Source of the DNA: Anthoceros angustus
Lineage: Eukaryota; Plantae; Anthocerotophyta
Length of the DNA: 64,000 nt
Direction of reading: 5' to 3'
Assembly (NCBI GenBank): GCA_010909165.1
Contig: VJWM01000192.1
Span: 62,001 to 126,000 of the forward strand
The notes beneath the pieces were generated by a model. The model was not told the origin of the DNA, did no database searches, and saw only the letters and a list, made by a program, of their open reading frames with translations. Position 1 is the stretch's first letter, and every line of letters starts with the position of its first letter. This document shows, piece after piece, positions 1-64,000 of this stretch. A program made the position numbers and the translations under genes.

Positions 1-1050
1 TCTTGAGTAAACTCTCTTTGCTTCAACAGCTGCTTGCCAACTTTGAACGAGTGATCCCCACCTTCGATGACGAAGACCTCGTTCAGACCCGTCATGCACT
101 CCCGGACATGGTCAAGCTTGTCCAGAGGACACATGGAGTCCTTGCTTCCCTGGATGAACAGGACCGGAAGTGAAAGATCCAGCAATGTCGAATCCCGGAG
201 AGCTCCATTCACACCCTGCCAACTCCCCGACCTATCAGCCTTCTGCAAAACTTTCGTGCTGCTTGCAAGCAAGAAGCGTAGCACTGTGCGCAAGCAAAGC
301 CAGAACAACCTTCAAGGGATAACCCAGACACACAACAGCAGCGGCACCACCCTCCTCTTTCGCCGCAACCATGCAACTCACCCTGTCGTCAACCCAGATC
401 TGCAGCTGAGAATTGTGAATCAAGGAGGAGAGGTGCAGAGAGGCACACTATGAAACAAGAGCACAGAACCTGGAGCCCATGGACTTTCCAACCAGCACCA
501 CGGGATGCCCAGGATGCCTAGAAGCAGCCTTCTTTACTTGAGCAAGGTGGAAATCCACCAGCTTTTCAGCTTTGGGCGGAGCCCCACGCTTACCTCCAGC
601 CAGATCTGCCACAGATCCCCGTTGTGAGTCACCTCATCCCCCAGCCCTGCCCTGGCGCATGACTTCACATCTGCAGATTGCGCTTACATGGGTAATCGAA
701 GGTAACAACCTCCACCGCGTTGGTTGCAGATTTCAGCAGCTCCGTCCACCTGCTTGCAATCAAACATCAGGCACCCGCAGAAAAACATCCCACCGCCCAT
801 CAAGTCCTGACACTTACCTGATCATCCAGTCCGAGGAAGAGGAGGCCCCAGCCCCATGTGCGAAAACCAGCAACGGTCTTGCATCAGCATCAGCATCAGC
901 ATCAGCATCACCGACCCTGACCTGATCACTTCCCGCCCCATCAGAGCAAACCTTGCTGCCCCCGGGCTGTAACTCATCATCGTGCTCAGAGCTGAGACGT
1001 GTGCGCTTCTCGGTCACGGCAACTGCACCCCTTTTTCTTTTAGGAGGCAT
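1..1050 (-). CDS. Alpha/beta hydrolase (KANSL3/TEX30-like), multi-exon, 3' end beyond window start
   Basis: Spliced exons read LLVFAHGAGASSSSDWM / WTELLKSATNAVEVVTFDYP / YLAGGKRGAPPKAEKL...VLVGKSMGSR / VVCLGYPLK / LFIQGSKDSMCP...IEGGDHSF, giving a GxSxG nucleophile elbow plus Asp and His. GT-AG introns. ATG at 1050. Confidence 0.8.
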
Positions 1051-2295
1051 CACTGGAAAGTCCGAAATGCCCCACGACTAACGCGAGCTCTGACCACCAG
1101 ACGAAAGTAAGGACTCAGAGGTCGCGCTGCTGGAGAGCAGGTTGAGTTAGATTGCTGCGGCACGTAACCGAGAAGCTGCTGTGATCACAGCTGCAGATTT
1201 GGGCAAGTCCCTTGCAAGGTGTCAAGAGGAGAGCTTGTTAGAGTCGGTAAGCTTGTGATTGTTCGTTTTTTTGTTTCCTTGCAGTTGTTGTTGGTTTCAC
1301 CTGGTGAGAGGAGAGGGCGGCAGTGGCAGGCAATGAGAGGTCTGTCAGACAAGAGGACTCGGATGGGAATCCTGGCAGCGGGTTTACCATATTTTATTGA
1401 CCCACCAAGTTGGATGTGTTGCTGGTGAGGTGGTGGGAGGATGTGCTGGCCAGCGGCCAGTGCTATCCACAAGTGTTCCGTCCCACGTGGGACGATGCTA
1501 CTGTAACGCAACATTCCAGGCCAGGCCGCTTTGGGCCGTGCATGTTGCCATTTGATGAGATATGTCATGGGTGGCAACTTGGTGCTGACACGCTTTTCGC
1601 TGTGACCGCAATGGGCCTGCCGCCTGGGCCATGGACCGTCCCACTTCCACACGCCTAATTTGTCCTTGACTCCCTTCTTGTGCGGAATGTATGATGCGGC
1701 TTCCAGCTTGTGGCCAATGGCCTCTGGCCACAGGCTACGTGAACCTATTCCCGAACCTTTCGAGAGGTGGGTCACCGGACTGCCCGCCAATCTCCGGCCA
1801 AGAGTCGCAATTCCTGTTTCACAAACATGAGGCGAGCCTCTCATGCTCTTGCACTGCTGCTTCACATACTGCTGAGTTCATACGAGGTGAGGTGAGGTGA
1901 AGCGTGCCTCCTCCTGCCTTGAGGCGGCGGCCGTCCAGGGGAGGGTGAATCTGTCGACAAGTCTTGCTGCTGTACCGTGCTGTGCTGTGTGGGGTTATAT
2001 GGAGCCCGGTAGATGAAGATCCGCTTACGAAAACATGGTCGGCAGTATGGGTTTATGACCCGGGCTCAGCAGGTGGCGGGTGAGCGGGCTCCTTGGTTCT
2101 TGGTGAGCGCCTGTTTCCCTGGCAGGATTTCCGATGAGGCGGGTGGTCGAAGGATGTGGGCTGCGGATTTGTGGGTTTTCTGGGGTTTTTTCGGATGAGG
2201 GGGCTTCTGTGGAGAGCGGGGTCGGGGTAGTGAGTGCAATGCAATGCAGGATATCTCTCTCCCCCTGACTATGTGGCGAATCGCCGGATGAATGC

Positions 2296-3624
2296 ATGGA
2301 TGGCTGGTTCGAGATTGTGGGTCTTGTTGGGTTTTTCTCGAGGGTTTGGGGGTTGATTTCTGTGCAGATCAGAGTCTGGGTAGTGCAATGCAGGATCTCT
2401 GCTGATAGTTGGTGGAATGTTGTGGAGGAGCAGGTGCTTCCAGGAGTGTTGTTGCTGTGGGCGGCGCTGAGGATGTGTCAAGTAGTTTTGATGGATGCCA
2501 AGACGAGCTGCAGTGTGGGCAGCAGCACGGAAGAGAGTGATGAGATGCCGCAGGAAATATGGTGCGGGCTGCCTCAAGAAGTGTTGGAGAGGATTCTGCT
2601 GTTTCTGCCGGTATCAAGCCTGTGCCGATTCTGTGCAGTAAGCAAGAGGTGGAAGTCTCTAATTTCATGCTTGGATTTCGTGCAAGGGCGTGAACGGGTG
2701 AATTCATCCAAGCCTTGCTTCATGTTCGCAGGGTTTATGAGAACCAAGATGTTGACCATGGTTGATAGCAGCCTGCAGGGCTTTAGCTATGAGTGGCATC
2801 CTCAGCCCAAATTGAATTTTCTGCCCTGGCCTGTGTTCTTGGTTTCTTCCTCTGAGGGGTTGCTTTTGTGTCAGAGCCGGCAGCATGATCATCTAGTCTG
2901 CAATCCTGTCACACGTACCTGGAGGGCCTTACCTCCTGTACCTGATTTCGGCAAGCCTGGGTTTCCAGCACGCTCATGCTTGATTACAGATGTTCAGACC
3001 AGAGCTTTCAAGCTGATTCTGGCAAGGATCTTTCGAAGGGGACGCTGGTCATTTCTGCAGGTTTATGACTCCAAGCTGGATAGCTGGGACAAACCCATCC
3101 GACCACCTCCAGAATTCAAGTTCTCAGCTGTGGCTGGCAGTGTTCCTATCTACTACAATGGGCTGCTCTACATTTCGGGTCGCGTCCTGAACCACCTGTC
3201 ATCAGAAGTGGTTCTCACCTACAGTATCGAGGAAGGAGTATGGAGCAGACTGCAAGCCCACAACTTGCCAGGTACGCAGATCGGGGGCTTTGTCGTCTGC
3301 GCCGGCAAGCTGCTCATGCTCAGATATGATGCTGACAAACACAGCATGCGCATATGGGAGCTTCATCAAGCACGAAGAATGTGGATAACAGTCGTAAATG
3401 TACCGTCTGATCTCCTGAACGAGCTCAACATCAAGGACCCAACTCAAGAAATGCGGTTTTCTGGCTTGGGTGATCTTGTCTACTTCACATCCAATCAGGT
3501 TTTTAAAGTGCTCGTCTGCGATTACTCCAGAAGACTCTGGTTTTGGCTGACTTTGTCAGCACCATTTGGTCACCTCATGTTTCCTGTCCTGCCGTTCACC
3601 TCAAGTTTGGATCCTCGGCTCTGA
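2296..3624 (+). CDS. F-box protein with beta-propeller-like (FBA/kelch-type) C-terminal region, intronless; true start probably a downstream Met (about 2491 or 2545)
   Basis: F-box motif LPQEVLERILLFLPVSSLCRFCAVSKRWKSLI, followed by typical plant F-box motifs SSSEGLLLC and LVCNPVTRTWRALPP. Confidence 0.85.
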   Translation: MDGWFEIVGLVGFFSRVWGLISVQIRVWVVQCRISADSWWNVVEEQVLPGVLLLWAALRMCQVVLMDAKTSCSVGSSTEESDEMPQEIWCGLPQEVLERILLFLPVSSLCRFCAVSKRWKSLISCLDFVQGRERVNSSKPCFMFAGFMRTKMLTMVDSSLQGFSYEWHPQPKLNFLPWPVFLVSSSEGLLLCQSRQHDHLVCNPVTRTWRALPPVPDFGKPGFPARSCLITDVQTRAFKLILARIFRRGRWSFLQVYDSKLDSWDKPIRPPPEFKFSAVAGSVPIYYNGLLYISGRVLNHLSSEVVLTYSIEEGVWSRLQAHNLPGTQIGGFVVCAGKLLMLRYDADKHSMRIWELHQARRMWITVVNVPSDLLNELNIKDPTQEMRFSGLGDLVYFTSNQVFKVLVCDYSRRLWFWLTLSAPFGHLMFPVLPFTSSLDPRL

Positions 3625-4325
3625 CCGCCGGAGCGCGTGCTAGAACATGAACCCATCTCTGTCCAACAGATTTTTCAGTTACTGTGTTTGACGGTGCTCA
3701 GAGTGTGTTGCTATTGTGACACTGTGTTCATTGGCAGTTTTTTCACAGTAGCTTTGAGATTTGTTTTTTTAGCGGTGGCAAATGTTATGAAGCATTTGTT
3801 CTACTTAACTGTTTGTTTCTATTCATGCTCATCTCCACTGTTGAATACAGTTTCTGACTGTTGGTCAGTTGTATTGCACCATAGCAGCACATCTTCGTTT
3901 CCCTCTAGTTCATGCTCAAATGAACTTTGTTTCCTGTCGGAGAAAGGCCTGCAAATTACGACAAGTATTGCTTCTTTTCTTATTTGGCAAGTAGCGTCAT
4001 TTCAGAACAAGGATTAATAGTTCTTCAGGAAAATTTGCTTCAAAAAAGCTTGACAGTATCTACTTACAGCATGGTAGTAGCTCCCTTCATGCATGGAAGC
4101 CACTAGTACATCTACTTTGTACATCTACAGGCATACAAAACGCAGAAAACTCCGAGCAACAGAAGTTTCATGACGAGGTTTTTCTATGACTAATTCCCGG
4201 CCAGCTAACATCGAATCATATCCAATCGCTTCTCACCGCAAGTGTGACAGACGCGAATCCTCAACGCAAACGCCCACATATTGACGACAGAACAGGATGC
4301 AATTGTTCAAATGCCCACTGGTCAT

Positions 4326-7300
4326 TCATCTTGCGAACGTCTCCGTATCATCTGTAGACGACAAGAAACAACTTGTCAGCATGAAGTTCTGCAACTGACA
4401 GCACAGCATTCAACATTATCCACATATTGAGTATTGCATTGCCATGACCAGACACATAAAGCAACCACCGACAAGGCCAGAGAAAGAAAGTATACCTGCG
4501 ACGTTTTGACCTTCACCAATCTGTTTCAGCCCTTCAACGACCTCGCTGGTGGGTGCATCCTGCTCTTCAGCTCCAGAAGCAGGCTTCTTCCTAAACAGTG
4601 AGCTCACACTCTCAGAGACCCGACCCACAATACCTTTGCTGTCTGGGTCAGAGGCGCTGGCAGGGCTGCGTGGTGAGGAACCACCCAAGCTCAACCCTCC
4701 CAGAGTGTCGGTGATCTTCTGGGACAATGCCTTGTCATGCTCGTCAGGATGGAACCTGTCTGCAGCAGCATCCTTGGTGGAAACAACATACCCCTTGGCT
4801 TGCCCAACACCTTGACTCACCTTCTGTGTGAAGGGCACGGCATCACCACCAACCTCAGTGCCGGTGCCAGTGCCTGGCAGTGAGTCACCTAGTGAGGTTG
4901 GCAGTTCAGACTCTTCAGTCACAGGCTTCGGGGAAGATGAGTAGCCCAGTTTCGATGCAATCGCGTCCTTGGCAGCATATGCAGATTCCTGCACCCTCTG
5001 TGTCACAGGCTTCTGCTCTGCAGTGGCAGTCGTAGTAGCACTAGTGTCCTGGACACCGGCCCCGTACCCTATCTTGCCTGTCACCGCACCCAGTGTCTCC
5101 TTGGCCTTCTCAGTCCATGTTTTACCAGCCTCGGTTGCTGAGCCTGTGGACTCTCTGGCTGCTTCGGAGGACTCAGTTGTAGCGTCCGCGGCCTTCTCCT
5201 TCGTTCCATACAGAGCTCCAACGGCAACCTCCTTGGCGTAGTTCAGCCCTTCCTTCGCACGCTCGATGTACGGCTTCTGCTCCTCACCAGAAGCAGCAGT
5301 CAATTCAGTGGTGCCATACTCGTTTTCTGTACCAGTATTTGCTGTAACTGCTCCCAGAACCTTGTCCCTGGCATTGTAAATCCCCTCACTGGCACGTTCG
5401 GTGAAAGGCTTCTGCTCCTCAGCAGCAGGAGTATTTCCGGACAGAGCTCCTACCACGCTGTCCTTGGCATTGTAGGTGCCTTCTGTGGCACGCTCTGTAA
5501 AAGGCTTCTGCTCCTCAGCAGCAGTAGTATCTCCGGACACAGCTCCTACCGCCCTGTCCTTGGCATTGTAGATGCCTTCTGTGACACGCTCTGCAAAAGG
5601 CTTCTGCTCCTCAGCAGCAGAAGTATCTCCGGACACAGCTCCTACCACCCTGTCCTTCGCGTTGTAGATGCCTTCAGTGGCACGCTCTGTAAAAGGCTTC
5701 TGCTCATCAACTCCAGCCTCTGTAAAGGGCTTCTGTTCATCAACTCCAGACTCCGCTCCCGTGCTGCCCGCCACAACACCCACCAGCCTGTCCTTCGCAT
5801 TGTAGATGCCTTCGGTTGCACGCTCTGTCAATGGCTTCTCCTTCTCCTGGTACTCCACCTCTCCAATGTGGTGCTTCGCTGTCTCCGCCGACCCTGCTGC
5901 AGCAGCTGCCTCCTTCAGACGTTCGGAGAAAGGAAGATCATCCTTTTCAGCCGCTGCGATCCCCTTGAATTCCTGCAGCAGACACGAAGACGTATGTCTA
6001 TGTCATCACACCATCATGAAAAGCACCATGGCCGAAGGAACCTCACAATTGTCATATAGACTCACATGCTGGTCACTGCTGAACGGTCCCTGGACGGCAG
6101 AATCGTGGAGCAGCGTATGAGGGACCTGCTCTCCACTCAACCCACCGAGATCACGAGAAATTCCAGCTGACTCCTGACCTGCAAAATCGATCCAAACACA
6201 ACAGTCAGTAACATTTCATTCTCCTTTCCTACCCCACACTACTCAGTAATTCCCCACTCCCGAATCCCACACCTTCAACTGAAGGCCCAGTCTCCTGCCT
6301 ACTCCGGGTGTCCTCCTCGGAGGGAAGGGACGCAGCACCATAGAAATACTGCGTGGGAACAGCCTGCAAAGTGTCCTCCGGGCCGTCGTTTCTAAACGGA
6401 CTGATAAACTTACTACCATCACCATCTCCCTGGACCGAGGACTCAGACACCTGCCATGCCCTATCACCCACTGCAGGAGCGGCAGGATCTGGCACCCCAC
6501 GCTCGGAGCTAATACCTTCCTGCCCAGACACAGCCCTGGGGAACGAATCCCCCCCGTGCACCGCAGGGGCTGTAGCATCGGACTGCAAGCCTACATCCAA
6601 CAGCATGAAAACATGCCCCCTCGATTAGACTCACATCCGATGCTCCACACATCCACACATCACTGCACCCGGCTTCCCGACCCCACTTCCCCACCCATCT
6701 CCACTCTACACTCCACTCAAAACCGCTTCCACCCATCCAGCAACCTCCAGAATTCAGCTTCAAATTTAAAACCGGCCGCTACCTGCAGGATTCGAGGTGA
6801 CGCTGAACTGCTCAGCCAAAGGGTCCCCGTGTTGCTTGGGCAGCTGGGCGTACTCTCCCTGCAGAACCCACAACCCAAATGACATAAATCTCTCTGCCCG
6901 TTCCAGCCACCACTTCATCCACACGTCCAGCCCACAAACCCACCTGCGAGGCAGCCTCGCTCTCGTCTTCACTGGACGACGCAGAGCTGGACACATTCTC
7001 CAACCCGCGGTCAGTGGTACCGCCAGTGCTGTCCTTGTCGGAGGTCCGGGTGTGGAGCTCCTTCTTCACCTTGGTCTTGAGCTTGGAAGTCTTGTCCTTG
7101 ATCTTCGACATGAAGGACGACGACTTCTTCCCACTGGGGCTCTGCACCTCCGGCGCGCCGGTGTCCAGCTTCTGCTGCGACTCTGCAGACGTCAAACCCG
7201 TCGCTCGCTCAGCTGATTCAACAGCGCCCACAACCAACATTCACTCAAATTCTCCAACCCACCACCCGCATTGCACCACCCTTCCACGAATTCCACCACC

Positions 7301-7411
7301 CACAACCCCAATCCTACCGGGAGTGAGCTGAACGGAGTCGGAGTCATCGTAGGCCCGGGCGACGCCTTCCGGAGCCTGGGGAGCCGGGAATCCTGCTTGG
7401 TACTGCGCCAT
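4326..7411 (-). CDS. LTI65/RD29/CAP160-like hydrophilic stress protein, multi-exon (about 7 exons inferred)
   Basis: Exon motifs SFMSKIKDKTSKLKTKVKKEL, KDAAADRFHPDEHDKALSQKITDTL and GIVGRVSESVSSLF resemble conserved LTI65/CAP160 blocks. GT-AG boundaries link the ORF pieces at 7411, 7240, 6870, 6630, 6180 and 5975. The last mini-exon 4351-4326 is inferred. Confidence 0.68.
5230..5835 (-). repeat. 96-bp (32-aa) coding tandem repeat EEQKPFTERATEGIYNAKDRAVGAVSGDTTAA, about 6 copies
   Basis: ggcttctgctcctcagcagc recurs at 5407, 5503 and 5599 (96-bp period); translation in the ORF track. Confidence 0.9.
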
Positions 7412-7633
7412 CGTCGAGTCGTCGAGTCGTGAGAGGAAACACCAAATCACGAAGAGTGGCTTGCTCGCAAATGCTGATGCGGATGATTTATCAACCCGAG
7501 ACAGCAGCGCAGAGCAGCAGGACGAGGAGAATGTTGGGAGAAACAGAATCGGGGTCGCAGCAGCCGGATCGCGAGAGCGTGTGTCGAAAGGTGAAACGAG
7601 GGAAGGCGAGGCGGGCATAAGAAGGAGATCGAG

Positions 7634-7726
7634 ATTGCCACGCGGCGCTCAGCAAGTGTGCGCGTGGCACCTGCTACGTGCCGCGCTCCTGTGACCGACA
7701 CCAGGCTGGCAGCGGACTTACGTGGC
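7634..7726 (-). promoter_or_regulatory. ABRE/CE3/DRE-like cis-element cluster upstream of the LTI65-like gene
   Basis: gccacgcg (about 7637), cgcgtggc (7661), acgtg (7676), accgac DRE/CRT core (7694) and acgtggc (7720), all within about 90 bp and 230-315 bp upstream of the ATG. Confidence 0.55.
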
Positions 7727-8015
7727 CGCCATCCACCCCCTTTGCAGATGTCTTCCACAATGACACCTTCTTTATCTCGCCTATATGCTTTTATCCCTAG
7801 TTTTGTGGCATTTCAAATTTGCTTGCAATCACATTAGTCACACTTATATGAATTAGTCTGACTCCGAGGACTCGGGCAATGGAATGGAATGGAATGGCGG
7901 CCAAGAGGTGTATAAACCTCGGAAGAAGAAGTTGAAGAAGAATTTTATTTTAAGTCCACTAAGGACGGGTTTCTGTCATGGGACTTGGTACTTAACAACT
8001 TGTACCATGGTGTGC

Positions 8016-8144
8016 CTAAGCTACTTGCACCAAGGCATCCACTCCCTTTAGGCACCCCATCTAAGTACCGATCCAAGCTTAAGCTACTTGCACCCAGGGC
8101 ATCCACTCCCTGTAGGCACCCAATCTAAGTACCGATCCAAGCTT
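8016..8144. repeat. Direct tandem duplication, about 63-bp unit x2
   Basis: taagctacttgcacc...ggcatccactccc...taggcacc...atctaagtaccgatccaagctta occurs twice in succession. Confidence 0.85.
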
Positions 8145-8275
8145 AGGATGCTTAATCACGGTGTTCTTATAAATGTGTGTCCATTTGGCCTAGGCCATTT
8201 GGACACACATAAGCCAGGAGTCCACGGGTATGTTTTAGGTAGCTAGAAGCAAAAGCGCTCGATTCGCTGTCAAAC

Positions 8276-8345
8276 GTGCCCGAGATGGTCTACGGTGCTC
8301 ATCAAAGTGATGGAGTTGGGGGGCCATGGGTTCGAGCCCCGTGAT
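8276..8345 (+). pseudogene. tRNA-derived sequence (Pol III A/B boxes; tRNA pseudogene or SINE head)
   Basis: gcccgagatggtctacggtgct resembles a Leu/Ser tRNA D-arm A box; gggttcgagccc is a B box about 45 nt downstream. No clean cloverleaf. Confidence 0.45.
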
Positions 8346-9235
8346 TGACATACGTATGCCTTAAACGCCAAGGCCAATTCTGAAATCATAATCACTATAA
8401 CTACATATTGTATTAAACGACTCCTCCCCCTGTGATATGGCGTACAGATCTTGTCACAAGAATCTTGTTTTTCTTGTGCCAAGCTAGCACGCCGCCTGCT
8501 TTGCAAGGTTTCTTTCGTAGGCACCTGCAATGTGGCAGCTCTGCATCTGAGAGGGCATCTACATTCCTAAAATCAATAGCTAATATTCTTGCCGCATGCG
8601 GTTACGAGAACTTGCACCAAGTTGAATCTCCAGCTTGGATGCACCGAGCCAGGTGGCGCGCCAGCTATGCACAAAAGAAAAACAAGGTCACAAAAAGTTT
8701 TCCCAAAACTTCTTTTGATGAGATCGGTATGCCATATATGATGGAGATGAAATGCATGACATTTTTTCATTCAACTTTTATATATTTTCTCTTTTAATAA
8801 ATATAGGTAGATTTTTAATTTGATATTTTGAAAATAAATTAAAGAAAACATGGGACAGAAATCGTCAAGAAGAGTTCTAATTTCCCATATTACACATCCA
8901 TTAATTACTTCAGAAAGAAAGGATGCTCTTCCCAAGGTCATATGAATACGTGCCTAGATACCATGGCAGGTTATGTGGGACTTGAGAAGACCCACTGTAA
9001 ACTCCCCACGCATACCTCTGCCCAAAAAACGTAAGGGCTGCCATACAATACTGCGTCGGCTCCAAAATGTATAGGTAGATGGATAAAAATATTATTATTA
9101 TTGTACACATCAGTAGGACGTGAAGAAAGTTGGATCTGAAACATGAAGTAAGGTCCATATGTGTCGGGGTTCGAAAGGGGAGGGAGCGTGCCATGAATTG
9201 CTCCGACTCATCATTCCGGTAGCAGTGCCCGCAAG

Positions 9236-12148
9236 ATGGCCGCAGGATGGCAACCGGATGCCTTGTGGACCCAACAAATTGTTGGCTGCACAGGGATTCT
9301 ACGAGGAGCTCCCGCTCACCTCACGTTATGGAGTCAATTGCTGGCAAACAAGCAAGCCTGGAGAAGCAGCAGTGAAAGGAGCCCAGCAGTTCAAACAAAA
9401 TGTGTGGCTGGGGAAGGAATTCTCAGCGATGCTCGTCGGCAGGAGCAGGAGCTCTTGTGGCGACATTTGTTTCTGGACCCTACAATGTGGTGGGATGTCA
9501 GGCGAGGTAAGAGGAGCTCCCGTTCGCCTGACTTTCGGCGGAAGGGGTCCGGCGAGGTCCTCTGGTTAGACAGCTTTCTTAAGCCAGCGTGGGTGGATGA
9601 GCAGCTTGTTGCTTTGGATGTGCAGATGGGGGATGTTGCATCTCCTTCCAAGTCGAGATTTTGGGATAAGGCTGAGTCTGGAAGGCCTGCTGGATCCGAG
9701 ATGGGCGTAACGGCTGACACTGTGAGCACGTTATGTGAGCAGGGAAGGCTTACTGAGGCTGTTGGAGCCCTGGAATTCCTGGTGGCGACAGACTGTCCTG
9801 TTTCTCAGTCTCTGTTTTATACTGTGCTAAAACAGTGTGCAGCTAAGAAGGATCTGGTTCTTGGGCGACAAGTGCATGATCTGTCTGTCAAGCTTGGGTA
9901 CGACTCAAATGCATTCTTGGGGAATCATATCCTGCGCATGTATGCATGTGTGGGGAGGTTACCAGAGGCCATGGATGTGTTCACCAGGGTGGGCAAGCCA
10001 AGTGTCTTCATGTGGTCTTCCATCATCTCCGCACATGCCAAGCATGGGAAACCTAATGAAGCCATACAACTTTACCATGAGATGCGAAGCTCAGGCGTGA
10101 ATGGGGATGCTCACGTCTTTGTAGCTGCGCTTCAAGCTTGTGCACTTGCTGTTGACTTGGAGTCTGGTAGAAGAGTGCACTCTCATGTGATGAACAGTGG
10201 CATTCCTCCTAACTTGTTTATTGGAAACTCCCTGGTGGATATGTATGCAAAATGCGGGGACCTGGACGAGGCATCACGGGTTTTTGACAGTTTGGGCACG
10301 AAGGATGTGGTGACATGGAATGCCCTGATTGCTGGGTATGCCAAACACGGGCTTGGTCAACAGGCGCTTCTTCTCTACGGAGAGATGGAGAAAGATTGCC
10401 TCGTTCTGGCTGACAGTGTTACTTTTGTCTGCCTTCTGAATGCCTGTGCCAGCGCTGGTGCCTTACAGCTGGGGAGGCAGCTGCACTCAGAGATTGTGGG
10501 AAGAGGACTGCTAGGAAGTGACATCCTGGTGGGGAACTGCCTGGTGGACATGTATGCAAAATGTGGCGAATTGAAAGATGCACACCAGGTCTTTAGCAGT
10601 TTGGTCAAGAAAAATGTGGTGACTTGGACTGCCCTGATGTCTGGGTATGTAAATCATGGGCTGGCTCTAGAGGCCCTTGTTCTGTACGAAGAAATGGAGC
10701 AAGAGGGCCTGATTCTGGCTAACCATGTCACCTTTGCTTGCCTTCTGAAGGCCTGTGCAAGTGCTGGTGCCTTGCAGAAGGGCAGGGAGCTGCACTCACA
10801 GATTGTGGAAAGAGGACAGCTACAAGGTGGCATTGTGGTGGGCAACTCCCTGGTGGACATGTATGCAAAATGCGGGGAACTGGAAGAGGCACGCAGGGTT
10901 TTTGACAGTTTGGCGAGAAAGGATGTGGTGACATGGACGTCCCTGATAGCTGGGTATGAACAGCAAGGGCTCTATCAAGAGGCTCTTGTTCTGTATGAGC
11001 AAATGGAGCAGGAGGGCCTGATTCTGGCTGACAGTTTTACTTTTGCTTGCCTGCTGAGGGCCTGTGCAAGCGCTGGTGCTTTGCAGAAGGGCAGGCAGCT
11101 GCACTCACAGATTGTGGAACGAGGACAGCTGCAAAGCGACATTGTGGTGGGCAACTCCCTGGTGGACATGTATGCAAAATGTGGGGAACTGGAAGAGGCA
11201 CGCAGGGTCTTTGACAGTTTGGCGAGAAAAGATGTGGTTACCTGGACAGCCCTGATAGCTGGATGTGGTACTTGTGATGAAGGTCACAAAGCACTAGCTT
11301 GCTTTGAGGAAATGTTGGATGCCGGTATTCAGCCTAACGATGTTACCTTTACTTGCCTCTTAGTAGCATGCAGTCATGCAGGACTGGTGAATGAGGGTCG
11401 CAAGCACTTTGATGCCATGGTCGAACAGCATGGCATGAAGCCTGCTACAGAGCACTACAATTGCATGGTTGATCTTCTTGGGCGTGCAGGCCATATAGAT
11501 GAGGCAGAGAAGATGCTACTATCGTGTAAGAGCCAAGACAATGTTGTGGGCTTGACGTCTTTGCTGAATGCCTGCAAAAGTCACGGGGATATAGAGAGGG
11601 CGAGGCGATGCTTTGAAAGTCTTTCCAGACTAGACCCTCATCAGGCATCAGGATACGTGCTCATGGCCAATATCTATGCAGATGCAGGCAGGTGGACAGA
11701 TGTGGACAGGATTGAAACACAGAGAATAGTAGCAAGAGCCAACAAGAGACCTGCGGTGGCGGGCATTGAGGTAAACAAGCAGATCCACACATTTGTGGTG
11801 GGAGAACACAGAGAGGATGTTTCATTTAAGGTAGAGAGCGTGAATGCACGTCTAAAAGAGGAAGGGGGTCACATACCACACACAAATTTAGTGTTGAAGC
11901 CATTGTCTGAAATGGAAAAGGAAGATATGCTTTGCGGGCATGCTGAAAAGCTAGCTCTGGCATTTGGTCTCTTGAACACCGCGAGTGGCGAACCTCTGCT
12001 GGTTACCAAGAATCTACGCATGTGCAATGACTGCCACAGTTCCACCCAGATCATGTCAAGGGTTGAGAACAGAGACATTGTTGTAAGGGATGGATATCGT
12101 GTGCATCGATTCTCAGCTGGTTCTTGCAGTTGTAAGGGTCGACCATGA
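9236..12148 (+). CDS. PPR1: PLS-class PPR RNA-editing factor with N-terminal OSB-like PDF motif and complete DYW:KP domain ending GRP (putative U-to-C editor)
   Basis: About 17 P/L/S motifs, E1/E2, KRPAVA (KP-type box), HAEKLALAFGL, LRMCNDCH, HRFSAGSCSCKGRP*. Intronless 970-aa ORF. Confidence 0.93.
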   Translation: MAAGWQPDALWTQQIVGCTGILRGAPAHLTLWSQLLANKQAWRSSSERSPAVQTKCVAGEGILSDARRQEQELLWRHLFLDPTMWWDVRRGKRSSRSPDFRRKGSGEVLWLDSFLKPAWVDEQLVALDVQMGDVASPSKSRFWDKAESGRPAGSEMGVTADTVSTLCEQGRLTEAVGALEFLVATDCPVSQSLFYTVLKQCAAKKDLVLGRQVHDLSVKLGYDSNAFLGNHILRMYACVGRLPEAMDVFTRVGKPSVFMWSSIISAHAKHGKPNEAIQLYHEMRSSGVNGDAHVFVAALQACALAVDLESGRRVHSHVMNSGIPPNLFIGNSLVDMYAKCGDLDEASRVFDSLGTKDVVTWNALIAGYAKHGLGQQALLLYGEMEKDCLVLADSVTFVCLLNACASAGALQLGRQLHSEIVGRGLLGSDILVGNCLVDMYAKCGELKDAHQVFSSLVKKNVVTWTALMSGYVNHGLALEALVLYEEMEQEGLILANHVTFACLLKACASAGALQKGRELHSQIVERGQLQGGIVVGNSLVDMYAKCGELEEARRVFDSLARKDVVTWTSLIAGYEQQGLYQEALVLYEQMEQEGLILADSFTFACLLRACASAGALQKGRQLHSQIVERGQLQSDIVVGNSLVDMYAKCGELEEARRVFDSLARKDVVTWTALIAGCGTCDEGHKALACFEEMLDAGIQPNDVTFTCLLVACSHAGLVNEGRKHFDAMVEQHGMKPATEHYNCMVDLLGRAGHIDEAEKMLLSCKSQDNVVGLTSLLNACKSHGDIERARRCFESLSRLDPHQASGYVLMANIYADAGRWTDVDRIETQRIVARANKRPAVAGIEVNKQIHTFVVGEHREDVSFKVESVNARLKEEGGHIPHTNLVLKPLSEMEKEDMLCGHAEKLALAFGLLNTASGEPLLVTKNLRMCNDCHSSTQIMSRVENRDIVVRDGYRVHRFSAGSCSCKGRP

Positions 12149-12546
12149 TAACGAAGAAAATCCAAGAAGCACTGTCGACTGTTGCTGTATTTCGGTCCGG
12201 GGGACTCTCTGATTTGCATGTGATATGTAACCGTATTTTTTGCATGGCATGGCGAATTATCAACAACCCACAACACTGATGACGATAAAGCAATGAACCT
12301 GACCTCGAGAAAGCATTGCAATGCGCCAACCACATGATTCACAATTTCGTTAACTGCACACCACATTCCTCTGATCAAATCACACAGTTTATCAAGCCCA
12401 TTTCTGCGAATAGGTCACTTTTAATATGGCGTTCCCTCTGTTGAGCTTGAGGCTCGAAATCGGGAGCTGAAGGCCTGCCCGAAGTCCAGAGCTCGAAGCT
12501 TGCCCCAAATCTAGAGTTTGAAGTTGGCCCAAAATGCAAAGCGCAG

Positions 12547-12655
12547 CGCTTTATCAATCTTCGCCAGTGCTAGCGTTTTACCAATCTTCGCCAGTGCTAG
12601 CGTTTTACCAATCTTCGCCAGTGCTAGCGTTTTATCCATCTGCGCCAGTTCTAGT
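12547..12655. repeat. 27-bp tandem repeat x about 4
   Basis: caatcttcgccagtgctagcgttttac starts at 12555, 12582 and 12609, plus a degenerate copy. Confidence 0.9.
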
Positions 12656-13104
12656 CTTATTAAGAGAACGGAGACAAATGCCGCTGGCAATCGACCAGGT
12701 CTACTCAAGTGACTTCGATGTACTGCTACCTCCTTTTATCCTTCCCAAATTGTCGTCCTCTAGGGTTTAGAAACAATAGGAAAAGAAAGGATTTGGACGG
12801 AGAAAAAGGCGTCACCAGAGCAGACTCGCGAGAGAGTTCGGTCTAGCACGAGGGAATTAGATAATCTGATTTCAGTGTTTCAAGAAGAAAGTGGAACCTG
12901 AAACACGATAGGAGACATCGCAAACCCACGCCGTAAAAGATGGCAAACCTGAGGTGGACTGTATCGGGAAACTTACTCTTACATCTTAAGTTTGTCACAC
13001 TGGCTGATACAACAGCTCCTTACCTGAAAGACACTCATCCGTCGGACACGGCCGGTTGAGGGCTATTGCGATCGCAAGTTTTTTTCGGATAGACTGGTGT
13101 AATT

Positions 13105-13480
13105 GTGACACCCGATCCGGTGTCCTGCAGCTATTCGTCATCAAAGATGCTGGGAGGGACATCTTCCATGTAACAAAGCGCAGAGTCACTGTAGCACCCT
13201 CGTAGAGACGTCTTCACATGATTTGTGAGGAGCCCGGATATTCCAGGTGCATTGCACACAAGAGAGCAGCCACGCTCAAAACTAGGGACTAGAAGACTTG
13301 TCTGTGGCACAGAAGCATGGAGCTGGTCGATGTCCGGCAGCTATACACATCAAAGATGTTGAGAGAGCATCTTCCATGCAACAAAGCGCAGACTCAATTT
13401 GGCACCGTCGTAGAGGCATCTTCTCAATGATGTGTAGAGAGCCCGGATATGCCAGGTGCATGCAGACAGAACAGATAGCA
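13105..13480. repeat. Diverged tandem duplication, about 210-bp unit x2
   Basis: catcaaagatg...catcttccatg.aacaaagcgcaga...cgtagag...gagcccggatat.ccaggtgcat occurs at about 13140-13255 and 13345-13460. Confidence 0.75.
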
Positions 13481-13752
13481 CAGACATTTACAACCATCGA
13501 CACCAGATCACGACGACGCAACCGCCACTGCGCTAAACGCCGCGGCGTTCGACGTCGCAAAGGTTGCAACTCCGCGCAGGCAGACGACTGAGCCTTGAAG
13601 CCCTAAATTGAACTATATATATGGACGGTCAGTAGGTTTCAAGTCTCCAGAATGAACACGAAAAAGACGCCCTGTCCGCGTTCCACCAGGAAACTCATCT
13701 AACCAAGGTGTACATACCTAGGTATCATCTTTCATATTTTGGTAAACCATGA

Positions 13753-16700
13753 CTAAAAAACTGATGGACAATTGTGACGATCGACGGGGACTCTCAGACC
13801 TTTTGCAGTAATTTGGGGGGTACACTTAGCCATGTTAAACAGCATATTTCCGATAACCAGCTTCTCGCTGTGCTCACAATAAGTTTCCTTTCTACTACAA
13901 GATACCTCTCCTGGTGATGATTCAAGATGAGACACATATCCGTCTTTCTTCATTTTGGCAAATCTCTGCTGTAGCCTCGCTTGACTGTGGGGATGCTTGT
14001 CCTCCCCAACCAAAAAGCTGTGGACCAGTCCGTCATCGTCCGTCCACCAGCTCTGACCTGGGTTCTTCCAGGCTCTGATCCTCTTTCTCCTTGACTGTAT
14101 CTTCTCTGCCTGTGTCCACATCTGGGCACTGATGTAAAGGTTCGACATCAACAAATATGCTGCACCATCCTGCTTGTCTAGCTTCACTGCTTCATTGAAA
14201 GCATGGCGTCCCACCTCGACATTGCTCCAAATTCTACAAGCACCCAACAGAGTTTGCCAAACCGCAGAACTAGGAAGTACAGGCATAGTGCTTATAAAGA
14301 CCAATGCCTCATCCAGTTGCCCTGCACGGCCCAGAAGATCCACCATGCATGTGCAGTGGTTCTCTGTGGGAGTTACGCCGTAGTGTCTGCTCATAGCTTC
14401 AAAGTACTTCCGCCCCTCGTTCACTAGACCTGCATAACTGCACACTATTAATATGCTAAGGAATGTGATGCTGTTCGGCTGTATGCAATCCTCTTTCATT
14501 CTACGGACCAAGTCGAACACTGCTTCACTGTCTCCTTGACAAGTATAGCCTGCAAGCAGTACATTCCAGAGAACAACATCTCTTTCTGGCAATGCATCAA
14601 AGACCTGTTGTGCATCAACCATGCTCCCGCACTTCCCATACATGTTAATCAAACTGCCGGCTACAATCAAATCAGCTTGCAGCCCTTGTTCTACAATCTG
14701 TGCATGTAGCTGCCTTCCCAGATGCAAACCTGCCACATTTGCACATGCCTGTAGGAGGCACGTGAATGTTACAGAATCAGGGATGGGCATGCCTTCTTCT
14801 TGCATAGCTCTGTAAAGATGCAGGGCTTCCTGACCCATACCCTGCTGGGAATACCCTGCTATCATGGCATTCCACGCCACAACACTTTTTTGGCCAAGTC
14901 TGTCAAACACACTCTGAGCATCTTGCAAACTGCCACACTTTGCATACATGTTCACCAAACTGCTGGCTATAAAGGCATCAGTTTGATATCCTCGGTCTTT
15001 GATTTCCAAATGAAGCTGCTTCCCGTTCTCCAAGGCCAGGGTACCCACACTTGCACATGCCTGCAGGAGGCACACAAACGTCATGGAATCTGGTCCAACC
15101 ATGCCTTCTCCTTGCATTGCAGCGTAGAGACAAAGGGCTTCCTTCCCCATCCCTTGCTGGGAGTACCCTGCTATCATGGCATTCCACACCGCCACATCCT
15201 TTTGACCAAGTCTGTCAAATACTCCCTGCGCATCTTCCAAGCTGCCACATTTTACAAACATATTTACCAGACTGTTGGCTAAAAACACGTCAGCTTCATA
15301 TCCTTGTTTTCTGATTTGAGCATGAAGATGCTTCCCCTTCTCCAGCGCACGGATGCCCACACTGGCACATCCCTGCAGGAGACATCCAAATGTCACGGAA
15401 TTGGGTGAGGCCATGCCTTCAAACACTCTCTGAGCATCTTCCAAGCTGCCACACTTTGCATACATGTTCACCAAACTATTCGCCACAACCACATTAAGTT
15501 GATGTCCTTCTTCTATGATTTGTGCATGAAGCTGCTTTGCCATCTGCAATGCTGGTGCGCCCACACTTGCACACGCCTGCAGGAGGCACACAAATGTCAC
15601 AGAATCTGGTATAGCCATACCTTCCTCTTGCATAGCACTGTACAGGCAAAGAGCTTCTTGCCCCATTCCCCGCTGCGAATACCCTGCTATCATGGCAGTC
15701 CAGGTCACAACATCCTTCTGACCAAGCCCAGCAAACACTCTCTGGGCGTCTTCCACACTGCCACACTTTGCATACATGTTCACCAGACTATTCCGTACAA
15801 ACTCATCAGCTAAATGTCCTCCGTGTTCAATTTGGTCATGAAGGTCCTTCCCTGTCTTCAGCGCTGTGGTGCCCACACAAGCACATGCCTGCAGGAGGCA
15901 CACGAATGTCAGAGAATCAGGTACAGCCATGCCTTCTTCTTGCATGGCACCGTAGAGGTGAAGTGCTTCCTGTCCCATACCCTGCTGGGAATACCCTGCT
16001 ATCATGGCAGTCCATGTCACGACATCCTTTTGCCCAAGTCCATCGAACACTCTCTGAGCATCTTCCAAGCTGCCACACTTGGCATACATGTTCACCAAAC
16101 TGTTGGCTACAAACACATCAGCTTCAAGTCCTCTTCCTATGATTTGCCCATGAAGCTCCTTCCCCTTCTCCAACGCCAGGGTGCCAACACTAGCACATGC
16201 CTGCAGGAGGGAAATGAATGTCACCGAATTGGGTAGAGCCATGCCTTCTTCTTGCATAGCACTGTATAGACGAAGGGCTTCCAGGTACATACCCCGCTGG
16301 GAATACCCTGCTATTATTACAGTCCAGGTAACCACATCCTTCTGACCAAGTCCATCAAACACTCTCTGAGCGTCCTCCAAGCTGCCACACTTGGCATACA
16401 TGTTCACCAGACTGTTGGCCACAAACACATCGCCTTCATGTCCTCTTTCCCTGACCTGCACATGAACCTGCCTCCCCTGCTCCAGAGCTAGGGTGCCTAC
16501 ACTCGCACAAGCCTGCAGGAGGCACACAAATGTCATGCAATTAGGTACAGCCATGCCTTCATCTTGCATAGCTCTGTACAGATCCAGGGCTTTCTGCCCC
16601 ATACCTTGCTGAGAATATCCTGCTATCATAGCAGTCCATGTCACCACATTCTTCTGATCCAGGCCGTCAAACACTCTTTGAGCGTCCCCCAAGCTGCCAC

Positions 16701-17751
16701 ACTTTGAATACATGTTCACCAAACTATTACAGACATGCAAATCCGGCTCAACGCCAATGGCTAACAAATCAGCATGCACCTGCTGCCCAGATTTCAGATC
16801 GGATCCCCTTGCACAAGCCTGAAGAGCTGCCACAAACACATGGCCATCTGGGTTTGCACTCGACCTCCGCATCCGATGATACAGCTCTATGGCCTGCTTG
16901 TCCTCTCCATGTTTAACATGCGCAGAAATCATAGAAGACCACATGAACGCATCCGGTTCAACAACACCATCAAACACCTCCATCGCTTCTTTCAGCCTGC
17001 CATGAAAAGAATACATCCGTAATATGTGATTGCACAGGAAAGTGTCCGCCTGGTACCCTTTTCTCACCGCCAAAGCATGAACACGGCTGCCCAAAACAAG
17101 ATCCTTCTTCAGCACACATCTCTTCAGCAGAGCATAAAATACAAATCTGGAAATACAAGTACCCGTCTGCACTAGAACTTCCAAAGCTTCAACAGCCTGA
17201 GCGAGATGGCCCTCATTACACAACTTGCTCACAGTTTCAGGTGTCACGCCCCGATCGTCGCCTGCAGGCCTGCAACGCCCAGGACTATCCGGCAAGCTCC
17301 TGTCGGACCCACAACGACTCATCCCCAGGTCCAGAGCAGCCAGCTGCGCATCCACCCAACCTGGCTTGTAGAAGTTGTCTAACCAGAGAACCTGTTGGGA
17401 CTGCTTGTGTCGGAAGTCAGGGGAGCTATGGCTTTTCTTATTTTGCCTGTGATCCCACCAAAGTGAGGGGTTACCAAAGAATTGCCGCCACAAATTCTCC
17501 TGGCGACCACGTTCCCAGGATCTGTCCCCAGTGACAGATTCTCTTCCACCGGCTTCATTTCTTGTAAGGGTGCCACTGATGCACCTCTCGCATTGTGTCC
17601 CGGTAGAGTGCTGTTTCTTTAATGTCAGATGAGCAGGAGCTCCTCCTGCAAAACCCGTCAGCCCACCACATGGTTGGGTCCACGAACACAGTCCCCACAA
17701 TGAATCTCCTTGCCCTTTTCTTGACCCAATATCAACGCTCAGGACAGCCAT
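13753..17751 (-). CDS. PPR2: long PLS-class PPR protein (about 28 motifs) with N-terminal PDF motif and degenerate, truncated DYW:WW domain
   Basis: 1332-aa ORF. WKNPGQSWWTDDDGLVHSF (WW-type PG box), CEHSEKLV retained, CxxC replaced by LRVPVDRH, premature stop. Confidence 0.92.
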   Translation of the reverse strand: MAVLSVDIGSRKGQGDSLWGLCSWTQPCGGLTGFAGGAPAHLTLKKQHSTGTQCERCISGTLTRNEAGGRESVTGDRSWERGRQENLWRQFFGNPSLWWDHRQNKKSHSSPDFRHKQSQQVLWLDNFYKPGWVDAQLAALDLGMSRCGSDRSLPDSPGRCRPAGDDRGVTPETVSKLCNEGHLAQAVEALEVLVQTGTCISRFVFYALLKRCVLKKDLVLGSRVHALAVRKGYQADTFLCNHILRMYSFHGRLKEAMEVFDGVVEPDAFMWSSMISAHVKHGEDKQAIELYHRMRRSSANPDGHVFVAALQACARGSDLKSGQQVHADLLAIGVEPDLHVCNSLVNMYSKCGSLGDAQRVFDGLDQKNVVTWTAMIAGYSQQGMGQKALDLYRAMQDEGMAVPNCMTFVCLLQACASVGTLALEQGRQVHVQVRERGHEGDVFVANSLVNMYAKCGSLEDAQRVFDGLGQKDVVTWTVIIAGYSQRGMYLEALRLYSAMQEEGMALPNSVTFISLLQACASVGTLALEKGKELHGQIIGRGLEADVFVANSLVNMYAKCGSLEDAQRVFDGLGQKDVVTWTAMIAGYSQQGMGQEALHLYGAMQEEGMAVPDSLTFVCLLQACACVGTTALKTGKDLHDQIEHGGHLADEFVRNSLVNMYAKCGSVEDAQRVFAGLGQKDVVTWTAMIAGYSQRGMGQEALCLYSAMQEEGMAIPDSVTFVCLLQACASVGAPALQMAKQLHAQIIEEGHQLNVVVANSLVNMYAKCGSLEDAQRVFEGMASPNSVTFGCLLQGCASVGIRALEKGKHLHAQIRKQGYEADVFLANSLVNMFVKCGSLEDAQGVFDRLGQKDVAVWNAMIAGYSQQGMGKEALCLYAAMQGEGMVGPDSMTFVCLLQACASVGTLALENGKQLHLEIKDRGYQTDAFIASSLVNMYAKCGSLQDAQSVFDRLGQKSVVAWNAMIAGYSQQGMGQEALHLYRAMQEEGMPIPDSVTFTCLLQACANVAGLHLGRQLHAQIVEQGLQADLIVAGSLINMYGKCGSMVDAQQVFDALPERDVVLWNVLLAGYTCQGDSEAVFDLVRRMKEDCIQPNSITFLSILIVCSYAGLVNEGRKYFEAMSRHYGVTPTENHCTCMVDLLGRAGQLDEALVFISTMPVLPSSAVWQTLLGACRIWSNVEVGRHAFNEAVKLDKQDGAAYLLMSNLYISAQMWTQAEKIQSRRKRIRAWKNPGQSWWTDDDGLVHSFLVGEDKHPHSQARLQQRFAKMKKDGYVSHLESSPGEVSCSRKETYCEHSEKLVIGNMLFNMAKCTPQITAKGLRVPVDRHNCPSVF

Positions 17752-17875
17752 CGCTCGTCATCAAAACTCACAGATCCGCCCCAACCGTGTATGGACTCTG
17801 TGATACATTCCATAAAACCTTTCTCTGTAACTGGTCCGTAGTCTCTCCTCTGTAGGCTCCCTCTTCCTGCAAGCA

Positions 17876-20800
17876 ATGAAAGTCGGGAGCTTTGCAATTG
17901 AGTCACGCACAGGTCAAGGGGACCCGTTGTTGGGACAGTTCTCGTGGACCCAGGGAAATGGTAATTCAGGAATTGCAGGAAGAGCCTCTTGGGGCCAGAC
18001 TTCGAGGAACCAACCGTCGGCACAGAACCAATGCGGGAGGTCCAGTACCTTGTCAAGGAAGCCAGCCCGTCCAAGAGGATGTCTGGCTGGCGGCAGGTGC
18101 TCCAGTGAGGAGAAATTGAGGCGACAACATTCTCTGGATTCCACGCTTAACAGGCAGAATAAGAAGAGCCGTCGTTCTCCTGACTCCCAGAGCCACCAGA
18201 CACCAGAGGTCCTCCGGTTAAACAATCTGCAGAAGCCAGCTTGGGTGGATGCACACATTGCTGTTCTGGACAGTGTGATGGGTCGTGGTGCCTCTGACAG
18301 GAGCTTACAGGATGATCCTGGCCCTCGCAGGCCTGCAGGTGACGATAGGGTCGTGACGGCTGAAACCGTGAGCAGGTTATGTGATGCGGGCCTTCTCACT
18401 GAAGCTGTCGAGGCTCTGGACGTTCTGGTGCACACAGACCGTTGTATTTCCAAATCTCTCTTTTACACAGTCCTGAAGAAATGTGTAGCGAAGAAGGATG
18501 TCGTTTTGGGGAGCCGTGTTCATGCTTTCGTGGTGAGAAAAGGGTACCAGGCAGATACGTTCCTGTGCAATCACATCCTACGGATGTATGCTTCTCATAA
18601 CAGGTTGCAAGACGCGATAGAGGTGTTTGATGTTGTTCGTGAACCGGATGCGTTCATGTGGTCTTCTATAATTTCTGCGCATGTTAGACATGGAGAGGAC
18701 AAGCAGGCCTTAGAGCTGTATCATCGCATGCGTAGGTCCAGGGTGAAGCCAGATGGTCATGTGTTTGTGGCAGCTCTTCAGGCTTGTGCAAGGGGATCAG
18801 ACTTGAAATCTGGGCAGCAGGTGCATGCTGATGTCGTGTCCAGTGGGGTTCAGCCTCATATGTTTGTCTGGAACTGCTTGGTAAACATGTATGCAAAGTG
18901 TGGTAGCTTGAAAGAGGCTCAAAAAGTGTTTGACGGACTGTGTCAGAAAGATGTGGTGACATGGACTACAATGATAGCTGGATATTCTCAGAAGGATATG
19001 GGGCGGGAAGCCCTCACTCTCTACAGTGCTATGCAAGAGGAAGGCTTGACTGTACCAAATTCCATCACATTTGTGTCGCTCCTGCAGGCGTGCGCAAGTG
19101 TGGGCACCCTGGCGTTGGAGACGGGGAAGCAGCTTCATGCGCAACTTCGAGTAGCAGGACATGAAGCTGATGTGGCTGTGGCCAACAGCTTAGTCAACAT
19201 GTATGCTAAGTGTGGCAGCTTGGAGGACGCTCATAGAGTCTTTGTTGGACTTGGGCAAAAGGATGTGGTGACGTGGACCACAATGATAGCAGGATATTCC
19301 CAGCAGGGCATGGGCCAGGAGGCCCTCTGTCTCTACAGTGCTATGCAAGAAGAAGGAATGTCTGTACCCAATTCTGTAACATTTGTTTGCCTCCTGCAGG
19401 CATGTGCAAGTGTGGGAAACTTGGCGTTGGAGAACGGGAAGCAGCTTCATGCACAAATCAGTGAAGGAGGACATGAAGCTGATATGTTTGTAGCCAACAG
19501 TTTGGTGAACATGTATGCAAAGTGTGGGAGCTTGGAAGATGCTCAGGGGGTGTTTGATGGACTTGGTCAAAAAGATGTGGTCACATGGACTGCACTGATA
19601 GCAGGGTACTCCCAGCAGGCCATGGGCCCTAAAGCCCTTCATCTTTACACTGCTATGCAAGAAGAAGGCATGGCTGTACCCAATTCTGTGACATTTTTGT
19701 GTCTCCTGCAGGCATGTGCAAGTGTTGGCACCCTGGCTCTGGAGAAGGGTAAGCAGCTTCATGCCCAAATCAGAAGAGGAGGATACCAGGCTGATGTGTT
19801 TGTATGCAACAGCTTGGTGAACATGTATGCAAAGTGTGGCAGTCTGGAAGACGCTCAGAGAGTGTTTGATGGACTTAGGCAAAAGGATGTTGTGACATGG
19901 ACTGCTATGATTGCGGGATATGCCCAGCAGGGTATGGGGGTTGAAGCCCTTAGTCTCTACAGTGCTATGCAAGAGGATGGGGTGGCTATACCCGATTCGG
20001 TGACCTTCGTGTGCCTCCTGCAGGCCTGTGCAAGTGTGGGCAGCTCGGCATTGGAGAAGGGGCAGCAGCTTCATGCTCAGCTCAAAGAAGGAGGCCATCA
20101 AGCTGACGTGGTCGTAGCCAACAGTCTGGTGAACATGTATGCAAAGTGCGGCAGCCTGGAGGATGCTCAATGTGTGTTTGATGGACTTAATCAAAAAGAT
20201 GTGGTAACGTGGACTGTGATGATAGGAGGATATTCCCAGCAGGGCAGGGGGTTGGAAGCCCTAAGTCTCTACAGTGCTATGCAAGAAGATGGCATGGCTG
20301 CACCCGATTCTGTGACATTTGTGTCCCTCTTGCAGGCATGTGCATGTGCGGGATCCCCAGCATTGGAGAAGGGGAAACAGCTTCATTTGGAAATCAAACA
20401 ACGCGGACATCAAGCTGATGGGTTTATAGCAAACAGTTTGGTAAACATGTATGCAAAGTGTGGTAGCCTGGAGGACGCTCAGAGAGTGTTTGACGGAATT
20501 GGTCAAAAGGATGTGGTGGCCTGGACTGCGATGATTGCAGGATATTCCCAGCAGGGCAGGGCCCAGGAAGCCCTTCTTCTCTACAGTGCTATGGAAGAGG
20601 AAGGGGTGGCTATACCAGATTCTGTTACTTTTGTATACCTCCTCCAGGCATGTGCAGGCATGGGCACCTCAGCGTTAGAGAAGGGGAAACAACTTCATGT
20701 GCAAATAAGGGAACGAGGATTTCAAGCTCATGCGTTGGTAGCCAACAGTTTGGTCAACATGTATGCAAAGTGTGGCAGTTTTGAAGATGCACAGAGAGTG

Positions 20801-22237
20801 TTTAAATGCATGGCCGTACCCGAACCCATGACATTTGTGTGCCTCCTGCAGGCATGTGCAAGTGTCGGCACCGCCGCCTTGGAGACGGGGAAGCAGCTTG
20901 ATGTGCAAATCAGAGAGCGAGGACTTCAAGGTGATGTGTTTGTAACTAATAGTTTGGTGAACATGTACACAAAGTGTGGCAGTTTGGATCATGCTCAGAG
21001 AGTGTTTGATGGACTTGATAAAAAAGATGTAGTGACATGGACTGCCTTGATAGCAGGGTATTCCCAGCAGGGCATGGGGCGAAAATCCCTTCTTCTCCAC
21101 AGTGCTATGCTAGAGGAAGGCATGACTGTTCCCGATTCTGTGACATTTGTTTGCCTCCTGCAGGCATGTGCAAGTGTGGGCAGCCTGGCGTTGGAGAAGG
21201 GAAAGCAGCTTCATGCGCAGATCAAGCGAGGAGGACATCAAGCTGATGTGGTTGTAGCTAACTGTTTGGTGAACATGTATGCAAAGTGTGGGAGTCTGGA
21301 AGATGCTAAGAGAGTATTTGATGGACTGGGCCAAAAGGACGTGGTAACGTGGAATGCCATGATAACAGGATACTCTCAGCAGGGTATGGGGCAAGAGGCC
21401 CTTAGTCTTTATAGAGCTATGCAAGAGGGATGCATAGCTGTGCCCGATTCGGTGACATTTGTGTCCCTTCTACAGGCATGTGCAGATGTGGCAGCTTTGA
21501 ATGTGGGAAGGCGGATACATGCCCAGATTGTAGAACAAGAGCTTCAATTAGATTTGTTTGTAGCTGGCAGTCTGATTAACATGTATGGAAAGTCCGGGAG
21601 CATGGTTGATGCACAGCAGGTGTTTGATTCGTTGCCTGAACGAGACGTTGTCATCTGGAATGCACTGATCGGTGGCTACACATGTCAAGGAGCTACCGAA
21701 GTGGTCCTGGACTTGGTGACGAGTATGAGGGAGGATGGCATACGCCCAAACGGTGTCACATTCCTCAGTGCATTGACTGTGTGCAGTCATGCCGGTTTAG
21801 TGGACAAAGGGTGGGAGTACTTTGAGACTATGAGCAGACAATTTGGCATCAGTCCCACAGAGAACCACTACACATGCATGGTGGATCTCCTGGGTCGTGC
21901 AGGGCAACTGGATGAGGCACTACACTTAATAAGGACAATGCCTATACTCCCTAATACTGCGGTTTGGCATACTCTGTTGGGTGCCTGTAGAAAGTGGAGC
22001 AACGTGGAGGTGGGACTCCATGCTTTCAGGGGAGCAGTCAAGCTAGACAGGCAAAATGGCGCAGCATATGTGTTAATGTCAAACATTTACATGGGTGCCG
22101 AGATGTGGGAACGAGCAGAGCAGATGCAGGCCAGGAGAAAACGAATCAAGGCATGGAAGACGCCAGGTCAGAGCTGGTGGACAGACGAGGACGGACTGGT
22201 GCATAGCTTTCTGGTTGGGGATGACAAGCATTCCTAG
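17876..22237 (+). CDS. PPR3: long PLS-class PPR protein (about 34 motifs), E+ type, stopping just after a WW-type PG box; degenerate PDF motif
   Basis: 1453-aa ORF with 312-bp P-L-S triplet periodicity; ends WKTPGQSWWTDEDGLVHSFLVGDDKHS*. Confidence 0.92.
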   Translation: MKVGSFAIESRTGQGDPLLGQFSWTQGNGNSGIAGRASWGQTSRNQPSAQNQCGRSSTLSRKPARPRGCLAGGRCSSEEKLRRQHSLDSTLNRQNKKSRRSPDSQSHQTPEVLRLNNLQKPAWVDAHIAVLDSVMGRGASDRSLQDDPGPRRPAGDDRVVTAETVSRLCDAGLLTEAVEALDVLVHTDRCISKSLFYTVLKKCVAKKDVVLGSRVHAFVVRKGYQADTFLCNHILRMYASHNRLQDAIEVFDVVREPDAFMWSSIISAHVRHGEDKQALELYHRMRRSRVKPDGHVFVAALQACARGSDLKSGQQVHADVVSSGVQPHMFVWNCLVNMYAKCGSLKEAQKVFDGLCQKDVVTWTTMIAGYSQKDMGREALTLYSAMQEEGLTVPNSITFVSLLQACASVGTLALETGKQLHAQLRVAGHEADVAVANSLVNMYAKCGSLEDAHRVFVGLGQKDVVTWTTMIAGYSQQGMGQEALCLYSAMQEEGMSVPNSVTFVCLLQACASVGNLALENGKQLHAQISEGGHEADMFVANSLVNMYAKCGSLEDAQGVFDGLGQKDVVTWTALIAGYSQQAMGPKALHLYTAMQEEGMAVPNSVTFLCLLQACASVGTLALEKGKQLHAQIRRGGYQADVFVCNSLVNMYAKCGSLEDAQRVFDGLRQKDVVTWTAMIAGYAQQGMGVEALSLYSAMQEDGVAIPDSVTFVCLLQACASVGSSALEKGQQLHAQLKEGGHQADVVVANSLVNMYAKCGSLEDAQCVFDGLNQKDVVTWTVMIGGYSQQGRGLEALSLYSAMQEDGMAAPDSVTFVSLLQACACAGSPALEKGKQLHLEIKQRGHQADGFIANSLVNMYAKCGSLEDAQRVFDGIGQKDVVAWTAMIAGYSQQGRAQEALLLYSAMEEEGVAIPDSVTFVYLLQACAGMGTSALEKGKQLHVQIRERGFQAHALVANSLVNMYAKCGSFEDAQRVFKCMAVPEPMTFVCLLQACASVGTAALETGKQLDVQIRERGLQGDVFVTNSLVNMYTKCGSLDHAQRVFDGLDKKDVVTWTALIAGYSQQGMGRKSLLLHSAMLEEGMTVPDSVTFVCLLQACASVGSLALEKGKQLHAQIKRGGHQADVVVANCLVNMYAKCGSLEDAKRVFDGLGQKDVVTWNAMITGYSQQGMGQEALSLYRAMQEGCIAVPDSVTFVSLLQACADVAALNVGRRIHAQIVEQELQLDLFVAGSLINMYGKSGSMVDAQQVFDSLPERDVVIWNALIGGYTCQGATEVVLDLVTSMREDGIRPNGVTFLSALTVCSHAGLVDKGWEYFETMSRQFGISPTENHYTCMVDLLGRAGQLDEALHLIRTMPILPNTAVWHTLLGACRKWSNVEVGLHAFRGAVKLDRQNGAAYVLMSNIYMGAEMWERAEQMQARRKRIKAWKTPGQSWWTDEDGLVHSFLVGDDKHS

Positions 22238-22960
22238 GGTCAGCGTTCTAAATCCGACAAATTCCATCACGAAGGAAAGCGGATTTGTGCCACATCTTAA
22301 TCGACTCGGGAGGCACAGGTCATGAAACTGGTACACGCCCGTCCTCATAAGGGGAGATCCCCAGGATTAGCATGCGTCTCATCCCATGAGAAGGGAGCAA
22401 AGCAAGTTCATCGGTCGTCGGCCAAGCTTACCATTCTAGCCCCAGCTTTCCTGAAGATCCTATGAAACATACAGACCACTTCAGCTAAGGATGTGGTGAC
22501 ATGGAGTACCCTGGTTGCTGGGTATGCTCAGCAAGGGCTTGGTCAAGAGGCCGCTTGTTTGACATGGGCAAGTGGAGCAGAAGGGCCTGATTGTGAATGA
22601 CCATATTACTTTTGCTGCAAGGCAAGCACTGCTTCCTTACAGAAGCGCAGGCAGATGCACCCACAGACTATGGGAAGGACTGCTACATAGCGCACGGGTT
22701 GGCACCTGGCTGGCGGACAAGTATCGAAATGTGGTGAGCTGGATGCGGCAAGCCGGGACTTTGCCTGGTTGGCCACAAGAGATGTTTGAAGCTGAAGCTG
22801 CAGCGATTGAGTAGCTCTGAAGAGTCCCAAGCAGGAGGTCCAACAATGCCCATGACTTTGTAGGGCCCGAATCAGGGTTTCTAAACACATAATACAGAAG
22901 GTGGGCACCTCAGCTCTGGAGACCGCGGGGAAGCGGATTCATGGGCAAATTAGAGAAAGA
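22238..22960 (+). pseudogene. Decayed DYW remnant followed by PPR motif debris
   Basis: TKESGFVPHL after the PPR3 stop parallels MKKDGYVSHL of PPR2. 22485-22960 holds broken PPR motifs (aaggatgtggtgacatgg..., gtgggcacctcagctctggag). Confidence 0.7.
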
Positions 22961-23218
22961 GGATGTGTAGCAGCAACTGCCCATCAAGCTTGTGCTGCAT
23001 TTCACCGTCGGGTTAAAATCTGACAGTGCATTAAAATTATTCTGCGGTTGGCCTTGGAGCCAGGCAGTTCGTTGTGTTGGCCTTGGGACTCTTTGAACTT
23101 GCCGAACTTGTGTACATTTTCTCCTAACTCGGAGAACGGATCCGCTTCGTCAGAAATTAGTTTTTGGAAAACGAACTAACAGTGCAGCCCATCTAAATAC
23201 TCTGTCGTGACATCCCGG

Positions 23219-25254
<2,036 letters not shown>

Positions 25255-25693
25255 GGCTTCCTTTCTGCTCAAGGGTGCGGCAAGGCGGGGTGGCGAGGCA
25301 GGCCTGGGGTGGTGCAAGTGCCAACGTGCATGCCCGCGTGCTAGCGGGCCGATGGTGCGGGGTTTACGTTGATGGCGGGCTCCCGACGGGCCGCCGTGAG
25401 GCAGAGTGGAGCAGGCCGCAGTGAGGCCGAATTGAGCTTCCGACCAAATCTCTCGGTTCACAGCTAGCTAGGTTTATTCACCTTCTTGGTCCAAGTGCTA
25501 ATTTATCAGTTTCGTGCTCTTAAATGCAAAGGTATATAGATACTAATGTCTCACCTTTCCAGGCTATGAGCGAGGATTTTTCCCGGATTGTGCTAAAGCT
25601 TACTACAGTCGTAGGAATCAGGTGGTCGTCGGAACCAGGTGGGTCTCTTCTTCCTCGATGGTGGTTCTCTTTCGACAGCACGTATCCATTATC

Positions 25694-25865
25694 ACATATC
25701 CATTGTCTTGCAGAGGGCGCTAGCCAATGCTATTTGCTATTTACAGGATGGCAACGAGTACAAGAGACATGGCATCATATTCATTGTCTTGCAGAGGGCA
25801 CTAGCCAATGCTATTTGATATTTACAGGACGGCAACGAGTGCAAGAGATATGGCATCATATCCAT
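25694..25865. repeat. 81-bp tandem repeat x2; a partial further copy lies at about 44156-44190
   Basis: cattgtcttgcagagggc at 25701 and 25782; aggacgg.aacgagtgcaagaga.atggcatcat reappears at about 44156. Confidence 0.85.
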
Positions 25866-26026
25866 TAACCCCTCCCCCTTCGCCCAGACAAAGACCTCGT
25901 CACCCTTGGATTGCTCACTGTGCCCAAAACAATTTCTAGAACAATCTCCACTTGGGCTCCAAGATTTGTCCGCTGATATACACCCTTCCTCGCACAACAT
26001 ATCCGCCTCTACTTTGATAATCACGC

Positions 26027-29000
26027 TGCGTGGAAGACCACATGTGAACTAACCCCGCCTCAAGTGTCGGGTGAACGATTTTTTTTTGTTTTGGGTGTGT
26101 TAGAATAGCAGTGCTTTGAGAATCGTCGAGTCGGGTCTTTTATACGGAATGGTCCTTGGCCCTTGGAGATAATAATAATTTTTCGACCCTTAGGTTTGAC
26201 CCGGAGGGTGGGGTAGAAATAGAGTCCTTGGGTATTGGGAATTTTTAGAATAAAAGGTGTCTATATATGCTAGGGATGCTCACAATATGCCACGCCAGTA
26301 GTCAAGTGGGGTGGTGGCTAGTTCCACCACGGTAGAAACGGACGATGCCGTGGGGAATTTACAACCCTAGTGGCGGAGCGGACTACCACGGAGCGCAATC
26401 GGGAGAAGGGCACACCACATGAGGTCGCGACTTTCCGTGAGGGGCGGAGCGGAGCGAAGAAGAGGGGCGCGCGCATACCACGCCAGCCAAATCACCGCCT
26501 CACTGCAGGAGGAAGGCGCGCGACGATGAAGCGCGGCGGAGGAGAGAAATCGGGCGCCGCAAGTTCGCGAGGAGGCGTGGAAGGAGCGCGAGGGCGGCTT
26601 CGATTTTTTTCTCTCTTGACCGTGATCCGCAGGTAGTCGAGGTTTTGTTTTGGGAGACAACGAGAGAAGGAGATGGCGCCGAGCCGCGCCGAAATCTCAC
26701 TCACGCAAGGCCCAACATGGACCATCGGAAAGTGAGAGCCGGCACCGCGTGAGCCGGTCTCAAGTTCATGGAGAAGAAATGGTGCTACATGTACCGCATT
26801 GGTGCAAGAGTGCGCCCGCAATTAAGGACCAAGTCGCAAGAGGGTGACGCGAGGAAAAGGCCGCAGAATCGGATTTGGCCCTCTTTCGAGCAGGTATGGG
26901 CGAGAAGCATCGAGGATGGGAGCTTGGTGATTGACCCCAAAGAAGACCTTGAAAGCAGCGCCGCTCATGAAGCCTGGGAAGTGAGAGTGAACAATGGGTG
27001 ACTCGCCAACTCGTGTTCTACCGGTGGGGATTGGCCAAATGGATTTTGTGTTCCATGTAACCGTCGGATCATATGGCGGATCACTTCTTGGTTTTTCTTC
27101 ACGAGGTGGTCAAGGGTACACAAATTGATTGGGGAGGATGATTTTCGAAAGAGCCTGAGGAGAAGGCGAATTTACTCTCTTCTTCCCTCGGCCCTCCTTG
27201 ATTTCGCCTTTTCCGATTCATGTATTTGCGCATTCCGTGTTTAACTGAGTTGAAGTCGTCCCCGCATGGTTGGAAGCCGGTGGAACTCAAGGTAGAAGAG
27301 GAGGAATTGAAGGAGGATTCGGGCAAGGATTCCAGAGTGCGCCCTGGAAGGTTGGAAGAGGGTGGGAAGTTTCCAAGGGTAAGAAGCGAAGGGCGGCAGT
27401 CGACGGGATCGGCGAAGAAGGGAGGGCACGCAGAGGAGGAACCCACAGCCACACCTGTGGTCACCAGTCAAGACGGCAGCAGAACGCGGTAAAGGAGGAA
27501 AAATAAAAGGGAAATGGCAAGTTGCTCCCTCCCAGTGCAGGGATGAAGCTAGGGGAGAATGAAGCGAAGAGGAAGTGGCATCAACCCCTAGGAGAGGAGG
27601 GTTAACTTCAGCGAGACCGCAACGGAGCTCCGGACATTTTTGGCGACATTTCACCGAACCGTCCTGAGGTGGGGATAGGAGACACCGCGATACAGAATTG
27701 TTGTGGAGGCGGATGGGCAAGGGACAGCCCAATTTGGGGATTTGCGACTGCCATGGCATGACGCAGTGATCTCCTCGATCAAGCGACCATGGCTCTCACT
27801 TGGCCGAGTGTGCAAGGCCAACAGGAGAAGTTGCTCAAGGAGAAGTTGGAGAGCCCGAAGGCGAGAGCAAGGCGGCCGAGGAGCGCAGACGGAGTGCGGC
27901 GGCCTTATGCAAGGCACAGGAGCGCTTAAGGCACATGTCCACTCAGAAGCTTTAGTAAATCAGTCAAGGGGCGATGCTACAATTGAAGAGCTTCGATGAG
28001 GTCTCGCGAGTCCAGAGCAGTGTGGAAGCGATGGCGCCTTGGAGAAATTCAAGAAGTCATGAGAGGTACAAGCGGAAGAGACGAAGCTAGGCCGAGTCAA
28101 GAGAGAGGTGGCCAAACCAAGAAGGCCGAGCAACCACCGCAGAGCCAAACAACCACCGTGGAAGCAACCACCACGGTGGCTAAACCAGCCACCGCCGTGG
28201 AACGGGAACCGAGGTGGGGAAGTCACCGGAGTGTCGCAGATGGAGGGACAGATCCCGAGAATCAACAGCCTGTGATTGTCCACGGAGGAGAGGGTAAGGA
28301 CCTCTCAGATCGAAGACAGTTACGGCGTCCGGATGAGGATGCTCATGTCCTCGGCTTCGCGCATGGTGAGCGGTGCTCACCTAAACGTGTATGTGGTTGT
28401 TGGGACAGGAGGGGCGTAAACCACCGCTGTACATCTTGACCGCCACAGGCTACTGCTGGTTCCTTCGAGTAGGAGCGGGCGCCTATCCTCCGCAAGTGGT
28501 GCCGGAAGAGATGAGCGAGGCGGCCGAGCATGGAGGGAGGAGCACGGTATGGTTGTCCAAATGAGGAGGAGCGGGACAATGGACATAGAGGTCACAAAGG
28601 CAACGTCCTGGAAGGCGCGAGGGAAATTCAGGCGGTGAGGCGAGGTGGAGGTTGTGGGGAAAATCGCTCGGATCGAGGCGAGGTCAAGAGCGAGAGGGGT
28701 CCCCATGGGCCGTGGGGCGAGGCAAAGAATCGGAGGGCAGCGCTGATTTTAGGAGTCGCGATAGCCTAGGACCGGGTTTTTCGAGAGGATAGGGAGTTCC
28801 ATCAGAGAGTCATTGTTGCTTAGATTGGTAAGGCGCCGTGGTAGGAGCTACAATTTTAGACACTAAAGAGAAGTGAGCCGTGTTGGACCACGCCCGGATG
28901 TATAAGAGACCCTTTGGGTGTCTCTCAAGGCATTTCGTGTGTGAACTTCCGTGTATCGAACCGAGTGGGGTTGATTGGAGACGTCCGTCAAGATCAAACG

Positions 29001-29716
29001 GCGCACCGCCTTCGTCACAAGAAGGCCGGAAGATCTCGGATGGTCGAGAGCGGAGTGGCCAAGCTCCACGCCCGGGTAACGGAAGGTGGCCGAAAAGAGG
29101 TAGGATTGCCGTGGACGGCCGAGGCGGAACTGGAAGGCGAATCGCCCAAGCACGACCGGGTTTTCTTCCGATCCTCTTCCAACCGCCGCCACTGTGTGTG
29201 TTCATTCCATGAGAGAGGGGTCTGTGTGGCCCAAGGAGGTCTGTGGCCCAAGGGAAAGGGGTCTGTGGCCCGTGAGACGAGGGAGAGTTCATTGGGAAGG
29301 GAAAGGTTCCGGGAGAAGTTGTGCTGGGAGGGATTGTGAGAGCGTGAGGGAAAATCAAAGGGAGGGGGGAGGAAGCGTGGTGGATCGCAAATTCCGTAAG
29401 GTGAGGCGTATAGGTGTCCGATAGCCTAGGTCCGTGTTAGAGAAGTCGGATTTAATAGACTCCGCGAAAGGCGGCGCGCTGTGGTGGGACCCGCCACAGT
29501 GGCTGAACCGGCCACTGCGGTGGCCGAGTCTACCACGGTGGTGGGTTTGGGCAGCTGGAGAAGGTGGGGTAGTGAGCGACGGGGTAGGTCTAGAATCCAT
29601 AGATTCAGAACACCTTGACACAACACCATTCCCTTGGGATCGAATCCTAGGACTATAACGACATAGAGGGTAAATGTGGCCTCTTTGCGTCTTCGGATGC
29701 AAAAACCCATTCCACA
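26027..29716 (+). repeat. 5' LTR (about 3.7 kb)
   Basis: Colinear with 38524-42363; ends aaaaacccattccaca. Confidence 0.9.
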
Positions 29717-29735
29717 TTTTGGCGTTCGGGAATGA
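29717..29735 (+). other. Primer binding site-like sequence
   Basis: ttttggcgttcgggaatg directly after the 5' LTR; the TGG complements tRNA CCA. Priming tRNA not identified. Confidence 0.55.
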
Positions 29736-30199
29736 AACTGTCAAGGTTATAGGGGACTAACCATAGCTTAGGTGTCTAGTTTTGGAGTGTATCTAGTTAG
29801 GTAGATGGATGCCACGGTTGAGTCGAGGGTTCAGAGTCAAGTCGGGACGGAAGGCCACACGAGAAGCGACAACGCCAAGCACCGGAAAGGTTAAAAGGGT
29901 TGCAAAACCGCGAGTTGAGGAGGGTCCACCAAGACGACCTGCTGGAAGGAGAAGGAGGTAAGGAAGCAACCAGGGGACGGGGGTCCGATCTTGTTGGAGC
30001 AAGATCCCCAACCTCTGGACTTGGACGAGGTACCACCGCCAAGGAACCTCGGACCAATTCCATCCACTGACCTCTTCCAAAAGTGTGCAGACTGTTGGAG
30101 ATCAATCGACTCCCGCAGGAACCGTTGTTGGACCAACCACAGTCGCTGAATCAGCAACGATAGTCATGACCACCACCACACCGGTGGTGGTCACCACCA

Positions 30200-33100
30200 A
30201 GCAACCTTACCACTGTATGGAGAGGGAAGGGGTATGAAGACCCGATGAATTTGTTGAGCGCTTTGAGCACCGACATTTGCAAAACCAGAAGGAGATGCAC
30301 AGATTCATTGTTCTATGGAGTTCTTCGGGGTCCAAATATAGGCGAATACCTCAAGTCACCACACCTCCAAAGAACCTATGAAGAATTAAAACCGCCTGTG
30401 AAAGGTTCGGGGGCTTGACGAGGGATACGTGTTGTCCAAGCTTGAAAAGCAGAGGAAAGAAGGAAACCTTGCAGCGTATGTGGAGAGGTTTCACCACGCG
30501 ATCAAGTGGCCCTCACTCGAGTTGCAGCAATACGGTGGTTCGCTAAAGGCCCGGGTTCTAAGATGGGGAGACACGAAGGTTACAAGCGGAGAAGAATTTG
30601 GGCAAGGCTATCAAGGCGCTAAACTATGAGGAATCCAACCCGCAAGGGAGGAGGAAGGCTAAGAAGGAGAAGAAGAAGCCGGATCGGAAAAAGAAGGATC
30701 CTCATCCTCCTCGGAAGGAAGTTCATCGTGAAGAAAGCTCCATGTAAGATTCCAGAAAGTTCCTGAGGAGGAAACGAGTGATTCGGAGGAAGCGCCATCG
30801 ATGAGGAGCGCCAAATGGAAAAAGAAAATGAAGGGTCGTGCACGGACAACAAGGAGCGGCAAGGGCAAAACAGAGGCGAAAGATGAACAAGGAGAAGGAG
30901 GTGGCAGCCAAGAAAGTAGAACAACAGGGAACAAGATGGAGGAGATGATGGCAAAATTCGAGAAATTCCATCTTAATGCGGTCAAGGAACATGAGAGGCG
31001 GAGAGTCACACGAACCCACGAGCCAACCTCTTCTGCTCAACGTGGGCAGGGACACTCCAAAGCTAATTGTCCGACGACAAGGGTACACCGGGATATGAGG
31101 AAGAGGAGGAAGAGGGTCCGTGGAAGATACATACCGATCCGGAGGTTCAACAACCAAGTGTACCCAAAGACCATGTACCCGCCAACCTACGTAATTCCAC
31201 GGGTAGGCGTCAGAATCACCGGGTAACAATCCAATGGGTACCGCCTTGTGCTATAATTGTCGCAACCTTGACACTATGCGCATGCCTTATCCAACTCCAA
31301 GGCAATGGAGATTTTGATAAACTATGTCAAGATTGTAGCAGCAGGGCATTTGGCGAAGTGTGCTCGCCAAAGCCCCAAAGACGGTGAGGATCGCGCACCA
31401 CCCGTAACGGGAGTTCACGCACCAACCCAAGTCCTGTCCGCCATGCATGTTGAGGACGCACTTATGGCGGTATGGGAGGATGCCGAGATTGGAACCCCGA
31501 GGAGCTTGGAGGGATTAGACGCAGAGGAAGCGATTATTATGGGGAAGCCTCCGCCATGGTCGTAGAACAAGGAGCACAAAAGCAAAAGAGAGGCGACGGG
31601 GAAAAAGAAGAAAGGAGGCGGATACGACCACGGATCGATGAGGGAGAGAGTGTCGCCACCAGGGCGGAAATACCAACACCGGAACGGCCAAAGACGAAAA
31701 ACAAGTCCTGCAGTGACTTGGCGGATGGACCATATGTGCAAAAGAGTGATGCACCGAGACTTGAGTGTTCCAGGGCGGAAAGGTGAATGAAGGGGTCTTG
31801 ATGGAAGAAGGGGTGGAACCCTACCGATTTCGAGAAAGTTACCGAACCGAGTTAGGGTTTCCACCGGACGACGGGAAGTCATGGATATGATACAAGAAGA
31901 ATTGGCAAGGAGGCTACGGGGAAAAGGCGGGGTGTCGATTTCCACCACCCTGTGGGAGTCCACCACCCCACCGGAAGGGCCACCGTACCCCAAGTCATGA
32001 CGAACCGGAACCCACAACCAACCAAACTCGGATGGCGAAGGTCGCCACCGCTTCTTCAATCTCGCCGAGGCCATCATGGACCAACATTTCATGATCACAT
32101 TCGGACAACTCCTCCGAGACAATCCGCGTATAGGCAACATCGAGGGCGTTAAAAGAGGCGCAACCCAAAAGAGGCGCAATGTTCCTATACACCCCAGCCG
32201 CCATGTGAACTTGGTATCCATGGTGGATCAAGGCCCAGCCGAACTCCAGGTGGAAATTTCGGGATGTGTCATTAAAGGAGTGCCTCTCGACACGGGGTCG
32301 GGTGTAAATATTATGACAGAAGACACGGCTAGGAAATTGGGCTTGGATATTGAACATACTACCAAGGTTTTGCGGCTAGCCGACATGTCCAGAATGGTGC
32401 CGGTGGGGGAACTGACAGGGGTGCTAACGACCATTGGAACCATCCCCTACTTGATGGATTATGTAGTCATCCAGCAAAAATCGCCAGGGTACGACGTCCT
32501 AATTGGCCGAACATGGATGTACGCATCGCAATGCACGCTCAAGTGGGGCAGAAAGGAAGTCGGTTTTAAACCGTTGGAATGGGATCCCAAGACCAAGGAG
32601 GGAAGGATGTGCCTATCGTGGAGTAAGGACATGTATGTGTGAAACTCCAATCAAATGTAGGGGTACACTCGGCAGAGGACACGGGGAGATGGAAGAGGAA
32701 GATAGGTTCCTGTCACACATCTCATGGTCTCGATGAGGAGCGGACTACCGCAGAGATATCCCATATACAATTAACCCGTGAGGGTCACATGCAACCGAAT
32801 GCTCCGGAAGGGGTCCGGCGGTGGATTCAAGCAGTGGAGAAAGTCGGAGGAGGCGCCACGCTTCACGCCGGAGGATTTGTTTAGGAATGGGGCATGAGAG
32901 AAGAGGAACCGCGGAGCCGAAGAAGGATTCGGGTTAGCACCGCACGAGAGCGCGAGTGGGTACAGATGAAGTCAAGGACGTTGAGGTTCTTCCGGAAGGT
33001 GCTCAAATTCTCCGTAACAATGGATGCGGCGTTGAGGAAGGAATGAAGCAACCGCTGCGTAATTTATCGATGTTTTCGCCGAGGTAGACATGAAGGGATC

Positions 33101-36100
33101 CCCAAAGAATGGGCGAGCATAGGATTGACTGGAACCGTGAGCAATCCCGAAGGATTCCACAAGACAAGTTAAATCCAAGTACTCCTCAAGGTAAAGGATC
33201 GCTTGGAGATGTACCTCAAGGCGGACGTGATCTATCCTATAGTCAATACCGAATGGGTGGCTCCAATAGTGGTAGTACCTAAGAGGCGCCTGTGCAAAAT
33301 CCGAGTTTGTCGATCGGAGAAGGTTGAATAAGGTCACCAAGAAGGATCACTTTCCGCTACCCTTCATCGATAATATCCTCGGATCCGTCGCAGTGTAATG
33401 GCGATTCATTCCTAGACGGTACTGGGTATAATCACCGCACCTTAGGGAGAGCGATTGGCCTCGACCGCTTTTACAACCGATCGGGGACATATGCTTACAA
33501 GCGCAGCGCATTTGGGTTGACGGAGCACTGGTCCTTCATGCGAGCCATCACAAAATTTTCAAGGACTTCCTCGCGACTTTATGGAAGTTTTCCGACGACT
33601 TCGCGTATTCGGGCCGCTGGGACCATCCGCCGCACCGGTGCTCGAGCGCGCCGAGCAACGCAATTATGCTCGCATCCAAAAGTGCTACTGCATGTCGAGG
33701 AATTGCTGGGGCATCGAATTTCAAGCCGAGGTATAGAAGTAGATCCGGACAAGGTAAAGGTCATCGCCACCCTTAGAGCACCAATAACGCTAAAGGAACT
33801 CCGCGGGTTCCCGGGATGGTCGGTATTATAGACGCTTGCTCCACCGCGGCTGCCCCACTAACGAGCTTGTTAAGGAAGGATCGGGAGTGGGAGTGGACGA
33901 CGAACGGAGGAAGCATTTCGTGACTTACGCACCACATCGCTAGCCCCACGCTAAAAGGACCGGATCGAGTAAGAAGTTCCACGCTGCTGATGTTTCAAAG
34001 ATTTGCAATTGGGCCCCCTTAGCCACGGATGAGAAGAAGAAGGATTTTCCGATCTACTATGCCGAGACAACTAACGGACGCGAGCGAAAGTATACCACCA
34101 CGGAGCGCCAAGCATCGGGAATGGTTTACTCGGTCGAAATTCGACACTACCTCCTCTCGTATGAATTTGTGTTCCATGTTGACCACTTTGCCTTGAAACA
34201 CCTTGTGAATAAACTCGACCTTTCGGACGATAGCACTGGATCTCAGGAGTTTACCTTCACAAAGGAAACGAGAGGGTAGGAAGCATATCAATGCCGACTT
34301 CATATCTCGATTGAAAACAGGAAGGTGGAAAACCAGGAAGACGACTTTCCCGATGAGACACTGTCATAGGAGTTGCAAACCAACCAGGAAGCCTGGGCCG
34401 GAAGGAGGGAGCCGATCGATTGAGAAGGGAGGGTGGCTTCAAGACCAACATATCGAGATATACGATTATCTTGGCAGGCCAAATTCCTCCACATCTATCC
34501 AAGACATGATTCAGCGTTTGTCCACTACTCCGCACTATCTACACGGCACAATATGAATTTATACCGAGTCATCCGGACGGGTGGAGCGGTTATGGGTACG
34601 CACGCGGTGTGAGCGAGTCCCGAGCTCTTTACACGAAGAAGAGGCGGAGGTCATTATGCCGCGCATGTCACATGCGGAAAATTTTGAGGTCGGCTATTGG
34701 TGGCCTACAATGTACAAGGATGCCAAGGAGTTCGTGAAGCGGACGCTTGCCAAAGGGTCGGCAAGCCAACAAAGAACAACCCAATGGCCCCTTGTCCCCA
34801 TACTTGCACCGCACCATTCGAGAAATGGGGAATCGATTTTGTCGGCCCCTATCCACCCAAAACCAAGGCTCGCCAAAACCAATACATCCCGTGGCCACAG
34901 ACATCGCGGATGGTAGAAGCAGCACCGCCGTAGATTCGCGACGTCGTGGCGATTCATTCCTAGACGGTACTGGGTATAATCACCGCACCTTAGGGAGAGC
35001 GATTGGCCTCGACCGCTTTTACAACCGGTGGGGACATATGCTTACAAGCGCGCATTTGGGTTGACGGAGCACTGGTCCTTCATGCGAGCCATCGTCAAAA
35101 TTTTCAAGGACTTCCTCGCGACTTTATGGAAGTTTTCCGACGACCTGCGTGGTCATCAAGGACCATCCGCCGCACCTCCGGTGCAGCGTGTCGAGCAACG
35201 CAATTATGCTCGCATCCAAAAGTGCTACTTGCATGTCGAGGGAATTCTGGGGCAATTTCAAGCCGAGGTATAGAAGTAGATCCGGACAAGGTAAAGGTCA
35301 TCGCCACCCTTAGAGCACCAACGCTAAAGGAACTCCGGTTCCCGGGATGGTCGGATATTATAGACGCTTGCTCCAAATTTCGCCTGCCCCACTAACGAGC
35401 TTGTTAAGGAAGGATCGGAGTGGGAGTGGACGGGAGGAAGCATTTCGGACTTACGCACCATACTCACGCTAAAAGGACCGGATCGAGTAAGAAGTTCCAC
35501 GTTTTCGTTGATGTTTCAGCATTTGCAATTGGGTCCTTAGCCACGGATGAGAAGAAGAAGGATTTTCCGATCTACTATCGAGACAACTAACGGACGCGGA
35601 GCGAAGTATACCACCACGGAGCGCTCGGGAATGGTTTACTCGGTCGAAATTCGACACTACCTCCTCGTATGAATTTGTGTTCCATGTTGACCACTTTGCC
35701 TTGAAACACCTTGTGAATAAACCCGACCTTTCGGACGCATAGCACTGGATCTTCGTGAGTTTACCTTCACAAAGGTGGAAACGAGAGGGTAGGAAGCATA
35801 TCAATGCCGACTTCATATCTCGATTGAAAACAGGAAGGTGGAAAAGGAAGACGACTTTCCCGATGAGACACGTCGCAGGAGTTGCAAACCAACCAGTGAA
35901 GCCAGTTCGGAAGGAGGAGCCGATCGATTGAGAAGGGAGGGTGGGGAAGACCAACATATCGAGATATACGATTATCTTGGCACGGCCAAATTCCTCCACA
36001 TCTATCCAAGACACAGTTGCGTTTGTCCACTACTCCGCACCATTCACGGCACAATATGAATTTATAGTCGGTCCGGACGGGGGAGCGGTTATGGGTACGC

Positions 36101-37030
36101 ACGCGGTGAGCGGAGTCCCGAGCTCTTTACACGAAGAAGAGGCGGAGGTCATTATGCGCGCATGTCACATGCGGAAAATTTTGGAGGTCGGCTATTGGTG
36201 GCCTACAATGTACAAGGATGCCAAGGAGTTCGACGCTTGCCAAAGGGTCGGCAAGCCAGCAACCCAATGGCCCCTTGTCCCCATACTTGCACCGCACCAT
36301 TCGAGAAATGGGGAATCGATTTTGTCGGTCCTATCCAAAACCAAGGCTCGCCAAAACCAATACATCCCGTGGCCACAGATCGCGGATGGTAGAAGCACGC
36401 CGTAGATTCGCGTCGTAGCGATTCTGCTCGAGCAAATCATCACCGATATGGTCACTACCGGAGTCGGCCGCGAAGGAGGAACACATTTCGTCAATCGTAA
36501 TCTCCAACATGACCAACCACTTCAACGCCGCCACGTGAAGTCCACGCCTTATAACCCAAAAGCCAATGGCCGAAAAAGGCAAATGGCTTGTTGTGCAAGA
36601 TCCTAACCAAACTCACCGCCTATGCGTATGATCGATATGAAATCGCATTCAAGACTGTATGACCGGATCATGGAAAAGTGACAACGCAGAAACCTCAGAT
36701 TATCTTACTTACGGCATTCTCATTATGCCAATAGAATTCAAGTTCCCACCGAGAATACAGGAACCAAGTCGAATGCCGTGGAGGAAAGTCTTGGAAAGGT
36801 TGGTGGGTTTCAGACGACACACGGAGGAGAGAACAAGCCTCCAAGTTATGCGGATGTCCAAGACAGGAGGAAGGAGTGGCACGACAAGAGATTGAAGCCA
36901 AGAATACGTTGTTCCCGGGATCCGCTTTACTATACGATAACCGATACATGCACTTCTGTAAATTACATCTCGATGGATGGGGCCCTTCGTAGTTTCAAGT
37001 TTTCGACAACGGATCAATTCAACTCCAAGA
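30200..37030 (+). pseudogene. Frameshifted gag-pol (zinc-knuckle remnant, aspartic protease, RT, RNase H, integrase) with an internal 1.5-kb duplication
   Basis: GHSKANCP (about 31050); PLDTGSGVNIM protease (about 32285); EWVAPIVVVP and LNKVTKKDHFPLPFID RT motifs (about 33250-33375); GYWWPTMYKDA and PFEKWGIDFVGP integrase motifs present twice. Confidence 0.9.
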
Positions 37031-37112
37031 TTTTAGTGGCTCACCCTTGCCAACGCCGCCAACGGTTGGCGGGTCAAGAAATATTACCAATAAGTTGGCG
37101 AGGACGCCAACA

Positions 37113-37127
37113 AATGAGAAGGGAGTA
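37113..37127 (+). other. Polypurine tract
   Basis: aatgagaagggagta immediately before tgtggaagacc at 37128. Confidence 0.75.
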
Positions 37128-38523
37128 TGTGGAAGACCACATGTGCACTAACCCCGCCTCAAGTGTCGGTGAACGATTTTTTTGTTTTGGGTGTGTTAGA
37201 ATAGCAGTGCTTTGAGAATCGTCGAGTCGTCTTTTATACGGAATGGTCCTTGGCCCTTGGAGATAATAATAATTTTTCGACCCTTAGGTTTGACCCCGAG
37301 GGTGGGGTAGAAATAGAGTCCTTGGGTATTGGGAATTTTAGAATAAAAGGTGTCTATATATGCTAGGGATGCTCACAATATGCCATTGTGTAGTCAAGTG
37401 GGTGGTGGCTAGTTCCACCACGGTGGCCGAAACGGACGCATGCACTGTGGGGAATTTACAACCCTAGTGGCGGAGCGGGACTACCACGGAGCGAATCGGG
37501 AGAAGGGCACACCCAAAGACCGCGAGGTCGCGACTTTCCGTGAGGGGCGGAGGAGCGCAAGAAGAGGGGCGCGCGTACCACGACGCCAGCCAAATCACCG
37601 CCTCACTGCAGGAGGAAGGAGGAAGGAGGAAGGCGCGGAGAGAAATCGGGCGCCGCAAGTTCGCGAGGCGTGGAAGGAGCGCGAGGGCGGCTCGATTTTT
37701 TCTCTTCCGACCGTGATCTGGGGTAGTCGAGGTTTTGTTTTGGGAGACAACGAGAAGGAGATGGCGCCCGAGCCGAAATCTCACTCACGCAGGGCCCAAC
37801 ATGGACCATCGGAAAGTGAGAGCCGGCACTGCGCGTGAGTCTCAAGTTCATGGAGAAGAAATGGTGCTACGATGACCGCATTGGTGCAAGAGTGCGCCCG
37901 CAATTAAGGACCAAGTCGCAAGAGGGTGACGCGAGGAAAAGGCCGAACTGGATTTGGCCTCTTTCGAGCAAAGCATGGGCGAAGCATCGAGGATGGGAGC
38001 TTGGTGATTGACCCCAAAGAAGACCTTGAAAGCCGCAGCGGCCGCGCCATGAAGCCTGGGAAGTGAGAGTGAACAATGGTCGGGTGACTCGCCAACTCGT
38101 GTCTCCGTGTGGGATTGGCCAAATGGATTTTGTGTTTCCTACGTAACCTAAGTCGGATCATATGGCGGATCACTTCTTGGTTTTTCTTCACGAGGTGGTC
38201 AAGGGTACACAAATTGATTGGGGAGGATGATTTTCAAAGAGCCGTGAGGAGAAGGCGAATTTACTCTCTTCTTCCCTCGGCCCTCCTTGATTTCGCCTTT
38301 TCTCGATTCATGTATTTGCGCATTCGGTGTTTAACTGAGTTGAAGTCGGTCCGCCCGCATGGTTGGAAGCCCGTGAACTCAAGGTAGAAGAGGAGGAATT
38401 GAAGGAGGATTCGGGCAAGGATTCCAGCTTGGGAGTGCGCTCGGAAGGTTCTAAGAGGGTGGGAAGTTTCCAAGGGTAAGAAGCGGCGGCAACGGTCGAA
38501 CGGGATCGGCGAAGAAGGGAGTA
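37128..38523 (+). repeat. Partial extra copy of the LTR 5' part (1.4 kb)
   Basis: The LTR start is read at 37128 and again at 38524, the second preceded by gaagggagta. Confidence 0.88.
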
Positions 38524-41500
38524 TGTGGAAGACCACATGTGAACTAACCCCGCCTCAAGTGTCGGTGAACGATTTTTTGTTTTGGGTGTTAGAATAGCAG
38601 TGCTTTGAGAATCGTCGAGTCGTCTTTTATACGGAATGGTCCTTGGCCCTTGGAGATAATAATAATTTTTCGACCCTTAGGTTTGACCCCGAGGTGGGGT
38701 AGAAATAGAGTCCTTGGGTATTGGGAATTTTAGAATAAAAGGTGTCTATATATGCTAGGGATGCTCACAATATGCCACGAGTAGTCAAGTGGGTGGCTAG
38801 TTCCACCACGGTGGCCGAGAAACGGACGCATGCACTGTGGGGAATTTACAACCCTAGTGGCGGAGCGGGACTACCACGGAGCGAATCGGGAGAAGGGCAC
38901 ACCCAAAGACCGCGAGGTCGCGACTTTCCGTGAGGGGCGCCGGAGCGAGCCGCAGCAAGAGGGGCGCGCGCAACCGCCAGCCAAATCACCGCCTCACTGC
39001 AGGAGGAAGGAGTGGCACGACGATCGTGACAGAGCGGGCGGCGGAGGAGAGAAATCGCAAGTTCGCGAGGAGGCGTGGAAGGAGCGCGAGGGCGGCTCGA
39101 TTTTTTCTCTCTTGACCGTGATCCGGGTAGTCGAGGTTTTGTTTTGGGAGACAACGAGAAGGAGATGGCGCCCGAGCCGCGCCGAAATCCCTCACGCAGG
39201 GCCCAACATGGACCATCGGAAAGTGAGAGCCGGCACCGTGCGGGCCAAGTTCATGGAGAAGAAATGGTGCTACGATGCGCATTGGTGCAAGAGTGCGCCC
39301 GCAATTAAGGACCAAGTCGCAAGAGGGTGACGCGAGGAAAAGGCCGAACTGGATTTGGCCTCTTTCGAGCAGTATGGGCGAAGCATCGAGGATGGGAGCT
39401 TGGTGATTGACCCCAAAGAAGACCTTGAAAGCAGCCGCGCCATGAAGCCCGGGAAGTGAGAGTGAACAATGGTCGGGTGACTCGCCAACTCGTGTCTCCG
39501 CAATGTGGGATTGGCCAAATGGATTTTGTGTTTCCTACGTAACCTAAGTCGGATCATATGGCGGATCACTTCTTGGTTTTTCTTCACGAGGTGGTCAAGG
39601 GTACACAAATTGATTGGGGGAGGATGATTTTCGAAAGAGCCTGTGAGGAGAAGGCGAATTTACTCTCTTCTTCCCCTCGGCCCTCCTTGATTTCGCCTTT
39701 TCTGATTCATGTATTTGCGCATTCCGGGTGTTTAACGGAGTTGGAAGCTGTGTCCGCCCTGCATGGTTGGAAGCCGGTCAGGGAACTCAAGGTAGAAGAG
39801 GAGGAATTGAAGGAGGATTCGGGCAAGGATTCCAGCTTGGGAGTGCGCTCGAAGGTTCTAAGAGGGTGGGAAGTTTCCAAGGGTAAGAAGCGAAGGGCGC
39901 AACGGCCTAACGGGATCGGCGAAGAAGGGAGGGCAGCAGAGGAGGAACCCACAGCCACACCTGTGGTCACCAGTCAAGACTACAGCAGAACGCGGTAAAG
40001 GAGGAAAAATAAAAGGGAAATGGCAAGTTGCTCCCTCCTGTGTGGGATGAATCGCCGCTAGGGGAGAATGAAGCGGAAGAGGCAAGGCACCAACCCCTAG
40101 GAGAGGAGGGGTTAACTTCAGCCGAGACCGCAACGAGCTCCGGACATTTTGGCGACATTTCACCGAACCGTCCTACCGAGGTGGGGATAGGAGACACCGC
40201 CGTGACACGAGAATTGTTGTGGAGGCGGATGGGCAAGGGACAGCCCAATTTGGGGATTTGGTGGTTTGACTTGCCATGGCACGACGCAGCGGATCTCCTC
40301 GATCAAGCCCATGGCTCTCACCGGCCGAGTGTGCAAGGCCAACAGGAGAAGTTGCTCAAGGAGAAGTTGGAGAGCCCGAAGGCGAGAGCAAGGCGGCCGA
40401 GGAGCGCAGACGGAGTGCGGCGGCCTTATGCAAGGCACAGGAGCAAGGCGGCCGAGGAGCGCAGACGGAGTGCGGCGGCCTTATGCAAGGCACAGGAGCT
40501 TAAGGCACATGTCCACTCAGAAGCTTTAGTAAATCAGTCAAGGGGCGATGCTACAATTGAAGAGCTTCAGATGAGGTCTCGCGAGTCCAGGAGCGGTGTG
40601 GAAGCGATGGCGCCTTGGAGAAATTCAAGAAGGCGAGAGGTACAAGCGGAAGAGACGGCTAGGGCCGAGTCAAGAGAGAGGTGGCCAAACCAAGAAAGGC
40701 CGAGCAACAGCCACAGAGCCAAACAACCACCGTGGAAGAACCACCACGGTGGCTAAACCAGCCACCGCCGTGGAACGGGAACCGAGGTGGGGAAGTCACC
40801 GGCAGGAGTGTCGCAGATGGAGGATGATCCCGAGAATCAACGCACCGCCTGTGATTGTCCACGGAGGAGAGGGTAAGGACCTCAGACGAAGGGCGACAGT
40901 GCTACGGCGTCCGGATGAGGATGCTCATGTCCCCGGCCGCTCGCATGGTGAGCGTGCTCACTCTAAACGTGTATGTGGTTGTTGGGACAGGAGGGGCGTA
41001 AACCACCGGTCAGACATCTTGACCGCCACAGCGCTACTGCTGGTTCCTTCGAGTAGGAGCGGGCGCCTATCCTCCGCAAGTGGTGCCGGAAGAGATGAGC
41101 GAGGCGCAGCGAGCATGGAGGGAGGAGCACGATGGTTCCTTCGAGTAGGAGCGGGCGCCTATCCTCCATAAGTGGTCTTTGGAAGAGATGAGCGAGGCGA
41201 GGCGAGCATGGAGGGAGGAGCACAGTATGGTTGTCCAGGAGGAGGCGGGACAATGGACATAGAGGTCAAGGCGCAACGGAAGGCGCGAGGGAAATTCAGC
41301 AGGAGAGCGAGGTGGAGGTTGTGGGGAAAATCGCTGGATCGAGGCGAGGCCAAGAGCGAGAGGGGTCCCCATGGGCCGAGGCGAGGCAAGAATCGCGGAG
41401 GCGGCAGCTGATTTTAGGGGAGTCGCGATAGCCTAGGACCGGGTTTTTCGTAGAGGATAGGGAGTTCCATCACCAGAGTCATGTTGCTTAGATTGGTAAG

Positions 41501-42363
41501 GCGCCGTGGTAGGAGCTACAATTTTAGACACTAAAGAGAAGTGAGTGTTGGACCACGCCGGATGTATAAGAGACCCTTTGGGTGTCTCTCAAGGCGACGA
41601 TTTCGTGTGAACTTCCGTATCGAACCGCCGAGTGGGGTTGATTGGAGACGCCCGTCAAGATCAAACGGGTTCGCGCACCGCCTTCCGTCACAAGAAGGCC
41701 GGAAGATCTCGGATGGTCGAGAGCGGAGTGGCCAAGCTCCACGCCTGTAAGGAATACCGGAAAAAGAGGTAGGATGCGGCCGAGGCGGAATCGCTGGAAG
41801 GCGAATCACACGACCGGGTTTTCTTCCGATCCTCTTTCCAACCGCCGCCACTGTGTGTTCATTCCATGAGAGAGGGTCTGTGGCCCGTGAGGCGAGGCCA
41901 AGAGCGAGAGGGTCTGTGGTGGCCCGTGAGACGAGGGAGAGTTCATTGGGAAGGGAAAGGTTCCTGAGGGGTAGTTGTGAGTACCGAGGGATTGTGAGAG
42001 CGTGAGGGAAAAAAACGCGAGGGGAGTGGAAGCGTGGTAGGATCGCAAAATTCCCAAGTAAGTGAGGCGTATATAGGTGTCCGATAGCCTAGGTCCGTGT
42101 TAGAGAAGTGTGATTAGACTCCGAAGGCGGCGCTGGTAGGGGGACTCCGCGCCATTTAACTGCCACCGCGGTGGCCGAGTCTACCACGGTGGTGGGTTTG
42201 GGCAGTGGGAGAAGAGGGGTAGTGAGCGACGGTGTCTAGAATCCATAGATTTAGCACACCTTGACACAACACCATTCCCTTGGGATCGAATCCTAGGACT
42301 ATAACGACATAGAGGGTAAATGTGGCCTCTTTGCGTCTTCAGATGCAAAAAACCCATTCCACA
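38524..42363 (+). repeat. Full 3' LTR (about 3.8 kb) with small internal duplications
   Basis: Colinear with the 5' LTR; extra local duplications at about 40385-40500 and 41040-41210; ends cccattccaca. Confidence 0.9.
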
Positions 42364-42701
42364 CACACCCTTTCTGAGCCCATACCTTTGATAAAAGATG
42401 CACTTTCAAGTCTACACTCCAGAATTAGAGCACATTGGGTGTGGGCCCGTCTGCGTTTTTGTAGAATGCATAGAGGGTTACCATTTTCATATGTTTATTA
42501 CAACCGAAAACTTTTACTTTCAAGTGGTGGAACACAATGAAACAATCCTGTACTAGCGGGAGTCTCATTTCAATGGTCGTAAGAACATTGCAACAAATAA
42601 CTGCTAGTGGTCATCAGCATCAACAATAGTCATTCAAGAGTGCGGCCTGACGACTCATCCATGCCTCATACCGAACCCAGTCAAGTACCACCGCCATATT
42701 C

Positions 42702-42836
42702 GGGAGGCGCCGGCCGGCCGCCCATGGGCGGTGGTCTACTAGGGGAGGCGCCGGCCGGCCGCCCATGGGCGTGGTCTACTAGGGGAGGCGCCCCGGGCGC
42801 CATGAGCAAGGCGCCGGGAGGCGCCGGCCGGCTGGC
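42702..42836. repeat. GC-rich tandem repeat, about 41-bp unit x3
   Basis: gggaggcgccggccggccgcccatgggcg(g)tggtctacta starts at about 42702, 42743 and 42783. Confidence 0.8.
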
Positions 42837-45517
42837 AGCCCTTGCCACTCAAGATGCTGGTGGGGTAGGGAGGGCACCGGGTGGGCGGTGCCTCCCTTAG
42901 CACCATCCCATGTGCATGGGTGAAGCTAGGGGGGACAAGAAGGAACGGCAGTATCCTATCACCGATGGAAGGTGTGGCCCATTTGCGTGAAGGGTTAAAA
43001 GATTTGCGCCCATAGGTGATGTTGAAGAGTACAAGTGGTGGAAAGCCTTTTGGGTGGACCGGAAGGAGATTGCTATCATTGTGGAGAATAACATTGGGCT
43101 AGTGCTACAACACCCTTGGAAGTGGTTTTCACGCGCGTAAGTGGATCATACACACCACTTCAAGTGCGGATGAAGCTTTGCTAGATGAGGCATTATTGAG
43201 GGACCTCCCATAGCGTGATATGTACTTGGGGCATATCAAAATGCCGGAAGGCAAGTGGAATGGCGATGAATTGGGACATAATGGAAATCTGGAAGGGATG
43301 TTTCTCGAAAAGGCAGTGCCGTGCACTATGGACACGCATAACATGCCATTCTGGATTGGGGAGAGTCATTGACGCGAAGCTAGATGCACCACGACCTCAT
43401 TTTCTTATCCATCGTATCGGAAAGCACACAGACATGCATTTAAGGAGATATGTGTAGCAATACATAGTCCGTTAGAGTACCAACCCATCTGGTCTGATGC
43501 CGAGGAAAAAAGGGAATAAGGTCCATTACCCAAAAAACATACAGAAGGTGTTTGTGAATGAAACAAACCATCCTATATGGGTTTGTGTTGAACGACGAAA
43601 CATGTATATGCGTGGACAAAAAGCGATAAGGGATAAGCTCATGAGTTGGCTTCATACAACTCATGAGTCAAAGTGTCCAAGATAGTGATGACAATGCTGG
43701 AGAAGCTGGACCAAGTGATGACGAAGGGTTGAACTTTGGTGATGAGTGAAACTGAAATCACGGTTTGTCCCGGGGTCCCAGAGTGAATGTTGTACATCTA
43801 GTTCCAGATGTTACGGTGTTTTGGAAATACCCTGTCCGTGGCTTTTGTTGTGTCCTTACTAAACCACATTTTCCTCCCAAAACTGAATTTACAGTTGTCC
43901 CTTCCCGGCAAGAACAACCTTCCTTACCGTTCCTAATTTGCATTAATCCCATAGGTTCGAGTTTGCAACCACCATTCGACAAAAACATTGCTGGATGGAA
44001 AGTAGAAACTTTAGTGGGTGACACCTTTTTTTTCGGAGATGTTTTTCGGAATGCCTTGAAAACGCTGTTTTAGGGCCCATCAAAAACCCCCTTCAAAGAT
44101 TAATTACGGAAAACCCCCTTCGAGATTATTCACCCCCTTCAAAAATTATGATGTTAGGACGGAAACGAGTGCAAGAGACATGGCATCATCGGCACCAGTT
44201 GTAGGTAGGCTTTTCCTCATCTCGAACCACGATATATTCTGAGGTAGCTTCGAGGTTGGCATTCATGGAGGCCAGCCCTTGGCTCTTGGCCCTTTACTTG
44301 GTTGTCCTCCTTCGGTTCAAGGTAGATGGGTATTCCCATCTCTTCTTTTTAATAAAGTCTCCATTGTTCCTTATGTCTCCATATACCTAGGCACGTATAG
44401 ATGTACTTTGATTTTGGAGTTCCTTCTAGAATGTTTAAGCAAAGATTTGATCTTTGATTTTGGAGTTCCTTCTAGAATGTTTGAGCAAAGATTTGATTCG
44501 ATCAGCATCACACACACGAGTTTCCGCAAATACATTTCTTGATCATGATTATAATAATTGCAACCTCTTCACCATCACGGCATTCCTCATTAGCACATGA
44601 TACGCCTGCACAAGATATTAGCGTTTTATTCTCAACTGTTTACCGTATGCCTAGAAAAGTGTGCACAAGATATCAGCATTTTATTCTCAACCGCTTATTA
44701 TATGCCCAGAAAAGTGGTTCGAAGAATTAAGTAAAACTATAAATTTGCCCTTCCTTGGCTTGGGAAGGAAGTATGGTTTTTGTTCTTTCCCATTTCGACC
44801 AAGTCGAGTTTGGTAGAGTCTTTTATGAGTATGTACCATTTGAGTATGGTTCAGTATCACTAATACATAAGGTATGCAAGGCCAAGTGCTTTAACACACT
44901 ACACGTTTAAATATGTATGCTATTTAATTTCATGTCTTGATCTCGATTTTATTTTATGTGATAAATATCTTCTTAGAATAAATCCAGTTATATTAATATA
45001 CTTCAAGTCCAAATTTATTGTCTAGTTTCAGATATCGATCTCCTCTTCTTTTATTCAATAGATGTCTCCTTGAATAAATATTATAAAATATTACATTAAT
45101 TTTAATATGTATGTATATAAAATAGGACCAATTAGTGGTTTAAAGATCTATTTGTGAGCTATTGATTTATCACGATCATTGATTAAGAAAGAAAGTTTTC
45201 ATCGTAAAACCTACATACCTATGCCCTATATATGTGGGTCTCACTTGGTCATTCTACTATCTTCATTGCTTGAGTATTTCAGAAGTCTCCCCCCTCTCTT
45301 TCAGAAGTCTTCCAGCTCCCTATGTAAGTCTAGTCTATGTATGTTGATGATCATTGCTTGCTCATGTATTGATTATTTTATTTTTGTTTCGGATGAACTA
45401 GTTTATATTTTAGTTTGAATCATTATTCAAGATCTCTATTTTCATTCATGTTTTTTACAAGTTTTCATAGTAGTTCTAATATTATGATTGTATTTTGTAG
45501 TGTTGATTGAAGAATCA

Positions 45518-45847
45518 ATGGCACGCAACAATATGAGCACTGTCTTCTTCATAAGCCTCCTCGTCTTCTTGGGAATCTCTATTGGAGGGTTTATCATGCA
45601 AACGAATGGTGACACCTCTACTTCCATTACAGATTATCATGTGTTGTGTCGTCCCAAAGTGTGTAACCCCAAAATTCATCCAGTATCATCATCTTTTGTA
45701 AATTCAGCACCTCCAAATTGCACCGCGGCCTGTGATGTGTGTACGCCATGTGAGTTAGTGGAGTTGAAAGATTGTTCTAATGATTCCGGTAAAGGAGCAA
45801 TAGTTGGTTGGGGCTGTGGATGTAACAGCAAGGTGTATTATTGTTAG
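45518..45847 (+). CDS. EPF/EPFL-like secreted cysteine-rich peptide
   Basis: Hydrophobic signal (STVFFISLLVFLGISIGG) and C-terminal SAPPNCTAACDVCTPCELVEL...WGCGCNSKVYYC, matching the six-Cys EPF pattern (PPxCxxxCxxCxPC...CxC). Confidence 0.75.
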   Translation: MARNNMSTVFFISLLVFLGISIGGFIMQTNGDTSTSITDYHVLCRPKVCNPKIHPVSSSFVNSAPPNCTAACDVCTPCELVELKDCSNDSGKGAIVGWGCGCNSKVYYC

Positions 45848-46454
45848 CTCCAGCTTGATTACTATCCTGGTTACTATCGATCTCAAAAGCAATAATCATG
45901 GGTTGTATATCCATGTACAAGATGAAATGTTTTGTCCGCTAACGACGATCATCCGTCCTTGGTGAACTTTAATAAAGTTTTCTTGCATTGTTTTTAATCT
46001 AGTCACTCCCCCTCTGGTTGCCTCCTTGCTAGCCCTTTAATAACTCACCTACTTGTCTCATGAGTAGTCATATCCCACCTCTCCAAATAGGAAGGAATTA
46101 TTTTGTAACTATTTTGTGCCAAGATGACATAAATCTTCGCTTTTTAATACGCACCCACACTCGATGTCTCTCTCTCCCTCTTAGTCGTAAATCGTATTTC
46201 TTCGGTTTAGCTAGTTCGAACGCCCAACTGAAATGAAGTAAGAACCCTTAGTTCGACCAATTGTGAGATGAAAAAATATATATTTTATCTTATATTACTA
46301 GAGTTAATGGGAATGATGTAATAGGAGTGATGTTCATATTGACAGGAATGAAGTCACATGCCACAGTTCGAGGAATTGCCAATGCGCATAAAATACATAA
46401 AAAGGATTACATGACAACCACCATGAGTCGTGACAAACATATGAATATGGGGCA

Positions 46455-46665
46455 TTCGCCAGGGAGCATCTTGGATCAAAAGGGCATATCAATGTAGGGG
46501 ATTGGCTAGGGAGCACCTCGGAGTAGAAGGACGTATCAATGTAAGGGATTGGGGAGGGAGCACCTCGGGAGCAGAAGGTGTGAAAACAAGTAGGGTTAGC
46601 ACCTCGAAGTAGAAGGACATATCAATGTAGGGGATTGGGGAGGGAGCATCTCGGAGCGGAAGATG
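46455..46665. repeat. Degenerate tandem repeat, about 45-bp core
   Basis: gggagcacctcggagtagaaggac.tatcaatgtag(g)ggattgg variants recur 3-4 times. Confidence 0.75.
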
Positions 46666-47167
46666 TGAAATGAGTAGGCTTAGCACTGACCCTCATGTAG
46701 CTCTGAAGATGGAGCCCCATGATATGTGGCATTCTTGCTCTAGTCCAAGAGCTAGGAAGGGTATTTAGCGGAGGTGCGACCGCCAGAGTCATAGTCATGG
46801 TGTATGAGTGTGCTCGTGAGAATTGCCAATGAATTATGTGCATCATCCTCAGCCAACGAATATGAACTGTGAGGTTGAGAAAAGAATATCCTTTACCTAG
46901 AGTTATATTCGATCATTTGTATTATAATAAATTAATATATTATTAATTTTCTAACTATCAATGACCCCTGGAGAATTGAATAATTTTTGTCCAATCCGAG
47001 GGATTATTCTTCACTAGTCATAGTTCATCTGTGTGTTCAGCTGAATTTCTGAACTAAATCGTTCAACCTAGAATTCACCTAAATAAGTAACACATAATTC
47101 GTCCAAATGAACTACTGAGCTTAGAATTGACCTAGATAGGTGGCACATGATAGTATAGACACAGATA

Positions 47168-47430
47168 TTCTTGTTCCACACCTTGTTCACCTCTCCGTTC
47201 ATTCTTGTTCCACACCTTGTTCTCCTTTCCGTTCTTTCTTGTTCCACACCTTGTTCTCCTTTCCGTTCTCCTCTCCGTTCATTCTTGTTCCACACCTTGT
47301 TCTCCTCTCCGGTCTCCTCTTCGTTCTCCGTTCTCCTCTCCGCTCTCCTCTTCGTTCTCCGTTGTCCTCTCGTTCATTCTTGTTCCACACCTCTCCTCTC
47401 GTTCATTCTTGTTCCACACCTTGTTCTCCT
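47168..47430. repeat. Pyrimidine-rich minisatellite with core ttcttgttccacaccttgttctcct
   Basis: The core recurs about 6 times, separated by ctccgttc variants. Confidence 0.85.
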
Positions 47431-47501
47431 CTTCGTTCTCCAAGCGTCTTGGCAAAAGCTAGGACCTCACTTTTTCATTTGCGGATTTTGCAAACTGCTT
47501 A

Positions 47502-48371
47502 CAGTCAGACCCCTCTAATTGGGAACAATTGGGAGTAGCAAAAATCGTCCCATTTAGAGGGGTTCCCGTTTAGGCATTTTCATCTTTTTTGAAAATAAAA
47601 ATATTAAAAAAAACAAAAATTCTTTAAATCAAAAATTCGAAAGAGCTTAAAAGCTTCCTAAAAATCCAAAAAATCTAAAAAAAATCCAAAAAAATCCAAA
47701 AAATCCAAAATGCTCCCTCATACTACATAGCTGCCAACCTAATTCTAGTTTGCCGGGTTAAAATAATCATCGATCCTTGATTGATGCTGAGTTGCTTTCA
47801 TCCAATGACTAGCAATATGTTTTTCCAATTGAGAATGCAACTTCAAAGCATCAAGAGTGTTATGTGGCATCTCTTCCAAAACCATCTTCGCTATCCTCAT
47901 AGCATTATCTACAGCATCCTTTGTCGTACGCGGTCTTGGTGCTATGGTCTCCACTGACGCTGTATCATTCTCCTCACCCTCCTCATTGACAGGTGGAGGG
48001 ACTAGGAACAATACTTCTGATCACAAAGCATAGTGTACAGAACTACTACATATATAGGCCCAATCTCGATGACTGTCTATGTTTTATGATATAATCTCGA
48101 TAGCCTTTAACTTAACATAATCTCAATAACTCATGATTTAATCTCGATAGACGATTTCCTCAAATTTTTTATTTTAAAAAAAAATATTTTCCCTTTTACA
48201 TAGGTGTACTTGCATTGAATGTTTGGGAGACATGTTCTCATTTACAAATTAGAGGGGTTTCCCATTTAGCATGTAGCACATTCAAGGGAGTAAGCCCTGG
48301 CGTCCCATTTAAAGGGGTTCCTATTTATAGGGGTCCTATTTAGAGGGGTCCCAATTAGAGGGGTTTGACTG
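47502..48371 (-). mobile_element. Non-autonomous pogo-like (Tc1/mariner superfamily) element, 870 bp
   Basis: TA|CAGTCAGACCCCTCTAATTGGGA...TCCCAATTAGAGGGGTTTGACTG|TA TIRs with TA TSD, subterminal cccatttagagggg repeats, and a residual transposase-like C-terminus ending QSRIDDYF (47745-48011). Confidence 0.88.
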
Positions 48372-48373
48372 TA

Positions 48374-48574
48374 GTTTGCTTTTCATTTGTTCCTAGATAT
48401 TAGGATGATAAAACCATTTGTAATAAAATCATTTATAGGCACTGGACATCTTGGGATAAGCTTTGCAAACTGCTTAGTTTGCTTTTCATTTGTTCCTAGA
48501 TATTAGGATGATAAAACCATTTGTAATAAAATCATTTATAGGCACTGGACATCTTGGGATGAGCTTTGCAAACT
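48374..48574. repeat. 103-bp direct tandem duplication
   Basis: gtttgcttttcatttgttcctagatattagg... starts at 48374 and 48477. Confidence 0.9.
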
Positions 48575-48742
48575 CATCCAAAGTCTGGACATCCCAAACT
48601 CATCCAAAGTCTGGACATCTTGGGATGAGCCTATTTTTCAGACTCATCTACACTTTGAAGCTTTGTAGCTTTGCCTTTGTATGTGCTTAGCGTGGCCCTG
48701 GCCGCTTTACAGCACGATACACTCTGGATAGTTGGCATAAGC

Positions 48743-48875
48743 AAGTTGCAACCAAGCACTCTTGATAGTTAGCACAAGGAAGTTGTAACCAAGCACTCTT
48801 GATAGTTAGCACAAGGAAGTTGCGACCAAGCACTCTTGATAGTAGGCATATGCAAGTTGCAACCAAGCACTCTTC
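48743..48875. repeat. 37-bp tandem repeat x4
   Basis: aagttgcaaccaagcactcttgatag variants at 48743, 48780, 48817 and 48854. Confidence 0.9.
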
Positions 48876-49142
48876 GTCGTGGTGGTTAGCAGCTCATCTA
48901 TGCTCCAGATGTATATCAGAGCCGACCCTAAACATTTGCAAATATGAGTTACCATTCTCAAACTCAAACTTGGACTTGAAGGACTTCCATTTTATGGGAA
49001 ACCCGGTGTGCTTAACACTGGGATGTCCAGATGAATGTTTCGCACATACTAATTGCAGTTTCACACCAAAACTTTGGCCACACTCCAAAGATGACTCTGG
49101 CCAGACCTCCTAAAATGTAGAGTGAGTCACCAGTATCATGGG

Positions 49143-51418
49143 TCAGACAGTCTCACCAGAATGTGGTTCAACAGCCTCATCAAAATAGAGGTGGCCTGCC
49201 TCAAGAGAGTGTGGTTCCACAAGCTCATCAGAATGTGGTTCCACAAGCCCATCAGAATGTGGTTCCACAAGCTCATCAGAATGTGGTTCCACAAGCTCAT
49301 CAGAATGTGGTTCCACAAGCTCATCAGAATGTGGTTCAACAAGCTCATCAGAATGTGGTTCGACATTATCATGAGAGTCTAGTTGAGCTGTTGTGATTGT
49401 CCCACCTGAAGCGGTCTTGTTCCCGGAGACGAGGACTTCTCGGCCCCCAAACAAGACCGAGTCCTCTACTGACTTCGGAACGGTCTCACTTCCTTGGTGA
49501 ATTGACTGAGAACCCTCAATAAGTTCGGAATAAACAAAGTGCTCTTCCAAGCTCCCCGTTGTTGCTGTGGAATACTCAACGAAACCCTGAGTATCTCTCC
49601 CTTCAGTATCAGCAGAGCCTGCCGCCACGACCTCTCCGTCTGTGGTTTGAGTAGATACAGAATGAACAGCTCTGACGGCCTCTATAGCTTTGCTGAGAGC
49701 AGCGTACTTCAACACAAGCTCCTTGTAGTCAGCCAGAAGATGCACGACATCACCAACTGTTAAATCCCCTGCCCTGGCATACAGAAAACGGTGTTGCTTT
49801 TGTAACTCCCCCCGTACAGACACATTCACCTCCCCCGGCCTTCTTCTCGAAGCAGATGGTATTGGAAGTACTCTCTCCATGGGAGACTTGACCTGCCTTT
49901 CCTCATCCTGAGAAGCCTTCGGAAACTTGACCTGCCTTTCCTCATTCTGACCAGCAGGCTTCGGAAACTTGACCTGCCTTTCCTCATCCTCATCAGCAGG
50001 CTTCGGAAACTTGACCTGCCTTTCCTCATCCTGACCAGCAGGCTTCGGAGACTTGACCTGCCTTTCCTCATCCTGACCAGCAGGCTTCGGAGACTTGACC
50101 TGCCTTTCCTCATCCTGACCAGCAGGCTTCGGAAACTTGACCTGCCTTTCCTCATCCTGAACCGCAGCATCCTTTCGAACTACTGCGTCTTGCATCTTAT
50201 CCGCAGCATCAGCAGGTCGTCGCATTCTCCTTTCAAACTCCGCTGGATCCATGGAGAGTGAAGTAGCAGTAAGACACCGAATGAAGGTTTCTGCAGAAAC
50301 CAGATTGGTATAGAAGTATGCTGCTTCTGAAACCAGGCGTGACTGATGTCGATACCGTTGAATGAAAAGAAGATTGGAATGCAGTTGAGGTGGATTAGCC
50401 TAAAACAACATCAAGCAAACGAAACCAATCACCAATCTGCTTCTCTCCATCCATCCGAAGAACACGAGACCAGCTGGAAGGGGTGAGAGAGTTAATACTT
50501 TGATAACAACATAGATGAGCACTGGCAGAAAATCATCAGCTCCTGGGGGGTTGTTGTGAGTAGCCATGGATTCATTGAGCAAAATGTTGTTGATCATGGT
50601 GCAACAATTGAGGATGCAGACCACCTTGTTTCTAGGGGCCTTGAACGCATTGATCTTCTGCAACTCCTTTTGTGCCAACTGACAAAGAAGAAAAAAGATC
50701 ACAGCGTCCTGAGACTCCGCAGAAATTAACTTGCCTGAAGTTATACCGCAAAGCATAAAGGTGGTGGGAAAGGCCTCTCACGAGCCAGGACGCTTCACTG
50801 TTCATCGCTGAGGGTATATCCAAGTGCTCAGGACGAATAAACTGCTGCAGGCAAGATATCTTATCAGACAGCTCCTGGTCGATCTCCTTATCTTCCGGAG
50901 ACTGCGGAAATGCTCGAGAGTATAGCTTCGTCATGAGATACCTCTCGATACCCTACACATAATCCAGCAAGGTCTCCATGAGCGGCAGTCTCCTCCGCTC
51001 TTCTCTCCGAGCCAGAAGTGCTGAAATTCACCGAATCCAGTGCGGAAGCTAGCATCAAGGAAAAAGCCAGCCACACACCTCTCCAGTCGTCTCGATGTCC
51101 TCCTCGGACGCCCCTGCCCACATCGGGTGCGCCCTGAAAGCTTCCTCCATTTTTTTGACGAATTCTTGCACGCTCCTGCTGTCCTTCTCCGGATCGGGAG
51201 GGCTCGCCAGGAAAGCGAGAATGAAACTGCAAGCCACAGAGCGTGAGCATGCAAGAGGAGCACATGCATGCGCACATGGATGGTCAAAGCCAAGCAGGCA
51301 AGCCAGGCCAGCATCCAAAACGCCACCACCACCTTTTGATGGCTTTGACGAGATCTGCAAGGGAGGGATGCCGCATGCGTTCCAGAAACTCATGGAAATT
51401 GTAATCGTAGCTCTCCAT
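49143..51418 (-). CDS. VPS9A: VPS9-domain Rab5 guanine nucleotide exchange factor (VPS9a-like), multi-exon
   Basis: MESYDYNFHEFLERMRHPSLADLVKAIK; KMEEAFRAHPMWAG; MTKLYSRAF; ELQKINAFKAPRNKVVCILNCC; PPGADDFLPVLIYV; ANPPQLHSNLLFIQRYR; AGDLTVGDV. Confidence 0.93.
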
Positions 51419-52022
51419 GGGTGCTCACTCCAATTCCAATTCCAATTCCAATTCAAATTCCGCACAGTGTGGTGCATCGCTCAGCCAAATCCTGGCACAC
51501 AGCCCAGTGCAGCCTCCCCGGCGTCCAGCAGCCTTCAGCTGGCGCATGCACCGGGCCAGCGCTGCTGCCCATCCATCGCAGCCCACCCACACCAGTCCAG
51601 CAGCTGCAGCTCACAAATCAGCGTCTTGCGTAGACATAGAGATGGGGGGAGGCGATGAAGAGGCAGTTGAGGCACAGACCTAGTCTAACACCGAGGACGC
51701 CTGGAAGGACACCTATGTACAACTGTGTTTGTGCCTAATCTAAAAAGGATGACGCTGGCAAGGAAAGCTTCTTACTGCGTTTTAATGCAAGCAAGGCAAG
51801 CGAAAGCGACGAGAGGAAACTAACAAACAAACAAACAAACGAACGAACAAACAAACAAACCAACAGCAAAACAAGCGAAGAAACAAGTGTAGCCTAGGGC
51901 GGATCCGGGAGGCTGGAGCCTGCGCCTGCGATTGCGCTTGTGGCTTGTGGCCTGTGGCTTGTGGCTTGTGCGGCTGGAGGCGAGGTGAATCTTGCGAATC
52001 CGTGGAGGAAGCGTGATTTGCC

Positions 52023-52994
52023 ATGGCGGCGGCTGCATTTGCCGCAGGCGCGGTGGTGCCTCTTGCTGTATCGCGCTCTGCGCCGGCCACCTCCTCCTCG
52101 GGCTGTGCGCCGTGCGGGTTCCGGGTGAGCGGGATCAGGAGACCCGGGGCCGCGGCTCTAGGCCTGGGCCGCAGGAGGCCGGCAGAAGAACAGCAGCAGC
52201 AGAGCGGATCACGGGGGGCGTGGCAGGTGCTGCGGGCGCTGGTGCAGGAGGCGGAGCAGGCAGAGGCGGACCAGGAGGCTGCGGATGCCGCGCCTGCCGG
52301 GGCCCAGGAGTCCATCACCATGTTCTTCAAGGTGCGTGCGCATCCGCTGCTTGGTGTCATGGTGCTGCTTGCTTTCATGCCTGGTCGCTTGCGGAATGCA
52401 ATGCCATGCCGCCGCTCATGCCGTTGGTTTGCAGGCGGAAGGCAGTCTGAGCGAGGCAGCCGTGCCTAAGGTGCAGACGGCGCTGGAGGTGAGAATGCAT
52501 TGCGAATGCGATTCCGTTTCCCTTCGCTTTCGCCTTTGCTTTGCCTTTGCCTTTGCCCTTGCCTTTGCCTCTCAAAGGATTTTGCCTTTCAAAGGCCTTT
52601 GCCTTTAAAAGGCCTTGCCCCAAGGAAAGGAGCATGAGTCGGGCTCAAGTAGTGCCGTTGGCCTATGTGCAGGCACTGGATGGTGTGAGCAATGTCAAAG
52701 TGTATGTGGCAGAAGGAACTGCGACTGTAGAGGTGTGTGGATTGCTGTGAATCGTTCCTCTGCCAAGATTACTAGTCGCTACCGAGCATGGCTTACGTTG
52801 TTTGTGTGGTGCCACGGCAGCTAACGAAGCAGAGCCTTGTCCAAGAGTCTGGAGTAGCGTCGAGTTTGGTTGAAGTTATCCAATCCAATGGCTTCAAAAT
52901 GCAAGCGTTAAATTTAGGATTTGATGATGACAACGATGACGATGATAGTTTGTATTCTTACGATGACGCAGCTGAAGAGGAAGCATCCACGTAA
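52023..52994 (+). CDS. Plastid-targeted HMA-fold protein (At5g14910-like), 4 exons
   Basis: Ala/Arg/Ser-rich transit peptide, then ITMFFK / AEGSLSEAAVPKVQTALE / ALDGVSNVKVYVAEGTATVE / LTKQSLVQESGVASSLVEVIQSNGFKMQALNLGF. GT-AG introns. Confidence 0.75.
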
Positions 52995-54077
52995 TTCAAC
53001 GCGATCCTCAAAAGTCTTTCACTTCGTTCTACTCGCAACAGAATACATACACCGAGATCGTCACTTCCCTTGCCTCGCGTTGCCTCGCCTCTCCTGTAAC
53101 CTGTGCACGTAGTGGTCCCCGTACTAGGGCTTCAGGTCCCTAAGGTTCTGAGGACTGAGAGCATCTACGGTTTTGTACCTGGCGTCTAACCGTCGTCTTC
53201 CCAGCACAAGGTCCATCGTACATCGCGACAGTGTGTCAAATTTTCAAGCCTGGGGTCCATTCCCAGAGACAGGTCTCTCTGGCATCCCCAGGTTTGCCGT
53301 CTCTGCCTCAAGCTTTATAAGATCCAATCCAAAGGTCCGGTCATCTCCCACCATCCATGGGTACTTACTTCCATGTCTAACTGAACGACTACATACATGA
53401 AACTGCCATCCAGCTAGTGTAGGATTGTCTGTATATGTACAGGCAAGGCATACTGTACTGTACTTTGATGACCGACAGCCTTAAACTGATATCCACAATC
53501 GACCAGGTCGCGACTCCCTTACAAATTCCTCTTCAGTAGGCTGCAGAAGTCCACAAGACCCTTCCAGAGGAGCAACCTGTCACGCATGTTTGAGCACCAA
53601 ATGCACCAGCTTACCATCAATACGTGTAGAAGAAAGCTAGAAGGCATATCCCAAACTGCGTGTCCACAGAATGCTTCACTCGTGACTGTGTCAGCTAGTC
53701 TACTTAAGTCAGATCACGCCTTGCTACAAAACACAGTTAATTAGGATTCATGAGCAGCACTCCATCACGGGTACAATCTGTTCCTTGTCCACATGCATAC
53801 TGCGTTTTGTCAGCTGCATTCCTCCAATAAGGTATCAGATTTAGTCTTAAGTACAAACAATTTTCTCGTCTAGTGGAATTCCCCTCCCTCATACTCAAGA
53901 CTGCACCTCAGTTTAAGAAATAACATAGCGCACCAGTGGAACTACACGGCCACCCACACAAACTCTCAATGCAATCAGAAAACCTCCAGCATGGGTAACT
54001 TTCTTTTCCCCTGCATCATCCAACCCTCCATTAGCAGTCTGATATTTCTTTTACATTCGATGTCCTTCATTAGGCTC

Positions 54078-56579
54078 TCATGTTAGAGAAGTTACACTAA
54101 ACCAAGGGTGGACGACAAGTAAGAGACCTACCAGAGGTTGCGCCTTCTCCACTTTCTCCTCCAATTCAGCTGCTAGCCTCTCTTCCTCCGTCTCAACTTC
54201 CTTCTCAGCGGCCTTGGAGCGACAGCCGTTTTCCAAAGGTGGCTCAGGTGGCAGCATGGGTGGATGCAGCTGGGTTGGGAAAAGCTCTGCTAGCAATTTA
54301 GGGTCCGGATTGAGTGACTGGAACAATCTTAACCCAAAGTTACCCTGCAACGTACATGCCCATCATTGTTTACAACAGTATTAAGAATTGCGTTACCACA
54401 ACAGATACTGGCACTTTTAAGCTTTCAGGTTACCTTAGGAGTTATAAGCTTGCAAGCCAATCCATCTATGGCAGATACAGCTAGAACTGTCTGCATCACA
54501 CCAATTACCAGCTCAGTAGAATCAAGGAGGAAAGTGAATTTTTGCTTAATCTTTGCTTAACAAGTGAACATCAAGCAAAACAAGTTCAAAATTAAACAGG
54601 TTTCCATCTAGACTTAATGCGCTATCCAGTCCTGCTAATACCTGCATGTATGCTTCGATGAGGTCATCAACGCCAATGCCGATGCGATTGAAATCTCGGC
54701 TATCCATCAAGAGCAATCGCTCCGTCTCAGTTCCCCATGAACCGTCCACGTTCTGCGTGGCCCACAACAAAAGTGTGAGAACATGCAACCAAGGACTTTA
54801 CACAATCTCTACACCACGATGTGCAATTTACGGACCCTGAAGGACAGGTTGGTTCCAAGCATATCCCAGGACTGCGTTCCAGCATCCAACTTCTCAGCCA
54901 AAGGTAGACGGGCCCGTCTTGCATATATTGCAACCGGAAAGAATCCTTCCGGTGACGAGCCGATCATTAGCCTCAGATCAGCTGCATAGATATTGCCCTT
55001 CAAATTTGGTATTGTCCCAACGTGGTATAGCCTCCCAGATCCGGCAACTGAGCTCCATCCATTGTTCCCTATCAGAGCCTGCAATTCACGGTCAGATTGG
55101 ATATTAGAACCAGGAACTGATAAAAAGCGAAAAGGTCCTGAGAGTCCAACTATCCTAGTCAGCGCTTTCTTCCATGCAACGAAAACCCAACCTGCACAAT
55201 GAAACGATCATAGCGATGTTCAATGTCCATGAACTGTTTTAGTTCCGCCTCGTGCGTTATGGTCCAGACGCCTTGTCCAGCATTTGCATATGGTACTTTC
55301 ACAACTGCCAATCCCCCCATTCTTCGCACCCACAACGGAACCTCCGGTTTTGCGACGTCCCAAATCGTCTCCGGGGTATGGATTGTCAAGCCTGTAGCAG
55401 CAATATCGGCGTTGTAAAGGTCATAGGCCTTGGCAGCCAGCATTTTGTTGCGTCCTCCGGCAAGACAAGCAAGGACAGGGTTGAAGATCAAAGTGCGCGT
55501 AATAGGAGGGATGCGAGACCACGGTCGCTGGGTAACATATCGTAATGCAGCACGAACTGGCTCCCATTTCTCTTCTCCGAGTGCTTTTAGCCCGTTGCCC
55601 AGAGCACTGCCATTTGAAGATCCCAGTCCCGGGGATCTGTGTACCAGATTAGATGTACAGATCTCAACAACACCATCCTCTCTGCACCGAACTTTGGGAT
55701 GAGGGTCATCTGCATAGCACGGAGCCAAGTAGACAGACTCGCCTGCAAGATCTGCCAGCACAGCAGCATAGCCAGAAGCTTCCATTTTGTTCTTATCATA
55801 AAAAACTGCTAGCTTCCCTTCGGGTAGAACCTCGCCGTTAAACTTCCCGGCCCGAAGAGACGGCATAAATGCTTTCTCCAGCAATGTCCGGTAACCTGCA
55901 TGCTCCATGTCTTCATTTGCTAGAGGCATGGACTTCTGACCAGATGGGCATGAATTCGTCTCAACGACTACTAGTCGTTTCTGACCCCGATCTGAAGTGG
56001 TCGCAAACAGGTCCGCTCCACCCCATTGAAAGTACCTGCAAACACAATGCCGCAACAGCCAGCTTCAGAGACGGTTCTTGAAAACTCATGATGAAGCAGA
56101 GCAGGCAAACTTCTAAACCTCTAGCTCCTAAGCACATTGCAACTATAAAAGGTCTAAACCGCAGCCGCAGCTATGCTATATATAGAAGTCATGTCCAGAT
56201 ATGTACAAAGAAACAACTGGTTTGCATTCTAAGCAAGAACTCAGAGCTGTTGATACACTTGTGGAGATCCATACCGCGTACTATGCGCCAGAACCTTCAC
56301 CACTGCTTCGTGAGTGGCCTCAGGATGAAGATGACAATATCGCTTAGCAATACGCTCATTTCCAAGACACAGAAAAGAGCGGACAAGTGGATGAATTTGA
56401 GCATTTAAAACGCGGGGATAGAAGTGATCGGCCGGCTCAAACGTCCCCTGCTCAACCAGCTCCACTTGACGATCGAAACAGTAGGCAGGTGAGGACACGG
56501 CAGGCTGCTCTATGCCAGGCCCCATCTCTCTCACGTTCTTGTAACAAGCTCTCAGGAAGACACCATGCTCGCAAAACAA
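54078..56579 (-). CDS. Uncharacterised ATP-grasp-fold protein, probably circularly permuted; at least 6 exons, both ends uncertain
   Basis: Exons: [15 protein letters not shown]...; [10 protein letters not shown]...[11 protein letters not shown]...[14 protein letters not shown]...FIVQ; ...ADLRLMI...LGTNLS; NVDGSW...AYMQ; TVLAVSAID; FQSLNPD. GT-AG junctions keep frame (e.g. R|YFQW at 56275/56035). Confidence 0.72.
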
Positions 56580-57925
56580 ATCGGTACAACCCCGAAAAGC
56601 GGCCGCCAGCCTCAGTCTGTTCGTGGCCGGGATCAGGTGCTGCTCCTCATCTCCACAACGCGCCTCCGAGTTGCCTTGACAAGCTCAGAATTGGACTCCC
56701 ATCCTCCACCAGTGGGAGAAGAAAATCTCCCATTGATGTCAACTTGCCCTCGGGCACAACATGCCGCAGTAACTAGCAGTTTCATCCTTCTTGTGCACAG
56801 ACGAGACCTCCGCAGCAGATCTAAGAAGTCAGTTCAACAAAGTAAGCACCGGCACCAGAAAGAAACACCACAAATATCACAAATTGAACTCCTCCAAGCA
56901 GGGGTCAAAAAGCTAGAGTATCTACACTGCACTAAGCTCATGCAACCAGTTACATCTACAGTCTAGATAGCCACACAGATCTGTGCTTTAAAACAACAGA
57001 AAGGCTTCATGATTGCATGTGAACATGTAAGAAGAAAAAGATACAGACCTCTTCAAAGAAACACAACAGCTAAGAGCTCAGCACAGAACAGGCACTTCAA
57101 ATCATCCCCAGACAAAGATTACAGCCTTATTTCCACGAAACTCCACAGAACTCCACAATCAAGCCCTGCTACAGCATCCAGAGCGTCACACTCGATTGAT
57201 GACCGCAAAACCACCGCTCTTTAGAGAAAAGCCACCGCTCTTCAAAGAAGTGACCGAGACTCGTCGGCGCACCATGCACAAGAGGGCCGGCAAGAAGAGT
57301 AGCAGCCAAGGAGGGAGTCCAGAAACAAGAAAAAAATCCCACTCGTTCACAAAATCGACCACACGAGGATGTGCATCAAGCTTCGACTCCCGCATGCCCG
57401 TGCGTCACTCAAGCATCACCAAAACAAGAGTTCCCAGAGCGCAGGAAGCAGCGAACCCGGGCATGCAGCATATCAAAAGGAAGCTTATGCCAGCGCGAGC
57501 TCGGCAGGCAGTGCGCGGGCGGCGGATGGAGCGCGCACAGGCGGCAGAGGCTTCGCAGCGAGAGCCAGCACACGACAGAAGGCCCAACCGTCTCCCCTCC
57601 TCCCGCCTTCAACTCCAGGGCGGGCGCGGGCCTCGTCCGGGTGCCACGTGGCGAGATGAGCATATTCCTTCCTCGGTGAACGCCAGGCAGGCATATCAGC
57701 GATCTGACGATCCAGGGACAATCTCACCATATGAGGATATTGGTCCGAATATGACATTACGGCGCGAAGGGATATGTCCTAAGCGCGAAGCCCGAATAGG
57801 TATGTCTCACGGCTCACAGCTCACCAGTCCCTCCTCCCATTTCCAATCACAGCCGACTGTCAGGAAATGCTACCAGAACAGGTGCACACGGCAGACTGCG
57901 ACTGGTGCTAGTCTCATATCAGGCC

Positions 57926-59924
57926 TTACGGAAACTGGATGGAGCTGCAGCAGTGGTAGTAACCGTTGCCGTCGTAGGCGAACCGTTGGGACAGATGGGC
58001 TTCGGTGATGATGTATCTACCCCACTCCTTGGCCCCGTACTGCTCGATTATTTGCCTGGCGTCGAAAGGCTTGCGCTTCCAAGACTTGCCGCGTTTGCCT
58101 CTGCAAAAACAGGCATCCAAGATTATTATCCACGCTTAACACTGCAGAATATCAGGCAAACCAAACCGTGACAGCTGACGAGGGCTGGATGGTACAAGGG
58201 GAGAGGAGATATTCAGGAGATATTCACCTTTTGCGGTGGCTCGTGTTCATCAGCGTTGCGTGCAGCTGCAGGAAGAGGACAGAAAGTCACGAGACTCGCC
58301 ACGGCGTTGAGTGTAAGGAAGCCAGAAATGCGTGTACTAACCTTCAAGGGTTGGTCCTTGTCACGGTCCATGACCAGGCCGGCTTGGGTGAACGCATCGA
58401 TCAGAACCTCTGGTTGGAATGGTTCAGGAACCCAAACAGGACATGAGCAACGAGAACGTCAGCAATGGCTGACAATCACAGGATACTGCATGCTGCCATG
58501 AGCCGGCTCCCCTGGCCTGCTTCTTGGACCTTGGCGTATAGAACATGAGCCTTGGCAGGATTCGACGTCATGCAGTCCTGACATGCCACGAGAGCGGGAC
58601 CGTCAAGACTTGATTGACATTTCTCTTCAGCAACCTTGGTGTAGAACTGGATGGGAGTCGCAGTGTAGGTGCGAGGGTCTTACCACACCGTTTAGGTCTA
58701 TTTCAACTGCTTGGCTGTCCAGTGCAAGAAGAACCGGCACACGAGTTTTCTGCGGATGCAATCAGTCACGCAATGCTCAGTTCACGTCAGGTAGTACAAG
58801 ATCACCCTTCAGCAACTTGGGACCGAAAAAGGACTGTTAAGACTTGGAGGAAAATTAACTTGCCTGCAAGACGTCCATTGCAGTCTTGATCCGATCTTCA
58901 TTCCAAAGCTTCAGCATCAGCACAGTAAGGTGGAATGTTTTTGCGTTCACAAATATGGACTTGTCTATTCCTAGATCTGCTCATACCACAAAATGCTCAT
59001 TATTGTCTCAGTCTTGTAAGCCAAACATGGTGCTGTGCACTGAAGCCACAGGACAAATACCTCCCCCTGATTTCTTGGGGTGCACACTAGTGGACATCGT
59101 CTCAGCCTCTTCATCGTCGGAGACCTCGACATCTTCATCGCCACCATTGACTGTGCCAAGGACTGTCTCTTCAAAGCTGACAAGTTCGTCGACCAGGGAT
59201 CCATGTAGTGCAAGCGGCAAGGAAATGAAGTGTGTGTACTGATAATTTGGACTTCTGACAGCCTGGAAAACGCAGCACAATATATGCCTGGATACTCTGT
59301 TTGTCAAGACATGTCAACTCAGCACATGAAGAAAGAACCGGCTTACCTGGTCCACAACTTCCTCTATAGCTTTCATAGCCTTACTGACTGCCTCCTGTGT
59401 TGGGCCCTTGACAACTGTGGCGAAGAAAAAAGAAAGGAAAAGCAGAGCTTTCCGATCAGATACTGTGCAACATCTAGTTAGGCTGAGAAGTCTAATCCTT
59501 TAAGACGGGTTGTGTCCATCTCAGAGGATGGTGCTTACTGATGACTGCGTTGAACTTTCCTGCAGCGGACTTCGATGGAATGTTCAGCTGTGCAGCACTG
59601 TCACTTTCAATCTTAGCCTTGGTTGTTCCCCCTGTTCCAACAATGTATCGCAGAAGACTTGTATCAACCTGCAACGAAGGCCTGGCAACATCAATTCGAT
59701 GGGTTTTCTCATTTCTGGTGGATGTTGTTTAGCGGCCAAATTACTGGTGAATGGTGTCTGCGTAAACGAAGGACAGAAACAAACTTGCCCTTCTCACCAC
59801 ACAGACCACCGACCTGATAAGAAGCTACATGCTCCTGTGCCTTCTCAGCTCCTGCTGCAGGAGCCGTTGTCACATCTACGTCCATCAGACTTCCAGAGCC
59901 ATGATTGTCTGTGCGAGGATACAA
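57926..59924 (-). CDS. ASCC1: ASCC1-like protein (KH domain plus 2H phosphoesterase/AKAP7-like domain), multi-exon; 5' end may extend to about 60500
   Basis: KH motif LLRYIVGTGGTTKAKIE; YTHFISLPL; TFHLTVLMLKLW; LIDAFTQAGLV; LHATLMNT (two HxT motifs); FDARQI...AHLSQRF...YYHCCSSIQFP*. Confidence 0.82.
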
Positions 59925-60629
59925 AATCTCTTTATTGAAAAACTAAAACAATCAGGTTCGCGACACAGGATCACCGTGTCCTTCCATACGCATGAACTAC
60001 AGTAAAACTGAGGACGACACAAGAAGGTGAAGGAAAAGATTGTGCCTTCCATCGACACCACTTGATCTTGCTGGCTTATCGGCTCGATTTGCGTACTACT
60101 GGCGGCCACCTGCACGGTAGTGGAGTAATGCTGAGAGGCCCACTGTCCTCTGGACTGGACGGACACTGCAAACTTCAGATGGGGATCCAGACAACATTTT
60201 GAACAGAAAAAAGGCAACTCCAACGTAACACATTTCACAGGCCTACTGTGCACCAAGAACCTCTGGAAAAGGCCACGTGCAACATCAGCATCTTCGAAAA
60301 GAATCAGGGGATTGTCAAAATAAGGGTTCTTGACGTACAATTACACTAGGTTCATCTCACTTTCACCCTTTCTGACGATGGCACATGCTTGAGAGCAGAA
60401 CAGATTCTTCGCAGAACTGGCCCTCCACTGGCCACAAACAGCAAGCACAGAGTCAACAGACCTCCGGAGTATGGAGACTAAAACCACAAGTTCCAGCATC
60501 TGACTGCTCAGGCAATTGTGCAGTCCCGTCCCAATCTTGCACAATCTTCCTCTTCACCACATCCACCAAATACACAAAACCATAGTCCAGCACTCATGTT
60601 CTCAAATTCCAACACAACATCGTCTTAAA

Positions 60630-61118
60630 TCATCTTCCAGTGTCCCTCAACGTGACTAGGGACTTCATCAAGCTCGGGCCAATCTTGTCAGAAATAGCTC
60701 CTTTGTCAGACAGCACGAGAGCTTTCTCCTTCACCGCGCTTTCCAGAACCTTCATGGAGCTCTCCAGCTTCTTCTCCTCCTGCTCGAGGAGGCTGTGAAT
60801 CTGGTGAAACGGGAGGCGAACGAACATGTCTGATCCTTCAAACATCATCCAGGTGCGGGTGGAGCCATCATAGGTGCCACAAACAGCACAGCCACTGCCA
60901 TCTCCACCAGCTGCCCTAGCACCACCCCCCGCACTCTCCAGCGGAGGAACGCTGCTGCTCGTTGTGCGAGCCTCTCTCCGCATGGCAGTTAAGGACTCCC
61001 TGATCCTGTTCCGTGCCACATCACAATCAAGCATGTCGCGGCGGGCTAGCAGAAGCCTCTCTGCTTCCGTCTCCACTGCCACAAGTTCTCTCTGAAGCTG
61101 CTGCGCACCCTCAGCCAT
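60630..61118 (-). CDS. PDRG1: PDRG1-like prefoldin-family protein, intronless
   Basis: Coiled-coil / beta-hairpin / coiled-coil layout: EAERLLLARRDMLDCDVARNRIRESLTAMRR, TWMMFEGSDMFVRLPFH, KSLVTL. ATG at 61118. Confidence 0.75.
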   Translation of the reverse strand: MAEGAQQLQRELVAVETEAERLLLARRDMLDCDVARNRIRESLTAMRREARTTSSSVPPLESAGGGARAAGGDGSGCAVCGTYDGSTRTWMMFEGSDMFVRLPFHQIHSLLEQEEKKLESSMKVLESAVKEKALVLSDKGAISDKIGPSLMKSLVTLRDTGR

Positions 61119-61590
61119 GGCCGCTCCAAACACAGCTTCACACAAAAATCTAGCGGCGAGAAATCGCACTCTCCCTACCACCAGATTCCACTTTGCAGGG
61201 CACTCCAAGAAAATTCAGTCTCAGGTATTGCTTACTGCCGGGGAAACGCCGAAACGCACCTCATTCCCAAGCTGCGGACTTCCTCCAGGCTTCTGCGTTC
61301 ACGTTCCAATTGTCCTGAACGAAGCGAGCAGGAGGAGAGCGTCCGGCTGACCGGTGAACTGGCGAGCACAACAGCCGGCGACGGGACGAACCGGTACTCT
61401 TACGTGACCTCTCTTCACCAGATGTCTCGGGTCCGACTCCAGCTTTCCTCAAGGTCTGATGTTAGAACTGGGAGGCTGTGAGATGAGATGAACGAGGGCG
61501 ATAGGCGATCACTTACGAAGCACATATATATATCAGCAGTCTTTTGAAATGTTGTATGCGCTCTATCGAAAGAAGGGTCTTCGTCCAGTG

Positions 61591-61716
61591 GTCTGGTCTG
61601 GTGGTGTAGTGGTATGATTCTCTCTTACTGTTGTTGTCGTTGTTGTTGTTGGTCTGGTGGTATGATGCTCACTCCGGGTGCGAGAGGGTCGTGATTTCGA
61701 TTCCCGCAGTGTCCCT
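61591..61716 (+). pseudogene. tRNA-Pro(CGG)-derived remnant with a duplicated D-arm fragment and a (GTT)n tract
   Basis: ggtctggtggtatgatgctcactCCGGgtgcgagagggtc...ttcgattccc matches the plant tRNA-Pro body (anticodon CGG at 61675-61677). The 5' acceptor strand is replaced by gtt repeats and the T-stem is mismatched. Confidence 0.7.
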
Positions 61717-62052
61717 CAGTAGAGTACCAAGCTGGTGGTGTTGTTGATGCAGGGACTTGAACTGTTACCTCTTGTCCAAGTCCCACGTCTGCGACAGCTG
61801 AAAAGGAAGCCCATTTTCTGGGGAGAGCAAAGCGAGCTCATCGCCAAGCCCTGGACGACGTATCAACTGCGGCAAAAAGTCGCAAACTGAGGTGCTGAAT
61901 TCTTCGGGAATTCTTCTTCATGCGTTGTCTTGTCCATGCACCTCCAAACCACCTATGTATACGCCCGTATGGTGTGGTCATACACAGATCCTGGGCATTC
62001 TGCCATACATTGTCTGTTGCTACACTCATCTTCCGACAGCGGTCCCTGAAGG

Positions 62053-64000
62053 ATGGCCACAGTATGGCAACCGGACCCGTTGTGGACCCAACAAATTGGT
62101 GTGGGTACAGGGATTCTACCAGGAGCTCCCGCTCACCTCATCGTAGGGAGTCAACCCCTGGCAAACAAAGCCTCCAGGTGCAGCAGTGCAAGGAGCCCAG
62201 CACTTCCACTTCCGAGACAATGTGAGGGTCGGGACTGGTTTTCCAGCGATGGTCGTTGCCAGGAGCAGGAGCACTTGTGGCAACAATTTTTCCTGGACCC
62301 TACCATGTGGTGGGACAAAAGACGAGATAAGAAGAGCTCCCGTTCGCCTGATTTCCAGCGGAAGGGGTCCGGCGAGGTGCTGTGGTTAAACAACATGTTC
62401 AAGCCAGCTTGGGTTGATGAGCAGCTCGTTTCCTTGGATATGCAGATGGGCCATGGTGCCTCTCCTTCCAAGTCAGCTCTCCGGATAAGCCTGAACCTGG
62501 CAGGCATGCAGGATCGGAAATGGGCGTCGTAACGCCTGGAACCGTGAGCATGTTGTGTCAGCAGGGGAAGCTTTCTGAGGCCGTTGGAGCCCTGGAATCT
62601 CTGGCGGGCACAGACTCGGTTGTTTCTCAGTCTCTGTTTTACACTGTTCTAAAACTGTGTACAGCTAAGAAGGATTTGGTTGTGGGGCGACGAGTTCATG
62701 ATCTCACTGCCAAATTTGGGTACGAGTCATGCATACTTGAGGAATCATATCTTGCGCATGTATGCATGTGGAGGTAGGCTGCAGGAGGCCATGGATGTGT
62801 TCACCAGGGTGGGGAAACCAAATGTCTTCATGTGGTTCTCCATTATCTCTGCACATTCTAAGCACGGGAAACCTGATGAGGCCATACAACTGTACCATGA
62901 GATGCGTAGGTCAGGAGTGAAGGCGGATGCTCACGTCTTTGTAGCTGCCCTTCAAGCTTGTGCATTTGCCGACTTGGAATCTGGCAGAAAAGTGCACTGT
63001 GATGTGTGCACAGTGGCATTCCTACTAACTTGTTTGTTGGCAACTGCCTGGTGGACATGTATGCAAAATGTGGAACTGAAAGATGCACGCCAGGTTTTTG
63101 ACAGCATGGCCACAAGGATGTGGTGACATGGACGCCCTGATTGCTGGGTATGCACAGCAAGGGCTCGACATGAGGCACTTGTTGTGTATGGACAAATGGA
63201 GCAGGAGGGCTGCTTTTGGCTAACCATGTTACTTTTGTTTGCCTTCTGAAGGCCTGTGCAAGCACTGGTGCCTTACAGAAGGGCAGGCAGCTGCACTCAC
63301 AGATTGTCGAAAGAGGACTGCTGGATGATGTGGGCACCTGCCTGGTGGACATGTATGCAAAATGTGGTGAACTGGAAGATGCACGCCAGGTTTTTGACAG
63401 CATGGCCACAAAGGATGTGGTGACATGGACAGCGCTGATCGCTGGGTATGCACAGCAAGGACGCGGCCAAGAGGCGCTTGTTGTGTATGGACAAATGGAG
63501 CAGGAGGGCCTGCTTTTGGCTAACCATGTTACTTTTGCTTGCCTTCTGAAGGCCTGTGCAAGCACTGGTGCCTTACAGAAGGGCAGGCAGCTGCACTCAC
63601 AGATTGTCGAAAGAGGACTGCTGGATGACGTAGTGGTGGGCACCTGCCTGGTGGACATGTATGCAAAATGTGGTGAACTGGAAGATGCACGCCAGGTTTT
63701 TGACAGCATGGCCACAAAGGATGTGGTGACATGGAATGCCCTGATTGCTGGGTATGCACAGCAAGGGCTCGGCCAAGAGGCGCTTGTTGTGTATGGACAA
63801 ATGGAGCAGGAGGGGCTGATTTCAGCTAACCATGTCACTTTTGCTTGCCTTTTGAAGGCCTGTGCAAGCACTGGTGCCTTACAGAAAGGCAGGCAGCTGC
63901 ACTCACAGATTGTTGAAAGAGGACTGCTGGATGACATAGTGGTGGGCAGCTGCCTGGTGGACATGTATACAAAATGTGGTGAACTGGAAGATGCACGCCA
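62053..64000 (+). CDS. PPR4: close paralog of PPR1 (PDF motif plus PLS array), frameshifted in this sequence, continues beyond the window
   Basis: MATVWQPDPLWTQQ...LWQQFFLDPTMWWDKRRDKKSSRSPDFQRKGSGEVLWL; about 300-bp triplet repeats from 63100; several 1-2 nt indels from about 62500. Confidence 0.8.

Follow-up and report, generated by a model that had tools for sequence, protein, structure and literature searches.

In the usual depiction, a PPR editing factor consists of a transit peptide, a PPR array, E motifs and a DYW domain. Published editing-factor architectures (figure legend of PMC9459714) likewise carry a transit peptide alone ahead of the first PPR, and constructs routinely drop the region upstream of the PPRs; moss PPR56 stripped of all but 14 residues of that region edits efficiently in E. 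coli (PMC10482289). The PDF motif belongs to a different set of proteins and is known from Arabidopsis OSB1-4 (Zaegel et al. 2006, as summarised in PMC6963530, PMC4166229 and PMC6451138). The PDF motif of AtOSB1 suffices for ssDNA binding (PMC6963530), OSB1 and OSB2 prefer ssDNA over dsDNA or RNA (PMC4166229), AtOSB2 binds a 10-nt ssDNA overhang with a Kd of ~8 nM, and AtOSB2 and AtOSB3 are tetramers (PMC6451138).

At the locus described here, these two known elements, the PDF motif and the PLS PPR factor, occur in one polypeptide, as an OSB-type PDF on PPR editing-type proteins. In the literature that could be searched, including searches with literal motif strings, no published link of the PDF or of OSBs to PPR or DYW proteins was found, in line with a sequence-only reading of the locus that was aware of no functional description of the fusion. 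A 2026 kingdom-wide survey of editing-factor domain fusions contains neither the term "OSB" nor the term "ssDNA" (PMC13386178).

PDF modules in four PPR genes of the window

The window, that is, the whole 64,000-nt stretch of DNA that was analysed, holds four copies of the PDF, one of them eroded and the others intact, and every copy is within a long single open reading frame and N-terminal to a PLS-type PPR array. The motif spans ~51 aa with the signature W..FF..P..WWD.R..K....PDF..K.....LWL....P.WV, and the 51-aa cores of PPR1, PPR2 and PPR4 each contain the SPDF, WWD.R, LWL and P.WV elements by which a PDF is defined. An HMM built solely from the PDF motifs of SSB-domain proteins, i.e., those of OSB architecture (OSB-only HMM), was run on 1363 six-frame segments of the window and recovered the intact copies of PPR4 (E 4e-22), PPR2 (E 6e-22) and PPR1 (E 3e-20), bearing out the match to OSB PDF motifs that the sequence-only reading had proposed and had set as a check by HMM. 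The eroded copy in PPR3 scored E 1.5e-5 with a match confined to its C-terminal half, and the best non-PDF segment among the 1363 reached E ~0.9.

PPR1 (9236..12148, + strand) is a single uninterrupted ORF of 970 aa comprising a leader, the PDF module, a linker, a PLS PPR array, E1/E2 and a DYW domain, with Pfam matches to PPR, E_motif and DYW_deaminase. The leader (residues 1-61, 9236..9418, +) is disordered and poorly conserved, rich in Ser and Thr, with more basic than acidic residues, and is a putative organelle presequence. It is followed by the PDF module (residues 62-134, 9419..9637, +; conserved 51-aa core at 9455-9607), delimited by translation, the OSB-only HMM and AF2, and by a flexible linker from the PDF to the first PPR helix (residues ~135-154, 9638..9697, +). 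The PLS-type array with E1/E2 occupies 9698..11851 (+; Pfam PPR families, E_motif at residues 783-845), and the DYW deaminase domain, of the DYW:KP GRP subtype, occupies 11852..12148 (+; Pfam PF14432, E 2e-32, residues 878-968). This last region has KRPAVAG at the PG box position, GHAEKLA with HAE for HSE, CNDCH, and a C-terminal CSCKGRP. HAE and GRP are features of the DYW:KP, GRP subgroup of hornworts (PMC9478123), and the KPAxA-like box, the HAE and the terminal GRP of PPR1, assigned from sequence reading, place it in that subgroup and mark it as a candidate member of the U-to-C editor class.

The other three genes are less complete. PPR2 (13753..17751, - strand) is a 1332-aa ORF with an N-terminal PDF (51-aa core at 17341..17493, -, from translation and the OSB-only HMM), a long PLS array and an E motif. 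Its DYW is a degenerate remnant in which HSE is retained and CxxCH is gone; residual DYW similarity is weak (E 4e-4), and Pfam gave no DYW match in this gene. PPR3 (17876..22237, +), a 1453-aa ORF, is the head-to-head inverted duplicate of PPR2 within an inverted repeat and breaks off where the DYW region begins. Its PDF, located by correct-frame translation and alignment at 18107..18271 (+), has W8 changed to R, WWD deleted, PDF changed to PDS and LWL to LRL, so that hallmark W and F positions carry other residues and a single aromatic remains, versus 8-10 in the intact window copies. Since the PPR3 copy is nearly stripped of its hallmarks while its long ORF is still open, a gene can evidently survive, at least for a time, the loss of its module. 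PPR4 (62053..64000, +) is a PPR1 paralog with an intact 51-aa PDF core at 62275..62427 (+), found by six-frame scan; its first ORF ends at 62532, and three-frame reading shows that the array runs on through at least four frameshifts after 62529 and past the end of the window. Because of these frameshifts across the PPR array, PPR4 is probably a pseudogene.

The sequence-only reading had placed these motifs accurately on the whole. Translation reproduces exactly the peptides that it quoted for PPR1 at 9455-9620 (+) and PPR2 at 17340-17493 (-), and the PPR4 motif is the one seen in the six-frame scan; the eroded PPR3 motif is present too, but the coordinates 18115-18270 proposed for it lie one base out of frame. 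The label of PPR-DYW editors that it applied to all four genes holds for PPR1, the sole one of the four that combines a PLS array and E1/E2 with a DYW carrying HxE and CxxCH, but fails for the degenerate DYW of PPR2, the truncated PPR3 and the frameshifted PPR4.

Structure prediction with AF2 returned a pLDDT of 93.9 for the PDF motif alone, and in PPR1 the module is predicted as a helix-strand-strand-strand-helix unit of ~70 residues at pLDDT 90-97. In a model of PPR1 residues 1-330, the PDF and the PPR array both exceed 90, while the leader (residues 1-59) and the linker (residues 136-153) fall below 50, which agrees with the earlier placement of the motif between the targeting peptide and the first PPR. 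As modelled, the PDF module folds autonomously and is joined to the PPR superhelix by a disordered linker of ~20 residues. A PDB sequence search with the motif profile gave chance matches to LHC proteins alone (E>0.3), and a Foldseek search of the AF2 model against the PDB gave nothing below E 3.6; judged from the predicted fold, no solved structure resembles the PDF module. Between PPR1 and PPR4, dN/dS is 0.21 in the motif and 0.87 in the leader. The possibility that the motif is part of the transit peptide was rejected as improbable on its confident AF2 fold and low dN/dS, both unlike the adjoining leader.

Homology to OSB proteins and spread across land plants

A window profile made from the three intact copies was searched against 1.84 billion proteins and gave 783 matches at E<=1e-3. 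It matched proteins named by their source as OSB1, OSB2 or OSB3 at their C-terminal PDFs with E 1e-20 to 1e-25, for example a Populus OSB1-like protein (P0058) at residues 294-349 of 371 (E 5e-23). An SSB-like domain followed by 1-6 PDFs was present in 73 of the best 150 of the 783 matches, and the matches listed also include tandem PDF arrays of up to 13 copies and proteins without any other recognisable domain. All source-named matches among the best 150 of the 783 are from land plants, most of the 783 being without a name. Conservation of at least 89% was found at W8, P15, W18, D20, R22, K25, P31-D32-F33, K36, L42-W43, P50 and W52 in the PPR-attached and OSB-attached sets alike, and in either set the charge is net positive, with 7-9 aromatics in each 51 aa. 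By these sequence comparisons, the window motif and the OSB PDF motif are truly homologous. Chance similarity was considered and rejected on the reciprocal E-values of ~1e-20.

The PPR genes themselves are not OSB proteins. No SSB/OB domain was found in them; Pfam is empty upstream of the motif, where 61-67 residues are disordered, and PPR repeats follow it. Pfam searches of the four N-terminal regions at E<=10 returned no family at all, so the PDF is without a curated model. In a tree of PDF motifs, 37 of the 38 PPR-attached copies lie on the side of one branch that is free of OSB PDFs. The tree requires two changes of label, whereas shuffled labels require 24.7 on average. Support for the branch parting PPR-attached from OSB PDFs is weak (0.52), as expected from ~60 columns. 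The grouping of the sequences suggests a single origin of the PPR-attached PDFs, with the separating branch weakly supported.

We collected 47 PDF-PPR proteins, of which 18 end in a DYW domain (with tails DYW, GRP or DRH) and 16 have E-type ends. They come from Calypogeia, Sphagnum, Ceratodon, Selaginella, Diphasiastrum, Adiantum, Ceratopteris and Pteridium, so that E- or DYW-ended members occur in a liverwort, mosses, lycophytes and ferns, alongside relatives of the GRP/DRH (hornwort-like) type. Copy number is one to three per protein, some proteins having two or three in tandem, and the leader ahead of the PDF is 30-180 aa long. Gene annotations of ferns and lycophytes often begin inside the PDF module. 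A word-indexed protein search with the motif region only, for which the index is insensitive at 60 aa, returned none for PPR1 and one extra Ceratodon protein for P0209. An artefact of gene-model fusion was rejected, as the ORFs are uninterrupted in raw DNA at three separate loci and transcriptome ORFs of Pteridium carry both PDF and PPRs.

About 36 of the 120 best PPR1 homologs carry a PDF, including 16 of 21 in Diphasiastrum, 4 of 5 in Calypogeia, 3 of 3 in Sphagnum and 1 of 1 in Ceratodon, and none of the 11 seed-plant homologs sampled does. The earlier statement that the motif does not ordinarily belong to PLS-DYW architecture is thus correct for the seed plants sampled but not for non-seed plants. 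As far as these sequences reach, the combination of PDF and PPRs is an old one, and it is widely distributed among bryophytes, lycophytes and ferns. The PDF is a mobile module that is no longer peculiar to OSBs, and it occurs in OSB proteins, in arrays of PDFs alone and on PPR proteins, which makes at least three contexts.

Candidate roles of the module

Given its homology to the OSB motif, we lean, with modest confidence, towards a role for the PDF of PLS PPR editing-type proteins as an accessory, sequence-non-specific anchor for single-stranded nucleic acid, with ssDNA preferred. On this view, RNA-editing-type PPR proteins of the PLS class would have gained the PDF at their N-terminus; the leader would be removed after import, and the module would remain on the mature protein, anchoring single-stranded nucleic acid without sequence specificity at the 5′ end of the PPR tract. 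From OSB biochemistry, the preferred ligand may by analogy be ssDNA that lies open in transcription bubbles or organelle nucleoids, and such anchoring would gather the editing factor near nascent transcripts as they emerge; a closely related alternative would be that the PDF binds, more weakly, the transcript immediately 5′ of the PPR footprint. The module would be an accessory with no part in catalysis. Editing by moss PPR56 minus its upstream residues (PMC10482289) suggests by analogy that an N-terminal module is not required for catalysis as such; it also suggests that the N-terminal region is dispensable for target recognition as well as catalysis, which counts against this main role, as does the open PPR array that PPR3 retains with its PDF eroded. 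Whether the ligand in PPR proteins is ssDNA, RNA or protein, we infer from homology alone. The sequence-only reading had put forward, as hypotheses, both a tether to nucleoids or transcription bubbles and a deaminase directed to ssDNA.

By the established polarity of PPR-RNA binding, the 5′ side of the RNA lies towards the N-terminal end of the tract, and the PDF is predicted to sit at this end on its flexible linker, a geometry that also suits an RNA-binding helper, in which the module would contact the transcript non-specifically 5′ of the PPR footprint and raise affinity or on-rate, as a cis counterpart of trans-acting helpers. The aromatic and basic surface composition of the PDF is in keeping with such a helper, as is the finding of PDF-PPRs in non-seed plants only, MORF helpers being restricted to seed plants (PMC13386178). 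We hold this role to be possible but doubtful, because OSB1 and OSB2 favour ssDNA over RNA (PMC4166229) and because N-terminal PPRs, and by extension upstream contacts, add little to target selection (PMC10482289).

A protein-protein or oligomerisation element, which would dock the factor to OSB or nucleoid proteins or join editing factors as dimers without touching nucleic acid, seems to us quite unlikely. The tandem arrays and PDF-only proteins among the matches listed are typical of interaction repeats too, and AtOSB2 and AtOSB3 are tetrameric (PMC6451138), but ssDNA binding is ascribed to the PDF motif itself (PMC6963530), OSB tetramerisation is not mapped to the PDF, and conservation of the motif is centred on W, F, K and R, residues that typically stack on bases or contact phosphates.

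We are still less inclined to see in the PDF a relic or dispensable leader element of little present function, possibly cut off with the presequence on import. This would fit the loss of hallmark residues in PPR3 with its PPR ORF kept, the lack of a PDF in the sampled seed-plant homologs, and editing in E. coli without N-terminal regions (PMC10482289). Such a relic would hardly keep its key residues 89-100% conserved over liverwort, moss, lycophyte, fern and hornwort-type proteins, nor be present in two or three tandem copies in some PPRs; the low dN/dS relative to the adjoining leader and a confidently predicted fold, unlike that of a transit peptide, also speak against it.

Organelle genomes of these plants keep unedited bases that are corrected at the RNA level. 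It is scarcely credible that the PDF aims the DYW deaminase at ssDNA, with organelle DNA edited or mutated instead of, or besides, RNA, even though the PDF is an ssDNA-binding module in OSBs (PMC6963530, PMC4166229, PMC6451138) and bacterial DYW-like deaminases such as SsdA work on ssDNA (abstracts of PMC12494967 and PMC11789416): the PDF and the DYW stand at opposite ends of a 700-1200-residue PPR tract, and the E-ended PDF-PPRs, together with PPR2 and PPR3, which are without a functional DYW, indicate that the PDF is not tied to a deaminase.

Returning to the anchor with ssDNA preference, the presence of a PDF, from a family with nanomolar ssDNA binding, on many C-to-U and candidate U-to-C factors of non-seed land plants suggests a physical link of organelle DNA or the nucleoid to RNA editing. 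In its most far-reaching form, which we consider unlikely, the PDF would be an ancestral, built-in accessory of land-plant editing factors, an ssDNA tether at active nucleoids that served co-transcriptional editing in bryophytes, lycophytes and ferns and was lost in the seed-plant lineage as MORFs took over. If this were true, every heterologous editing construct so far would have lost a short, transferable and structurally new single-stranded-binding fold. The module might also improve engineered PPR editors.

Comparison with described systems

OSB and PPR PDFs are alike in length (~50 aa), in the signature W..F..P..WWD.R..K....PDFKHK.....LWL....P.WV and in a variable copy number, which is 1-5 in OSBs (PMC13393729) and 1-3 in PPRs. 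They differ in setting, since the PDFs of OSBs lie C-terminal to a degenerate OB/SSB-like fold, whereas each window PPR has one PDF, N-terminal to a PLS array and with no OB fold. They differ also at F12, which is conserved in 93% of PPR-attached PDFs and 36% of OSB PDFs. The position and partner of the PDF, its separate, weakly supported grouping in the tree and the F12 difference are why we do not count the window genes as OSB proteins.

Relative to PLS-class editing factors as published, with only a transit peptide before the first PPR (figure legend of PMC9459714), the window PPRs add a PDF. The PLS array and E1/E2 are common to PPR-E and PPR-DYW editing factors and PPR1, which also has a full DYW.

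Accessory domains are found on other PPR proteins, including PPR-SMR, OTP51 with LAGLIDADG and PRORP with NYN. Maize PPR4, which bears an N-terminal RRM (PMC9459714), is alike in principle, combining a PPR tract with an independently folded nucleic-acid module. All of these are P-class proteins with Pfam-recognised domains, whereas the window proteins are PLS-class and carry an apparently plant-specific PDF without a Pfam model or a solved structure. With the MORF/RIP proteins the likeness may be one of function, by analogy an accessory that aids substrate engagement by PLS PPRs; MORF/RIP, found only in seed plants (PMC13386178), are proteins in their own right and of unrelated sequence, whereas the PDF is fused in cis and was found in non-seed plants only.

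Identity of the N-terminal motif

A Pfam search of the N-terminal regions of the four window genes returned no model for the PDF motif, the ~51-residue Pro-Asp-Phe motif known from plant organellar OSB proteins, and homology was therefore tested directly by profile searches. The peptides quoted in the sequence-only reading for PPR1 and PPR2 are exact translations of 9455-9620(+) and 17340-17493(-), and a six-frame scan of the window placed the third intact copy, that of PPR4, at 62275-62427(+). The eroded PPR3 copy is real as well, but had been set one base out of frame; its correct frame starts at 18107. All four copies lie upstream of a PPR array within a long open-reading frame, listed as 9236-12148(+) for PPR1 (970 aa), 17751-13753(-) for PPR2 (1332 aa), and 17876-22237(+) for PPR3 (1453 aa), while PPR4, in the region 62053-64000(+), begins at 62053 and continues past the window end.

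Searching 1.84 billion representative proteins with a profile built from the three intact copies gave 783 matches at E ≤ 1e-3. The OSB architecture, in which one to six C-terminal motif copies come after an SSB-like domain, was found in 73 of the best 150 of these, and the named proteins among the matches listed were OSB1, OSB2, OSB3 or "organellar single-stranded DNA binding protein 3"; a Populus OSB1-like protein (P0058), for example, matched with an E-value of 5e-23 at residues 294-349 of 371. In the reverse direction, an HMM built from 160 motif instances taken only from SSB-containing proteins recovered the intact window copies (E = 4e-22, 6e-22, and 3e-20), together with PPR3's eroded one (E = 1.5e-5), with no match below E = 0.9 in the rest of the window. 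The consensus of PPR-attached and OSB-attached motifs is near-identical, and in each set conservation is 89% or higher at W8, P15, W18, D20, R22, K25, P31-D32-F33, K36, L42-W43, P50, and W52 (motif alignment columns). By these reciprocal profile matches and common conserved columns, the window motif is assigned to the OSB PDF motif, as first proposed.

Two other kinds of profile match were observed: tandem arrays of up to 13 PDF copies without any other recognisable domain (P0001 from Kingdonia, with 13, P0002-P0004, P0007, and P0009), and a Coptis protein (P0037) in which an SSB-like region and three PDFs are joined to a kinesin motor, probably a merged gene model.

Distribution and origin of the PDF-PPR fusion

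The fusion is not private to the A. angustus genome. Of the 150 top-scoring matches among the 783, 16 are PPR proteins bearing one to three PDFs at the N-terminus, and the motif is present in about 36 of the 120 best PPR1 homologs. The named sources are the liverwort Calypogeia fissa, the mosses Sphagnum and Ceratodon, the lycophytes Selaginella and Diphasiastrum, and the ferns Adiantum, Ceratopteris, and Pteridium, and as the Pteridium sequences are transcriptome ORFs, the fusion is transcribed. The motif was absent from all 11 seed-plant proteins in the PPR1 homolog list (Cryptomeria, Ginkgo, Telopea, Centaurea). Among 47 collected PDF-PPR proteins, 18 have a DYW domain, with DYW, GRP or DRH tails, and 16 end in E motifs, the remainder being truncated models.

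In ferns, lycophytes, and mosses, many annotated PPR models start in or at the PDF (residues 1-7) or hold only its C-terminal half, as in P0104 (Selaginella), P0114 (Ceratopteris), P0237 and P0196 (Adiantum), and P0259, P0278, and P0217 (JGI). Automated annotation appears to clip true N-termini, and the fusion is probably more frequent than the annotated models indicate.

A tree built from 140 motif instances placed 37 of the 38 PPR-attached copies on one side of a single branch, a side holding no OSB PDFs, and two label changes were needed compared to a mean of 24.7 with shuffled labels; support for the branch was weak (0.52), as expected from only ~60 columns. The pattern is most simply read as one ancient recruitment of a PDF to a PLS PPR gene, early in the evolution of land plants, followed by expansion with the family.

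Architecture of the four window genes

PPR repeats and E motifs were detected by Pfam in PPR1, PPR2, and PPR3, and the DYW deaminase domain, among these three, in PPR1 only, so that the description of the genes as PPR-DYW editors is strictly true for PPR1 alone. In the PPR1 domain, 11852-12148(+), KRPAVAG replaces the PG box, HAE replaces HSE, and the C-terminus is GRP, features that assign it to the GRP subgroup of DYW:KP and mark it as a candidate U-to-C editor. This subgroup is described as a hornwort variant, and U-to-C editing has been demonstrated for it in designer form (PMC9478123). The nearest relatives of PPR1 end in GRP or DRH and likewise carry the PDF, so that the domain type and these relatives together point to a hornwort as the probable source of the window. 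The PG box is normal in PPR2 (KNPGQSWW) and PPR3 (KTPGQSWW), indicating that the module goes with both types.

The other genes depart from the PPR-DYW description in different ways. PPR2 ends early in a degenerate DYW, 13753-14100(-), that retains HSE (CEHSEKLV), with VPVDRHNC at the lost CxxCH zinc site, and may be an E+-type factor dependent on a DYW supplied in trans. The PPR3 reading frame ends where the DYW region begins. PPR2 (-, start 17751) and PPR3 (+, start 17876) form a head-to-head inverted duplication with only 124 bp separating the two start codons; its arms, 16802-17450 and 18150-18798 (within 16802-18798), are 82% complementary. The PDF is kept in PPR2, and in PPR3 its hallmark residues are gone. 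PPR4, a close paralog of PPR1, is a probable pseudogene, since at least four frameshifts are needed to read through its PPR array. Its PDF core is intact with a low dN/dS against PPR1 (0.21 in the motif, 0.87 in the leader), a pattern pointing to either gene conversion or recent decay.

Long antisense ORFs opposite the PPR arrays, 19190-20194(-) and 62858-63964(-), are not likely to be genes and were set aside as repetitive by-products of PPR repeat coding sequence. Elsewhere in the window, a 480-aa ORF at 4416-5858(-) consists of EQKPFTERATEGIYNAKD-type repeats of ~35 aa, has weak Pfam matches to HSP9/12 and the LTI65 repeat, and resembles LEA or stress-protein genes, and a 369-aa ORF at 49143-50252(-), with tandem blocks of QDEERQVK[SF]PKPAG (six) and HSDELVEP (seven), has no match in Pfam.

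Fold and proposed function of the module

A confident AlphaFold2 model of the motif from 52 aligned sequences (pLDDT 93.9) has three short strands flanked by a helix on either side. Neither a sequence search of the PDB nor a Foldseek comparison of the model with the PDB found a relative, leaving the fold without a solved representative. In a model of PPR1 residues 1-330, built with 33 homologous N-termini, the leader (residues 1-59, pLDDT < 50) and a linker (136-153) are disordered, and the PDF module between them (62-134, pLDDT 90-97) and the PPR array after the linker are ordered. Leaders ahead of the motif in the homologs span 30-180 residues, are Ser/Thr-rich, and hold more basic than acidic residues, which fits a putative presequence.

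The established properties of the PDF motif are those known from OSB proteins. The PDF motif of AtOSB1 suffices for ssDNA binding (PMC6963530), OSB1 and OSB2 prefer ssDNA over dsDNA or RNA (PMC4166229), and AtOSB2 binds a 10-nt overhang with a Kd of ~8 nM (PMC6451138). Given that the conserved aromatic and basic residues are retained in the PPR-attached copies, the most economical inference is that these would keep the same activity. On this basis, we propose that the module would remain on the mature protein after import and act, at the 5′-facing end of the PPR tract, as a flexible anchor that binds single-stranded nucleic acid non-specifically, most likely retaining the editing factor on the ssDNA of nucleoids undergoing transcription. 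Alternatively, it might grip the transcript upstream of the PPR footprint. The module would be accessory rather than catalytic: moss PPR56 edits in E. coli after removal of all but 14 residues upstream of its PPRs (PMC10482289), and PPR3 has lost the PDF hallmark residues yet keeps a long open PPR array. Ranked below both, as less probable, are a protein-interaction module, a dispensable relic or a segment removed together with the presequence, and a device aiming the deaminase at ssDNA.

No link of the PDF motif or domain, or of OSB, to DYW or pentatricopeptide proteins was found in the searchable literature, and the motif strings are printed in no paper within it. Neither "OSB" nor "ssDNA" occurs in a kingdom-wide survey from 2026 of domain fusions among editing factors (PMC13386178), a 2026 study of the OSB family demands an OB fold plus a PDF in each protein and leaves PPRs unmentioned (PMC13393729), and a Physcomitrium PPR review draws a transit peptide alone ahead of the repeats (PMC9459714). 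Within this searchable literature, PDF-PPR is a previously unremarked domain architecture composed of two well-known parts.
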